Source: Chloroflexota bacterium | Lineage (GTDB): Bacteria > Chloroflexota > Dehalococcoidia > E44-bin15 | Assembly (NCBI GenBank): GCA_015222405.1 | Contig: JADFVG010000057.1 | Span: 1-46,341 of the forward strand | DNA length: 46,341 nucleotides | Reading direction: 5' to 3' | In this document: positions 1-46,341 of the stretch, piece after piece | Position numbering within the stretch: the first letter of the stretch is position 1 | Layout of the letters: each line of letters opens with the position of its first letter | The notes under the pieces: generated by a model | What the model was told of the DNA's origin: nothing | Databases searched by the model: none | What the model saw: only the letters and a program-made list of their open reading frames with translations | Program-made: the position numbers and the translations under genes

Positions 1-446
1 AATACCAACGCTTCGTTAGGGCAATTAGCCACACAAACCGGCACCTCATGCTCAGGGCAAAGGTCACACTTGGCGACGACTTTCCTGTTCCCATCTCTTA
101 TCAATACTCCATAGGGGCAGGCTATTATGCAGGTCCAGCACCCAATGCACTTATCTGGATCAACGGCGACTATTCCGGTTATAGGATCCCTGTGCATGGC
201 GCCGGTGAGGCAGGAATAGACACACCAGGGCTCAGCGCAGTGACGACATTGAACGGCGAAGCAAATCTCCCCCTTCCTCTCCACGTGGATGCGAGGCAGG
301 GGGCGAGGAATTTCTCTCTTGAACGCCTTGAGTATATCCTTCGACTGAGAATGTTCCGTCTGGCAGTAGACCCGGCAAAGGCCACAGCCAATACAAACAT
401 TCTCTCTTATATAGACCTTCCTCAACCTTTAGTCTCCTATCGTTAA
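1..446 (+). CDS. hypothetical protein, probably the 3' portion of a gene that starts upstream of the window
   Basis: The frame of ORF 48..446 stays open back to base 3 with no in-frame stop, so the Met at 48 need not be the start. No motif recognised. Confidence 0.35.
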   Translation, partial: YQRFVRAISHTNRHLMLRAKVTLGDDFPVPISYQYSIGAGYYAGPAPNALIWINGDYSGYRIPVHGAGEAGIDTPGLSAVTTLNGEANLPLPLHVDARQGARNFSLERLEYILRLRMFRLAVDPAKATANTNILSYIDLPQPLVSYR

Positions 447-1109
447 GTGGCGGTAGGCGGCAACCGCTTTCCGCATGCCAAATACTACCACACTGTTTCC
501 ATGTTGTCAATACCCCTCTGCGTTCCCGTCCAATTAACAATATGCCCAAATTGCCGCTCCAATTAAAGAATGGGCTGGACAACGTTGTAGCATCCTGCCC
601 GCTCCAACTCTGAGCTTCTAGTTTTCAAAATGGCATAGTTGCCTAGGCCTACGTTAAAGGGTGCAAAGGCTATTCCCTATATCAAGAGTCAGGCCTGACA
701 TATAGGCTAGAAGGGCAAAGTATCCGGATATTGCCTTTAACAGGGCCTATGGTCTTCCCTGATCTTTGCTTGGGGGGTTCTTGTTAAGGAGAATTGGCGG
801 CCGACCATATTTGGTATTTGCCGCATCTCTCAGGTAACAATCGTCCAGAATGTGCAATGCAATAACAATAAATAGACGCGGTTACCGTGACATGCCCTTT
901 ACCCTGCCCTTTGGTCTACTCGGCAAGGGTCGTTGATTGCACATTTTGACGCATTGTGCAACGCCCCTAGCTGGTTGGAGTTGGTCGTTTCACTAGTCGA
1001 CTAATCCACCCACGGTACGCAGATCTGCTATAATAGGGATAGCTTAGACTTGATCGCATTATTGAAAGATCGGCCTTCAAATTGCTGACCGGGGAGGGCG
1101 TTCATAAAC

Positions 1110-1208
1110 ATGGCACAGGTACTACGAAGCAAAAACCTGGCTACCAAATTTCAAATCTTGGTGGAGATAGCCGCAGGACAGCCCGACCGGATCTTCAAGA
1201 GGGGGTGA
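1110..1208 (+). pseudogene. 32-codon ORF resembling the N-terminus of a winged-helix regulator; possible 5' remnant of a decayed gene
   Basis: ATG at 1110 with GGGGAGGG about 11 nt upstream. Peptide MAQVLRSKNLATKFQILVEIAAGQPDRIFKRG ends at TGA 1206-1208. From memory, KNLATKFQILVEIA resembles N-termini of HTH+CBS regulators. No downstream frame continues the similarity. Confidence 0.2.
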
Positions 1209-2102
1209 GCGGAGAATGCAGCTGCCAGTAAGCCGAAGGGACAACCAGATGTCCTGACTAGGGCTTGCTGGCTCCTTGTGGCGGGACTTCGGACGGGTCA
1301 GAGTAAGGCCAAGGCGTTGATAAAGCCGGAGGCAGGCAAGGCTATTGCTGCTCATCGCCCGCCCCCGGCAGCACACTGCATGGATTGGCTACCAATGCGC
1401 AGAGCGTGGGCTTGTTGGCCTGCCACGATCTCTATGGGGAAGAATTTGGGGCTAAGAGAGGTTGTTCCAAGAGCACTTGGGCCACGCCAGCTTCAATACT
1501 ACGGCGAAGTACCGAGAAGTTGCCGGGGAAGAGCATCGGGAGTGGTACGAGAGGCTGCGGGAAAAAGGAGAGGCGAGTGGTTGAACCTTTGAGGCCAACG
1601 AGGGGCGGTCTCCCTCAGGGGAGTGAGGGCCCCTAGATTACTGTTGACGGGCTGTAGGACAAGGTATCTCCGCCCACGGTAGCGAGAGGGTCTCTCGGGA
1701 ACAGCCACTTTATCAGAATATCCATGTCCCCTTGCTGACGCCTGACCCATATTGTCCCCTGGGCATCCAAGGCAATGTGGTCTACGGGCAAAAGGACGAT
1801 GGCACCTCTCCAGGCCCTAGTCAGCGGTGCCGCTAAGGTACCTCTTAAGACCATTGCCACTGCTTTTTCGACGTATGCCCCAACATCTACTATGCCTGTC
1901 TTAAAGACTGCGTGGAAGCTATAAGGAACGCCTTGCGCATGATACGGTTCGCGATGCCACCGGGGCTGGGGCGCACCGCCGTTGACAGGACTCGTCTCCA
2001 TGTTTAGACTCTTACATTAGAGATCGCTAGGTGCATTGGTCTCACGATTGAGGACGAAATTGTAAATTCCCAGTTGTGTAAGCTGAGAAAGGAGAAATAG
2101 AT

Positions 2103-3275
2103 ATGGACTTTAGGTATAGCCCAGAAGACGAAGCCTTTAGAAAGGAGGTCAGAGACTGGATTAAAGAAAACCTACCTGAAAGCTGGGCCACTGAGCAAGA
2201 AGCTCTCGGGATCAGTGAGGATAGCTTCCAAATGGCACTAGAGTGGCAAAAGCGATTATATAAACGGGGATGGGTAGGCCTAACCTGGCCCAAGGAGTAC
2301 GGCGGTGGCGGCGGCACACTGATGCAACAGGTCATTCTGAGCGAAGAAATGGCAAAGGCTCGGGCACCAGGGATTGCCAACACTCTTGGTGTGGGCATGG
2401 CAGGCCCCACTATCTTGAGCTTCGGCACCGAGGAACAGAAGAAGCAGTTCATCCCCAAGATACTGTCTGGAGAGGAGATATGGTGTCAGGGATTCTCAGA
2501 GCCGGACGCAGGCTCCGATTTGGCTAATCTTAAGGCACGCGCCATCAGGGATGGAGACTACTATGTGGTCAATGGCCAGAAGGTATGGTCCACGTTCGCT
2601 CAATATGGCGACCGGTGCCTGCTGCTGGTGAGAACTGACCCTGACGTCTTGCCCAAACATCGCGGGATCACATACCTGCTGATGGATATGAAGACTCCGG
2701 GAATCGAGGTTAAGCCGCTGAAGCAAATGACCGGCGACTCTGAATTCAATGAGATGTTCTTGGACAACGTGCGGGTGCCGGTATCGAACCGACTTGGTGA
2801 AGAGAACCGAGGCTGGTATGTGGCTATGGGCACCTTGGCCTTTGAAAGAGCGGGAATGGGACAGGCGATAATGTTCAAACAGGTATTAAATGAAATATTT
2901 AGATTGGCGGCAAAAACTAAACGAAACGGCATTCCGGCGATAAAAGATTCCACCATTCGGCAGAGACTGGCTCAATGTGCCATCGAGTGCGAGATTATGA
3001 GGCTCAACAGCTATCGAAGTTTGTCCACATCGCTGAAGGGGGGGGGCCCAGGGCCGGAAGAGATGTTCAGCAAGCTTTTCTGGAGCGAGATGAATCAACG
3101 AATGACCGAGTTGGCGGCGCAGATCCTGGGAATTGATTCTGTGATAGAAGGCGAGGGGGAAGCTCAACTCTGGCAATACCGTTTCTTGCGGTCAAGAGGT
3201 AACACACTTGAGCAGGGCAGCTCGGAAATCCTAAGGAACGTTATCGGTGAAAGAGTTCTGGGCATTCCCAGATAA
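2103..3275 (+). CDS. acyl-CoA dehydrogenase family protein (390 aa)
   Basis: Full-length ORF with GAAAGGAG upstream. Typical ACAD strings: EWQKRLYKRGWVGLTWPKEYGG, CQGFSEPDAGSD, YVVNGQKVW, C-terminal EQGSSEILRNVIGERVLG. Confidence 0.9.
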   Translation: MDFRYSPEDEAFRKEVRDWIKENLPESWATEQEALGISEDSFQMALEWQKRLYKRGWVGLTWPKEYGGGGGTLMQQVILSEEMAKARAPGIANTLGVGMAGPTILSFGTEEQKKQFIPKILSGEEIWCQGFSEPDAGSDLANLKARAIRDGDYYVVNGQKVWSTFAQYGDRCLLLVRTDPDVLPKHRGITYLLMDMKTPGIEVKPLKQMTGDSEFNEMFLDNVRVPVSNRLGEENRGWYVAMGTLAFERAGMGQAIMFKQVLNEIFRLAAKTKRNGIPAIKDSTIRQRLAQCAIECEIMRLNSYRSLSTSLKGGGPGPEEMFSKLFWSEMNQRMTELAAQILGIDSVIEGEGEAQLWQYRFLRSRGNTLEQGSSEILRNVIGERVLGIPR

Positions 3276-3294
3276 CGGAAAGGAGATAGCGGCA

Positions 3295-4446
3295 GTGGAA
3301 TTCACGCTTAATGAAGAACAGCAAATGCTGAAGGGAATCGCCCGTGATTTCTTGGAGAATAGATGTCCCAAGGCCCATGTTCGCGACATGCTGACCGATG
3401 AAAAGGGATACTCCCCGGAGCTGTGGCAAGATATGGCTGAGCTAGGCTGGCAGGGGCTGATGCTACCCGAGGAATATGGCGGCACCGGCGGCGACTTTGT
3501 CGATATGGTAGTGCTTATCGAGGAAATGGGCAGGGCATTGTTACCCGGTCCTTTCATTCCCACAGTGGTCTATGGTGGAGTGGCAATACTGCAGGCAGGC
3601 ACCAGTGAGAAGAAAAACGAACTTCTGCCTCGGATAGCTCAGGGAGAGCTGAGCTTGACCCTCGCCTTGCAAGAGTCATCAGAGCGCTTTGATGCTGAGG
3701 GAGTCGCGGCAGAAGCTGTGGAAAAGGAGGATCACTATATCTTGAGCGGCACCAAGATCCTTGTTCCCTATGCCCATGTAGCTGATTACATCCTCTGTGT
3801 TTGCAGAAGTAGAAGCAGCAGCGATGCAGAGGATGGCATCAGCCTCTTTCTCGTGGATGCCGAGGGCGAGGGAATTTCCTGCATCACCAGGACTACTTTC
3901 GACGGCAGGAAGCTATGCGACGTGAAGCTGGGCGAGGTGAAGGTGTCGAAGGCAAACCTGCTTGGCGAACCCCATGGCTGCTGGCCCCTGGTCAAGAGAC
4001 TGGTAGACCACGGCTCTGTGGCTATGTGTGCCGAGGCTATTGGTGGTGCCCAAATGGCGATGGAAATGAGCATCAGCTACGCCAAAGAACGAATACAGTT
4101 CGGCAGGCCCATAGGTACCAACCAGGCAATAAAACATAAGTGCGCCAATATGTTCGTAGATGTCGAATGCGGCCGGTCTATTATGTATTGGGCAGCTTGG
4201 GCTGTGGATGAGGGTGTACCAGAGGCTTCGCTGGCTGTTCCAATGGCCAAGTCATGGTGTTGCGACACTTATCGTCGAGTAGCGGCGGATTCGATTCAGG
4301 TACATGGTGGTATCGGTTTCACCTGGGATCATGATATCCCCCTCTACTTTAAGCGGGCGAAAACTCTGGAATATACTTTCGGGGACTGCGATTACCAACG
4401 GGAAATAGTTGTCCGAGAGCTAGAAAGGCAGTTGGCCTCAGGCTAG
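3295..4446 (+). CDS. acyl-CoA dehydrogenase family protein, second subunit-like copy
   Basis: ACAD-like strings: LNEEQQMLKG, ELGWQGLMLPEEYGG, IQVHGGIGFTWDHDIPLYFKRAK. I moved the start from the track ATG 3247 to GTG 3295: AGGAG lies 9 nt upstream, which removes the overlap with the previous gene (stop at 3275). Confidence 0.85.
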   Translation: MEFTLNEEQQMLKGIARDFLENRCPKAHVRDMLTDEKGYSPELWQDMAELGWQGLMLPEEYGGTGGDFVDMVVLIEEMGRALLPGPFIPTVVYGGVAILQAGTSEKKNELLPRIAQGELSLTLALQESSERFDAEGVAAEAVEKEDHYILSGTKILVPYAHVADYILCVCRSRSSSDAEDGISLFLVDAEGEGISCITRTTFDGRKLCDVKLGEVKVSKANLLGEPHGCWPLVKRLVDHGSVAMCAEAIGGAQMAMEMSISYAKERIQFGRPIGTNQAIKHKCANMFVDVECGRSIMYWAAWAVDEGVPEASLAVPMAKSWCCDTYRRVAADSIQVHGGIGFTWDHDIPLYFKRAKTLEYTFGDCDYQREIVVRELERQLASG

Positions 4447-4763
4447 GTTTCGCGGCGTTGCCGGAAGGATGCACGCGGCATGCTGGTCTCGTAGGTTATT
4501 ACGATGGTTATTGTTTCGCTTCTTGCCGGCTGGATTTCATATAGAATTGAGCTGAGACTGGTTGAATATGATCCCTGTTTCAGTGTAGCATTGGTAATGA
4601 GTTCTACTTCGCCAGATTACAGGCTAATTATCTAAATTTATCAGGTCTGGATAACTTCTGGCAAGATGAATGTTTTCAACATGTTATGCCCTAGTTCGAC
4701 AAAGTAGAATTGGGGCATACACAGAAAACGGCATAAGTCGCGTTTATTCCTTAGGAGGAGACA

Positions 4764-6974
4764 ATGAGTTCTGAAGAGATGACAAGTGGGGAGACAAAGA
4801 TCGTCAGGACCACGACTGCGTTCGACTGCGGTGGACGTTGCCCGCTTAGGCTTCATGTTAAGGATGGCAGGATCATCAGGGTCGAGGGCGACGACGCCCA
4901 GGAGCCAGAACAGCTAAGGGCCTGCTTGAGGTGTCGGGCCTATCGGCAGGAGGTCTATCACCCAGACCGCCTCAAATACCCCTTGAAAAGGATTGGGGCC
5001 AAGGGGGAAGGCAAGTTCGAACGCATTTCATGGGATGAAGCCTTGGAAACAATAGTCGGGGAGCTCAAACGAGTTAAGGACACCTATGGTAACCCGAGCA
5101 TTTTTTTGATGGGTGGTGGTGGGTATCTGGGTGCTCTCCATAGCGGCATCAGGGCCGCGGCTAAACTGCTCTCCATGTTCGGAGGTTACACCACCAGCTA
5201 TGGAAACGTTTCATCCGAAGGCTCTGTATGGGCGGTGATGGCCCAGTACGGCTCGGTCATGGTCGGCCACAGCCGGGAGGACTTTCTCAACTCCAAGTTG
5301 ATCATTATGTGGGGCTGGGATCCGGCGAGGATGATTTCGGGCACAAACACCACGTATCATCTCATCAGGGCTAAGGAAGCAGGGGTCAGGATTATCTCTA
5401 TTGACCCCAGGTACCATGATTCCGCCGCAATCATGGCCGACCAGTGGATACCGATCAGGCCCGGCACTGATACGGCCATGATGGTGAGCATGGCCTATGT
5501 GATGATTAAAGAAGGTCTCCATGATCAGGAGTTCTTGGACAAGTATACTGTCGGGTTCGACAAGTTCAGAGATTACGTTTTAGGCATTGAGGACGGGGTT
5601 GAGAAGACACCAGCCTGGGCTGAGGCGATTACCGGGGTTCCGGCGTCAACGATTGAGCAGCTGGCCAGGGAATATGCAACCACTAAACCCGCAGCCCTGA
5701 TGGACTGCCAAGGGCCAGCGCGCAGCGCCATGGGGGAGCAGTACAATCGCTGTGCCATGACCCTGACAGCCATGACCGGAAACATCGGCCGCCATGGTGG
5801 AAACGCAGCGGGTGGCCTGATGGGTATACCCATAGGGCACATGTTCCGCTCTTCCGGAATACCCGGTATAAGAAACCCTGTCGAGGCGGGTGGGCCTTCA
5901 GTTCGAGGCACCCTCGACTTACGGCTTCGCCTAGTTCAAAGGGTTCACATCAACAAGATATTTGACGCAATCCTAGAAGGAAAGGCTGGAGGATATCCAG
6001 CAGACATTAAGCTGGCGTGGTGCATTGCTGGCAACCCCTTGAATCAGCTCGGAAATAGCAATAAAGCCGCCCGGGCGCTAGAGGGTCTTGAGTTTTTCAT
6101 CGTTTCGGAGCTATTTATGAACCCCACAGCCAGATTTGCGGACATCGTACTGCCGGTAACTAGTGCCGCAGAGCGCAACGATCTCACCCGGCCCTGGCCC
6201 TCCGGCCCTTACTACACCTTTGTCAACAAGGCCATTGAACCATTGGGAGAATGCAAATCGGATCTTGAGATCGCCTGTGAGCTGGCGGAAAAGCTGGGCT
6301 TCAGCGACTTCAATCCTCTTTCGGAGGAGGAGTGGCTCAAGGCATTCGTCGAACAGAACCCAGAGACCGGCGAGCAGATCAAAGACTATGATAAATTCAG
6401 ACGCGAAGGCATCCACCGGGTCAAGCTTGCCGAACCCATCGTCGCCTTCAAGGAGGAGATTGAGAGCCCGGAAAACCACCCTTTTGCAACCCCTTCAGGA
6501 AAGATAGAAATCTTTTCTCAGCGGGCGGCAGACATCGATAACCCGCTCTGCCCACCTATTCCAAAATATGTAAGCACCTGGGAAGATCGGAACGACCCGC
6601 TGATAGAAAAGTATCCGCTCCAGCTTCTCTCTCCCCATCCCAAGAACAGGGTGCATTCCCATTTAAATGTTGCTTGGCTCAGGGAAATAGAACCCCATCG
6701 GGCCTGGATTAATCCAGTAGATGCGGAGCCCAGGGGGATTAAGGACGGCGATGAAATCTATGTTTTCAATGATCGAGGCAAGTTAGCCATCACGGCCTGG
6801 GTGACGGAGCGCATAATTCCCGGAGTGATCTGTATCTTTGAAGGTGCCTGGTATAATCCTGATAAAGAAGGCATCGACCGTGGCGGCTGCGTAAATGTTC
6901 TGACTAATGATGCCTACTCAGAAGGTGGAGCATCAGCGTTAAATACCGTACTAGTTCAGGTGAGTAAGGCCTGA
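4764..6974 (+). CDS. molybdopterin (bis-MGD) oxidoreductase catalytic subunit, DMSO-reductase superfamily, no Tat signal
   Basis: 736-aa ORF with AGGAGGAG upstream. The N-terminal MopB Fe-S region is DCGGRC-X27-CLRC. Family-typical strings: IIMWGWDP, GTDTAMM, and a C-terminal molybdopterin-binding barrel (INPVDAEPRGIKDGDEIYVFNDRG). There is no RR twin-arginine motif. Confidence 0.9.
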   Translation: MSSEEMTSGETKIVRTTTAFDCGGRCPLRLHVKDGRIIRVEGDDAQEPEQLRACLRCRAYRQEVYHPDRLKYPLKRIGAKGEGKFERISWDEALETIVGELKRVKDTYGNPSIFLMGGGGYLGALHSGIRAAAKLLSMFGGYTTSYGNVSSEGSVWAVMAQYGSVMVGHSREDFLNSKLIIMWGWDPARMISGTNTTYHLIRAKEAGVRIISIDPRYHDSAAIMADQWIPIRPGTDTAMMVSMAYVMIKEGLHDQEFLDKYTVGFDKFRDYVLGIEDGVEKTPAWAEAITGVPASTIEQLAREYATTKPAALMDCQGPARSAMGEQYNRCAMTLTAMTGNIGRHGGNAAGGLMGIPIGHMFRSSGIPGIRNPVEAGGPSVRGTLDLRLRLVQRVHINKIFDAILEGKAGGYPADIKLAWCIAGNPLNQLGNSNKAARALEGLEFFIVSELFMNPTARFADIVLPVTSAAERNDLTRPWPSGPYYTFVNKAIEPLGECKSDLEIACELAEKLGFSDFNPLSEEEWLKAFVEQNPETGEQIKDYDKFRREGIHRVKLAEPIVAFKEEIESPENHPFATPSGKIEIFSQRAADIDNPLCPPIPKYVSTWEDRNDPLIEKYPLQLLSPHPKNRVHSHLNVAWLREIEPHRAWINPVDAEPRGIKDGDEIYVFNDRGKLAITAWVTERIIPGVICIFEGAWYNPDKEGIDRGGCVNVLTNDAYSEGGASALNTVLVQVSKA

Positions 6975-6987
6975 GGGAGGATAGACC

Positions 6988-7554
6988 ATGCAGATTGGGT
7001 TCTATTTTGATCAGACCCGTTGCACAGGATGCGGCGCTTGTCAAGTAGCCTGTAAGGATTGGCATGACCTGCCGGCTGGACCCGAAAATTGGATCCGAGT
7101 CCTGTACACTGAAAAAGGGAAATTCCCGGATGTCTTTGTTAGCTACGTGGTTGCACCATGCTACCAATGCCTTGACCCCGTTTGTATTCCGGCCTGTCCA
7201 GTCGATGCTATCTCGAAAAGGGATGGGGACGGGATCGTGGTTGTGGATGGCGAAGTATGCTTGGGTAACAAGGAGTGTGACGTCAAATGCCTGAAAGCCT
7301 GCCCCTATAACGCCCCCCAGTTTGGGCCGGAGCTTGGTGCCAAAATGCGTATGTGCAACTTCTGCCTGGACAGGTGGTCAGATAACAAGCTGCCCATTTG
7401 TGTAGAGGCATGCCCCACGAGGGCCCTTGACGCTGGCCCCTTAGGTGAACTTAAGGCCAAATACGGCGACATCCAAGAGGCCGAAGGCTTTGCTTATTCC
7501 AACAGGACTAAACCGGCCGTTATCTTTAAACCAAAGCGTCTAAAGACCACCTAG
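6988..7554 (+). CDS. 4Fe-4S dicluster electron-transfer subunit (DmsB-like)
   Basis: CTGCGACQVACKD, CYQC..CIPACP, CLKACP and CNFC...CVEACP cysteine clusters. Starts 14 nt after the catalytic subunit, with GGGAGG as RBS. Confidence 0.9.
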   Translation: MQIGFYFDQTRCTGCGACQVACKDWHDLPAGPENWIRVLYTEKGKFPDVFVSYVVAPCYQCLDPVCIPACPVDAISKRDGDGIVVVDGEVCLGNKECDVKCLKACPYNAPQFGPELGAKMRMCNFCLDRWSDNKLPICVEACPTRALDAGPLGELKAKYGDIQEAEGFAYSNRTKPAVIFKPKRLKTT

Positions 7555-7583
7555 TAGCACGTGTTTGGCAATCCTGTTCGATG

Positions 7584-8108
7584 TCAGCAGGAATGGGACA
7601 GTACACAATTCATCGTTTTGTTGGGTCTGGAGTCAAAAGAGCCTGCCAACAAATCTAGGTGGTGACGCAGGGCGAAGGCGCTACCTGCTTGCCCTTTCTT
7701 AAGCCGGGCTGTTTCTGCCTGCAACTTCGCTGTTCTTTCTTCTGACTTAGCGATGCTTAGGTCGATTACGGCCATTATGAATCGCTCTGCTGCTATCCTC
7801 CCTGATTCCGACATTGGAATCCGTGGTTCAGATGGGGTGAATTCCCCCGATGCCAACCTCTCCTGATAGATTTCGTAGCAGCGATGCACTAACGAAGAGT
7901 TCAAGTCATCGGGTGTTAGACCCGAGTAGTCAATCACTGGGAGGAACCCATCGCTGCGCATTTTCCAAAGCATGCCCCTCCCAGTTGCTTGACCCATGTG
8001 GCGAAACCTTATGTGCCCGTTCAGCCCTTGGGTGGTGCGCATGAAAGCACCACAGATGGGGCATTGGACTGGCTTCCTAGTGTAGTGCGGTATCTCGGGT
8101 GATGGCAT
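7584..8108 (-). CDS. hypothetical protein with an N-terminal classical C2H2-type zinc finger and a coiled-coil-like C-terminus
   Basis: 174-aa ORF. CPICGAFMRTTQGLNGHIRFRH fits C-X2-C-X12-H-X4-H, with a hydrophobic F and L in near-consensus positions. The rest has no recognisable domain. Confidence 0.6.
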   Translation of the reverse strand: MPSPEIPHYTRKPVQCPICGAFMRTTQGLNGHIRFRHMGQATGRGMLWKMRSDGFLPVIDYSGLTPDDLNSSLVHRCYEIYQERLASGEFTPSEPRIPMSESGRIAAERFIMAVIDLSIAKSEERTAKLQAETARLKKGQAGSAFALRHHLDLLAGSFDSRPNKTMNCVLSHSC

Positions 8109-8444
8109 GTTACCCCTCTGATACCAATGTGAGCGAGTATAGTCACTGTAGTCAACAACATTCCGCTACTTATCGATGGCCTGCTCTTCATTCACCCGAT
8201 TGCTGTCCTGCTAGGACGTCTCGACGCCGGGGCAGCGGAGCTGGAGACGCTGCCCCGGTATCCGTATTGCTGAGTGCTAGTGCTGTAGGTATAGGTGTAT
8301 TCTGTCAAGAGGTTGACATGGAACGCCAATATGAGGCATCTTATAGGTACATCTGAGCCGCTTATTGTCGCGCCGATGATTTTCAAGAAAGGAGGAGAGA
8401 AGATGAAACGAGGAGCCACTGCTTTAACACGTCGCTCAGCTTTG

Positions 8445-8490
8445 TGGCGTCCCTGGAGGGATTCGAACCCACGACCCACTGCTTAGAAGG
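8445..8490 (-). repeat. 46-nt exact duplicate of the 3' half of tRNA-Arg(UCU), att-like direct repeat
   Basis: 8445-8490 is identical to 10352-10397 (CCA end through the anticodon loop plus one stem base). Identity ends abruptly on both sides. Confidence 0.9.
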
Positions 8491-8755
8491 TAGGCGACAC
8501 GTTTTGTGTTCTACGGTTACGATTTCGTATCTGTCTTCGCCCAAAACCCTGGGCAAAAACCAGCGAAGCAGTTGGTCTTTTTTCTAAATATCACCCCCTT
8601 CCTTTACGGTGAGGTACTCGCTTTCCTCCCTGCTCCCTGCTATGAGTTGAGGTTTGGCTCAGTGCGTGGTACAATTTATCAAAATTTGGGGTTTGAAAGA
8701 TGCTTGTTGGCCGCTTCTAATTTCCAAATGAGTTTTGATTATTGGGGGTGCAACA

Positions 8756-10225
8756 ATGTCTAAAGCTTTTCAGGTACCAAAAAACCCAGATGAGGTAATG
8801 AAGTGGATCAATAGTATCCCAATGTACAGAGAGGACCATCCTTACGATCTCTCTTTTAAGAGCCCGCAGGAGATACTGGACGTTCAGAATTCTAAGCTTC
8901 AAAAGCAGATGGAGCGTCTGGAAAAGCTTAGTCCGTTCTATCGGGAAAAATTCAAGGAATGGGGGATTGATCCAAAATCTATCAAGACTGTCGATGATCT
9001 GGAGAAGGTTCCATTGACTAGCAAAGCTGACTTTATGGCTGACGCGGGGGAATCATTCAAATTGGACATGGATTTTGACAATATTATGGAATACATCCTC
9101 TATGATGTTACGTATACTACAGGGACTACAACAGGCATGCCATCTCGTTTCTATAATACCACTTATGATATGTTTATGCTCTCTTGGATGTTTAGGGTTG
9201 GCTGCAAGATAGGCTATCTTGAACCCGACGACATCCTTATGAATCTTTTCCCCTTTCATTTTATCCCCCATATCGGCTTTTACCGAACTTGGCACTTTGC
9301 TGCTGCTGCAGGGATGACCCTCGCCTTTGGATTCACAGGGGCTCCCCTTCCCGGCTTTCCACACAACATCCACCGCTCCATGCAACAGGCCATCGAAGAC
9401 ATCGAGACAAAGAAAGTGAATGCCCTGTCTGGAATTGGTTCCTATATCAGGCGTCTGATTATGACAGCAGAGGAGCAGGGCAGGGATTTCTCTAGGCTCA
9501 ATAAGATTCAGGCATTAGGAGAGCCAGTGCCTCAAGGGATGCGGATTGATATGAGAAGACGTCTCCAGAATATGGGAGCAGAAGAGGTCTTCATAAGTAA
9601 TGCCTTTGGATTTACTGAGGCCCAGACTGCCTTTCAGGAATGTACTGAATTAGGTGGTGCTCACACAGGGGTACCGGAGGTGTACTTCCTAGAGGTAGTT
9701 GACGAAGAAACCGGCAAGCGAAAACCTGATGGAAAACCTGGACTTCTTACCATTACGCACCTTGACCGGAGGGGGACTTGCCTGCTCAGGTATTTAGTAG
9801 GAGACATTGTGGCCATAACGCATGAAACATGTCCACACTGCGGACGCAATGATGCCCGTATTATAATAGCCGTAGGTAGCACCTATGGCACCAGGACAAA
9901 GGAACTGCTCAAGGTCAAAGGGACCCTTATCAATGCTGAGTCCATGCGTGATGCTGTGGCTAATACTGAAGGTGTGTCGGAGTATCAGTTTATTATCACA
10001 AAGGAAAGGAAAGACGATCCTTATTCTATGGATCTATTGAAACTTAAAGTAGGGGTCGAAAAGGGTGTGGATCGCAAGAAGTTAGAGGCTATCTTGATTG
10101 ATAAGGTCCAGCGTGCTGTAGAACTAAGACCGAAAATAGAATTTGTAGAAGACCTCTCACAGATCTTCAGTCCAGATGAGACTCTTAAGGCAACCAGGGT
10201 CATAGATGAAAGGCCGATGGAGTGA
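8756..10225 (+). CDS. PaaK / coenzyme F390 synthetase-like adenylate-forming enzyme (ANL superfamily)
   Basis: YTTGTTTGMPS AMP-binding P-loop-like motif and overall PaaK-like layout. Contains a CPHCG insertion. I moved the start to ATG 8756 (GGGGGTG 5 nt upstream) from the track start at 8735. Confidence 0.8.
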   Translation: MSKAFQVPKNPDEVMKWINSIPMYREDHPYDLSFKSPQEILDVQNSKLQKQMERLEKLSPFYREKFKEWGIDPKSIKTVDDLEKVPLTSKADFMADAGESFKLDMDFDNIMEYILYDVTYTTGTTTGMPSRFYNTTYDMFMLSWMFRVGCKIGYLEPDDILMNLFPFHFIPHIGFYRTWHFAAAAGMTLAFGFTGAPLPGFPHNIHRSMQQAIEDIETKKVNALSGIGSYIRRLIMTAEEQGRDFSRLNKIQALGEPVPQGMRIDMRRRLQNMGAEEVFISNAFGFTEAQTAFQECTELGGAHTGVPEVYFLEVVDEETGKRKPDGKPGLLTITHLDRRGTCLLRYLVGDIVAITHETCPHCGRNDARIIIAVGSTYGTRTKELLKVKGTLINAESMRDAVANTEGVSEYQFIITKERKDDPYSMDLLKLKVGVEKGVDRKKLEAILIDKVQRAVELRPKIEFVEDLSQIFSPDETLKATRVIDERPME

Positions 10226-10351
10226 GGGACTAACCTTTGTTCTGTAACAACGTAATAAAAGTCGGGAATGAAATAGGCCTGTGGCAAATTTGGTTAACAT
10301 GTCAAGGAGCTAACATCTCCCCTCCATCCCCCTGAAGACCCGACAGGTGAC

Positions 10352-10427
<76 letters not shown>

Positions 10428-11010
10428 TCTCTTGTATCCGTGGTGCTTTATTTTAACACCTCCTCGTCGCCCTCGCAAGTGAAGCCTGGTCGTCTACGTC
10501 GTCCTCTCAGCTTGCCGAGCTTTGGTTGAAATCTCTCGAATCCGAGCTCATTCTTCGTGGTAGGTGTTACACTGTAACGTTAGCTTTCCTGGGGGATAAA
10601 TGCTGACAATCTGTAGCGCTTCTGCTAATATTATCTGGAGGGATCACGAAAGGAGTTCTAATATCCTAAGCTGGGGGTATGAGATGAGTGCGAGACGATT
10701 GCTCGCGGTAATACTTTCTCTGGGCATCTTGTTTGTCGTGCTGCGCCTGCGCCGCAGTCGTGCCAGGCAACGAGAGCACGGAGAATGAAGGCCTGGAGCG
10801 GGGGTCGATAGCCAAAACATGCTACGATCCATGGTCACGGTCGCATGTTGATATGTAGCTATAACCTCTGGGGCAGGTGGGCCCGCCTCAGCTTGACAGA
10901 TAAGCTTTATCACGGTAAATTGTACTGAATAGACGATCCGGGAGTCTGACGATAGGGGTAGTAGTGGGCATTATTTACACTTGGGATAACGGGTTTCGGA
11001 GATCACACCC

Positions 11011-11424
11011 ATGAGATGTCCTGCCTGCAAAAATCTAATGATAGTGGTTGAGCATGAGCAGATCGAGCTTGATTATTGCGTGAACTGCTCGGGGGTCTGG
11101 TTCGATGCCGGTGAACTGGCGCTCTTACTAGAGACCATGCAACTGGAAGGGACCGGCATATCAGTGGATAGTGTCCTCACATCACCTGAAGCGAAATCGT
11201 CCGAGAAGAAGCGGAGGTGCCCGATCTGTGGCCACAAAATGAAAAAGGCAACAGTGGGTCATGAGCCAGAGGTGCTTATCGATGCCTGCCCCCGGGGAGA
11301 CGGGCTGTGGTTTGACAGCGGGGAGGTTGGCCAGCTGATAACACAGCTATCCGACAAGCCATCCGAGGAATCAGACTCACAAGGACGCGTTATCACCTTC
11401 CTGGGAGAGGTGTTTAGAGTCTAG
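11011..11424 (+). CDS. zinc-ribbon protein with two TFIIB-type zf repeats
   Basis: CPACK...CVNCSGVWFDAGEL and CPICGH...CPRGDGLWFDSGEV are two copies of the CxxC...C..G.WFD..E pattern. Confidence 0.7.
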   Translation: MRCPACKNLMIVVEHEQIELDYCVNCSGVWFDAGELALLLETMQLEGTGISVDSVLTSPEAKSSEKKRRCPICGHKMKKATVGHEPEVLIDACPRGDGLWFDSGEVGQLITQLSDKPSEESDSQGRVITFLGEVFRV

Positions 11425-11551
11425 GACTAAGCTAGGCAGGGAGGAGGTAGCCGGGTAGCGTATTACTCCATCTGCCAAGAGGCTGGGGGCTCCTAATTGT
11501 AAGAGCCTCTGAGAGCTATACAGAAAACGAAAATCATTATGGAGGTTTTGA

Positions 11552-12115
11552 ATGATTGCGATCTATATCATCATCGGCATCGTGGTGCTTCTGCTTCTCA
11601 TCTTTGTCGGGATCTATAACAGCTTGGTCAGGCTGCGCAACCAGGTGAGGAACGCCTGGGCACAGATCGATGTCCAACTCAAGAGAAGGCATGATCTCAT
11701 CCCCAACCTGATGGAGACGGTTAAAGGTTATATGAAGCACGAGCGAGAGACATTGGAAGCGGTTACCAATGCCCGCAACCTGGCCCAGGGGGCAATCGGT
11801 AAAGGTGTTGGTGCCCAGTCCAAAGCTGAGGGTGAGCTCAGCGGGGCCCTGTCCAAGCTGCTGGCCGTGGTTGAGAACTACCCCGACCTGAAAGCCAACC
11901 AGAACTTCCTCGCTCTCCAGGAGGAGTTGACCTCGACTGAGAACAAGATAGGCTTCTCACGCCAGTTCTACAACGATTCAGTACTGGGCTATAACAATAA
12001 GACCCAGATGTTCCCCTCCAATGTAGTAGCAGGTGCAACTGGCTTCAAAGCCGGCGAATTCTTCGAGGTTGAGGTAGCCGCAGAGAGGGAAGCGCCCAAG
12101 GTTAGTTTCAGTTAG
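11552..12115 (+). CDS. lemA: LemA family membrane protein
   Basis: N-terminal TM helix, then YNSLVRLRNQVRNAWAQIDVQLKRRHDLIPNL and the YPDLKAN..F..LQ signature. Confidence 0.9.
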   Translation: MIAIYIIIGIVVLLLLIFVGIYNSLVRLRNQVRNAWAQIDVQLKRRHDLIPNLMETVKGYMKHERETLEAVTNARNLAQGAIGKGVGAQSKAEGELSGALSKLLAVVENYPDLKANQNFLALQEELTSTENKIGFSRQFYNDSVLGYNNKTQMFPSNVVAGATGFKAGEFFEVEVAAEREAPKVSFS

Positions 12116-12132
12116 CCAAGAGACACTCAGCT

Positions 12133-13347
12133 ATGTGGGAACAGATTAGATTTAATCAGATCAGGTCGGCAATACTGGTGGCAGCGATGGCAGTGCTGCT
12201 GCTTGTGATTGGCTATTTCCTGGGACTAGTGTTCCTGAATAGCGCTATTGCTGGTCTGATCATAGCCCTTGTGATATGGATGGTGATGAACCTGATCGCT
12301 TTCTTCCAGGGGGACAATATATTTCTGGCGCTGTCCAAAGCAAGGAAAATAGAGCGCGATGACCATCCCCGCCTCTTTAACATAGTTGAGGAGATGAGGA
12401 TTGCCTCGGGCCTGGAGAAGATGCCCGACATCTACATCATCGATGACCCGGCGCTTAATGCGTTCGCCGCTGGCCGGGATCCCAAGCGGGCTTCTATCGC
12501 TGTAACCTCGGGGCTTCTGCAAAAGCTCAACCGCGATGAATTGCAGGGCGTCATCGGACACGAAATGGCTCACATAAAGAATCGCGATGTACTGTTGATG
12601 GCGATGTGCGGTGTCCTTCTGGGGACCATCGTTATTCTGGCCTGGTACGCAACACGCATGCTCTTCTTTGGCGCCATGTTTGGCGGGAGGAGAAGCTCCT
12701 CAGGGGGAGGCGGCCAGGCACAGTTGATAATCTTTGCCGTAGGAATCATCTTGATGATACTGGCGCCAATTGCGGCTTACCTGATCTACTTCGCCATTTC
12801 CAGGAAGAGGGAATACCTGGCCGATGCCTCCTCTGCCCTATATACCAGATACCCGGATGGACTGGCCTCGGCGCTGGAAAAGCTTGGCGGTTCAACCGCA
12901 CAACTGCAATCGGCTAACCAGGCTACGGCCCCAATGTACATCATTAATCCCTTCCGCAAGAAAGGAAAAGCAGCCAGCGATCTCACCAGCACCCACCCCC
13001 CTATCTCGGAGCGGATACGAATCCTACGCTCGATGGCTGGGGGTGCCTCTCTTGCTGATTATGATACGGCTTACCGTCAGGTCCGCAAGGGCAGGAGGGG
13101 GTTTGTTTCCGCCTCTGCCATCGCCAGCGTCGGTGCCGTTGGGCTGCGGGAAGCAGAGCCGGAAGCTGCGCGGAGAGAGCCCGAACCAGACAAGGTGGAA
13201 CGCACTCGCGAGGTCTCAGACCTGATGTGGCGGCTCAACGATTATAGAACTATCATCTGCGATTGCGGCACGAAGTTGAAGGTGCCACCCAAACTCAAAA
13301 GGGTCAACGTCAAATGTCCGCATTGTGGCCGTATCAACCCGATATGA
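12133..13347 (+). CDS. M48 family Zn-metalloprotease (HtpX-like) with a C-terminal zinc ribbon
   Basis: HEMAH (HEXXH) at GHEMAHIKNRD, with multiple TM segments. The C-terminal CDCG...CPHCG is a Cys4 ribbon. Starts 18 nt after lemA. Confidence 0.85.
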   Translation: MWEQIRFNQIRSAILVAAMAVLLLVIGYFLGLVFLNSAIAGLIIALVIWMVMNLIAFFQGDNIFLALSKARKIERDDHPRLFNIVEEMRIASGLEKMPDIYIIDDPALNAFAAGRDPKRASIAVTSGLLQKLNRDELQGVIGHEMAHIKNRDVLLMAMCGVLLGTIVILAWYATRMLFFGAMFGGRRSSSGGGGQAQLIIFAVGIILMILAPIAAYLIYFAISRKREYLADASSALYTRYPDGLASALEKLGGSTAQLQSANQATAPMYIINPFRKKGKAASDLTSTHPPISERIRILRSMAGGASLADYDTAYRQVRKGRRGFVSASAIASVGAVGLREAEPEAARREPEPDKVERTREVSDLMWRLNDYRTIICDCGTKLKVPPKLKRVNVKCPHCGRINPI

Positions 13348-13603
13348 GATCGAGGAAAGAAACAGCATGGGGAAGTGTCCCACATCCAGATATTGAAGCT
13401 GGGAACCTCTCATCCCTGATTTAGGCGGACGCAGAGACAAGCATCTGGGAGCGGTCTATATTAGCCAGTGTCAGAGCTCCCTCTAGGGAGAGAGTCAAGC
13501 TGCGCAGAAAGCAGGCGTGATTTTTGCTGTTTGGTTGAAGAGCTAACTTTTTGTAAAGCCCTGGGTGAAGCCTCGGGGCTTTCTATTTGACAGGAGCTGA
13601 GGA

Positions 13604-14887
13604 ATGTCATCGGAGAGGGCAAAGCGAGGGTTTTTCTACGGCTGGGTAATAGTGATGGCTGCCTGGCTGGCAATGTTTGTTGGCTCCGCGGCCAGCACTT
13701 CCTTCGCTATATTCGGCCCCGAGCTGGAGGACGAATTTGGCTGGACCAGGGGCGCGCTTTCTCTGGGCTTTACCCTGAACGTGATTCTGGCGTCAATATT
13801 CGGACTGGTGGCCGGCGTGTTGGTCGACAGAATCGGACCGAAAAGGACGGTGATAATAGGTGCTGTCATAGGAAGTCTGGGCATCGCCTTATTAAGCCAA
13901 GTAAATCAGATTTGGCATTTTTATATCTTTTACGGTGTCATTGCCTCGATTGGACTGGCTTTGTCCTATTTTCTTCCTACAGTGGCTACTGTAAGGAGAT
14001 GGTTTATGCGCAGAGCGGCCCTGGCGCTAGCTATAGCGCTCACGGGTTCGGGGTTGGGAATCGTGCTTCTATTGCCCGCGGTCAACCTGATGATAGATGC
14101 TTTCGGCTGGCGCACTGCCTACCTAGCTCTTGGGCTCATCACGCTTGGAGGCCTCCTCACTGCGGGCATGCTGTTGAAAAAAGACCCCGAGTCGGCGGGG
14201 ACCTATCCCGATGGCATTGAGCCCGAGCCTGCTGAGGTGGCTGCCAGAGCTGACTTCAGCGCCCGCACTGAGCAATGGTCTGTAGGGGAGACTCTAAGGA
14301 CCCGCAGCTGGTGGTTTCTCATCGGGGCCCATTTCTATGAGATAGCGCTAATTGGGATACTGGCTCACCTTGTTTTCTGGGCTGAAGACTTGGATTTGAG
14401 CCGGGATACTGCGGTGAGCATCCTCAGCCTTTATGTGCTGGCAGCGGTGTTCGGCAGGCTTTTTTCTGGCTACATCTCCGATTGGTACATGGCGCGGTTC
14501 AAGATTTCACGAAAGCCAGTCCTTTATGTTTGCACCATTGGCGTAGGCCTGGGATGCTTTTTGGCCATCGGAGTTAGCAGTGCAACATCTCTTCTCCTGG
14601 TCTGCCTGTTGATCGGTTTTTGCTACGGAACCGGCCTCTCGGTATTTCCTACATACGTGGGAGACCTCTTTGGGGTAATGAATGTACCCACACTTTTTGG
14701 CGTTCTGGGGTTGGTTGTAGGGGGATTATTTGCCTCGATCGGTCCCGTGCTCTACGGATTCATACACGACGCCACTGAGAGCTATGATGTGGCGTTCCTC
14801 ATCGTTGGGATACTTTGCCTCATATCAGCGGTATCACTGTTCCTGATCAAGGTGCCGGTGAAAAAGAAAGCACTGCCCTCGTCCTAG
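13604..14887 (+). CDS. MFS transporter
   Basis: 427 aa with about 12 hydrophobic segments, a D-R-x-G-P-K-R loop (LVDRIGPKR) after TM2, and a central hydrophilic loop. Confidence 0.85.
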   Translation: MSSERAKRGFFYGWVIVMAAWLAMFVGSAASTSFAIFGPELEDEFGWTRGALSLGFTLNVILASIFGLVAGVLVDRIGPKRTVIIGAVIGSLGIALLSQVNQIWHFYIFYGVIASIGLALSYFLPTVATVRRWFMRRAALALAIALTGSGLGIVLLLPAVNLMIDAFGWRTAYLALGLITLGGLLTAGMLLKKDPESAGTYPDGIEPEPAEVAARADFSARTEQWSVGETLRTRSWWFLIGAHFYEIALIGILAHLVFWAEDLDLSRDTAVSILSLYVLAAVFGRLFSGYISDWYMARFKISRKPVLYVCTIGVGLGCFLAIGVSSATSLLLVCLLIGFCYGTGLSVFPTYVGDLFGVMNVPTLFGVLGLVVGGLFASIGPVLYGFIHDATESYDVAFLIVGILCLISAVSLFLIKVPVKKKALPSS

Positions 14888-15272
14888 CCTCCCCCCTTCT
14901 TTTCGCTCCGTCTGAAGCTCCTTTATCCGCTCCACGATGAACGGTAGCACCTTTCCCGATGGCACCCTGAGTACTACATCACAGGCATTTAAAAGGAAGC
15001 TTGACTGCTAGCGGTTACATATGTAATACTTCACCAATGTATTATTTCACCAATAGCGAACAGGGTCGGAAACGGCCCTGTTTAATAATGGTCGAAATGG
15101 GAAATCCCGGCTAAAATGCGAATCTCGCTTTGCCGGAGGCTGCATAGATGGTGGCGCCAGCGAAACGGGGCGAGCGTTAGACTGAAGGAAAGGTGGTGAT
15201 GCCGATAGCAATAGTTGAGAAGTAAACTGGCCGTTGATACTTTCGATTATTTTAGAAAGGAGAGTCTGATTC

Positions 15273-15869
15273 TTGGAAGAGATTTCCTTAGTTGGTGGTC
15301 CTAACCCCACATTTATGGGCTTGCTCTTCCTTGGTGTTGCTGCCCTGATTACGGGCCTTTTCTTCATGGGCCGCGATCATGGGGCAGACAAGAAAGCTGC
15401 AATGCTCGGGGTTACCACCGTACAGAAGTACATGGGAATAGCCATGCTGCTTGTCGCCTTCTTCCTCTTCCTGACCGACCCCTTCAAGAGCACAGCGGCG
15501 ACAGCATGGGTGGGCTCCCTGTTTGGTGCCTTGGGTTTTGTCTTCATAATGATAGGCAAAATCCTGGCCGATGATGCTGAACACCTGCTTATATCCACCA
15601 TACTTGGGGCATCAGCGCTTCTTATCGGTGCCTTTGCAGGCATCTGCTTCGCTGCCCCTGGATTCGCCCTAAGAGGGTTACATGCAGATTTTCTGGCCCT
15701 ATTTGTCATCGCTTCAACGGCCTGCCTCTGGGGCGCCCTAGCCATACGCAACATAAAGCCTTTTGGCATGAAAGGCTTCGGTTTCTGGTTCGTTCTAGTA
15801 GGCCTTGACGCTTTCTACATGGGTGTCAGGTACCTGTTCGCCGTCATGGGCACGGGAGACATCGTTTAG
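15273..15869 (+). CDS. polytopic membrane protein of unknown function
   Basis: 198-aa ORF, almost entirely hydrophobic helices. TTG start with GAAAGGAGAG upstream; an alternative start is ATG 15315. Family not recognised (an AmiS/UreI-like size and topology is only a guess). Confidence 0.6.
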   Translation: MEEISLVGGPNPTFMGLLFLGVAALITGLFFMGRDHGADKKAAMLGVTTVQKYMGIAMLLVAFFLFLTDPFKSTAATAWVGSLFGALGFVFIMIGKILADDAEHLLISTILGASALLIGAFAGICFAAPGFALRGLHADFLALFVIASTACLWGALAIRNIKPFGMKGFGFWFVLVGLDAFYMGVRYLFAVMGTGDIV

Positions 15870-15986
15870 GATACAAGCCGGGATTTCCCATTTATAAAAT
15901 TGGGGATGCACCATTGAGGGAAGTTGTCTAATCTCAATGGTGCATCCTTAAATGTTACACCCCCCGCCTATCCCACGAACCTGACT

Positions 15987-17273
15987 CTAACGGAATTCTA
16001 CTTTAATCATGTGGGCAGAGCATGAGATACAGGGGTCGTAAGCTCTGACCAGCATCTCCAGCAGCAGCTTTATCTCATTCTCAGGCTTGTTCAGGATTTG
16101 GGGCACCAAGGCTTCAAAATCCTTTTGAATGCTGTTGTGATTTTGATTGGTGGGGATGACGCAGTTGGCTTCCTTAAGGATGCCGCGCTCATCAAAGGTA
16201 TAATCGTGGAACAGGATGCCGCGAGGCGCCTCTACTGCCCCTATGCCCCTTCCTGCCTTGACCTGGATATCGGGCTTCTCTTCCTTGAGGCCGCGAGCCA
16301 GGAGCTGGTCGATGAGGTCGATGGCATGCTCGGTGACATAGATAGCCTCCACCAACTGGGCCACGTTGTTCATGTAAGGGTTGTGGCAGATTGCCTTGAG
16401 CCCCAGCTCCTCGGCTGCCTCCTTCGCCCGCGGCGAAAGCTGCTCGTGATTGTTATTGAATCGGGCCAGCGCCCCCACGGCATAGGATTCTCGATTGTGC
16501 TTGGCGTACTTGGCGGTGGAGTGGGGGACGCAGAACTCATTGGTCATCTCCAGGTAATTGGCTACCGGGGTGGTGCCAGTATCGGTGGAGGATATATCCC
16601 CTGAGATGAAGGCATATTCGGTGGGGTCCTTAAGGGCGATAAACTCTGTCTCTCGCTCAAACTGGGGAATCTTGAGTGTCTTGAAGAGCTCTACCGTGGC
16701 CTGGTGGTCATTCATGGCATCCTTCAGCCGCTTTTGAATCGCCCTCAGTTCCTCGGGCTTGGGCAGCTTGGCAAAGCCGTCAACCATCGGCTGGATGGGG
16801 TGGGTCTTCCTGCCACAGACTATGTCGGCGAGGTCGTTAGCCAGCTTCTTCAGCCGCAGCGCCATTAGTACCACATCCTTGTGGGTCTCCACCAAGGGGA
16901 AAACGCTACCTACCCCCAAAAGGTCGGGGGCTGTCAGGAAGTAGTAGTGAAGCACATGGCTCTGCAGGGTCTCGGCATCGTAAAGCAGCTTCCTCAGCAG
17001 CAATGTCTGTTCCGAGGGCACGATACCGAAGGCATTCTCACAGGCCTGAATGGAGCATGTGGAGTGGGCCAGGGAGCAGATGCCGCAGATTCGGGGAGCG
17101 ATAATGATCACATCGTCATATCTCCGGCCGCGAAGCATGGCCTCGAAGAAGCGGGGTGACTCAACGACCTCCCACCTCAATTCCTCGATATTGCCATTCT
17201 TGGCATTGAGCACGATATTACCGTGTCCCTCAACCCGGGTAACGTGATGGACATTGATGTTTATCTCTTTCAC
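15987..17273 (-). CDS. hydA: [NiFe]-hydrogenase large subunit, group 3b (sulfhydrogenase alpha)
   Basis: N-terminal RICGICSLAHS and C-terminal DPCISCSAH Ni-binding motifs. The 428-aa size is typical of group 3. The ATGA overlap with the upstream gene indicates coupling. Confidence 0.9.
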   Translation of the reverse strand: MKEININVHHVTRVEGHGNIVLNAKNGNIEELRWEVVESPRFFEAMLRGRRYDDVIIIAPRICGICSLAHSTCSIQACENAFGIVPSEQTLLLRKLLYDAETLQSHVLHYYFLTAPDLLGVGSVFPLVETHKDVVLMALRLKKLANDLADIVCGRKTHPIQPMVDGFAKLPKPEELRAIQKRLKDAMNDHQATVELFKTLKIPQFERETEFIALKDPTEYAFISGDISSTDTGTTPVANYLEMTNEFCVPHSTAKYAKHNRESYAVGALARFNNNHEQLSPRAKEAAEELGLKAICHNPYMNNVAQLVEAIYVTEHAIDLIDQLLARGLKEEKPDIQVKAGRGIGAVEAPRGILFHDYTFDERGILKEANCVIPTNQNHNSIQKDFEALVPQILNKPENEIKLLLEMLVRAYDPCISCSAHMIKVEFR

Positions 17274-18007
17274 TTAGCTACCTCCGAATAGCCAAGGAAC
17301 ATCCTGAATTTGGCAATAATCTCCTCTGGGGTGAGGTTATATTTTGCCAGGATTTCCTTTTCTGAATCAGTGTTGGGGTCATCCACCAGACCGCGGCAGC
17401 CCCAGCAGGTGCGGCCATTGGTAACACAGAGAGCGTTACAGCCGGCCCTGGTCACCGGACCAACGCAGGTTTCCCCCTTTTCGAAGACGCAGATGTTACC
17501 CGCCATCTTGCACTCAACGCAGACGGGGTAGTTTGGTATTTCTGGTTTCTTGCCTGTGAGGAGTGCCTTTACCACCTTGACGAATTCCGACTGGGTCATG
17601 GGGCATCCCTGAACATAGTAATCGACGGGGACCACAGCATCTACCGGGCGGGCGGGGATGGTGTCATAGTAGTGGGCGGACTCCCCATAAACAATCCGCA
17701 GCACTTCTTCCATGGGGTAGAAGTTCTTAAGGCAGTTGATCCCGCCAATGCAGGCGCAGGCACCTATGGCCACCAATATTTTGGCCCGCTCCCTTATCTC
17801 CTTTATCCTGGCGACGTCCCTCTCGGTGGTGATGGCGCCATCGATGAAGGCGATGTCATAATCATCGCTCCTCTCTGTCATCGCCTCCCTGAAATTGACT
17901 ATATCGGCGGCGCTGATGATGTCCAAAAGCTCCTGCTCGAAATTGAGCACCTCCAGTTGACAGCCCTCGCAACCAGTGAAATCGAAGAACGCTAACCTGG
18001 GCTTCAT
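17270..18007 (-). CDS. hydD: [NiFe]-hydrogenase small subunit, group 3b (delta)
   Basis: FTGCEGCQ proximal-cluster motif, GACA.IGG and further Cys clusters. Its position immediately 5' of the large subunit supports the call. Confidence 0.85.
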   Translation of the reverse strand: MKPRLAFFDFTGCEGCQLEVLNFEQELLDIISAADIVNFREAMTERSDDYDIAFIDGAITTERDVARIKEIRERAKILVAIGACACIGGINCLKNFYPMEEVLRIVYGESAHYYDTIPARPVDAVVPVDYYVQGCPMTQSEFVKVVKALLTGKKPEIPNYPVCVECKMAGNICVFEKGETCVGPVTRAGCNALCVTNGRTCWGCRGLVDDPNTDSEKEILAKYNLTPEEIIAKFRMFLGYSEVAK

Positions 18008-18837
18008 CAGATTGCCTCCTCAAGATTCTTTAGCTCAGAGTAGGTGAACACTGGCCCCTCCTGACAGACATATACGTTATTGATCTGGCAATGCCCGCAT
18101 TTACCCACGCCACACTTCATCCTCCGCTCCAATGAGAGCAAGATCTGGTCATCCGGGATACCCTTATTCTTGCATTCTGCGATGACAAATCTGTACATCA
18201 CCGGCGGGCCAACAATTACGGCGTAGGTCTTCTCTGGAGCTATGGTGAATTGGGGGAAAAGGGTGGTAATGACTCCCACCTGCCCTTTCCAAGAGGGGTC
18301 CTCACAGCGGTCAACGGACTCGTAATACTCGAAGTCCTTGCTTGCTCTCCAGTGGTCAAGTTCACCGACGAAGAGCTGTTCCTGAAGGGTCCTGCAGCCA
18401 AAAAGGAGCAGCACCCGACCGAAGTCCTGCCTGTTGTCCTCGATGTAGTTGACCAGCGAGCGCAACGGCACGAGGCCGATGCCGCCGGCAACAATCAGGA
18501 CATCCTGGCCCTTGAGGCGGTCGAGGGGAAATCCGTTGCCAAAGGGGCCGCGAATGCCCACCGTTGCCCCTTTCTCCAGTCGATGCAGGGCGTTGGTCAC
18601 ATTGCCCACGGCCCTGACCCCGACCTCGAAGGAGCCCTTTTTAGTTGGGGATGATGAGATGGAGAGGGGAGCCTCTCCAACGCCAAAGATGGAGAGTTCC
18701 ACGAATTGCCCCGGCTGATGACCCAGCTCATCGCCATTCCTCAGCTTGAGCTCGAAAAGCCTCTCCCTCTCGGTGAGCCCCTCCGTTCTCACGAGTTCGG
18801 CCAGTTTGGGCAGGTAAATGGACTCCTTTTCCCTCAT
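18007..18837 (-). CDS. hydG: FAD/NAD(P)-binding, 2Fe-2S subunit (sulfhydrogenase gamma, AsrB-like)
   Basis: Ferredoxin-reductase-like fold strings (GQFVELS, AGGIGLVPL) and the C-terminal CGVGKCGHC cluster motif. Confidence 0.85.
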   Translation of the reverse strand: MREKESIYLPKLAELVRTEGLTERERLFELKLRNGDELGHQPGQFVELSIFGVGEAPLSISSSPTKKGSFEVGVRAVGNVTNALHRLEKGATVGIRGPFGNGFPLDRLKGQDVLIVAGGIGLVPLRSLVNYIEDNRQDFGRVLLLFGCRTLQEQLFVGELDHWRASKDFEYYESVDRCEDPSWKGQVGVITTLFPQFTIAPEKTYAVIVGPPVMYRFVIAECKNKGIPDDQILLSLERRMKCGVGKCGHCQINNVYVCQEGPVFTYSELKNLEEAI

Positions 18838-18838
18838 C

Positions 18839-19873
18839 TTAGCTGCCCTCCTTCAATCTGTTGTAGGCTTCTACTGGACTGGCTATCTCTGCCAGGCAGG
18901 CGCCGATGCACCGACCACAGCCGACGCAGCCTAGCTTGCCATATCTCTTTAGCATATAGTTCCCCTTGCGAAAGTAGCGGTGCCTCAGCCTGCTAGTACG
19001 ATCCTCCCTGAAATTCTCCCCAGTGGCTACCTTGGCAAAGCCCTGGAGCATACAGCTATCCCACTGCCTGAAGCGCCAGCCACCAGTGAGATTAAGCTCC
19101 ACATCATCTTGGACATCGAAGCAGACACAGGTGGGACACACCATGGTGCAGGAGCCACAGCTTAAGCATTTGGCGGCTAGTTCTTCCCAGAGCGGGTGGT
19201 CGTAGTTCCTCTCCAGGAGTTCAGGGATCTCCTCCACCGCTGCCTTGATGGAGAGCTTATATTTGGCCAAGGCCTCCTCCCGCACTGCCTTTCGTTGAGC
19301 TAGGTCTGCCTCAGTGGCCTGCCTGGTGCGGGCATGCTTTTTCAGCAGCTCCTCGCCCTTCTCGGAACCGATAGCCACCACATACTGCTCGCCGATGTCA
19401 GTGAGCATAAGGTCGAAGCCCGTTTCTGTGGTGGCAGTGCCCATACTGGGGCAAAAGGCGTTGGGGGATGGATTTCTGCAATCGACGCCCACAATTACTG
19501 TATTTCGCCTTCTCTCCATATAGTTGGCATCGGGATTAGAATCGGAGAAGACGGCGTCCATGAGCTCAATCGCCTTGATGTCGTAGGGGTGGACGCCGAG
19601 GATAATTCTGGGAGCGGCATCGATGAAAGGTTCAACTTGGATCGCTTCCCCCAGGCTAAATTTGAGCAGGGTCTCGTTGGGGGGGAGGAGGTATTTCTTG
19701 GGCGGAATTAGGGTAACATCATAATCGAGGCAAAGCTCATCATAGCTTTCAATCCTATCAAAATAAAACTTCCCGTCCTTCCTTTTGACTCCCACTACCT
19801 CAATTTCTGATAGCAGGCCGTTGACAAAGGGGGGAAGATCTTCTTTGGTGATAACCTCATACTTCATTCTCAC
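18839..19873 (-). CDS. hydB: 4Fe-4S subunit (sulfhydrogenase beta, AsrA-like)
   Basis: CLSCGSCTMVCPTCVC and CVGCGRCIGAC motifs. The gene order beta-gamma-delta-alpha matches the Pyrococcus-type group 3b operon. Confidence 0.85.
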   Translation of the reverse strand: MRMKYEVITKEDLPPFVNGLLSEIEVVGVKRKDGKFYFDRIESYDELCLDYDVTLIPPKKYLLPPNETLLKFSLGEAIQVEPFIDAAPRIILGVHPYDIKAIELMDAVFSDSNPDANYMERRRNTVIVGVDCRNPSPNAFCPSMGTATTETGFDLMLTDIGEQYVVAIGSEKGEELLKKHARTRQATEADLAQRKAVREEALAKYKLSIKAAVEEIPELLERNYDHPLWEELAAKCLSCGSCTMVCPTCVCFDVQDDVELNLTGGWRFRQWDSCMLQGFAKVATGENFREDRTSRLRHRYFRKGNYMLKRYGKLGCVGCGRCIGACLAEIASPVEAYNRLKEGS

Positions 19874-19924
19874 CTCCCGAATTGTATAAAGCTATTATCG
19901 TGGTTTTTTTCACAAAGTCAACCC

Positions 19925-21148
19925 CTAAAGAGGGGCAATTTCCCCTTCGTTCACGCAGAAAAGCGCTGTCTTAGCGAGAAAGTCAGCGGAAAAGCGGTCG
20001 AGGTCTGTCGCTGTGATGACCACCTGCTCATAGGCGGCGGTGGACTCAAGCAGATGGTGACGCCGCGCTGAGTCCAGCTCCGAGAGCATATCGTCCATGA
20101 GAAGGATGGGGTAGTCTTCTGTTTTAGAGTGCATAAATCTGGCCTCGGCCAGCTTTAGTGAGAGGGCAACGGTGCGCTGCTGCCCTCGGGAACCGAAGGC
20201 GTTCATGTCCACGCCGTGGACCAGAAATTGTAGGTCATCACGATGGGGCCCCACCAAAGACATCCCCTGAGCCATCTCCTTCTGTCGCAGGCCCCGTAGC
20301 CTCTGCTGAAAATCTAGGCACAGGGCGTCGATGCTATCCGTCTTTAGCGCCATGCTCGGCAAGTAAGCTATCCTCAATTCCTCTTTGCCCGCGGTGAGCT
20401 GGTAGTGGATGGGCTGAACGATTTGGTCGATCTCAGCTACCATTAGCCGGCGCTGCACCATGAGATAGGAGCCGGCTTGAGCAAGCTCATGATCCCAAAA
20501 ATCGAGCTCGTCTGGTTGGGAGCGGCGCTCCCCGATCAGCCTGAGGAGGCGATTTCTTTGCAGCAGGACCTTGTTATATCGCTGCCAGGAGCGCAAATAT
20601 CGGGGGTCAATCTGGCAATTGGTGAGGTCGAGGTAACGGCGGCGTAGCGAGGGGGCACCACTGACGAGTTCAATATCCTGGGAGCTGAATATCACCACGT
20701 TTAGCTGACCGACGAGGTCAATGGCGCGGCGGGGGATACCATTTATTCGTATCCGCTTTTGAACATGAGCTGTCTCCAGAGTGGAAGGGGTTTCCTCTGC
20801 GCTGGTATATGTCCCTCTGAGGGCGATCTCCACTTCAACCCTCCCCCTTCCCCTTTGCGCCTGGGCAAAAAGGCGAGCCACAGGGATTTCCTCCCTCAGG
20901 GTGGACCAGTTGAGCAGTTCCCTCTCTGTAGCTGCGCGATGAGATCTAGCCGTTGCCAGGAAGTAGATGGCCTCCAGCAGGTTGGTCTTGCCCTGAGCGT
21001 TATCGCCCACGAGCACCACCAAGTGTGGGGGCAGATCAAGCTCCAGGTGGACATAGTTGCGGAAGTTTGTCAGGCTCAGATGTTGGATATAGATGCTCCA
21101 CCTCCTGAGAAGGCTCTTCGGGAATGACGCCACCCAGGAAGATTTCAT
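19925..21148 (-). CDS. recF: DNA replication and repair protein RecF
   Basis: LSLTNFRNY, GDNAQGKTNLLEAIY (Walker A), the SMC-like signature FGSRGQQRT, and Walker B ILLMDDMLSELD. The start is uncertain: the conserved N-terminus begins about 22 codons after the track ATG and is preceded by AGGAGG, but there is no canonical start codon there. Confidence 0.9.
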   Translation of the reverse strand: MKSSWVASFPKSLLRRWSIYIQHLSLTNFRNYVHLELDLPPHLVVLVGDNAQGKTNLLEAIYFLATARSHRAATERELLNWSTLREEIPVARLFAQAQRGRGRVEVEIALRGTYTSAEETPSTLETAHVQKRIRINGIPRRAIDLVGQLNVVIFSSQDIELVSGAPSLRRRYLDLTNCQIDPRYLRSWQRYNKVLLQRNRLLRLIGERRSQPDELDFWDHELAQAGSYLMVQRRLMVAEIDQIVQPIHYQLTAGKEELRIAYLPSMALKTDSIDALCLDFQQRLRGLRQKEMAQGMSLVGPHRDDLQFLVHGVDMNAFGSRGQQRTVALSLKLAEARFMHSKTEDYPILLMDDMLSELDSARRHHLLESTAAYEQVVITATDLDRFSADFLAKTALFCVNEGEIAPL

Positions 21149-21269
21149 CGTCCTTGTTCACGCCTTTGGAGAACCCTTTTCCCCTCTTCGAGGGGAAGCT
21201 CCTCGAGCCTCGTGCCAATTTTACCACAGAACTGAGCAGAAGGATGCTTTTGTGCTCCAGTGGTTAATT

Positions 21270-21299
21270 TTGCGGCTCACCGAATTCGGTGAGCCGCAA
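21270..21299. repeat. 30-nt perfect palindrome (13-bp stem-loop centred on GAATTC) between hdrA and recF
   Basis: TTGCGGCTCACCGAATTCGGTGAGCCGCAA is its own reverse complement. No U-tract follows on either strand, so any terminator function is unproven. Confidence 0.5.
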
Positions 21300-21373
21300 C
21301 TTCAAATACTTCTCGGGCAAGAGCAAGATAAGACAAGGCCGTCCCTCTCCATCACGGAGTTACTATCGGGGGC

Positions 21374-23353
21374 TTATACCAGCACCCCTTCCAACTCAGC
21401 CATGATCTGCTCCGTGGTGAAGTGCCTCTGAGTAATGGCCTCACTGGGACAGGCGGCAACGCAGGTGCCACAGCCTTTACATAGGGCCTCATTGATGCGA
21501 GAGACCTTCTTCTCCTCATCGAAGGAAATAGCGTTGAATGGGCAGAGGGAAATGCAGGTCTTGCAGCCGGAGCATTGCTCTTCATCGACGACGGCAGTAA
21601 TACCCTCAAGCTCCACCTTGCCCTTAGAGATCATCGCCAGGACCCGCGCTGCTCCTGCTGAGGCCTGGGCCACGGTATCAGGGATGTCCTTGGGCCCCTG
21701 GCAACAACCTACCACTTGAATTCCGTCGGTCATTGTGGCCACTGGGTCCAGCTTGGGATGCCGCTCCAAGAAGAAGCCATCAGCACTGCGGCTTATAGAG
21801 AAAAGCCTCGCCACTTGCTCAGCATCGGAGCGTGCCTCGATGGCAGTGGCCAGGATAACTATATCCACGGGGACCCTTATCACAGAGCCAAGCAATGTGT
21901 CCTCAACGACGAGGATCAGCTTGCCTTTTTCTTCCTCGTTAATCGCCTGATCGGTAACCTCGCTCACCTTGCCGCGAACGAACTTAACCCCTTCCTCGGC
22001 GATGCGCTGGTAGAATTCTTCGTATGCCTTTCCAAAACAGCGCATATCAATATACATCTGGTATACTTCGGCATCGGTTTTTTCCTTTATCAGGTGAGCG
22101 AATTTGAGGGCATACATGCAACACACCCGCGAGCAGTAGGCGTGATAGTGCTCATCGCGGCTGCCCACGCAGTGGATAATGGCAATGCTCTCCGGGGCTG
22201 ACCCGCCCTTGAGAACGATGTTGCCCCCTGTGGGACCGGTGGCGTTACACATCCGCTCAAACTCGATGCCGGTGATCACATTATCGTAACGGCCGTAGCC
22301 GTATTGAATGATAGGCGAAGGGTCGAAGACATCATAGCCTGTAGCGACGATGATGTTGCCCACTTCCAACTCTATGTATTGATCCTTCTGCTCGAAATCG
22401 ATCGCCTTAGCCTCGCAGAACTTCTCGCAGGCGCGACATTTGCCTGTCTTGAAGTAGACGCACGTTTCGGTGTCGATAACGGGGATATTGGGAACTGCCT
22501 GAGGGAAGGGAATATAAATCGCCTTCCTTTCGCCTATCCCGGCATCGAACTCGCTTGGTGCCTTCCACGGGCATTTCTCCTGGCAAACACCACAGCTAGT
22601 GCACTTCTTCTCATCCACATAACGGGCCTTTTTCCTGACCCTGACCTTGAAATTGCCCACATAACCGGAGACCTCCTCCACCTCGCTATAGGACATGAGT
22701 TCGATGTCGGGGTGGGAGCCTACATCACTCATCTTAGGGGTCATGATGCAGGCGGAGCAGTCAAGGGTGGGGAAGGTCTTGTCCAGCTGTATCATGTGCC
22801 CACCTATCGAGGGCTCTCTCTCCACAAGGTAGACCTTGTTGCCGGAATTGGCAATCTCCAGCGCTGCCTGAATGCCAGCGATACCCCCGCCCACAATCAG
22901 GGTGTTGGGATTGACAGGGATCTCTGGGATCTCTAAGGCCTCTTGGTAGAAGACCCTCCTCACCGCGGCATTGATCAATGCCTTTGCCTTCTCGGTAGCC
23001 TCTTTGCCGTTCTCCGTCACCCAGGAGCAGTGCTCCCGAATATTTGCCATCTGGAACAGATAGCGGTTGAGCCCTGCTTCCTCGCAGACTCTCCTGAATG
23101 TGGCCTCGTGCATCAGCGGTGAGCACGAGGCGACAACAACCCGGTTAAGCCCCAGTTCCCTGATATCCTGCTTGATAAGGTCCTGGCCGGGGTCAGAGCA
23201 CATAAACCTGTAGTCCTTGGCCACCACCACTGAGTCCAGGCTACGGGCATAGGAGGTTACCGTGTCAATATCAACTGTAGCTGAAATGTTGGTTCCACAG
23301 TGGCAGACATAAACCCCAATTCTAGGTTTGTCCTCCATATTAAAAACCTCCAT
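21374..23353 (-). CDS. hdrA: heterodisulfide reductase subunit A-like flavoprotein (HdrA)
   Basis: 659 aa. N-terminal Cys cluster (VCHCGTN), FAD fold IVGGGIAGIQAALE, internal CTSCGVCQEKCP and C..CRACEKFC, and two C-terminal ferredoxin motifs (CSGCKTCISLCP, CKGCGTCVAACP). Confidence 0.9.
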   Translation of the reverse strand: MEVFNMEDKPRIGVYVCHCGTNISATVDIDTVTSYARSLDSVVVAKDYRFMCSDPGQDLIKQDIRELGLNRVVVASCSPLMHEATFRRVCEEAGLNRYLFQMANIREHCSWVTENGKEATEKAKALINAAVRRVFYQEALEIPEIPVNPNTLIVGGGIAGIQAALEIANSGNKVYLVEREPSIGGHMIQLDKTFPTLDCSACIMTPKMSDVGSHPDIELMSYSEVEEVSGYVGNFKVRVRKKARYVDEKKCTSCGVCQEKCPWKAPSEFDAGIGERKAIYIPFPQAVPNIPVIDTETCVYFKTGKCRACEKFCEAKAIDFEQKDQYIELEVGNIIVATGYDVFDPSPIIQYGYGRYDNVITGIEFERMCNATGPTGGNIVLKGGSAPESIAIIHCVGSRDEHYHAYCSRVCCMYALKFAHLIKEKTDAEVYQMYIDMRCFGKAYEEFYQRIAEEGVKFVRGKVSEVTDQAINEEEKGKLILVVEDTLLGSVIRVPVDIVILATAIEARSDAEQVARLFSISRSADGFFLERHPKLDPVATMTDGIQVVGCCQGPKDIPDTVAQASAGAARVLAMISKGKVELEGITAVVDEEQCSGCKTCISLCPFNAISFDEEKKVSRINEALCKGCGTCVAACPSEAITQRHFTTEQIMAELEGVLV

Positions 23354-23361
23354 TGTATTTG

Positions 23362-24510
23362 CTACATTGCCTCTTCAACTAATTGTGCAATGTCCTTGAG
23401 TTCAAGAGCGTCACCCCACTCTGGGGACAATAGGCTGTCTTGAAAGTTGAGCATACAGTAGGGACAGGCAACAGCCAATACATTGGCTTCCACCTCAATT
23501 GCCTGCGCAATCCTGAGGTCAGACCATCTTTCGCCCTTTTTGGTTTCCATCCAGAACCTCCCCGCACAACCACCGCAACATAAGGCATGTTCGCGATTTT
23601 CCCGCATCTCAACCAGCTCTAAGCCGGGGATGCTCTCTAGGACCTGCCGGGGCTCATCATACAGACCCGCATAACGTCCTAAACAGCAGGAATCATGATA
23701 AGTAACCTTTTTATTCAATTTTTTAGTGAACTCTAGTTTTCCCTCTCTAAGAAGCTCGGATAGATATTGAACAAAATGGATCACCTCAAAATCGCCTCCG
23801 AACTCGGGGTATTCCTCCGTGAAAGTGTGGTAGCAGTGAGGAGAAGTGACAACAATCTTTCTAACGCCGGCTTCGGCAAAAGCACTAATATTAGATTGGA
23901 CCAGGTTTTGGAATATGCTCTCGCTACCTGCCTTGCGCATACTCTCGCCACAACAGCTTACCTCGGCACCTAGCATCCCAAAATCTACACCCGCTTTTTT
24001 CATGATATTGACCGCAGCTCGGGCAACTCTTTTACCGAAGGGGTCATATATTTGATAGCAGCAGGGGAAGTATAATATCTCAGTCCCCTTGGTAAAGGTC
24101 TTAACCCCGAGCTCTTTCACCCAATCCGTTCGCTTCTCCCGTTCCTCTCCCAACGGATTACCTACGCCGGAAGTGTTTTTCATCGAAAGCCGGAGTGCAT
24201 CAGGGGTTATACCTGCACCAACTTCCACGATAACCCGGCGTAAAGCTCTCATAATGTCCATTACCCGTACACCACGGGGACAACGGTCAACACAGAGTTT
24301 GCAGCTAACACACCTCCATACCTCGTCATGCTCGAAGTCAACTAGACCCAGTTGTGCCTGGTGTATCAGTTTGCGGGGGGTAAAACTTGTTACCCGGTTC
24401 CAAGGACAGACAGCGGTGCAAAGACCACATTGATAGCATAATTTTAGGGCTTCACCGCCCTCTTCTTCTATAATCTGCGCTGCTTCTTTATAAGGGGCTA
24501 ACGTTGCCAT
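23362..24510 (-). CDS. HdrD-like Fe-S protein (fused HdrC-type dicluster plus two CCG domains)
   Basis: CYQCGLCTAVCP and CVSCKLCVDRCP, then CCG-domain cysteines (FPCCY, SCCGES, DSCCLG, LCCGGCAG, CPYC). Ends 9 nt before hdrA. Confidence 0.85.
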   Translation of the reverse strand: MATLAPYKEAAQIIEEEGGEALKLCYQCGLCTAVCPWNRVTSFTPRKLIHQAQLGLVDFEHDEVWRCVSCKLCVDRCPRGVRVMDIMRALRRVIVEVGAGITPDALRLSMKNTSGVGNPLGEEREKRTDWVKELGVKTFTKGTEILYFPCCYQIYDPFGKRVARAAVNIMKKAGVDFGMLGAEVSCCGESMRKAGSESIFQNLVQSNISAFAEAGVRKIVVTSPHCYHTFTEEYPEFGGDFEVIHFVQYLSELLREGKLEFTKKLNKKVTYHDSCCLGRYAGLYDEPRQVLESIPGLELVEMRENREHALCCGGCAGRFWMETKKGERWSDLRIAQAIEVEANVLAVACPYCMLNFQDSLLSPEWGDALELKDIAQLVEEAM

Positions 24511-24654
24511 AAAATTTGACCTCCTGCTTCATAACATTCTCCTACCTTGAAAAGCTCGAAAGGGCTTTCCGTTCCTAAATCCAAATTATAGCCGATTTCG
24601 TCTAATTCTTGCAAGTAGGCACATCAATGTCTGTAATGTCTGTAATGTAACCCC

Positions 24655-24683
24655 TTGACAAAATCAACTTTTGTATATATTAT
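24655..24683 (+). promoter_or_regulatory. sigma70-type promoter candidate P1 upstream of the liv-type operon
   Basis: TTGACA (24655-24660), 17-nt spacer, TATTAT (24678-24683). Confidence 0.45.
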
Positions 24684-24724
24684 TCTGCACCAGTAGGCAC
24701 ATTGACGTAGGCAGGGTAAGTCCC

Positions 24725-24753
24725 TTGACAAGAGCTGTTTTAGGAGCTAGTAT
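24725..24753 (+). promoter_or_regulatory. sigma70-type promoter candidate P2 upstream of the liv-type operon
   Basis: TTGACA (24725-24730), 17-nt spacer, TAGTAT (24748-24753), about 25 nt before ATG 24779. Confidence 0.45.
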
Positions 24754-24778
24754 CTACGGTATAAGCGGATAGGAAAGT

Positions 24779-25555
24779 ATGGCTCTTCTTGAAGTTCGGA
24801 ATCTTACCAAGCATTTTGGCGGCCTAGCCGCAGTTGATGATTTCAGCTTTGATGTCCGCGAAGGAGAAATCCTGGGCCTCATCGGGCCTAATGGTGCGGG
24901 CAAGACCACCGTGTTCAATTGTATAAGCGGCTATTTCCCACCCACCTCGGGTAAAGTGTTCTTCAAAGGCGAAGACGTAACCGGCCTAGCGCCACACAAG
25001 ATAGCCAAAAAAGGGATCAGCCGCACCTTCCAGATCACCTCTTTATTTGATTATTTCCCCGCCGTGGCAAATGTCATCACCGCATTCCACCTGCAGGTCA
25101 AGGCCAGCGTTCTGCACACCTTCTTTAACACTTCACGGTACCGGCAACAAGAGGCTGAGTTCATGGAAAAGGCGATGGAGCTAATGAGGATGCTGGGTTT
25201 AGAAGAAATCGCGCTGGAAAATACGGGGGGGCTTCCTCACGGTCATAAGCGGGGCCTTGGCGTGGCCGTAGCCTTGGCTTGTCAACCAAAGTTACTGCTG
25301 CTGGATGAGCCGGTTACCGGCATGAACCCGGAGGAGGTCCGAGTTCAACAGGACAGGATTAGGAAGATACGGGACGAGCTGGGAGTGCCCATGGTGCTGG
25401 TGGAGCATAATATGAGGGCTGTCATGGCCGTCTGTGATCGGATTGTGGCTGTCAACTTCGGCAAGCAGATTGCCGAGGGTAGCCCTGAAGAAATCCGAGA
25501 CAACCGGGATGTTATTGAAGCCTACCTGGGGAGTCAGGAGGATTATGCTACTTGA
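24779..25555 (+). CDS. livG: branched-chain amino acid ABC transporter ATP-binding protein (LivG type)
   Basis: Walker [10 protein letters not shown], signature-like region, Walker B LLLLDEP, and the LivG-type C-terminal extension. Confidence 0.9.
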
Positions 25556-26252
25556 AGTTAAAGACCTGTGGGTACACTATGGGGGTGCCGAGGCGGTAAG
25601 GGGAACCTCGTTTGAGGTTGGTGAAGGGGAGATTGTGGCCCTCGTCGGTGCCAATGGCGCGGGCAAGACTACTATTTTGAGAACCATCTCCGGGGTGAAA
25701 CACGCAACCTCAGGGGAGATCCGGTTCCTGGGCCAGATGATTGGTAGGAAGGGGCCTTCAGAGATCGTCAGCATGGGGATCAGTCACTGTCCTGAGGGGA
25801 GGAGGGTTTTCATGATGTTGAGCGTAAAAGAGAACCTCCAGGTCGGCGCTCATATTCGCAAGGACAAGGCTGAGATAAAGAGGGATATGGAAGCGCTTTA
25901 TGAAAGCTTCCCGGTATTAAGAGAGAGGTCGAAGCAGGACGCAATGACTCTAAGCGGTGGCGAGCAACAGATGCTGGCTATAGCTCGGGCCCTGATGTCC
26001 AGGCCAAAATTGCTTTTACTGGATGAGCCATCGCTGGGTCTATCGCCGATAATGGTGCAAGAGGTGGCTCGCATCATCACCAATATCCACCGCACAGGGG
26101 TCAGTGTTCTCCTGGTGGAGCAGAATTCGGTAATGGCTCTCAACTTAGCCGACCGAGGATACGTGTTGGAGACCGGCACGGTCAAGCTTGAGGGCGCGGG
26201 CAAAGAGCTTTTACACAACGAGGAAGTGAGAAAGGCCTTCTTGGGGGGCTGA
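25545..26252 (+). CDS. livF: branched-chain amino acid ABC transporter ATP-binding protein (LivF type)
   Basis: GANGAGKTT, LSGGEQQML, LLLLDEPSLGL. I moved the start to ATG 25545 (GGAGG 5 nt upstream; it overlaps the livG stop), instead of the track start at 25434 inside livG. Confidence 0.9.
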   Translation: MLLEVKDLWVHYGGAEAVRGTSFEVGEGEIVALVGANGAGKTTILRTISGVKHATSGEIRFLGQMIGRKGPSEIVSMGISHCPEGRRVFMMLSVKENLQVGAHIRKDKAEIKRDMEALYESFPVLRERSKQDAMTLSGGEQQMLAIARALMSRPKLLLLDEPSLGLSPIMVQEVARIITNIHRTGVSVLLVEQNSVMALNLADRGYVLETGTVKLEGAGKELLHNEEVRKAFLGG

Positions 26253-26255
26253 AGA

Positions 26256-27140
26256 ATGGACGTAACGCTAGCTGCCCAGTCCTTTTTGAATGGGGTGCTG
26301 CTTGGAGGACTCATAGCGCTGGTTGCTGTGGGATTCTACCTCGTCCTCGGCATTGCCCGCGTCTTCAACTTTGCTCATGGTCATGTCTTGGTGCTGGGTG
26401 GTTTTGCCACCTGGAGCTTCAGGGAGAATTGGGGCCTTAACTTCTGGATTGCCGCCCTCCTCGGCCTGGTCATCATGGGTGTGGCGGGGATAATAATGGA
26501 AAGGTTTCCCTTTCGCCGTTTCTACGGCGATTTTATTCCCATCATCGTTGTTGGCGTAGCACTATTATACTTGGCTGAGGGAGGTGTGGTTCAGGTCTGG
26601 GGTCCGGAACTTAAACATGTAGGCCCCGTTATCTCAGGGACAACCGACTTCTGGGGCATTGTCATGACCAACTGGAGGTGGCTGGTAATTGCGGTAGGTA
26701 TAGGTTCAATGGCGGGGGTGTCACTTTTCCTCGCCCGGACCAGGGTTGGCCGGGCAATGCGTGCCACGGCCGTAGATCCGGATACTGCCTACTTGCAGGG
26801 AATAAGCTCAATTGCCATGGCTAGAACTGCCATGTTCGCGGGTTGCGCTCTGGCAGCGATGGGCGGTGGGCTTATGGCCCCAATGTATGGTGTCAACATT
26901 GCCGTGGGGATGGCCTGGATGATCAAGGGCATGATGGCGATCATCCTTGGTGGCCTGGGAAGCTGGAATGGTTGCCTGGCTGCCTGCTTTATGCTCGGGA
27001 TGGCAGAAAGTTATTGTACCGTCTACATCAACCCTCAAGCCGGTTACATTGCAATGTTCCTAATGCTGGTGGTAGTAATCCTGTTCAGACCTTGGGGTCT
27101 TTTTGGCAAACCACTACGTCTCGGGATGCCTGGCGAGTAA
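26256..27140 (+). CDS. livH: branched-chain amino acid ABC transporter permease (LivH type)
   Basis: 294-aa polytopic protein with LNG..LG..Y.L.A.G..L at the N-terminus. Its position after the ATPases supports the call. Confidence 0.85.
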   Translation: MDVTLAAQSFLNGVLLGGLIALVAVGFYLVLGIARVFNFAHGHVLVLGGFATWSFRENWGLNFWIAALLGLVIMGVAGIIMERFPFRRFYGDFIPIIVVGVALLYLAEGGVVQVWGPELKHVGPVISGTTDFWGIVMTNWRWLVIAVGIGSMAGVSLFLARTRVGRAMRATAVDPDTAYLQGISSIAMARTAMFAGCALAAMGGGLMAPMYGVNIAVGMAWMIKGMMAIILGGLGSWNGCLAACFMLGMAESYCTVYINPQAGYIAMFLMLVVVILFRPWGLFGKPLRLGMPGE

Positions 27141-27178
27141 GAGGTGAATGGACGAGGGGTCAGCACTAAATATGCTTT

Positions 27179-28234
27179 GTGGACCAAATTGTTAGGCAGG
27201 AGAAGATGAGCCGAAGAACGAAGATAATAATAGGAGCATCCCTTGTTGTGCTCGGACTCCTGTTTGCGTCACCGGAGCTTCTTTCCCAGTACTGGGTGAT
27301 GGTGCTAATCTCGTGCCTCATCTTCACTTGTCTTGGCTACGGGTTTCGTTTTCTCTTTCTTGCCGGGCGGCTCACCATCGGAGCTATTGCCTTCGCCGGC
27401 ATCGGGGCTTATACCGCGGCCTTACTTACCACAAAGGTGGACATACCTGTACTCACTAACCCTTGGACCGGCCTCTTCTTCGGGGCTATAATGGCAGCCC
27501 TCATTGCCATACCCATCGGCATCATTTGTCTCAAGGTTCCCGGTCTGATGTTTGCCATTCTTACCATGGCTTTCGTCGAGCTCTTTCGCTATGTGTTGAT
27601 AATGTGGAGTTCATTAACAAACGGCATCGGCGGAGTTCTTGATATCCCAGCCTTCTCGTTTCCGGGATATGGGAGTTTTGGTATCGATCGGACCCCTTAC
27701 TTATATTTGATTATAATCATCGCCGCAGTTACGATGTTTGTTATGTATCGCATAGAGCGTACTCGAGTGGGTTTGTCCATGCTCTCTATGGCCCAGAACA
27801 ATGAATTGGCCCGACATTTGGGGATGGATACCTTCAAGTATAGACTGGTAATCTTCGCTATAGTTGGCCTTTTTGCTGGGCTGGTTGGTGGTTTCCAGGC
27901 TCACTACTGGCACTATGTTTCTCCAATGGAGTATCAGCTCCTAAGTTCGCTACTTATTATGATTTGTCCTGTTGTTGGCGGCCTGATGTCGCCTGTTGGG
28001 CCCATCGTTGGTGCTTTCACGCTAATCGGTCTTACTGAGGGTTTACGCGTGTTCCAGGAGTGGGCTGGTCTCTTTTTCGGCGGCATTTTACTTTTCGTGG
28101 TCTTTGTGCTGCCTGGAGGGCTGGTGACTTTGCCACGGGCGATTTACAATACGCCCCAAGCCATTATGAATTCGCCCCAGTGGGCCAGAATGCAGTGGGG
28201 GAGAATACGAGACAAATTTGCCCCCATCTCTTGA
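27179..28234 (+). CDS. livM: branched-chain amino acid ABC transporter permease (LivM type)
   Basis: Polytopic membrane protein following livH. An alternative start at ATG 27206 (GGAG just upstream) is at least as likely as the track start. Confidence 0.85.
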   Translation: MDQIVRQEKMSRRTKIIIGASLVVLGLLFASPELLSQYWVMVLISCLIFTCLGYGFRFLFLAGRLTIGAIAFAGIGAYTAALLTTKVDIPVLTNPWTGLFFGAIMAALIAIPIGIICLKVPGLMFAILTMAFVELFRYVLIMWSSLTNGIGGVLDIPAFSFPGYGSFGIDRTPYLYLIIIIAAVTMFVMYRIERTRVGLSMLSMAQNNELARHLGMDTFKYRLVIFAIVGLFAGLVGGFQAHYWHYVSPMEYQLLSSLLIMICPVVGGLMSPVGPIVGAFTLIGLTEGLRVFQEWAGLFFGGILLFVVFVLPGGLVTLPRAIYNTPQAIMNSPQWARMQWGRIRDKFAPIS

Positions 28235-28306
28235 GACCAGATGCTTTTGATATATAGGCGGTTGTTTGCTGTCATTCATGACGAGGCAAATAGAAAGGAG
28301 TCTTAG

Positions 28307-28447
28307 ATGGAAGCCTATTGCATGAAGTGCCGGGCAAAGAGAGAGATCAAGAACCCAAGATCCATCACCTTGAAGAATGGGCGTCCTGCTACTCAGGGCG
28401 TATGTCCTACCTGTGGCACAAAGGTATTCCGCATAGGTAAGGGCTAG
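28307..28447 (+). CDS. 46-aa zinc-ribbon protein (DUF5679-like), below the ORF-track size cut-off
   Basis: AAAGGAG lies 6 nt before ATG 28307. Peptide MEAYCMKCRAKREIKNPRSITLKNGRPATQGVCPTCGTKVFRIGKG has a CxxC...CxxC ribbon. From memory it matches the small conserved DUF5679 family. Confidence 0.75.
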   Translation: MEAYCMKCRAKREIKNPRSITLKNGRPATQGVCPTCGTKVFRIGKG

Positions 28448-28779
28448 ACCTCAAAAAGTACTGGCCACAGCCAGTGGCCGATCTTGCTTTTCCAACCCCG
28501 TTTTGTTACCCTGAAAGAGGATGGAATGTTCCGTCATGGAATTTTCCATATTTAGGCACGAGAGGGAGACCCTATTCCTCTGCCTCGAGGCCGATTTGTA
28601 AGCCCCTGTGAGGAGTTCCACACGGTGAACCGGGACTGCTCCGTATCCTTTGGTGGCAACTTTTGTTTCTTCCCCTATTAGTGTATGCCAGGAGCAAGTT
28701 TACGTGCCTATCAGATCCTTTTAAGCAATTCGTTCTTTTGGCTTTGCCGTTAGCGCCAGCTAGCTGAGCGAGGATCAAA

Positions 28780-29829
28780 ATGATCCAGGTAGACGGAGCG
28801 CAGAGATCAGGAAGCGGTACCATTGTGAGGTATGCTGTAGCACTGGCATGCTTGCTTGGCAGGGAATTAAGCCTCACCAATATCAGAGCGCGGAGGGATA
28901 AACCAGGGCTAAGGCCGCAACACCTCAAGGCCATTGAGGCAGCGAGGGAGTTATGCCAGGGCACACTCAAAGGGGGCAAGGTCGGCTCTGGCGAGATAAC
29001 CTTCAGAGCGGGAGATGAGATAAGCGGTGGCAATTATGAATGGGATATCGGCACCGCTGGCTCCACCACCATGCTCGCTATGACTGTGCTTCCGGCGGCT
29101 TGCTTTGCCACTAAAGCGAGTCGTTTCAGAATATCGGGCGGCCTGTTCCAGGATTTTGCCCCCTCGGTATACCATATGCAGCATGTCCTTTTCCCTGTTC
29201 TCACTAAGATGGGGATTGGGGTTGAGCTTGAGATAATCCGCCCCGGCTATGTTCCTAAAGGGGGAGGCGTCATTGAGGTGAAGGTGAGCCCCGTTGAGGG
29301 AAGGCTCCAGCCCCTGAGGCTGCGGCAGCAGGGCAAGCTTGTCAAGATCGAAGGCATTGCCCTTTCCTCTCACCTCAGGGAAAGAAAGGTGAGCCAGCGC
29401 ATGGCTCAGAAGTGCAGGGAGACCCTCATGGCCAGGGGATATGATGCCCGGATAGAGGCGATCTATGACGACACGGCGCTTCAGGCAGGGGCTGCCCTCG
29501 CCTTGTACGCTCAAACTGACACCGGGTGCATAATCGGGGCTGATATGGCTGGGCAGCCGAGGAGGAGCTCTGAGGAAATCGCGAGGTATGTGGCCAGAAC
29601 CCTGGTGGAGGACCTATCGACAGGTGCCACCGTGGATAGATACCTTGCTGACCAGCTCATCCTCTATGCTGCTCTCGCCGAAGGACTAAGCGAGTACCGC
29701 ATCCCAAGGATGACCGAGCACATTGAAACCAATCTGTGGTTGGTGGAAAGCATCCTGGGGGCTCGGGTGGAGGTCGGGGAAGACCTGACGGTAAGGATTG
29801 GGGGAATAGGCTATGGTGGAAGGGACTGA
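28780..29829 (+). CDS. rtcA: RNA 3'-terminal phosphate cyclase
   Basis: N-terminal IQVDGAQRSGSGTIVRYAVALACL and LRPQHL motifs. The 349-aa length is typical of RtcA. Confidence 0.9.
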   Translation: MIQVDGAQRSGSGTIVRYAVALACLLGRELSLTNIRARRDKPGLRPQHLKAIEAARELCQGTLKGGKVGSGEITFRAGDEISGGNYEWDIGTAGSTTMLAMTVLPAACFATKASRFRISGGLFQDFAPSVYHMQHVLFPVLTKMGIGVELEIIRPGYVPKGGGVIEVKVSPVEGRLQPLRLRQQGKLVKIEGIALSSHLRERKVSQRMAQKCRETLMARGYDARIEAIYDDTALQAGAALALYAQTDTGCIIGADMAGQPRRSSEEIARYVARTLVEDLSTGATVDRYLADQLILYAALAEGLSEYRIPRMTEHIETNLWLVESILGARVEVGEDLTVRIGGIGYGGRD

Positions 29830-29866
29830 GAAAAGGGCCACGGGCGCAGTAGCCGGCCGATCTAAA

Positions 29867-30772
29867 TCATCCCTTCCTCGATTTTTTCACTTCCTCAACT
29901 ATCTTGGGCAGAATTTCCCCAGTTTTCCCCTGAATTAGATAGTCCGAGATTTTCTCGTAAGTTAGAGGAGTTGGCTCGGCATTTATCTCAATTATGATTA
30001 CAGCTGGGATTTTCTCTACCACATGCAGGCCGGTTTCAGTTGCCTTTTCTTTTTCAATTCTCTTTTCCCGAGCTGTTATCGGTAAATTAGCAAAAGGATA
30101 AACTACGGCTGAAGTTCCACAAATTAGCATCAAATCACATCTCCAGGCCTCGGCTAAGCTTTGATGGGCAATATCTGAGGGAATTGGCTCTCCAAAAGCA
30201 ACGGTATCGCTCTTTATTACTCCTCCACATTTTGGGCAGCGAGGCGGCAGTTGATTTTCTGTCTTTAATTTTTCTAGGTCAAATTCATCTCGCTTAAATC
30301 TTGAACCGCAAGAGACACATCTTAGCTTAAAAGCGCAGCCATGGTATTCCAAAACATTTTTGGACCCCGCCTTTTCATGAAGACCATCAATGTTTTGAGT
30401 GATTACCCATTTCAAGATGCCCATTCTTTCTAGTTCGGCCAAAGCAAGGTGACCAGGATTTGGCATCGCTTTTTCCAAGTCCCCTAATAGACTAACCGGG
30501 CTGGATAATCTTTCTTCCCACCATCCTTTGGGATCCTCTCGGAATGCCTGATAGCTTCGGTAAGCTCTTCTTTCTGCTTCGGGGTCTTTGGTCCAAACCC
30601 CCGATGGCCCTCGGAAATCAGGGATTCCTGACTCGGTTGAAATTCCAGCGCCAGTCAGGGCAATTGCGCAGCCGCTATTTATCAAATCCTTAGCTGCCCT
30701 TTGAATTAAATCTTCCCCGTGATTTCCCATATCAAACCTCGATAGGCCGTGCCCGACCAATCTTGTCGTCAT
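29867..30772 (-). CDS. cobB: NAD-dependent protein deacylase (sirtuin, Sir2 family)
   Basis: GAGISTESGIPDFRGPSGVW, QNIDGLH, catalytic H in EYHG, and Zn Cys4 (CVSCG...CPKCGG). Confidence 0.85.
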   Translation of the reverse strand: MTTRLVGHGLSRFDMGNHGEDLIQRAAKDLINSGCAIALTGAGISTESGIPDFRGPSGVWTKDPEAERRAYRSYQAFREDPKGWWEERLSSPVSLLGDLEKAMPNPGHLALAELERMGILKWVITQNIDGLHEKAGSKNVLEYHGCAFKLRCVSCGSRFKRDEFDLEKLKTENQLPPRCPKCGGVIKSDTVAFGEPIPSDIAHQSLAEAWRCDLMLICGTSAVVYPFANLPITAREKRIEKEKATETGLHVVEKIPAVIIIEINAEPTPLTYEKISDYLIQGKTGEILPKIVEEVKKSRKG

Positions 30773-30854
30773 GTGCCAAAGTAGACAATATTATAGAAGC
30801 GTAATCTCAGGCTTGTCAATCGAAGTTTCCTCATTATTGTATAGCACCCAGCTT

Positions 30855-33731
30855 TTAAGCGGGTTTCGCTATTGATTGTAGAACGTTAACCGCTCTTGCC
30901 TTTGTCAGCTTCGCCTTGAGGTATTGCCCGGTGAGAGAGTCTTCAACCTGAGCAACCTCCTCTGGGGTTCCGGTGGTGACAATGTATCCCCCCTTATCGC
31001 CAGCACCGGGACCAAGGTCGATAATGTAATCGGTATTCTTAATCATGTCAAGGTGGTGCTCGATGAGGATCACCGTATTGCCGGCATCGACCAGGCGATG
31101 CAGCACCTGAAGCAGGGCTTCGGCATCAGCGAACGAGAGCCCGGTGGTGGGCTCGTCAAGGATGTAGAGCGTCCTTCCCGTTGCTCTCTTGGAGAGTTCG
31201 GTGGAGAGCTTAACCCGCTGCGCCTCGCCTCCGGAGAGGGTTGTTGCCGGCTGCCCCAGCTTGATGTAGCCTAAGCCAACATCCTTCAGTGTTGCCAGCT
31301 TGCTTTTCACCTTTGGAAAATGCTCAAAGAATGAAAGAGCTTCCTCAACGCTCATGTCCAGGATATTGGCGATATTTTTGCCTTTGAATCTTATCTCCAG
31401 GGCCTCACGATTATAGCGTTTCCCCTTACACACCTCACAGGGGACGGTGACATCGGGCAAAAATTGCATCTCGATCTGGATATAGCCCTCGCCGCGGCAG
31501 GCCTCGCAGCGCCCTCCCTTAACATTGAAGGAGAAGCGCCCCGGAGGATAGCCCCGCATTCGAGCTTCGGGGACGGTGGCAAAGAGCTCGCGAATGGGGG
31601 TGAAGATACCGGTATAGGTAGCGGGGTTTGAGCGTGGGGTGCGGCCGATGGGAGACTGGTCAATATTGACTACCTTATCAATTTGCTCCAGGCCCTCGAT
31701 GCCATCGCAATCGCCAGGGCGATCCTTGGCTTTGTAGAATATCTGGGCCAGCTTCTTATACAGGATTTCATTGATCAGCGTGCTCTTGCCGCTGCCGGAG
31801 ACCCCGGTGATGCAAACGAACTTGCCCAGAGGGATATGAACGTCGATGTTCTTCAGATTGTTCTGGCGAGCCCCCTTTATCACCAGCTCAGCCCCCGAGC
31901 CGGGGCGGCGCCTCTGGGGAAGGGGGATCTCCTTGGCTCCGCTGAGATACTGACCGGTTATGGAATCGGCACAGCTCATGATGTCTTCTATTGTTCCCGT
32001 GACCACGATCTCGCCCCCATGCTCCCCGGCGCCGGGGCCCATGTCGATGATGTGGTCGGCAGCCCTCATCATCGCTTCGTCGTGCTCCACCACCAGGATG
32101 GTATTTCCCAGGTCCCTGAGTTCCTTCAGGGTATCGATGAGGCGATAGTCATCGGCGGGGTGCAGGCCTACCGTGGGCTCATCGCAGATATAGAACACCC
32201 CCATGAGGCCGCTGCCGATCTGGGTGGCGAGGCGAATCCGCTGTGCCTCACCGCCGGAGAGGGTGCTCGAGCGGCGATCCAGGCCGAGGTAATCGAGGCC
32301 GACGTTCTTGAGGAAACCTAATCTGGCGCGAATCTCCTTCAGGATCTGGCGGGCGATGGTAAGCTCGCGCTGGCTGAGCACTCTCTTCCTGCCATCACCC
32401 CCCAGAAGCGCTGTCCACTCCAGTGCCTGATCCACGGACATGGCGGTTACCTCAGCGATGTTCCTGTCGTCGATGGTCACCGCCAGTGATTCCGGTCTCA
32501 GCCGCTGCCCGTTACAGGCGGGGCATGGGTGGGAGGTCATGTAGCGCTCGATCTCCGAGCGAGTGTGCTCCGATTCGGTGTCGCGATGGATGCGTTCCAG
32601 GTAGGGTATTACCCCCTCGTAGCCAGTGAAGTATTCCCGAATTCGGCCAAAGCGGTTGCGATAACGAACCAGCTCCCCCCTTTCACCATAGAGAATGAGT
32701 CGTATTTGTTCCGGGGTTAGCGATTTGATCGGGGTATGGACTGAAAATCCATGCTCCCGGGCCAGCCTTTCCATCTCATAGGCATGCCAGGAGTACCAGC
32801 CCCAGGGTTTGATAGCACCCTCAGCCAGAGAGCGTTCCTTGTTGGGGATGAGCATGTCGGGGTCGACCTCCATCTTTATCCCCAGTCCGGTGCAGGTGCG
32901 GCAGGCTCCGTGGGGGCTATTGAAGCTGAAGGTCCTGGGGGCTATCTCCCCCAGGCTGATGCCACAATGAACGCAGGCGAAGTGCTCTGAGAACAGAAGC
33001 TCCTCTCCGTCAACTATGGAGACTAGCACTACCCCAGCGCCTAATTTCAAGGCAGTCTCCACAGAATCGGCAAGGCGGCCTTGTTGCTCCTTGTCCTCGA
33101 TGATTAGCCTATCGACCACCGCCTCAAGGGTGTGCCTCTTGTTCTTGTCCAGGTCGAACTCCTCGGCGAGGTCATGGATGTGCCCATCGATCCTGACCCT
33201 GACATAGCCCGCCTTTCTCAGGTCTTCGAAAATCCCCTGATGCTCCCCCTTGCGGTCCTTGATCAGGGGTGCCATGATCTCGATCCTTGTTCCCTGGGGG
33301 AGTTCGAGGAGGGCATCTATGATCTGTTGCACCGTTTGCTGCGAGATCTCCCGCCCGCACTTGGGGCAATGGGGGTGACCAACCCGGGCAAAGAGGAGGC
33401 GTAGATAGTCATAGATCTCGGTTACCGTGCCCACTGTGGAGCGAGGATTTCTGCCTGGCCCTTTCTGGTCGATGGAGATGGCTGGGCTTAGCCCCTCGAT
33501 ATAGTCGACATCAGGCTTCTCCATCTGCCCCAGAAACTGACGGGCATAAGCGGACAAGGACTCAACATAACGACGTTGCCCTTCAGCATAGATGGTATCA
33601 AAGGCCAGGGAACTCTTGCCTGAACCGGAAACGCCGGTGATCACCACCAGCTTATCCCTGGGGATGACCACATCTATATTTTTCAGGTTGTGCTCTCTCG
33701 CCCCTTTAACAACTATGGCATCCAGAGGCAT
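30855..33731 (-). CDS. uvrA: excinuclease ABC subunit A
   Basis: 958 aa. Two ABC modules ([22 protein letters not shown], two LSGGE signatures) and zinc-finger cysteines. Confidence 0.97.
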
Positions 33732-33806
33732 CGTCTGCTCCCTTGTGTGTCGTCAGGGTAACATTTCATTCTAGCACTAAATGTGAAGCCAAACAAGGGT
33801 AATATA

Positions 33807-33844
33807 GGGGGGTGATGTGTCACTAATGTACTGGACGAGTACAA
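33807..33844. repeat. 38-bp repeat, copy A (IS-end relic), perfect inverted partner of 39610-39647
   Basis: GGGGGGTGATGTGTCACTAATGTACTGGACGAGTACAA is the exact reverse complement of 39610-39647. Weaker similarity continues inward to about 33780, with an 8-nt insertion in the G run. Confidence 0.9.
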
Positions 33845-33848
33845 GCCC

Positions 33849-33877
33849 TTTACAATTTGGCCAATAACCTGTATAAT
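33849..33877 (+). promoter_or_regulatory. sigma70-type promoter candidate for greA
   Basis: TTTACA (33849-33854), 17-nt spacer, consensus TATAAT (33872-33877). Confidence 0.55.
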
Positions 33878-33898
33878 ATGTAAAAATTAGATAGCCCT

Positions 33899-33929
33899 GA
33901 CTGAGGGTCGGCGACCTTCAGTCTTTTTT
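33899..33929 (+). terminator. intrinsic terminator / attenuator hairpin inside the greA leader
   Basis: GACTGAGGGTC ggc GACCTTCAGTC forms an 11-bp stem (one G-U) followed by TTTTTT. It lies between the promoter and the greA RBS (GGAGG, 33943-33947). Confidence 0.6.
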
Positions 33930-33954
33930 AGTAGCGGTGGCAGGAGGTACTACA

Positions 33955-34419
33955 ATGGCTGAAAAGGGGAATTTCCTTACACCAGAGGGCTTGGCAAAGC
34001 TTGAGGAGGAACTGCAACATCTGCGCACCGTCCGCCGCCAAGAGGTAGCGGAGAAGATTCAGAAGGCCAAGGAGCTGCGCAGCACTGTGAGTTCCCCGGA
34101 ATACGAGGATGCTAAGAACGAGCAGGGCTTCGTCGAGGGGAGAATCCTGGAACTGGAGAGGATCATAAAGAATGCAGTTATAATCCATCCTGAGGCCGCT
34201 GATTTGGTTCAGCTAGGGTCAAAGGTTACAGTACGCCATCAGGATGGCAGTGAGGAGCACTACACCATTGTCGGCAGCATTGAGGTAAATCCCGGCAAGG
34301 GCAAAATCTCTAACGAATCGCCTGTAGGCAAGGCTCTCCTGGGCAAGCGAGTAGGCAATGAGGTAAAGGTAACGGTTCCCGCAGGGGTGCTCAAGCTGAC
34401 GATAACGGAGATAAAGTAG
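33955..34419 (+). CDS. greA: transcription elongation factor GreA
   Basis: LTPEGLAKLEEEL..L, coiled-coil N-terminal domain, and C-terminal VTV....E..Y.IVG..E.....G.IS..SP.GKALLGK. I set the start at ATG 33955, after GGAGG; the track GTG at 33937 would include the RBS. Confidence 0.9.
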   Translation: MAEKGNFLTPEGLAKLEEELQHLRTVRRQEVAEKIQKAKELRSTVSSPEYEDAKNEQGFVEGRILELERIIKNAVIIHPEAADLVQLGSKVTVRHQDGSEEHYTIVGSIEVNPGKGKISNESPVGKALLGKRVGNEVKVTVPAGVLKLTITEIK

Positions 34420-34423
34420 AAAC

Positions 34424-35896
34424 ATGGCTCGAATAGATACCATAGTTCAACAGCGGCGGGATAAGCTCAGCAGAATTCGCCAGCGAGGCATCGACCCTTA
34501 CCCCCACCGCTGCCATCGCACCCATACTGTAAAGGAGGCTGTTATCCTTTTTGAGAAGTGGGAAGGAAGCGGTGATAACCCCCCCCTGGTGCACCTTTGT
34601 GGTCGCATAATGAGCTCTCGCCCCATGGGGAAAGCAACCTTCATCGATATTCGCGACGGCAGCGACAAGATCCAGTGCTATTTCCGCAGCGACTCCCTGG
34701 GGGAAGAGAAATATGAACTGCTCAAGGAGTTCGATATCGGGGACATCATTGGCGTCAGCGGCACGATGTTCAGGACACACAGTGGAGAGATCACCGTAGC
34801 TGCCTCCGATTTCTCCCTGCTCTGCAAGTCACTTCAGCCCCTGCCTGAGAAATGGCACGGGCTCACCGATGTTGAGAAGCGCTACCGGCAGAGATACCTC
34901 GACCTCATCTCCAATGAGGCGATTGCACCAATATTCAAGCTTCGAGCCAGGGTTATCGCCGCGATAAGGCGCTTCCTTGATAACCGAGGCTTTATCGAGG
35001 TGGAAACCCCGGTACTCCATTACGTTGCCACTGGAGCTAGGGCTCGCCCCTTCATCACCCATCATCAAGCCCTAGACCAGGACTTATATTTGCGCATCGC
35101 CACCGAGCTTCACCTCAAGCGACTCATCATTGGCGGTTTGGACAAGGTCTACGAGATTGGCCGCATTTTCCGTAACGAGGGCATCTCGACGAAGCATAAC
35201 CCTGAATTTACCATGCTCGAATGCTACGAAGCCTACAGCGACTACCACGATGTGATGAATTTGGTGGAGGAGATGATCTCCACTGTTGCCCAGGAGGTCC
35301 TAGGGACAACGAAGGTCAGCTTTGGTAGCACTGCCCTGGAGCTTTCAGCCCCGTGGCAGCGCATCACCCTGCGCGATGCCATCAAGGATGGATGTGGCAT
35401 TGATTTTGAGCAGCATCTGGACGAAGATTCCCTGCGCCGCCAGATGGAAGCCATGGGTTTAGACGTGTCTGATATCGGTGGCCGGGGAAAGCTGATCGAC
35501 CGCCTGATCACCAACTTTGTCGAACCCAATCTTATTCAACCCACCTTCGTCATCGACTACCCTGTTGAACTCTCGCCTCTGGCAAAGAGAAAGCCAGATA
35601 ACGACCATCTGGTGGAGAGGTTTGAGGCCTTTGCCGGAGAGATGGAGATCGCCAATGCCTTCACCGAGCTCAACGACCCCATCGAGCAGCGGGAGCGCTT
35701 TCAGCAGCAGATGCTCCAGCGCACCCTGGGGGATGAGGAGGCGGAGAGGGTAGAGGAGGACTTCCTAGTCGCATTAGAGCATGGCATGCCGCCCACAGGG
35801 GGTCTGGGACTGGGCATCGACCGCTTGGTAATGCTGCTCACCGAGCAGCACTCCATCCGTGAGGTAATCCTCTTTCCCCAGCTACGCTCTAAGTAA
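34424..35896 (+). CDS. lysS: lysine--tRNA ligase (class II)
   Basis: OB-fold N-terminus and class II motifs (RYRQRYLDL, FIEVETP, FRNEG, GGLGLGIDRLVML). Confidence 0.95.
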   Translation: MARIDTIVQQRRDKLSRIRQRGIDPYPHRCHRTHTVKEAVILFEKWEGSGDNPPLVHLCGRIMSSRPMGKATFIDIRDGSDKIQCYFRSDSLGEEKYELLKEFDIGDIIGVSGTMFRTHSGEITVAASDFSLLCKSLQPLPEKWHGLTDVEKRYRQRYLDLISNEAIAPIFKLRARVIAAIRRFLDNRGFIEVETPVLHYVATGARARPFITHHQALDQDLYLRIATELHLKRLIIGGLDKVYEIGRIFRNEGISTKHNPEFTMLECYEAYSDYHDVMNLVEEMISTVAQEVLGTTKVSFGSTALELSAPWQRITLRDAIKDGCGIDFEQHLDEDSLRRQMEAMGLDVSDIGGRGKLIDRLITNFVEPNLIQPTFVIDYPVELSPLAKRKPDNDHLVERFEAFAGEMEIANAFTELNDPIEQRERFQQQMLQRTLGDEEAERVEEDFLVALEHGMPPTGGLGLGIDRLVMLLTEQHSIREVILFPQLRSK

Positions 35897-35948
35897 AAGG
35901 GTTATACTGGCCACAGGCCAGAGATAATAAAGTCGAAGGAGGTGAGAA

Positions 35949-36446
35949 ATGCCTATTTGCACCCAATGTGGCACCGAGATACCAGAGGAGAGTAAGTTTT
36001 GCCCCAACTGCGGTGCCAAGGTGGTTGTGCCCAAGCCGCCGAAGATAAAGGAGGCCCCTGAAATTGGCGAGAGGGCATTTGGCGCGCCGGATCTGCTTGC
36101 CTTAATAGGCGCCCTGGCACTTCTTGTCGGCCCCTTTTTGCAATGGGCGGATGTTTTGGTATTGCCAACTCAGGGACTAGATTATGGCCAGGGGATAATC
36201 CTGTATGTAATGGGAGGTCTTTGCCTGGCAGCAGTGATCGTAGCCAGAAATCTGGGGCGTGTTTCTGGAATGGTCTATGTTGGTCTCGCCCTTTGCGCCC
36301 TGGCCATTGTCGGGCACTTTGTATACCACATATACGATATCGACCTCGATTGGGGAGATATAGCCTGGGGATTCTACGTAGCTGGGGCAGGAGCGGTATT
36401 AGTGCTTGTGGGAGGAATCTCAAGGCTCCTGATGAAGACGGAATAA
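35949..36446 (+). CDS. zinc-ribbon membrane protein
   Basis: N-terminal CTQCG...FCPNCG ribbon followed by about 4 hydrophobic helices. AGGAGGTG upstream. Confidence 0.6.
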   Translation: MPICTQCGTEIPEESKFCPNCGAKVVVPKPPKIKEAPEIGERAFGAPDLLALIGALALLVGPFLQWADVLVLPTQGLDYGQGIILYVMGGLCLAAVIVARNLGRVSGMVYVGLALCALAIVGHFVYHIYDIDLDWGDIAWGFYVAGAGAVLVLVGGISRLLMKTE

Positions 36447-36497
36447 TCAAAGTTGGTTATCTGACCAGAGCTGTGACCTGGAGGGAGGGGGATTTTT

Positions 36498-37757
36498 GTG
36501 CTCAGCCTGCAATTCATCCGTGAAAACCCCGATCTCGTTCGCAAGGCGCTGGAGAAGCGCCAGTTCAGCGAGCCCCTGGATGATATCCTGGTCCTAGATG
36601 AGCAGCGGCGCAGCCTGCTCCCTGAGGTAGAGGCACTGAGGGCAAAGCGCAACCAGGTGAGCAAGAAGCTGGGCAAGATGGATGAGAAGCCACCTCAGCT
36701 CATCGAGGAGATGCGGGAGATAGGGAACAGAATTAAGGCGCTGGACGGGCAGCTCAGGGCAACCGAGGAGCAGCTTAACGACCTCCTTTTGCGCATCCCC
36801 AATATCCCTCACCCCACCGTCCCGCTGGGCAGGGACGAAAGCGAAAACAGGGTTGTTAGAAGCTGGGGGGACGTGCGAAAATTCGATTTCAAACCCCTGC
36901 CCCACTGGGAGCTGGGCGAGAAATTGGGAATCATCGATTTTGTCCGCGGAGCTAAGCTCTCAGGCACCCGCTTCTATGTCCTCTGCGGGCTTGGGGCTCA
37001 CCTTCAGCGTGCCCTCATCTCCTTCATGCTCGACCTCCACATAACGGAGCATGGCTACACCGAGATATATCCCCCGTTCATGGTGAAGCGGGAGTGCATG
37101 ATAGGTTCAGGCAATCTGCCCAAATTTGCCGATAACCTGTACCACGACGAGGAGGATGACTTCTGGTTTGTGCCCACCGCCGAGGTGCCGCTAACTAACC
37201 TTCACCGCGATGAAATCCTGCCCCCGGGCACCCTCCCCATCTACTATGTGGCCTACACCGCCTGCTTTCGCCGCGAGAAGATGTCGGCGGGGAAGGATAC
37301 CAGAGGAATTAAACGGGGACATCAATTCGATAAGGTGGAACTGTACAAGTTTGTTGAGCCTGAAACTTCAGATGAAGAGCTGGAGAAGATGGTGAATAAC
37401 GCTGAGGAAGTCAGCCACCGGCTGGGCATCCCCTATCGAGTGCTGGAGCTATGTAGCGGTGATCTGGGCTTTGCCTCAACAAAATCTTACGATATTGAAA
37501 TGTGGGCTTCTGGCTGTGGCGAATGGCTCGAGGTCAGCTCCTGCTCCAATTGCGGCGATTTTCAGGCACGCCGTGCCAATACTCGCTTTCGTCCTGAGCC
37601 CGGGGCAGGACCCCGCTTCGTCCACACCCTAAACGGCTCAGGACTTGCCCTACCCCGTGTGGTCATCGCCCTGCTCGAGAACTATCAGCAGAGCGATGGC
37701 AGCATTATTGTACCCGAGGTACTCCGCCCCTATACTGGGTTTGGGGTCATCAGGTAA
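36498..37757 (+). CDS. serS: serine--tRNA ligase
   Basis: GTG start giving MLSLQFIRENP, an N-terminal coiled-coil arm, and class II motifs (FRRE, GSGLALPR). Confidence 0.95.
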   Translation: MLSLQFIRENPDLVRKALEKRQFSEPLDDILVLDEQRRSLLPEVEALRAKRNQVSKKLGKMDEKPPQLIEEMREIGNRIKALDGQLRATEEQLNDLLLRIPNIPHPTVPLGRDESENRVVRSWGDVRKFDFKPLPHWELGEKLGIIDFVRGAKLSGTRFYVLCGLGAHLQRALISFMLDLHITEHGYTEIYPPFMVKRECMIGSGNLPKFADNLYHDEEDDFWFVPTAEVPLTNLHRDEILPPGTLPIYYVAYTACFRREKMSAGKDTRGIKRGHQFDKVELYKFVEPETSDEELEKMVNNAEEVSHRLGIPYRVLELCSGDLGFASTKSYDIEMWASGCGEWLEVSSCSNCGDFQARRANTRFRPEPGAGPRFVHTLNGSGLALPRVVIALLENYQQSDGSIIVPEVLRPYTGFGVIR

Positions 37758-37780
37758 CCCGTTTATAGCGGAGGTTAACC

Positions 37781-38008
37781 ATGCAAACCATAGCATGTCC
37801 CCAGTGCGGGCAAGAGATTCAGGTGTTCCTCCTTGAGTCGGACTACCAAGGCCCCCTCAAATGCGCCAAGTGCAAGGGGCTGTTTAAGGTCAGGATAGAG
37901 GGCGAGAAGCTCAAATCCTGGGAGCCAATGACGGAGGAGGAACTGAAGGCTGCCCAGGAAATGGAAGCCTTGAAAGCCAAATTTAGGCGCAGTCCAACCA
38001 GTGATTGA
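37781..38008 (+). CDS. small zinc-ribbon protein
   Basis: CPQCG...CAKCKG Cys4 pattern, GGAGG upstream, 23 nt after serS. Confidence 0.45.
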   Translation: MQTIACPQCGQEIQVFLLESDYQGPLKCAKCKGLFKVRIEGEKLKSWEPMTEEELKAAQEMEALKAKFRRSPTSD

Positions 38009-38159
38009 AGAATACCATGATGCTTCCTCAGAAACAAATTACCCGGCCCATTGACTAAAAGAACATAGTACGGATACAGCGCTAAACGGACGCCGAACAT
38101 CTATCCGGTTGCAGCCCCGGTTACAGCCTAAGTAGTAACGACGGCGATGTTCGCCCTTG

Positions 38160-39539
38160 CTATGCGAGAGGAAAGTGCTCGTCCATGAACTCAATAGCGC
38201 TATTGATGCATAGCTCGATGCCGACGCCAGTACCTCCGGCTTCGCCCCCCACGATGTACAGACCCTCGATGGGCGTCTTTATCTTGGGCCGCTTATCCCC
38301 AACCTGACCTACTATCTGAGCGATGCCAATGCCGGCTCCATCTTCGCCCAACGTGTTCGCAAGGTCATCGGGGGTCATGGTATTTGTCCATAAAGTATGC
38401 TGCCGCAGCCCGGGGACAATTGATTCCGTCGTGTTGATTATGGCTTCTGCCAATGCTTCCTTCAACTCTTTCGGTGCCCCCCTCCCGAGGCCACCGCTAA
38501 CAACACAGATCAACTGCTTTCCTTCAGGAGCGACTTTAGTGGAGAAGTTGGAGGGGACAACCACCATAAGGCCTAGCTCGTCGGGTATTATGCCGCTCTG
38601 AAGTTTTTTAGCGTAGGCTTCCCTATCGAAAGTGGCGATATGGCCCAGCATCATGATATCGGTCAGCTTCTTATCTAGTGCAATTCGTACTACCGTGGCA
38701 CCACCCCCCGAGTATCGGAGCCCCTTGACATAGTCCACGTAGTCGGACTGGAAATGGTCGGCGCCCACCAGATTCAGAACCGTGTTCTTGATGTCAGCAT
38801 TGGAGACTACCACATCCGACTGGTAGACTTCGTCTCCAACCATCACACCATTGACACTGCCCCTTCCCACCTCAATCTTCTGGACTTCGGCTCCCAACTT
38901 GATCTCGCCGCCGAACTTTCTTATCCCATCTCCATAGGCGTCAGAGATAGCGCTGCAGCCCCCATCAGGGTAGCCCGATGCCCTGGTTTCGGCCTCCCAC
39001 TTAAAGCAGCGCATGAATTCACCCGTGCTGGCAAGCGAGATAGGAGAACCAGTATAGATGCCAGAGATGCTTTCGACCCAACCGTGGATCATTGGCTCCT
39101 CAGTGTACTGGGAGAGATACGTTTGCAGGTACACGTCATCGTATTCTTTCATCTTCTCCTCTGGCATAAAGCGGATCTCTCCGAGAAAGTTCATCAGGCC
39201 GTTGAAGTCCTTCTCCGACACCATTTCTTTGAAATCGTGGGGGAAGGTAAGGACCTTGCCCTGATAGCTGGAACGGGGCCGGACCTTGATATACTGGATG
39301 GGGTCCGGTATTCCAACGCGACGCAGCACATCGCCAGTGGGACCCTTATCACTTCTGGATATGAGGTGAACTCCTAAATCGACGTGGAAACCACGCCTGT
39401 CAAACGATGATAGCCTTCCTCCGAGAAACCTGTGCTTTTCCAGGAGCAAGGTCTTCCGGCCTCGATGTGAAAGCATAAGGGCAGCCGCCAAGCCACCAAT
39501 TCCCGCCCCAACTACGATGGCATCATACTTCTCAGCCAT
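38160..39539 (-). CDS. FAD-dependent oxidoreductase, phytoene desaturase (CrtI) family
   Basis: N-terminal dinucleotide fold YDAIVVGAGIGGLAAAL...LLLEK....GGR, 459-aa length, and a C-terminal GL.IVGG motif. Confidence 0.85.
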   Translation of the reverse strand: MAEKYDAIVVGAGIGGLAAALMLSHRGRKTLLLEKHRFLGGRLSSFDRRGFHVDLGVHLISRSDKGPTGDVLRRVGIPDPIQYIKVRPRSSYQGKVLTFPHDFKEMVSEKDFNGLMNFLGEIRFMPEEKMKEYDDVYLQTYLSQYTEEPMIHGWVESISGIYTGSPISLASTGEFMRCFKWEAETRASGYPDGGCSAISDAYGDGIRKFGGEIKLGAEVQKIEVGRGSVNGVMVGDEVYQSDVVVSNADIKNTVLNLVGADHFQSDYVDYVKGLRYSGGGATVVRIALDKKLTDIMMLGHIATFDREAYAKKLQSGIIPDELGLMVVVPSNFSTKVAPEGKQLICVVSGGLGRGAPKELKEALAEAIINTTESIVPGLRQHTLWTNTMTPDDLANTLGEDGAGIGIAQIVGQVGDKRPKIKTPIEGLYIVGGEAGGTGVGIELCINSAIEFMDEHFPLA

Positions 39540-39609
39540 TGTCTTGTTCCCTCCTAACGTAAGAATTCCATGCGCCAGAGTAGCACAGCAGCGTACTGAT
39601 GTCCAGATG

Positions 39610-39647
39610 TTGTACTCGTCCAGTACATTAGTGACACATCACCCCCC
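39610..39647. repeat. 38-bp repeat, copy B (IS terminal inverted repeat relic)
   Basis: TTGTACTCGTCCAGTACATTAGTGACACATCACCCCCC is the exact reverse complement of 33807-33844. It contains the stop codon of the transposase relic. Confidence 0.9.
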
Positions 39648-39790
39648 CCTTTGTTTTTGATTCCACCGCTCCAGGAGCTGGAGTGGAGTTAAGTAGCCCA
39701 GAGCCTGATGTGGCCTTATCGTGGGTCTGCTCCCATCTCAACAGCTCACCCTCTAACCCAGCAATGTTAGAGGATTCATATTGCTCGCCG
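39639..39790 (-). pseudogene. C-terminal relic of an rve (DDE integrase-core) transposase
   Basis: The minus strand reads RPHQALGYLTPLQLLERWNQKQRGG-stop (39716 down to 39639). This is the conserved RPH.ALGY.TP tail of IS3/IS481-type transposases. Upstream, ELLRWEQTHDK is in a different frame and stop codons follow, so only a frameshifted stub remains. Confidence 0.5.
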
Positions 39791-39945
39791 TGGCCCTGAT
39801 GCGGGCAATATCATTGGCACGGCATAGAAATTCGCCCCACTTTCGGTTATAATAGCCTGCGGTCATCGATGATTAGCACAGGCTATCCTGCAACCCGAGC
39901 AAAACTATGACATTCTTGGGATCGCTTCCTGCTGGCTTTAGTTGG

Positions 39946-39984
39946 GGAGGGGTGACCGAGCGGTTTATGGTGGCGGTCTTGAAA
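39946..39984 (+). pseudogene. 5' half of tRNA-Ser (anticodon UGA), truncated right after the anticodon loop
   Basis: GGAGGGG TG ACCG AGCGGTTTA TGGT G GCGGT CTTGAAA gives the acceptor strand, a class-II type D arm, a stem strand and a loop with TGA. The following TTCGA cannot pair with GCGGT. No variable arm, T arm or 3' acceptor strand is present downstream. Confidence 0.75.
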
Positions 39985-40103
39985 TTCGAAACCCTTTGTT
40001 CCACCCTATGCTGTTAGCTATGATTCTGTGCCTCTGTGTTGGACTGTCGCGGTGATTTCGTATCTGGGCATACCATCTTGTGCCGGGGGGTGCTCAGGAG
40101 TTC

Positions 40104-40123
40104 GTTAGCAAAATGTTAGCAAA
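40104..40123 (+). repeat. GTTAGCAAA tandem direct repeat (2 copies, 11-nt period)
   Basis: GTTAGCAAA at 40104-40112 and 40115-40123. The two copies flank the ATG of the XRE-like ORF. Confidence 0.6.
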
Positions 40124-40328
40124 TCCAGAGGAGGATCGGCTCCAATTATACCAGCTATCCCAAGAAGAGTTTGTCGGCAAAGTGTAGGCAAACGTCAGCA
40201 CGCTTCAGAGGATGTCACTAGCAACAACAACTACAGCCCAGTCACTGCTTGCTAAACCACGCCGGATAATCAAAGGTCTACGAGGAGAATTCTACTACAC
40301 GGATGGCGGTCATCAACTCCTTCTTTGA
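40113..40328 (+). pseudogene. XRE/Cro-like HTH ORF interrupted by an in-frame TAG
   Basis: MLANPEEDRLQLYQLSQEEFVGKV-TAG(40185)-ANVSTLQRMS...stop 40326-40328. LSQEEF..K..x..VST..R fits the helix-turn-helix of XRE-family repressors, and the stop sits at the turn position. Confidence 0.3.
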
Positions 40329-40475
40329 TTGATTATCACCCAACTTCTATATCATATCATTTTTATCCATTATTTTTGAAATAGAATTCTTGCATTTTTT
40401 GTATCTATTTAGATGGGGGGCCCCTCACCCCTCTACTAGCTACGATTTCGGGGGAGGAATTCCCCGTTATAAGCG

Positions 40476-40532
40476 GGTAAACCATATATGGTAAACGATA
40501 AGGTAAACGCTATGGTAAACGTCATGGTAAAC
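40476..40532 (+). repeat. five direct GGTAAAC repeats with about 12-nt period (iteron or arm-site-like array)
   Basis: GGTAAAC at 40476, 40490, 40502, 40514 and 40526. The last three are ATGGTAAAC. Confidence 0.85.
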
Positions 40533-40719
40533 CCAGAAAAGCTCACATAGGTCATAGGCTCAAGCGATTGAATCCTTTATACAAGGGCCTCCTTGATTTC
40601 ACAGCTTTGTCTTTTGTTCAAAAGAGTAGAAGGCCTCAACTTCGTGCTCTGCTCCACGGGGGAATCAACGGGGGAAAGGGTCAGGCTATGATCGTTCCCG
40701 CGCTACCGGGTGCCTGGAC

Positions 40720-40911
40720 CTAGTGTTCCTTTATCCACTGAATCAGTTCTTCTTTCAGAAAGACCCGCTTTTTTCCAATTTTGTGTGAGGGCAAACCCTC
40801 CTTCATCAGTTTGTACAGCGTTTGATGGCTTACCCCAAGGAATTCTTGAGCCTCCTGAAAGGTTAGAAAAATTCGCTCGACATCCCGTGAGCGCGCACTT
40901 TCTTCTGCCAC
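40720..40911 (-). CDS. excisionase / MerR-type HTH DNA-binding protein (63 aa)
   Basis: LTFQEAQEFLGVSHQTLYKLMKEGLPSHKIGKKRVFLKEELIQWI is the HTH_17 excisionase-family pattern. I set the start at GTG 40911, with AAGGAGG 7 nt upstream; the track ATG at 40986 adds an implausible hydrophobic leader. Confidence 0.75.
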   Translation of the reverse strand: MAEESARSRDVERIFLTFQEAQEFLGVSHQTLYKLMKEGLPSHKIGKKRVFLKEELIQWIKEH

Positions 40912-40989
40912 CTGCTGGCCTCCTTGAACTAGAATGTATATTAGCCACTTGCTACTAATTAGGCACAACTGGACGGAAATAGACACAGC

Positions 40990-41018
40990 TTGACAAATAT
41001 CGTATGTTTATTTACGAT
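40990..41018 (+). promoter_or_regulatory. sigma70-type promoter candidate for the 41106 / 41956 genes
   Basis: TTGACA (40990-40995), 17-nt spacer, TACGAT (41013-41018), in the divergent intergenic region. Confidence 0.4.
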
Positions 41019-41105
41019 TCAGACATAAAGAATGGAAATGTCCCCCAAGAAAGCAACTTGATGCACCAAGCGAAGTGAGCGCGGGAAAGGCGCGGATAAA
41101 CGATC

Positions 41106-41657
41106 ATGAACGTGTCCAGCCATCGGATTTGGGGTAGTCTGCAGGATAGTCTTCGAGACCTCATTCTTGAGGGCGTCGAGCGTGGATGGATGTCTGCAAG
41201 GTCATGGGACGACCTGCAAAGGGAAATTGCCAATCAGTTCAAGCAGCAGCTTGCGCCTTCGATAGTCCGTGAGAACGTCCCACTATCCGTACTAGGAGTT
41301 GCTGGTTCTAACGCCCAGATAGATATCGTATTGGGTAACCTAGCGGAGAAAGGATTGGGTGGGTTCCTGATTCACATAAGTGGGCACACGTTGCCTAGGC
41401 ATGAAAAGGAACTGCTGGAAATCATGGCTGTATCGCTCGCGGATGCTAGGTTTGCATACGGTGTGCTTGTTGTATGCTCCGATAACCGGCTTCGATTGGA
41501 GGGAAGAGCTACCTCTTTTGCGTATTGTGGCGGGCCGTTAATACGACTAGCGGCGCCTATTTTGGGTCGTTGCAACCTGCTTGGCCTCCTCGTAGTCGGG
41601 CTGCCCACGCCACCATACACCCCGGGGGTGAGTTTGACCCCTCACCAGAGGGCGTGA
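41106..41657 (+). CDS. hypothetical protein (183 aa), orphan partner of the MCM-like ATPase
   Basis: Intact ORF, no clear RBS, no recognised domain. IDIVLGN...LIHISGH...HEKELLE could be a degenerate nuclease-like core, but this is not demonstrable by eye. Confidence 0.5.
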   Translation: MNVSSHRIWGSLQDSLRDLILEGVERGWMSARSWDDLQREIANQFKQQLAPSIVRENVPLSVLGVAGSNAQIDIVLGNLAEKGLGGFLIHISGHTLPRHEKELLEIMAVSLADARFAYGVLVVCSDNRLRLEGRATSFAYCGGPLIRLAAPILGRCNLLGLLVVGLPTPPYTPGVSLTPHQRA

Positions 41658-41955
41658 CCGGGACGGAGCATGGCGTTAGCGATTGGCCTCAGCGCTGGAT
41701 CGGCAAGTAGGCCGAGCAGAGGAGAACACGTGGAAGGCTAGCTCCCCTAATGCTAAACTTGAACGCACTCTTTTCCTGAAAATATCTTGGCTTTCACGTG
41801 GTATCGTCCTATCTGAACTTGTTTGCCGGAGTTACTATGCCCCATGATCATGATAAGGAACGGAGCAGTTTCAAGTCCTTGGAGATCTAGGGTTGACCAG
41901 GAAAAAGATCTCCATTGGTCGTACCCTCTCACATTGTTACTAGGAGGTGAGCAAG

Positions 41956-42867
41956 ATGATCCTTAACCAAAAGCAGCGGGACGCGTTATTCAACATCCTT
42001 GAGTACGAGCAGACCCACGACCCCGAAGAGTTCAGCTTGGGGTGGAGTTGGACTGATGTCCGGGTTGCGCCAGCCACCTTAAACAATCTACTACTAAAAG
42101 GACTGCTAGAGGAGAAATTCCACTCAAATAGCTATAGAGGATTGCCACTTACTGAACTGGGTCGTGAGCAGGCAAACCTTCTGGAAGAGCCAGCAGAGGC
42201 TTATGAGAAGCCTCTGGATGAAAGCCTGACGCTGCCCAATGACATGTTCCAGGACATCATAGGCCATGATGATGTGAAGGAACTCTTGACGGCTGCACTT
42301 CTTGTGGAAAAGCCTGTGCACGTGTTGTTGGCAGGGCCACCGGCACTCGCCAAATCTTTGTTTCTCTGGGGTATAGAGCGAGTATGCGGTGAGCAAGCAG
42401 TATGGCTTGTGGGCTCGGCGACAAGCAAGGCGGGGCTGTGGGACCTAGTAGCAGAACGCGAGCCACGGATTCTACTTATAGATGAGCTCGATAAGATGAA
42501 CGCTGCTGACACCGCAGCCCTACTCAGCTTGATGGAAGGCGGAAGGCTAGTGCGGGCCAAGAAAGGTAGGGCGCTTGACGTTACTGTTCCCATCAAGGTG
42601 GTAGCAGCCACAAACCAAGTGGCCAAGTTGTCTCCAGAACTGATGTCCAGATTTGCCATACGAAAGCTGGAAGCCTACGACACAGTGCAATATCGCACAG
42701 TGGTTAAAGGGGTATTGATACGTCGTGAGAATGTCAGCCCTGAGCTTGCCGAGGAGATAGCCCGTAAGCTTGAGGGGAGGACTCAGGATGTAAGAGATGC
42801 GGTAAGAGTGGCTCGTTTGAGCCCACAGTTAGGGATTGATAAGACGATCCGCTTGCTTCTGCCTTGA
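41956..42867 (+). CDS. wHTH-AAA+ ATPase with MCM-clade motifs (mini-MCM-like)
   Basis: AGGAGG lies 8 nt before ATG 41956. Motifs: IIGHDDVKELL, Walker A GPPALAKS, GSATSKAGL, Walker B LLIDELDKM, LMEGG...RAKKG, sensor-1 VVAATN, Arg-finger LMSRF. See findings. Confidence 0.75.
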   Translation: MILNQKQRDALFNILEYEQTHDPEEFSLGWSWTDVRVAPATLNNLLLKGLLEEKFHSNSYRGLPLTELGREQANLLEEPAEAYEKPLDESLTLPNDMFQDIIGHDDVKELLTAALLVEKPVHVLLAGPPALAKSLFLWGIERVCGEQAVWLVGSATSKAGLWDLVAEREPRILLIDELDKMNAADTAALLSLMEGGRLVRAKKGRALDVTVPIKVVAATNQVAKLSPELMSRFAIRKLEAYDTVQYRTVVKGVLIRRENVSPELAEEIARKLEGRTQDVRDAVRVARLSPQLGIDKTIRLLLP

Positions 42868-42969
42868 CGGATTTTGCGCTCACCGAAACGGTATCCGAAG
42901 CTGAGCACCAATCTCTAGATTCAGTTGGTACTCTTTCCGCTTCTGATAATTGTGTTGGCGGTTGGGTAA

Positions 42970-43000
42970 TAGAGTCACAATCCGATGGATTGTGACTCTA
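42970..43000 (+). terminator. 14-bp perfect stem-loop, candidate terminator after the MCM-like gene
   Basis: TAGAGTCACAATCC gat GGATTGTGACTCTA, followed by TATTT. It lies about 100 nt after the stop at 42867. Confidence 0.5.
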
Positions 43001-43117
43001 TATTTGCACGCTGGAGGCAAAGGCGATCAAAAAAGTCAACAAAGCTAATGACAAGCGCAGCAAAGGTGTGGTACAATCACAGCCGCTAGCAAAGAATGTT
43101 GCAGGAGGTAAGGGAAG

Positions 43118-43618
43118 ATGGCGATCATTGATACCCTGAAAAGCTCTGAGCTCTTTGAGGGCTTGGAGACAGGCCATTTGGAAAAGGTCTCGGTTCTGTG
43201 CCGTGGGGGCTCCTACAAGGAAGGGATGATGGTCTTCAAGGAGGGGGATGAAGCGGCGGAGTTCTACGTTCTGACAGGCGGCAGGGTGGCGCTGGAGATG
43301 GAGGTGTGCCCTGTGCCCGACCGTCCCGCCATACCCACGGCGGTGGAGGTGGTCACCAAAGGCGACTGCTTTGGTTGGTCGGCCCTCGTTGAGCCTCACG
43401 TATACACGTTGTCTGCCCGGTGCATGACCAACTGCACAGTGCTAGCCATCAAGGGTGACATGCTTCGCAAGGCTATGGCTGATGACCCTAGTCTGGGCTA
43501 TCAAGCGATGAAAAAACTGACCCAACTTGTCTCCCTCCGGCTTGCGCATACCCGGCTCCGCCTCATCAGCGGGCTCGGTCTGCTCCTGCTAGGCAAGGAG
43601 CTAGAGTTATCTGAGTAA
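43118..43618 (+). CDS. stand-alone cyclic-nucleotide-binding (CAP effector) domain protein
   Basis: LFEGLETGHLEKV...G..VFKEGDEAAEFYVL..G.V.......GDCFGWSAL is the cNMP-binding beta-barrel pattern. At 166 aa it has no DNA-binding or other output domain. An extended -10 promoter candidate (TGgTACAAT) sits at 43069-43077. Confidence 0.8.
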   Translation: MAIIDTLKSSELFEGLETGHLEKVSVLCRGGSYKEGMMVFKEGDEAAEFYVLTGGRVALEMEVCPVPDRPAIPTAVEVVTKGDCFGWSALVEPHVYTLSARCMTNCTVLAIKGDMLRKAMADDPSLGYQAMKKLTQLVSLRLAHTRLRLISGLGLLLLGKELELSE

Positions 43619-44119
43619 TCCGTTTTCCAGATGGAACGCAAGCACTCTCAGTTTTCGAAGAGGAAATTACCCGGACAAGCCCCCAAGAGGTTCCGGGAAG
43701 CTGTCTGGGAGGAGAAACAAGGCCAGCACCAAAATGTTTACAGTAGGTAAGAGTTAAAGCCGGCTTTATAGGGTATCAGGATTATCAAAGAGGCTGGGTA
43801 TCGTCCTGGGAAGAGCCAGCCTCTTCGTTAGGGATTGCACAACGTGGCTAATTGTCTAGTCCGGTAATGGCTACTTCCAGAAACGCTCTTATCTCAACGG
43901 ATAGCATCTTACAGCTTCCTGATAAGATCGCGCCGCTTCTGCTCGTCACCTACTACCTGCTGCTTCAGCCTTTTCCAAGTATTGGGACAGTCTGTGAAGG
44001 TAACCTCAACTACTTGATGAATGGCCTGGTCAATCTGCTTCCTATTGCCAGGAGCAACCTCAATACTGGCCTCATCTAGAATATCCTTTATATGACGAAA
44101 AATGGCAGGACATGAAATA

Positions 44120-45571
44120 TTACCTTATCGGCAATGGTTGCCCGAGAAAGGAGTCTACCCACCAGAAGATGTCGCGTTTCTGGATCGATTTGCGGAGTCT
44201 TCGCATTCGTGATCGCCGTTCATCCCTACTCATATTATATGCTCGATGGATTGCGTTGGCTACGCCTTCAATATCATACGGGTTCACCAGTAGCGAATTT
44301 CTACGCAACTGAGTTGCTGCACCGGCAAATTCACTAAGTATTAGCACACCGTTTGTATCTACCTTAGCCGCACAATACTCCTTTGCTACCAAGTTCATTC
44401 CATCTTTCAGGGGTGTGACCAGAGCGATCTCAGCAGCACGATAATATGCGAGAAGCTCAGTGCGTTCCAGATTCCGAAACATGTACTGAATCGGTATCCA
44501 GCCCGGCTGGGTAAATTTGCCATTAATCTCACTCACTAGGCCCTCGATCTCGGTTTTTAGCTCCCGATACTCCGGTATATCCTCTCGACTAGGCACCACA
44601 ATTTGAACCAGCGTTACCTTGCCCTGTAGATCGTCGAAACGCTCCAGGGTATTTCTGAACGCTTGCAATTTCTCTGGAATACCCTTGGAGTAATCCAAAC
44701 GATCTACACCCAGGATGATCTGGCAGTTGGGTATGGCCTCATATAGCAGACTGGCTCTTTCCGCTACGCTCTTGGCTGCCGCCTGTCGGGCAAACTCATT
44801 GAAGTCTATGCTAATTGGGAAAACGCCAACCCTGATTTCTCGGTTTGGCACAGTGATTGTAGATACTTGCCTTCTAGTGTCGTAACGGATGCTCTTGATC
44901 AGGGCTTCGACGCAATGGATGAAGTTGTTTCTGTCACGTGTGGTCTGAAAACCAATGAGGTCGTACTCCAACAAGGCTCGCAGAATCTGCAACCGCCACG
45001 GCAGTTTAATGAAGATATCGAGTGGGGGAAAGGGGATGTGGAGGAAGAATCCGATCTTGCACTCCAGTTCCATGCCACGCAATTCCTTGGCCACGAGCGT
45101 GAGGTGGTAGTCGTGAACCCAAATGTAATCATTCATTCCAGTGTTCTGTGCTATCACCTGCGCGAATTTACAATTGACCGCTTGGTACATATTCCAATAA
45201 GCGGGATCGAAATTGCAGCGCGATTGCATATCGTGGAAAAGTGGCCATATGATTTCGTTGGAGAATCCGAAATAGTATTGATTCGCCTCTTCCGCAGTTA
45301 GTTTGACTGGCTTAAGTATATATCCTGCATCCTGGCTCCCTATGGCCACTAGCCCATCCAGGTCAACCTCCTCCACCGTTCCCGGCCAGCCAATCCATAG
45401 GCCTCCCCGGTCACGCAAGACCGGAGCCAGGGCAGTAACCAATCCACCTGAGCCGGGCTGAACCTGCCAGTCCCCCAGATCCCCTTTTGTTAGGACGATG
45501 GGCAGGCGATTTGAAACAATCACAAGCCGATCCACCCTTAAGTTATTGCTTTGGTCTCTCGGGTGCGACAT
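44120..45571 (-). CDS. otsA: alpha,alpha-trehalose-phosphate synthase (GT20)
   Basis: [32 protein letters not shown], and the C-terminal LVNPYD motif. Confidence 0.9.
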
Positions 45572-45863
45572 GGATTCAACCTTTCACCAAATTACCAATT
45601 ACCAAAGCAGCGTCCTAGAACGGCTACCGGCAGAGATAGTGGCCCGAAGGTCGGGACGGGACACGCTTTACGCTCTCGGTGAGGAACTTGACATTGCAAC
45701 CTCGGGTTCAGCGGGTGAACTACACTCGACCGATGCTAATGGTTGAGGGTGATGGCTCGAGTGTCTGTTGAACTCGCTGAACTCGACACATTATAGCAAC
45801 AACGGGGAATACGTGCAATCGCCGTTTCATAATTTTTGGCCCAGGCTTGTGCTCTGCGACATA

Positions 45864-45892
45864 TTGACAAATAGCCTCATCCCTTTTATTAT
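45864..45892 (+). promoter_or_regulatory. sigma70-type promoter candidate for the LEA-like gene
   Basis: TTGACA (45864-45869), 17-nt spacer, TATTAT (45887-45892). Confidence 0.45.
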
Positions 45893-45931
45893 TATATCAG
45901 CTAATATAATCACCATCATGGGAGAGGTTAA

Positions 45932-46327
45932 ATGGACATAAGCGAGGAATTGAAGAGAGCCGCAGCCAAGGTAAGGGAAGGGATAGCAGAGACTATAGCA
46001 GGTAGTGGTGAGATAGTAGACTCTGTCAAGAAGGGAGCTACGGAGGCCAGTGGTAGGGCGCTGGAGAAAACCCAGAAAGCTCTGGCTAAGGTTAAGGAGA
46101 CATTAGCGGAGGCAGAAACGAAATCAGCCAAAGAGGCTGAGGCGACAAAGGTTATCGTTAAGGAATACTTAGACAACGCCGGGCAGGCGATAACCGATGC
46201 TGGGGAGGAATTAGCAAGAGCCGGAGCTCAGGTAAAGGCTAAATCCATAGAGGGAACCGAAAAAGCTGTTGATAAAGTTCGAAAGGCGTTAGACAAGGTT
46301 GAAGAGCTAATAGCTAAAATCAAGTAA
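45932..46327 (+). CDS. low-complexity Ala/Lys/Glu-rich helical protein (LEA / YtxH / phasin-like)
   Basis: 131 aa with no Cys or Trp and a repetitive amphipathic A/K/E/G pattern. GGAGAGG upstream. Divergent from otsA. Confidence 0.6.
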   Translation: MDISEELKRAAAKVREGIAETIAGSGEIVDSVKKGATEASGRALEKTQKALAKVKETLAEAETKSAKEAEATKVIVKEYLDNAGQAITDAGEELARAGAQVKAKSIEGTEKAVDKVRKALDKVEELIAKIK

Positions 46328-46341
46328 TGCCCAGTTTAGAT

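Follow-up and report, generated by a model that had tools for sequence, protein, structure and literature searches.

The window, a stretch of 46,341 nucleotides from a Dehalococcoidia genome (contig JADFVG010000057.1), carries one half of a tRNA-Ser(UGA) gene. Very probably it preserves at this place a dead attL junction and a 3-kb remnant of an element whose tyrosine integrase targets the 5' part of tRNA genes, the element having later been truncated by illegitimate recombination. Judged from its sequence, the half gene is the chromosomal half of the attL junction. The coordinates of the features discussed below are collected in Table 1.

The orphan tRNA-Ser(UGA) half and the ancestral serS locus

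The orphan half (GGAGGGGTGACCGAGCGGTTTATGGTGGCGGTCTTGAAA) consists of an acceptor strand, a D arm, the 5' strand of the anticodon stem and the loop CTTGAAA. It is identical at 39 of 39 positions to the first 39 nucleotides of the intact tRNA-Ser(UGA) genes at six related loci (L090, L071, L075, L051, L085 and L014), which bears out the identity proposed in the initial annotation. Neither ARAGORN nor Rfam, the latter at its gathering threshold and at E<=10, returned a tRNA model from 39946 onward, so that the intact or intron-bearing gene which had been considered there was not recovered; across 39000-46341 there was likewise no Rfam match to a tRNA or an intron at E<=10. The missing 3' half (T arm and CCCCTCC), whose absence had been remarked upon, was found on neither strand of the window by pattern search and k-mers of the fragment, nor in the 4.5 kb that follow the window in a 99.8%-identical contig (L001 and L117 are the contigs that reach this far). 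The junctions on both sides of the element-derived DNA are not assembly artefacts, because the left one was recovered in five independent assemblies and the right one in at least eight.

In seven related loci an intact tRNA-Ser(UGA) gene follows serS, and in six of the seven a small zinc-ribbon gene (zn75) lies between the two. The genes greA and lysS precede serS, as shown by L090 and L051, and sucC-sucD-surE lie downstream of the intact tRNA-Ser, as shown by L090 and L071. Close Dehalococcoidia relatives carry the intact gene at the window's own locus, that is after greA-lysS-serS, and the alignment with relatives recommended in the initial annotation is informative: the match of the window to L090, L071 and L075 runs to base 39984 exactly and then stops. 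In the L001/L117 extension, over 4.5 kb past the window, sucCD was not found.

A different reading would make the half a functional piece of a split tRNA that is joined in trans, as in Nanoarchaeum, or the first exon before a very long intron. The break adjoins the anticodon loop, close to where archaeal introns canonically sit; the half matches functional genes perfectly while the 175 nt upstream of it are only about 89% identical to L090; and the upstream promoter-like region, in DNA conserved among relatives with the intact tRNA, has been kept. The host is bacterial, however, as seen from greA and a class II lysS, and we know of no bacterial system for tRNA trans-splicing. A separate 3' half gene with a complementary leader was found neither in the window nor in the next 4.5 kb, and no 3' exon following a recognisable intron turned up in the remaining 6.4 kb of the window plus those 4.5 kb (pattern search; no Rfam intron family at E<=10 over 39000-46341). 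In other genomes, identical orphan halves are followed, some hundreds to thousands of bp further on, by a complete gene that clearly makes them superfluous. We give almost no credence to a split or interrupted tRNA, and attribute the perfect identity of the half to the recency of the event.

Content and right boundary of the remnant

DNA derived from the element extends from 39985 to about 42990, a truncated remnant of roughly 3 kb. As described in the initial annotation, no gene is called between 39985 and 40720, the interval holds an A+T-rich stretch and two kinds of tandem repeat (TTAGCAAA and GGTAAAC), and it is followed by an HTH gene, an ORF of 183 codons and an AAA+/MCM-like gene. The reading of this block as mobile-element DNA is supported. 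A 24-mer of the arm adjoins an orphan 5' half of tRNA-Arg(UCG) in L106-108, which makes this gene a second target, and in L052 the same 24-mer sits between the stop codon of an integrase gene and the intact tRNA-Ser.

Table 1. Features of the orphan tRNA half, the element remnant and its boundaries (window positions)
Feature	Position	Strand	Remarks
Promoter-like site TAGAAA-17-TATAAT	39825..39853	+	Chromosomal DNA 5' of the orphan half; predicted function
Orphan 5' half of tRNA-Ser(UGA), nt 1-39	39946..39984	+	Stops right after the anticodon loop
Element arm adjoining the core (P'-type arm)	39985..40301	+	Two sets of paired repeats
Paired arm-type repeats GTTAGCAAAATGTTAGCAA	40104-40122		Contain TTAGCAAA twice (40105-40122); +120 from loop
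Second repeat pair, TGTAGGCAAAG twice	40172-40192		Within the same arm
Origin-like block	40302..40533	+	A+T-rich stretch, G+C palindrome, iterons; putative origin
A+T-rich stretch	about 40330-40400		Part of origin-like block
G+C palindrome TGGGGGGCCCCTCA	40414-40427		Part of origin-like block
GGTAAAC iterons, five copies	40476-40533		12-nt period; part of origin-like block
HTH_17 gene, excisionase/regulator-like	40720..40986	-	88 aa from GTG start; 63 aa by gene callers
orf183	41106..41657	+	183 aa; no family match
AAA+ ATPase gene	41947..42867	+	RuvB/MCM-like P-loop domain; N-terminal domain of about 95 aa
Perfect palindrome, 15-bp arms	42969..43001	.	Spans right boundary of element-derived DNA

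The HTH_17 protein matches Pfam PF12728 (E=5e-13) and also PHROG excisionase families. The exact orf183 protein occurs on 13 contigs, with the same arrangement in ten of ten places among the matches listed. The AAA+ ATPase, which may initiate replication of the element or act as its helicase, has more than 1600 homologues, of which those with a named source are from Dehalococcoidia; of six distinct arrangements inspected, five have recombinase, primase, helicase or CRISPR genes close to the homologue. In one strain the gene has lost 67 bp internally, a sign of element decay. The AAA+ gene is the conserved partner of the iteron block: a block homologous to 40302-40533 is found directly 3' of it in L099, L101, L102 and L106, and the order of the two in the window is a circular permutation of the order in all contiguous relatives. 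An int/att module lying between the AAA+ gene and the iterons in the circular form is a candidate cause of this permutation. A stretch at 40304-40316 (TGGCGGTCATCAA) resembles an anticodon arm and was considered as a second, degenerate att core; it was rejected because it belongs to the conserved AAA+/ori module and the similarity is weaker in relatives.

At the right end, element-type homology ends within 42960-42996 (the match to L102 ends at 42996), and chromosomal homology begins at 42990 (L114-116) or 42978 (L113). The sequence TTGTGAC at 42990-42996 is common to both sides and constitutes a 7-nt microhomology inside the palindrome. Because chromosomal homology resumes at 42978-42990 across this microhomology, the integrase and the regenerated tRNA gene appear to have been lost or moved by illegitimate recombination. 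We also considered an attP/attB core at this junction. L113 shares 12 more nucleotides with the window (42978-42989) than L114 does, an excess that might instead mark a conserved recombination core and not a scar, and L102 and L113 agree at 14 of 19 nt across the junction. A site-specific origin was rejected as the main reading because a matching core is lacking on the left side of the ori block, because the upstream flanks of L113 and L114 are missing from the window, and because these two loci have no homology to each other upstream of TTGTGAC; the microhomology is the simpler fit.

The same boundary bears on the first explanation offered in the initial annotation, that of a large element which runs beyond the window and holds an integrase and an intact tRNA-Ser at a distant right end. 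Its premise stands in that complete family members do keep the intact tRNA at their right end; in addition, synteny downstream of the cNMP-binding gene is poor among relatives, and the orphan half of L106 likewise has no partner within 11 kb. The proposed continuation past 46341 does not stand, however, given where element homology ends. From 42978/42990 rightward the DNA aligns, at 86-95% identity, with the cNMP-gene region in relatives that lack the element; upstream of that region their DNA is unrelated and does not resemble an element. The cNMP orthologues of L109 and L111 lie among the housekeeping genes relA, lexA, rpsT and DUF169, and the genes further right in the window (otsA, a yggS-like gene and others) are ordinary. 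Neither an integrase nor a tRNA was found in the window or in the 4.5 kb past its end (L117), where the initial annotation had advised looking for an integrase. Complete family elements, moreover, measure only 0.4-5.4 kb, and we regard a large element as very unlikely.

Related loci and the footprint of the family

A pattern scan for the 5' half returned 83 intact and 12 orphan copies. All 12 orphans end after CTTGAAA, the 11 besides that of the window stopping at the same base. In three loci the order is orphan half, element and intact tRNA. The spacing between orphan half and intact tRNA amounts to 5414 bp in CAWKAJ010000002.1, to 3350 bp in L013 and to 381 bp in L011; in the first and the last of these the repeat starts at tRNA +1 and comprises nt 1-39 exactly. 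Both ends of the element are visible in these three loci, and in each a whole tRNA gene stands at the right end, with no lone 3' half, and the 39-nt 5' half is present twice. A simple insertion that split the tRNA without duplication, left the 3' half at the other end of the insert and destroyed the gene would account for the single half visible in the window, but it is contradicted by these right ends. UCA, moreover, is used normally, making up 37 of the 5119 codons of 12 window genes, and therefore a tRNA-Ser(UGA) must exist somewhere. We consider such a split extremely unlikely; the suggestion of the initial annotation that the gene was destroyed is right in so far as the copy at this locus is gone, and wrong as to the cause, which is truncation of the element and not integration itself.

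The integrase was found where the tRNA is intact. In CAWKAJ010000002.1 the gene for a Phage_integrase protein of 322 aa shares its strand with the intact tRNA and stops about 50 nt short of it. Full-length homologues occupy the same position in L021, L023, L027, L031, L046, L052, L067 and L096, where the genes end 55-70 nt upstream of the intact tRNA, and C-terminal remnants are present at that position in 10 further loci. In these integrase-linked loci the DNA 5' of the intact tRNA is element DNA (the 3' end of the integrase gene and the arm sites); in L052 an extended -10-like sequence (TGTGGTAGAAT) stands 9 nt before tRNA +1. The association of integrases with intact tRNAs in relatives, together with the 11 other orphans that bear the same footprint, substantiates the earlier attribution of the half gene to a tyrosine integrase. 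A 5' orphan, which had been treated as an anomaly outside the textbook picture, is the expected footprint for this family.

Of the 12 orphans, 10 have tandem 8-9-mers of 11-nt period at +108 to +120; L044 and L011 do not, the sole pair of L011 lying at -73 from its intact tRNA. Similar tandem 8-9-mers are found at -59 to -73 before 14 intact tRNAs, most of which have an integrase or a remnant upstream. The sequence varies by subfamily, and it is identical on both arms in the three subfamilies that were seen on both sides (TTAGTGCCA, ATTAGCTAA and TTAGCAAA). The integrase would bind these paired arm-type repeats. Cargo is variable among family elements (e.g. SIR2-STAND in L013). The orphan-type junction GGTGGCGGTCTTGAAAT had 30 matches in viral contigs, and all 30 are chance occurrences inside unrelated sequence.

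The window shares with these loci the arm-type repeats, of the TTAGCAAA type at +120, and the 5' orphan fragment, nt 1-39, of a duplicated 5' part. It has no integrase beside the att site and a single att copy, unlike CAWKAJ010000002.1, L013 and L011 with a direct repeat at both ends, and is therefore a truncated relic and not a complete family member.

Proposed history, precedents and meaning

We propose that a small integrative element with a tyrosine integrase entered the tRNA-Ser(UGA) gene downstream of serS. The attP of the family would hold a copy of tRNA nt 1-39 about 60 nt 3' of the integrase gene, and the crossover probably took place within the 7-nt anticodon loop. Integration would have stranded the chromosomal 5' half at the left end (attL). 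At the right end, the 5' half brought by the element and the 3' half that stayed in the chromosome would together have restored a whole tRNA, with the integrase gene placed directly upstream of the rebuilt tRNA and pointing towards it. The paired arm-type repeats on both arms and the HTH_17 excisionase-like protein may control the direction of the reaction. A later illegitimate recombination would have fused the DNA just past the AAA+ gene, at the 7-nt microhomology within the palindrome, to chromosomal DNA some 120 bp 5' of the cNMP-binding gene. Through this fusion the integrase, the rebuilt tRNA-Ser and the ancestral sucC-sucD-surE would have been deleted or moved elsewhere. The outcome would be a dead attL and a 3-kb remnant unable to excise. 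An integrase and a second att copy were not seen for the window's element type (arm, ori, HTH_17, orf183, AAA+), and we infer its original right part from other subfamilies.

A bolder version of these events, which we hold to be unlikely, is that the sole tRNA-Ser(UGA) of the species was carried off from the serS-linked locus with the integrase half, by relocation or even capture on an episome, its 5' half and promoter being element-derived; more broadly, mini integrative replicons (ori, AAA+, Xis, Int) of a large and so far undescribed family may be present in Dehalococcoidia and rewrite several tRNA genes in their 5' halves and promoters. If the relocation were true, the host would need element DNA to decode UCA.

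Read as a truncated relic, the window joins a rare and already documented kind, elements that insert in the 5' part of a tRNA gene. Use of the 5'-distal part as a target is described as rare in PMC6563490, which cites Zhao & Williams 2002 (J Bacteriol 184:859) for elements of 'reversed target gene orientation' and names archaeal cases (Krupovic & Bamford 2008; Gaudin 2014; Cossu 2017, pTN3-like; CalSub-E1 in tRNA-Ser). The statement in the initial annotation that tyrosine-integrase elements normally leave a 3' fragment is thus true in general and overlooks this class. As cited, these elements have in common with ours a tyrosine integrase, a duplicated att segment that is the 5' tRNA part, a displaced chromosomal 5' fragment at one end, and a regenerated gene whose 5' half comes from the element, as its upstream region would too. 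The present family differs in being bacterial (Dehalococcoidia), in targeting tRNA-Ser(UGA) and at least tRNA-Arg(UCG), and in having an integrase gene that points at the tRNA and stops 50-70 nt short of it. No mention of a Dehalococcoidia 5'-targeting family was found in the literature searched.

Classical tyrosine-integrase islands and prophages in tRNA genes, with their crossover in the anticodon loop (Williams 2002 NAR 30:866, sublocation class I), also have variable cargo, an HTH gene of excisionase type, arm-type repeats on either arm and an identity block that stops at this loop. Their polarity is the opposite one, since they duplicate the 3' part and leave a 3' fragment at the far end. 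The Dehalococcoides ssrA and tRNA islands, from the same bacterial class and likewise bounded by a small RNA gene and a directly repeated piece of it, differ in duplicating the 3' end (a 58-bp 3' tRNA-Arg fragment; 20 bp of ssrA; PMC2764846, PMC3146451), and the ssrA ones use another set of recombination genes. Partial tRNA genes parted from their partners by later rearrangement are known from Thermococcus kodakarensis (PMC9897764) and from integrase-driven inversions (PMC5495485). They resemble the window in being integration-derived partial tRNA genes without a nearby full-length partner, whereas the second breakpoint of the window is a 7-nt palindrome microhomology 3' of the AAA+ gene and not an att site.

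The window itself is a dead relic without a mechanism of its own, and its worth lies mainly in the entry it provides to the family. The attP of the family would comprise, in this order, the integrase gene, a first set of arm sites (-60), tRNA nt 1-39 and a second set of arm sites (+110 to +120). For this family of Dehalococcoidia islands, an orphan 5' tRNA half reliably marks the left end, and annotation tools that seek 3' fragments only would overlook such islands. The elements exchange the 5' half of an essential tRNA gene, and the DNA upstream of it, for sequence of their own, so that expression of the gene would come to rely on element DNA, and decay of an element, as in the window, can strand or remove an essential tRNA gene.

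The stranded half-gene and its ancestral locus

In the orphan 5' half of tRNA-Ser(UGA), an acceptor strand and a class-II D arm lead into the 5' anticodon-stem strand and a CTTGAAA loop that contains the UGA anticodon; directly after it comes TTCGAAACC, which cannot pair with the anticodon stem. Its sequence is the first 39 nt of the intact tRNA-Ser(UGA) gene in six related loci (39/39), and because of this match the resemblance to a tRNA is not due to chance. The initial annotation was correct in describing a 5' half with no 3' part in the window: a pattern search of both strands found no T arm followed by CCCCTCC, and a permissive Rfam search of 39000-46341 matched neither a tRNA nor an intron. 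ARAGORN reported a tRNA-Arg(TCT) as the sole tRNA of the window, Rfam concurring, and no model from 39946 onward. The left junction is present in five independent assemblies and the right junction in at least eight; among them is NCBI MAG contig JAUWGO010000157.1, with 100% identity to window positions 39612-43617. It is a real structure, fixed in a population that was sampled at several sites.

The window is a segment of a Dehalococcoidia (Chloroflexota) chromosome. In seven related loci serS is followed by an intact tRNA-Ser(UGA), with the small zinc-ribbon gene zn75 between them in six; greA and lysS lie upstream of serS in L090 and L051, and sucC-sucD-surE downstream of the tRNA in L090 and L071. 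L090 aligns with the window in two blocks, 33844-38033 and 39772-39984, the second ending exactly on the last base of the 5' half. None of sucC, sucD and surE was found in the window or in a 99.8%-identical contig reaching 4.5 kb further. Between zn75 and the tRNA locus the window has a 459-aa FAD amine-oxidase/phytoene-desaturase-like gene that the closest relatives (L090, L071 and L075) lack; in them this position is taken up by about 180 bp.

Recurrence of the footprint and the attachment site

We scanned contigs from public metagenomes and genomes with the D-loop-to-anticodon-loop sequence of tRNA-Ser(UGA) as query and obtained 83 intact and 12 orphan copies, window included. All 12 orphans end after CTTGAAA and continue into unrelated DNA, which falls into a few families. 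Both element ends are visible at three loci (see table), and we therefore conclude that the inserted DNA duplicates the 5' half and leaves a complete gene at its right end; an intact tRNA-Ser at the far end, as had been anticipated, is indeed found in these complete relatives. The insert of L013 carries a single gene, for an 853-aa defence-like protein (SIR2-like and STAND NTPase), without an integrase, and its 84-nt direct repeat consists of the native promoter region and tRNA nt 1-39. L011 is a minimal remnant with one arm-type repeat pair (AATGTTAGTGAAATGTTAG) inside its 381 bp.

In CAWKAJ010000002.1 the final gene before the intact tRNA lies on the same strand, with its stop about 50 nt upstream of the tRNA, and its 322-aa product contains a Phage_integrase and a SAM-like N-terminal domain. 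A tblastn search with this protein located full-length homologues that are likewise placed, 55-70 nt from the tRNA, in L021, L023, L027, L031, L046, L052, L067 and L096, and C-terminal remnants at that place in ten more loci. The attribution of the half-gene to a tyrosine integrase is borne out by relatives in which the integrase adjoins the intact tRNA. With the CAWKAJ010000002.1 protein as query, no integrase homologue was found in the window or in the 4.5-kb extension beyond 46341, where the initial annotation had advised looking for one. Short C-terminal remnants together with arm-type repeats stand directly upstream of intact tRNA-Ser(UGA) in L007, L018, L020, L045, L047, L057, L062, L064, L073 and L081; persistence of such remnants would be expected if that DNA now supplies the tRNA promoter.

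Paired 8-9-mers with an 11-nt period lie at +108 to +120 from the loop in 10 of the 12 orphans, the others being L044 and L011, whose only pair is at -73 from its intact tRNA. Such a pair also precedes 14 intact tRNAs at -59 to -73, most of them with an integrase or integrase remnant upstream. The repeat varies by subfamily (TTAGTGCCA, ATTAGCTAA, TTAGCAAA, GTTAGTAA, TGTTAGTGAAA), and for the three of which both sides were seen (TTAGTGCCA, ATTAGCTAA, TTAGCAAA) the two arms share one motif. The window 24-mer recurs after an orphan tRNA-Arg(UCG) 5' half in L106-108 and, in L052, in the stretch that separates the integrase stop from the intact tRNA-Ser. From the positions of arm sites and integrase, attP therefore reads as integrase gene, arm sites, tRNA nt 1-39, arm sites. 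Sequence identity extends to the 3' border of the anticodon loop, and by analogy with classical anticodon-loop elements the 7-nt loop would be the overlap region.

The tRNA-Arg(UCG)-like orphan of L106, L107 and L108 lies right after an intact tRNA-His and ends after the anticodon loop CTTCGGA. Next come an arm with homology to the L010 arm, the TTAGCAAAATGTTAGCAA pair as in the window, and the AAA+ gene; no intact tRNA-Arg was found within 11 kb downstream of the L106 half. Given this orphan with the same arm pair, the family targets more than one tRNA.

Element genes and the right boundary

Coordinates and composition of features in the window and related loci
Feature	Locus	Position	Remarks
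tRNA-Arg(TCT)	window	10352-10427	
Amine-oxidase-like gene	window	38034-39771 (-)	
Orphan half	window	39946-39984	GGAGGGGTGACCGAGCGGTTTATGGTGGCGGTCTTGAAA
Element arm	window	39985-40301	adjoins orphan half
Arm pair	window	40104-40122	GTTAGCAAAATGTTAGCAA, +120
Origin-like block	window	40302-40533	A+T-rich stretch, G+C palindrome, five GGTAAAC iterons
HTH_17 excisionase-like gene	window	minus strand	after origin-like block
orf183	window		between HTH_17 and AAA+ genes; without family match
AAA+ protein	window		306 aa; P-loop domain closest to RuvB and MCM
AAA+/iteron module	window	40302-40533 + 41918-42996	
AAA+/iteron module	L099	9994-11212	
AAA+/iteron module	L101		
AAA+/iteron module	L102	9664-11018	
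AAA+/iteron module	L106	9988-11296	
Palindrome	window	42969-43001	ATAGAGTCACAATCC GAT GGATTGTGACTCTAT
Orphan half to intact tRNA	CAWKAJ010000002.1		5414 bp; repeat exactly tRNA nt 1-39
Orphan half to intact tRNA	L013 (Ga0315274_10000216)	7243-10593	3350 bp; repeat reaches 45 nt further upstream
Orphan half to intact tRNA	L011	1320-1750	381 bp; repeat exactly tRNA nt 1-39
tRNA-Arg(UCG)-like orphan	L106	9746-9783	also L107, L108
AAA+ gene with 67-bp deletion	L121	881-1724	corresponds to window 42497-42563

More than 1600 homologues of the AAA+ gene were found, and those with a named source are from Dehalococcoidia. Of the six distinct arrangements fetched, five have integrases, serine recombinases, primases, a helicase or CRISPR genes near it. 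In these relatives the AAA+ gene is adjoined on its downstream side by the iteron block, and the window order is circularly permuted; the simplest reading is that the window element came from a small circular replicon, in which the int/att module would have lain between the AAA+ gene and the ori block. Many Dehalococcoidia contigs that differ in their flanking genes share the module (AAA+ gene, A+T-rich stretch, GGGGGGCCCC palindrome, GGTAAAC iterons) at 77-90% nucleotide identity, and it looks like the replication module of a large mobile-element family. Several assemblies break exactly at the iterons (contig starts 40474-40521). In one same-species strain (L121) a deletion splits the AAA+ gene into 181-aa and 105-aa ORFs, which fits a decaying remnant.

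Element-type homology stops at 42960 (against L103) or 42996 (against L102), and homology to the region of the cNMP-binding gene in relatives without the element begins at 42990 (L114-116, 86%) or 42978 (L113, 95%). The two homologies overlap in TTGTGAC (42990-42996), which belongs to the right-hand arm of a perfect palindrome (arm length 15 bp) positioned precisely at the element/chromosome junction. The DNA upstream of this point in L113 is unrelated to that in L114, and the window contains neither flank. In more distant relatives the genes around the cNMP orthologues are ordinary chromosomal ones. The junction is therefore read as an illegitimate, microhomology-type join, and its interpretation as an att site was set aside on this flank and homology evidence. 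From these comparisons the DNA right of about 42990 is read as chromosome and not element; the proposal that the element runs past 46341 does not hold, as chromosomal homology already starts at 42978-42990. In L113, the closest relative without the element, the left palindrome arm is reduced to its inner 6 bp.

Polarity and fate of the element

The usual target of such elements is the 3'-distal part of a tRNA gene; recombination with the 5'-distal part is called "considerably less frequent", and only a few bacterial and archaeal cases are given (PMC6563490, citing Zhao & Williams 2002 and others). For Thermococcus, there are descriptions of partial tRNA genes that inversion has parted from their partners (PMC9897764, PMC5495485). 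The Dehalococcoides islands known at tRNA-Arg and ssrA carry duplicated 3' ends (PMC2764846), whereas the family studied here duplicates the 5' half; we found no description of this 5'-targeting Dehalococcoidia family in the literature searched, although such a negative does not show that none exists.

The orphan half is the attL of a tyrosine-integrase element targeting the 5' side of tRNA genes. Its right part, with the integrase, the rebuilt tRNA-Ser and the sucCD-surE genes of the ancestral neighbourhood, is missing here in this species. Since UCA codons are used normally, tRNA-Ser(UGA) must exist elsewhere in this species, and this need favours relocation by rearrangement over simple deletion. 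The stranded 5' half, initially regarded as departing from the textbook picture, is real, but it is no anomaly, being explained by a known rare polarity and later truncation. While the window itself is of modest interest, the family with its conserved AAA+/iteron replicon module merits a dedicated survey.

Follow-up and report, generated by a model that had tools for sequence, protein, structure and literature searches.

Genes and features of the locus

We analyzed a 46,341-nt stretch of a Dehalococcoidia (Chloroflexota) contig, hereafter the window, in which a first-pass annotation had pointed to two ORFs, one for an AAA+ ATPase and one for a 183-aa "orphan" protein; both exist. The ATPase gene occupies 41956–42867 (+) and encodes 303 aa from ATG 41956. 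An alternative GTG start at 41947 would give a 306-aa version; ATG 41956 is the likely start because AGGAGG (41942–41947) lies 8 nt before it and the homologues are nearly all 303 aa long. All of the motifs listed earlier for this protein (IIGHDDVKELL, GPPALAKS, GSATSKAGL, LLIDELDKM, AALLSLMEGGRLVRAKKG, VVAATN, and LMSRF) were found in its translation. Residues 1–76 (41956–42183, +) make up a predicted winged-helix-like DNA-binding domain, and residues 96–303 (42241–42867, +) an AAA+ core with a four-helix lid. In an alignment of 66 members with 33–58% identity, Walker A Lys133, sensor-1 Asn220, Arg232 (Arg finger), and Arg280 (sensor 2) were invariant, and Walker B Asp176 and Glu177 were conserved to at least 90%. 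At the sequence level, the catalytic set (Walker A, Walker B, sensor 1, Arg finger, and sensor 2) is intact, and the gene is under strong purifying selection (dN/dS = 0.10–0.14).

The 183-aa ORF (41106–41657, +) is not featureless. Its product had no match in Pfam, NCBIfam, or PHROGs, and its AlphaFold2 model (pLDDT 85, pTM 0.84) matched BamHI, OkrAI, and BglII in Foldseek (E = 1e-4 to 6e-3; TM 0.5–0.6), which points to a predicted BamHI-like nuclease of PD-(D/E)xK fold. Among its homologues D73, E100, K101, and E102 are invariant; the acidic triad of the restriction-endonuclease fold (D73, E100, and E102; D…E-x-E), which we take to correspond to the catalytic residues of BamHI, is intact, and a dN/dS of approximately 0.31 indicates purifying selection. 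No methyltransferase ORF was found within 39540–44120, or in the related loci L085, L086, L324, and L325.

Several features around these genes suggest a mobile element. A tRNA-Ser-like 5′ half, read by eye at 39942–39983 (+), ends in the anticodon loop (…GGTCTTGAAA) and is a candidate junction with an integrated element. It was not called by ARAGORN or Rfam; L004 has a matching arrangement with anticodon CGA, and at the equivalent junction of L002, a fragment matches the 3′ portion of a tRNA-Lys(CTT) gene at 46 of 46 nt. Rfam at its gathering threshold returned only tRNA-Arg (10355–10427), and at E ≤ 1 on 39560–41100 only a chance miRNA match. A conserved non-coding "arm" region with the GTYRGCAAAATGTYRGCAAA motif (39946–40116, +) can be aligned with L002, L004 (blastn, 3537–3631), and L007 (5787–5915); in relatives, it immediately precedes the ATPase gene. 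Flanking direct repeats that could serve as att sites in the window were limited to a weak 13-nt match (39971–39983 and 40304–40316). An 88-aa excisionase-family HTH_17 protein is encoded at 40720–40986 (−), divergent from the 183-aa gene (Pfam HTH_17, 5e-13; NCBIfam "excise" domain, 34.5 bits against a cut-off of 28.8), and its homologue in L086 is 90% identical. The divergent intergenic region includes a sigma-70-like promoter match (TTGACA-17-TACGAT; 40990–41018, +), identified by consensus only. A perfect hairpin with a 15-bp stem (42969–43001, +), 100 nt after the ATPase stop codon, may be a terminator or mark where the element ends on the right; for want of a T-run, it was not called by the terminator scan.

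No integrase or other element gene families were found in the window by tblastn. Tyrosine integrases adjoin the ATPase gene in L092, L128, and L203, and other ATPase relatives sit in prophage-like elements, where a primase-like protein with a P-loop motif, or a RepO-like and DnaC-like pair, is present. Given the tRNA halves at the junctions and the tyrosine integrases in some relatives, the earlier view that the ATPase is carried on an integrated element holds, and the window most likely carries a remnant or copy of such an element of approximately 3 kb, without an integrase. We regard the excisionase-like HTH protein and the BamHI-like nuclease, which lie between the putative origin and the ATPase gene, as accessory cargo or regulators and not as partners of the ATPase. 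The family documents a set of small elements whose integration sites lie in the anticodon-loop region of tRNA genes and which carry swappable cargo that includes nucleases, HTH regulators, and secreted proteins.

Relationship of the ATPase to MCM and RuvB

We investigated the family membership of the ATPase with sequence profiles and a structural model. The top Pfam family was the MCM P-loop domain (PF00493, 41.2 bits against a cut-off of 23.3), with the match confined to profile positions 20–174 of 224, and RuvB_N was marginal (27.5 bits against 27). Among 66 diverse family members, MCM was matched by 62 and RuvB_N by 6. A family profile searched against the PDB ranked archaeal MCM first (5e-19) and RuvB behind it (2e-12). 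The single sequence matched RuvB best in the PDB (2.4e-11, with the ATPase domain and lid covered), and RuvB was also the best match of the predicted fold (7e-11, approximately 30% identity). The full-length NCBIfam models gave 22 bits against a cut-off of 940 for MCM (NF040949), and 40 against 282 and 31 against 299 for RuvB (NF000868/TIGR00635). The RuvB_C domain was not matched, and neither ruvA nor ruvC was found in the gene neighborhoods of the window and its relatives; the JGI label for the family is "RuvB". The fold itself is generic AAA+, as clamp loaders, MoxR, and Lon also scored well, and a viral fold library returned generic AAA+ matches only (MoxR, RFC, and Lon).

In the AlphaFold2 model (pLDDT 84), alpha2 (161–168) passes straight into beta3 (172–176), and the spacer between Walker A and Walker B is short; in an alignment to archaeal MCM, the 16-residue stretch at the helix-2 insert position of MCM had no counterpart. 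Four consecutive lid helices (243–301) follow beta5, and sensor-2 R280 is 48 residues past Arg finger R232, a spacing that is much longer in MCM; this lid aligns with the RuvB lid in the single-sequence PDB match. A 20-residue pre-sensor-1 insert (194–213), between alpha3 and beta4, lines up with the region of the hairpin in MCM and in RuvB, and the model gives no strands there (pLDDT 64–78). The OB/zinc N-domain and the C-terminal winged helix of MCM are both absent from the 303-aa protein, whose chain ends with the lid. The Pfam match, the motifs, and the model thus agree with the initial description of a minimal ATPase with MCM-type motifs and a winged-helix-like domain; the missing OB/zinc domain was also correctly noted, and the helix-2 insert, described as reduced, is absent. 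The assignment to the MCM clade held in part: sequence profiles favor MCM, but the structural inserts are absent and the predicted fold is nearest to RuvB. Judged by sequence and model, the ATPase is MCM-like rather than an MCM, or a member of the pre-sensor-II insert clade in the structural sense, because it is without the MCM N-domain, helix-2 insert, and pre-sensor-II insert and its predicted fold best matches RuvB.

The topology modeled for the N-domain is winged-helix-like, with helices at residues 5–20, 23–26, 32–35, and 39–47, short strands within 51–65, and a helix at 67–75; residues 39–47 would be the recognition helix and 51–65 the wing. The top PDB match of an N-domain profile was an HxlR-type winged-helix regulator, which spans the putative recognition helix and wing, though at E = 0.054, and a Pfam search with the isolated domain gave no match. 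The N-domain is therefore likely, short of proof, to be the winged helix claimed in the first-pass annotation: the modeled topology of residues 1–76 fits, whereas the profile support does not go beyond this E value. The AAA+ part is down to 40% identity in L104, L128, and L203, while the N-domain remains 55–59% identical, the recognition helix and wing are nearly identical, and the GGTAAAC array described below is unchanged.

The ATPase family is common to integrative elements and proviruses of Dehalococcoidia and to archaeal elements (Asgard, Nitrososphaeraceae, and Aenigmarchaeota). No member of it turned up in 50,697 phage and 72,556 plasmid records; the matches to cultured phages and plasmids were true ruvB genes only (25–33% identity) and were rejected. 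A single distant relative (40% identity) was found among the 2.9 million contigs of IMG/VR.

Linkage of the ATPase gene to a repeat-bearing site

Upstream of the ATPase gene, the window contains an origin-like leader (40315–40475, +) homologous to L002 (8990–9152), L001, and L085, in which an AT-rich stretch (approximately 40326–40401) is followed by a block of G-runs and C-runs (approximately 40411–40458). Five direct GGTAAAC iterons come next (40476–40532, +), with start-to-start distances of 14, 12, 12, and 12 nt. These 5 copies fall within 57 nt, and the heptamer occurs nowhere else in the window; Tandem Repeats Finder reported a period of 12 and 4.6 copies, and in 200 first-order Markov sequences of window composition, the count of any 7-mer within 60 nt stayed at or below 3 copies. 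The iterons all share one orientation and flank the AT-rich stretch on a single side. A conserved stem-loop in the G/C block was considered and rejected, as the pairing of its arms seen in L002 is missing from the window.

The combination of AT-rich stretch, G/C block, and GGTAAAC array (40315–40532 in the window) recurs in at least 120 metagenomic contigs, most of which have 4–6 copies of the repeat. Across 83 distinct copies, the GC content was 0.29 at −150 to −75 relative to the first repeat and rose to 0.54 at −75 to −25, and 82 of the 83 had no inverted iterons on the far side of the AT-rich stretch. The ATPase family was present within 4 kb of the repeats in 55 of the 73 contigs with enough flank, and was the commonest gene family beside them (59 of 124 loci). 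In 37 of these 55 contigs, the gene and the repeats share a strand, and the gene ends approximately 300 bp upstream of the array. These counts bear out the earlier suggestion that the nearby iterons go with the ATPase: the gene and the origin-like site show a stereotyped linkage.

In the window itself, the array is upstream of the ATPase gene. By blastn, window 41943–42921 corresponds to L002 7994–8973 and window 40315–40533 to L002 8990–9210; the former segment includes the ATPase 3′ flank (42868–42921, +), whose homologous segment in L002 starts at the ATPase stop codon and ends 17 nt short of the origin-like block. The order in the window (origin, HTH, nuclease, ATPase) can accordingly be read from the alignments as a circular permutation of an "ATPase then origin" arrangement. 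Diverged relatives (60–66% identity) have other repeat arrays 60–400 nt downstream of the ATPase gene, namely ATTCTCC in L005 (approximately 7 copies), GGTTACAT in L006 (7 copies, both orientations), GCATATCT in L014 (6 copies), and TATCATAGC in L016 (4–5 copies); none of 200 shuffles reached the array count in any of the four.

The repeats are not exclusive to this N-domain, since a second ATPase subfamily (approximately 34% identity, with a different N-domain) adjoins the identical GGTAAAC array in L135 and L120, and in L198 and L324 the place upstream of the array is taken by two unrelated genes, for proteins of 304 aa and 160 aa. In addition, blastn found no origin-like block in L004, which has the ATPase gene, and no repeat array followed the ATPase gene in 7 prophage-like loci. 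In IMG/VR, 117 contigs with three spaced GGTAAAC copies, mostly from giant viruses, were dismissed as chance or unrelated tandem repeats because none had the ATPase or the specific 21-mer.

A possible replication initiator and known systems

We consider that the 303-aa protein is probably a Rep-type initiator of small tRNA-integrating Dehalococcoidia elements that acts at its own origin. The N-terminal winged helix would bind the direct repeats, which are GGTAAAC in the window and differ in sequence in diverged relatives, and this binding would gather several ATPase protomers beside the AT-rich stretch. The AAA+ domains might then form a ring and use ATP to open the AT-rich DNA, after which the ring would translocate as a self-loaded helicase, comparable to SaPI Rep, Cch, E1, and large T antigen; alternatively, the ring would hand over to a separate helicase in the last step. 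The self-loading version appears slightly more likely than the initiator-only version. Winged-helix DNA binding, ring assembly, origin melting, and helicase activity are predicted functions, which we infer from sequence, models, and analogy.

In weighing this proposal, we counted in its support that the closest relatives, MCM in the family profile and RuvB in the fold comparison, are DNA motors, that archaeal homologues adjoin PolB, PCNA, and an MCM-like gene, and that the N-domain and the GGTAAAC array were kept in L104, L128, and L203 while the AAA+ part diverged. The domain architecture with its intact catalytic residues, the conserved origin-like block and its linkage to the ATPase gene, the circularly permuted order in the window, the other arrays of diverged relatives, the mobile-element context, and the precedent of SaPI Rep (PMC9371898) were further points in favor. 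Counted against it were the replication proteins (primase-like, or RepO-like and DnaC-like) already present in prophage-like relatives, the 7 prophage-like loci with no array after the gene, the one-sided, single-orientation iterons, from which SaPI origins differ, the pre-sensor-1 hairpin that is not seen as a hairpin in the model, the arrays beside other genes (L135, L120, L198, and L324), the L004 gene without an origin-like block, and the generic AAA+ fold. A stronger reading, in which a winged helix and a stripped MCM-like core of approximately 300 residues constitute a complete self-loading initiator-helicase, the smallest of the MCM lineage and either a proto-MCM or a reduced MCM, is doubtful. 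If it were true, the family would represent a pre-insert "proto-MCM" form between RuvB and MCM, or else a radical reduction of MCM moved across domains of life by mobile elements; in either case, the origin (an AT-rich stretch with lineage-specific iterons) would be readable straight from sequence.

The repeat block might instead function in partition or packaging, or as an operator or recombination-arm site, with the ATPase as its motor or regulator, which seems improbable. The strictly one-sided, direct array, its persistence beside different upstream genes and different HTH genes, and a G/C block that could act with the repeats in a centromere-like or pac-like manner are compatible with such a site, but an AT-rich stretch beside repeats is the classical origin layout, and the ATPase falls in the MCM/RuvB branch, not with ParA, terminase, or FtsK-type motors. 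Moreover, the neighbor families examined in small elements, most of them unannotated, included no capsid or terminase, and the distance from the att-type junction to the repeats varies (approximately 490 nt in the window and 1.5 kb in L002). We likewise judge it improbable that the ATPase works as a RuvB-like motor of recombination or branch migration, or as another DNA remodeler of the element, on junctions in integration, excision, or recombination and not at an origin, with the repeats serving another protein. The best single-sequence and fold matches, the JGI family name, and the position of the ATPase gene after a complete replication module in prophage-like relatives argue for such a motor, whereas the RuvB equivalog score (40 bits against 282), the few members reaching RuvB_N, and the absence of a RuvB C-terminal domain and of a RuvA or RuvC partner in the neighborhood argue against it; fixed spacing to lineage-specific repeat arrays would also be left unexplained.

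The first-pass annotation had further raised a two-gene defense or maintenance module, which would be McrBC-like (a DNA-binding AAA+ motor with a PD-(D/E)xK nuclease). The 183-aa gene does precede an ATPase homologue in the same orientation in L085, L086, and L325, as in the window, its predicted nuclease fold has an intact acidic triad, and the upstream HTH resembles, below the cut-off, that of a methylation-associated defense system. However, the neighborhood survey otherwise spoke against the pairing: the 183-aa protein had 14 homologue clusters as compared with more than 1,400 ATPase matches, and its gene was missing from each of the 24 other ATPase loci in Dehalococcoidia genomes and from the 55 repeat-linked ATPase loci. 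Among 120 repeat-bearing contigs, it occurred only in L198, there without the ATPase, and the genes that come after it in L198 and L324 are a different pair. No PADLOC model matched either protein above noise (3e-4 for the ATPase, nothing for the 183-aa protein). The 183-aa gene is an occasional passenger and not a conserved ATPase partner; by the linkage criterion set in the first-pass annotation, the two-gene module is essentially refuted, and we consider it highly improbable.

Dehalococcoidia are abundant in sediments and aquifers but hard to grow, and we know of no plasmid replicon or genetic tool for them. With more than 100 natural variants, the compact putative initiator gene and its recognizable origin are a candidate minimal replicon of approximately 2.6 kb for vectors. 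Because the motifs are MCM-like and the MCM-specific inserts are all absent, the family also offers a natural minimal AAA+ construct for testing which MCM inserts are needed for DNA opening and translocation.

Among known systems, Orc1/Cdc6 and DnaA likewise combine AAA+ with a winged-helix or HTH domain (predicted here) for origin repeats by an AT-rich unwinding region, and the cluster of one archaeal ATPase homologue also encodes an MCM-like protein. Unlike them, the ATPase has the reversed domain order and a pre-sensor-1 insert instead of an initiator-specific motif, and neither family was among its Pfam, NCBIfam, or PDB profile matches. With RuvB, it shares a compact alpha/beta domain, a pre-sensor-1 insert of similar length, a canonical four-helix lid, a GPPxLxK[ST] P-loop, and a G(P/S)xxxKAG loop; it differs in its N-terminal winged helix, in having no RuvB C-terminal domain and no RuvA/RuvC nearby, and in scoring far under the equivalog cut-off, and the family is nearer overall to MCM. 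Archaeal and eukaryotic MCM, with which we group the prophage BcMCM of Bacillus cereus (PMC2715239), is the nearest relative of the ATPase core by family profile (5e-19) and shares its Walker A style (A-K-S), IDExDKM Walker B, AAAN sensor 1, and SRF Arg finger. In contrast to MCM, the ATPase lacks the OB/zinc N-domain, the helix-2 insert, a 13-residue loop after sensor 1, and the C-terminal winged helix; it also lacks the pre-sensor-II insert, and its lid is therefore in the canonical position.

SaPI Reps are AAA+ initiator-helicases in which a winged helix reads 5–6-nt iterons around an AT-rich region, with the iterons placed immediately downstream of rep (PMC9371898); Rep1, PriRep5, and Rep2, together with the related SCCmec Cch/Cch2, are described as "self-loading helicases" (PMC9371898, PMC6972569). 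SaPI Rep and Cch proteins gave no significant match among the best 60 PDB matches of the ATPase, which is about half their size (303 aa), has no extra N-terminal domain, and carries its predicted winged helix at the N-terminus rather than the C-terminus. Its iterons, unlike those of SaPI origins, are one-sided and all direct, and its activity is a predicted one. As in SaPI Rep and Cch, however, an AAA+ ATPase with a winged-helix domain, predicted here, is encoded on a small integrative island, short (5–7 nt) iterons and an AT-rich stretch lie just downstream of the rep ORF (37 loci), and the gene is near a recombinase gene in some elements.

The ATPase between MCM and RuvB

Reading of the ORFs gave an 88-aa HTH gene (40720-40986, minus strand) and two plus-strand genes, a 183-aa ORF (41106-41657) and the ATPase ORF, which ends at 42867. 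Because an AGGAGG (41942-41947) lies 8 nt ahead of the ATG at 41956 and nearly all homologues are 303 aa long, the ATPase product is likely the 303-aa form starting at this ATG, from which residues are numbered here. Both plus-strand genes are under purifying selection, with dN/dS values of 0.10-0.14 (ATPase gene, compared with four relatives) and about 0.31 (183-aa gene).

The first-pass annotation had assigned the ATPase to the MCM clade, and all the motifs that it quoted were present in the translation. Evidence from the single sequence is divided between MCM and RuvB: in Pfam the best-ranked family was the MCM P-loop domain (1.3e-10; 41 bits, cut-off 23), followed by generic AAA and RuvB_N, whereas NCBIfam ranked RuvB first, as did a PDB sequence search (7pbl, 2.4e-11, covering ATPase and lid; MCM2 at 4e-5). 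In the AlphaFold2 model (39 homologues as input; pLDDT 84), residues 1-76 form a helical N-terminal domain that includes a β-hairpin, and this is followed by a disordered linker, a canonical α/β AAA+ domain and a four-helix lid. Foldseek matched this model best to RuvB in the PDB (7e-11, about 30% identity), then to RFC, NorQ, clamp loaders and Lon, with MCM absent from the best 50 matches; in a viral fold library, all matches were to generic AAA+ proteins.

When 1.84 billion representative proteins were searched exhaustively, 284 clusters came up at E ≤ 1e-30, and an architecture of roughly 300-330 aa was common to many of the best 150 of them. At the family level (66 members at 33-58% identity), Pfam MCM was matched by 62 members and RuvB_N by only 6, and the family profile found archaeal MCM first in the PDB (5e-19; RuvB, 2e-12). 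In residue-level alignment with MCM, the family lacks counterparts of 16 residues at the helix-2 insert and of 13 residues after sensor 1, and its stretch before Walker A is shorter. In the model, α2 leads directly to the Walker B strand, the lid comes after β5 with no added helix between, and 48 residues separate the Arg finger R232 from the sensor-2 R280. From the family-level affinity for MCM, the missing MCM inserts and the lid layout, the family has MCM-type motifs on a RuvB-like chassis. The MCM assignment is therefore retained for motifs and family profile but not for structure, where the predicted fold of the AAA+ core is closest to RuvB; since some defining MCM features fail, we describe the protein as MCM-like rather than class it among the MCMs.

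K133, N220, R232 and R280 are invariant in the family and D176/E177 nearly so, as is typical of AAA+ enzymes that are active and oligomeric. In the N-terminal domain, three helices and a hairpin follow one another as in a winged helix; the best alignment of its profile, at only E = 0.054, was to an HxlR-type regulator and covered the recognition helix and wing.

A conserved origin-like block beside the ATPase gene

Five GGTAAAC copies lie at 40476-40532 (Tandem Repeats Finder: period 12, 4.6 copies) and no others occur anywhere in the 46-kb window; 200 random sequences of the same composition held at most 3 clustered copies, never five. The surrounding DNA (40315-40537) is homologous to DNA downstream of the ATPase gene in two related loci, L001 and L002, and to DNA upstream of the HTH-orphan-ATPase set in a third, L085. 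A contig scan found the 21-mer GGTAAACCATATATGGTANAC in at least 120 metagenome contigs. Among the matches listed, 83 distinct copies shared a constant layout, in which an AT-rich stretch of GC 0.29 and then a G-run/C-run block precede direct repeats, usually five, spaced by 14 nt and then 12 nt. The ATPase family was the commonest neighbour of the repeat block (59 of 124 loci among the matches listed) and, again among these matches, lay within 4 kb of the repeats in 55 of the 73 contigs long enough to judge, which upholds the earlier proposal that the iterons are linked to the ATPase. The repeats are thus part of a conserved origin-like block tied to this gene.

The ATPase gene ends about 300 bp ahead of the first repeat, on the same strand, in 37 of the 55 contigs. 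The window follows a second recurrent order, from the origin through the HTH and variable genes to the ATPase, and the two arrangements are circular permutations of each other; in L002, the homologue of 42868-42921 (the 54 nt past the window stop codon) lies 17 nt from the start of the origin block (40315). In two loci (L092 and L205) one ATPase paralogue precedes the origin block and another follows the HTH and variable-gene slot, which may reflect tandem elements or internal duplication.

Relatives at 60-66% identity have their own arrays directly past the ATPase gene or past the next small gene: ATTCTCC in about 7 copies, with a G/C palindrome and AT-rich DNA ahead (L005), GGTTACAT in 7 copies in both orientations (L006), GCATATCT in 6 copies (L014) and TATCATAGC in 4-5 copies (L016). 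Each count was reached by 0 of 200 shuffles. Conversely, L104, L128 and L203, in which the ATPase gene precedes the repeats by about 1.27 kb, keep the GGTAAAC array together with a recognition helix and wing nearly identical to those of the window ATPase; their N-terminal domains are 55-59% identical to it, while the ATPase part falls to 40%. Such mosaics suggest domain-level recombination that keeps the DNA-binding module with the origin, and both patterns are what would be expected of an initiator with cognate iterons. Against this co-variation, the same array in L135 and L120 is accompanied by an ATPase of a second subfamily whose N-terminal domain differs, L004 has the ATPase gene and no array, and no array follows the gene in seven DUF3854-type prophage loci. 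In addition, unrelated proteins of 304-328 aa and roughly 160 aa, neither with a family match, recur near the GGTAAAC array in L198, L324, L158 and L161. In L198 and L324 this pair fills the ATPase position just upstream of the array; it may represent cargo or an alternative module for replication.

Integrated elements and their cargo

The view that the ATPase is carried on an integrated element gained support from tRNA halves at junctions and from tyrosine integrases adjoining the ATPase gene in L092, L128 and L203. Just left of the L002 element, a fragment ending in the anticodon loop (7641-7686) matches at 46/46 nt the 3' portion of a tRNA-Lys(CTT) gene that lies intact nearby (1788-1860). 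By eye, an apparent 5' half of tRNA-Ser occupies the equivalent position in the window (39942-39983) and in L004 (3537-3575). The tRNA genes that the elements adjoin are thus halves whose break falls in the anticodon loop, and the apparent 5' half of tRNA-Ser has the unusual polarity; the window contains no intact tRNA-Ser. After the tRNA-Ser-like half in the window and L004 comes a conserved arm with the motif GTYRGCAAAATGTYRGCAAA, which is repeated (40104-40126 and 40170-40192) in this arm, ahead of the genes of the element, and may represent a set of recombinase arm-type sites. Copies on both sides of the L002 tRNA fragment (7597-7625 and 7806-7835) suggest stacked integration remnants. As tblastn found no tyrosine integrase in the window, its element is non-autonomous or a remnant.

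At 100 nt past the ATPase stop (42969-43001), the DNA has an inverted repeat of 15 perfectly paired bp around a 3-nt loop, with no T-run; it may mark the right-hand end of the element or serve as a terminator or recombination site. Downstream are a gene for a 166-aa cyclic-nucleotide-binding-domain protein with its own promoter-like site (43048-43077; both within 43048-43618) and, as annotated by eye, a trehalose-6-phosphate-synthase-like gene (44120-45571). These look like host DNA, so the right end would fall between about 42925 and 43040.

The 183-aa orphan had been proposed to form a two-gene module with the ATPase, but their linkage is not conserved. The orphan has only 14 homologue clusters and no match in family searches, and in 28 further ATPase-bearing loci tblastn detected no copy of it or of the HTH gene. 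The neighbourhood survey placed it before an ATPase homologue in L085 (ATPase 49% identical), L086 and L325; in L198 and L324 it precedes the unrelated 304-aa and 160-aa pair instead. Its confident AlphaFold2 model (pLDDT 85, pTM 0.84) matches BamHI, OkrAI and BglII (Foldseek, E about 1e-4, TM 0.5-0.6), and D73 and E100-K101-E102 are invariant. We read the orphan not as a partner of the ATPase but, from its model, as a putative nuclease-fold cargo gene in a variable slot behind a divergent HTH promoter. No methyltransferase lies near it, and a lone BamHI-like nuclease on a tiny element is unusual; the protein could be toxic, regulated or element-specific.

More distant Dehalococcoidales relatives are located in prophage-like elements with the order M78/XRE switch, Gp3-like directionality factor, replication gene(s) (a DUF3854 primase-like protein or a RepO-like and DnaC-like pair), J-domain protein and ATPase. 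Nine loci of about 12 kb each (L009, L011-L015, L017, L022 and L024) represent one conserved element with an ImmA/XRE switch, the Gp3-like factor, the DUF3854 primase-like protein and the J-domain gene directly before the ATPase gene. Its downstream gene block, several members of which have membrane segments, had no Pfam or PHROG match, and the element may be an undescribed virus group. Repeat clusters within the 3' part of the primase-like gene (L009 5045-5187, L015 4977-5057 and L022 5100-5187; in L009 two inverted sets, CCTTCAC x4 and GTGAAGG x4) are separate from these and resemble an additional, intragenic origin that would serve this replication module. Archaeal homologues, at about 39-40% identity, are found among clustered replication genes: they lie beside a family-B DNA polymerase (PolB) in a Nitrososphaeraceae contig (L027 3515-6573) and, in the Asgard archaeon Candidatus Borrarchaeum (L025 498-8656), beside a 580-aa MCM-like protein in a cluster with a PCNA-C2H2 zinc finger fusion and a Cdc48-like ATPase. 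One homologue of 61% identity lies, within its element, on a contig binned as Rhodobacteraceae (L010; PUKW01000078.1); since all other close relatives come from Chloroflexota, the contig was probably mis-binned, and a host jump is unlikely.

A putative Rep-type initiator and its known counterparts

A Rep-type initiator is the best-supported role for the ATPase. Its winged helix would read the iterons and its AAA+ ring would open the neighbouring AT-rich DNA, upon which the protein might translocate as a self-loaded helicase or hand over to another helicase. The family would gain in interest if the protein proved to be a minimal helicase or the element to work as a replicon in Dehalococcoidia.

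The closest described systems are the "self-loading helicases" SaPI Rep and Cch, AAA+ proteins of SF3 or MCM-like type; the winged-helix domain of SaPI Rep binds 5-6-nt iterons that surround an AT-rich region directly after rep (PMC9371898). MCM-like genes of related type occur beside recombinases in SCCmec, Thaumarchaeota and pT26-2 plasmids (PMC6563490, PMC6972569), and BcMCM is the classic bacterial prophage MCM (PMC2715239). Compared with the described SaPI Rep and Cch systems, the present family is half the size, has its winged helix at the N-terminus and a one-sided iteron array, and is without MCM inserts. We rate the ATPase as a probable member of the mobile-element initiator ATPases, a variant differing in size, domain order, inserts and array.
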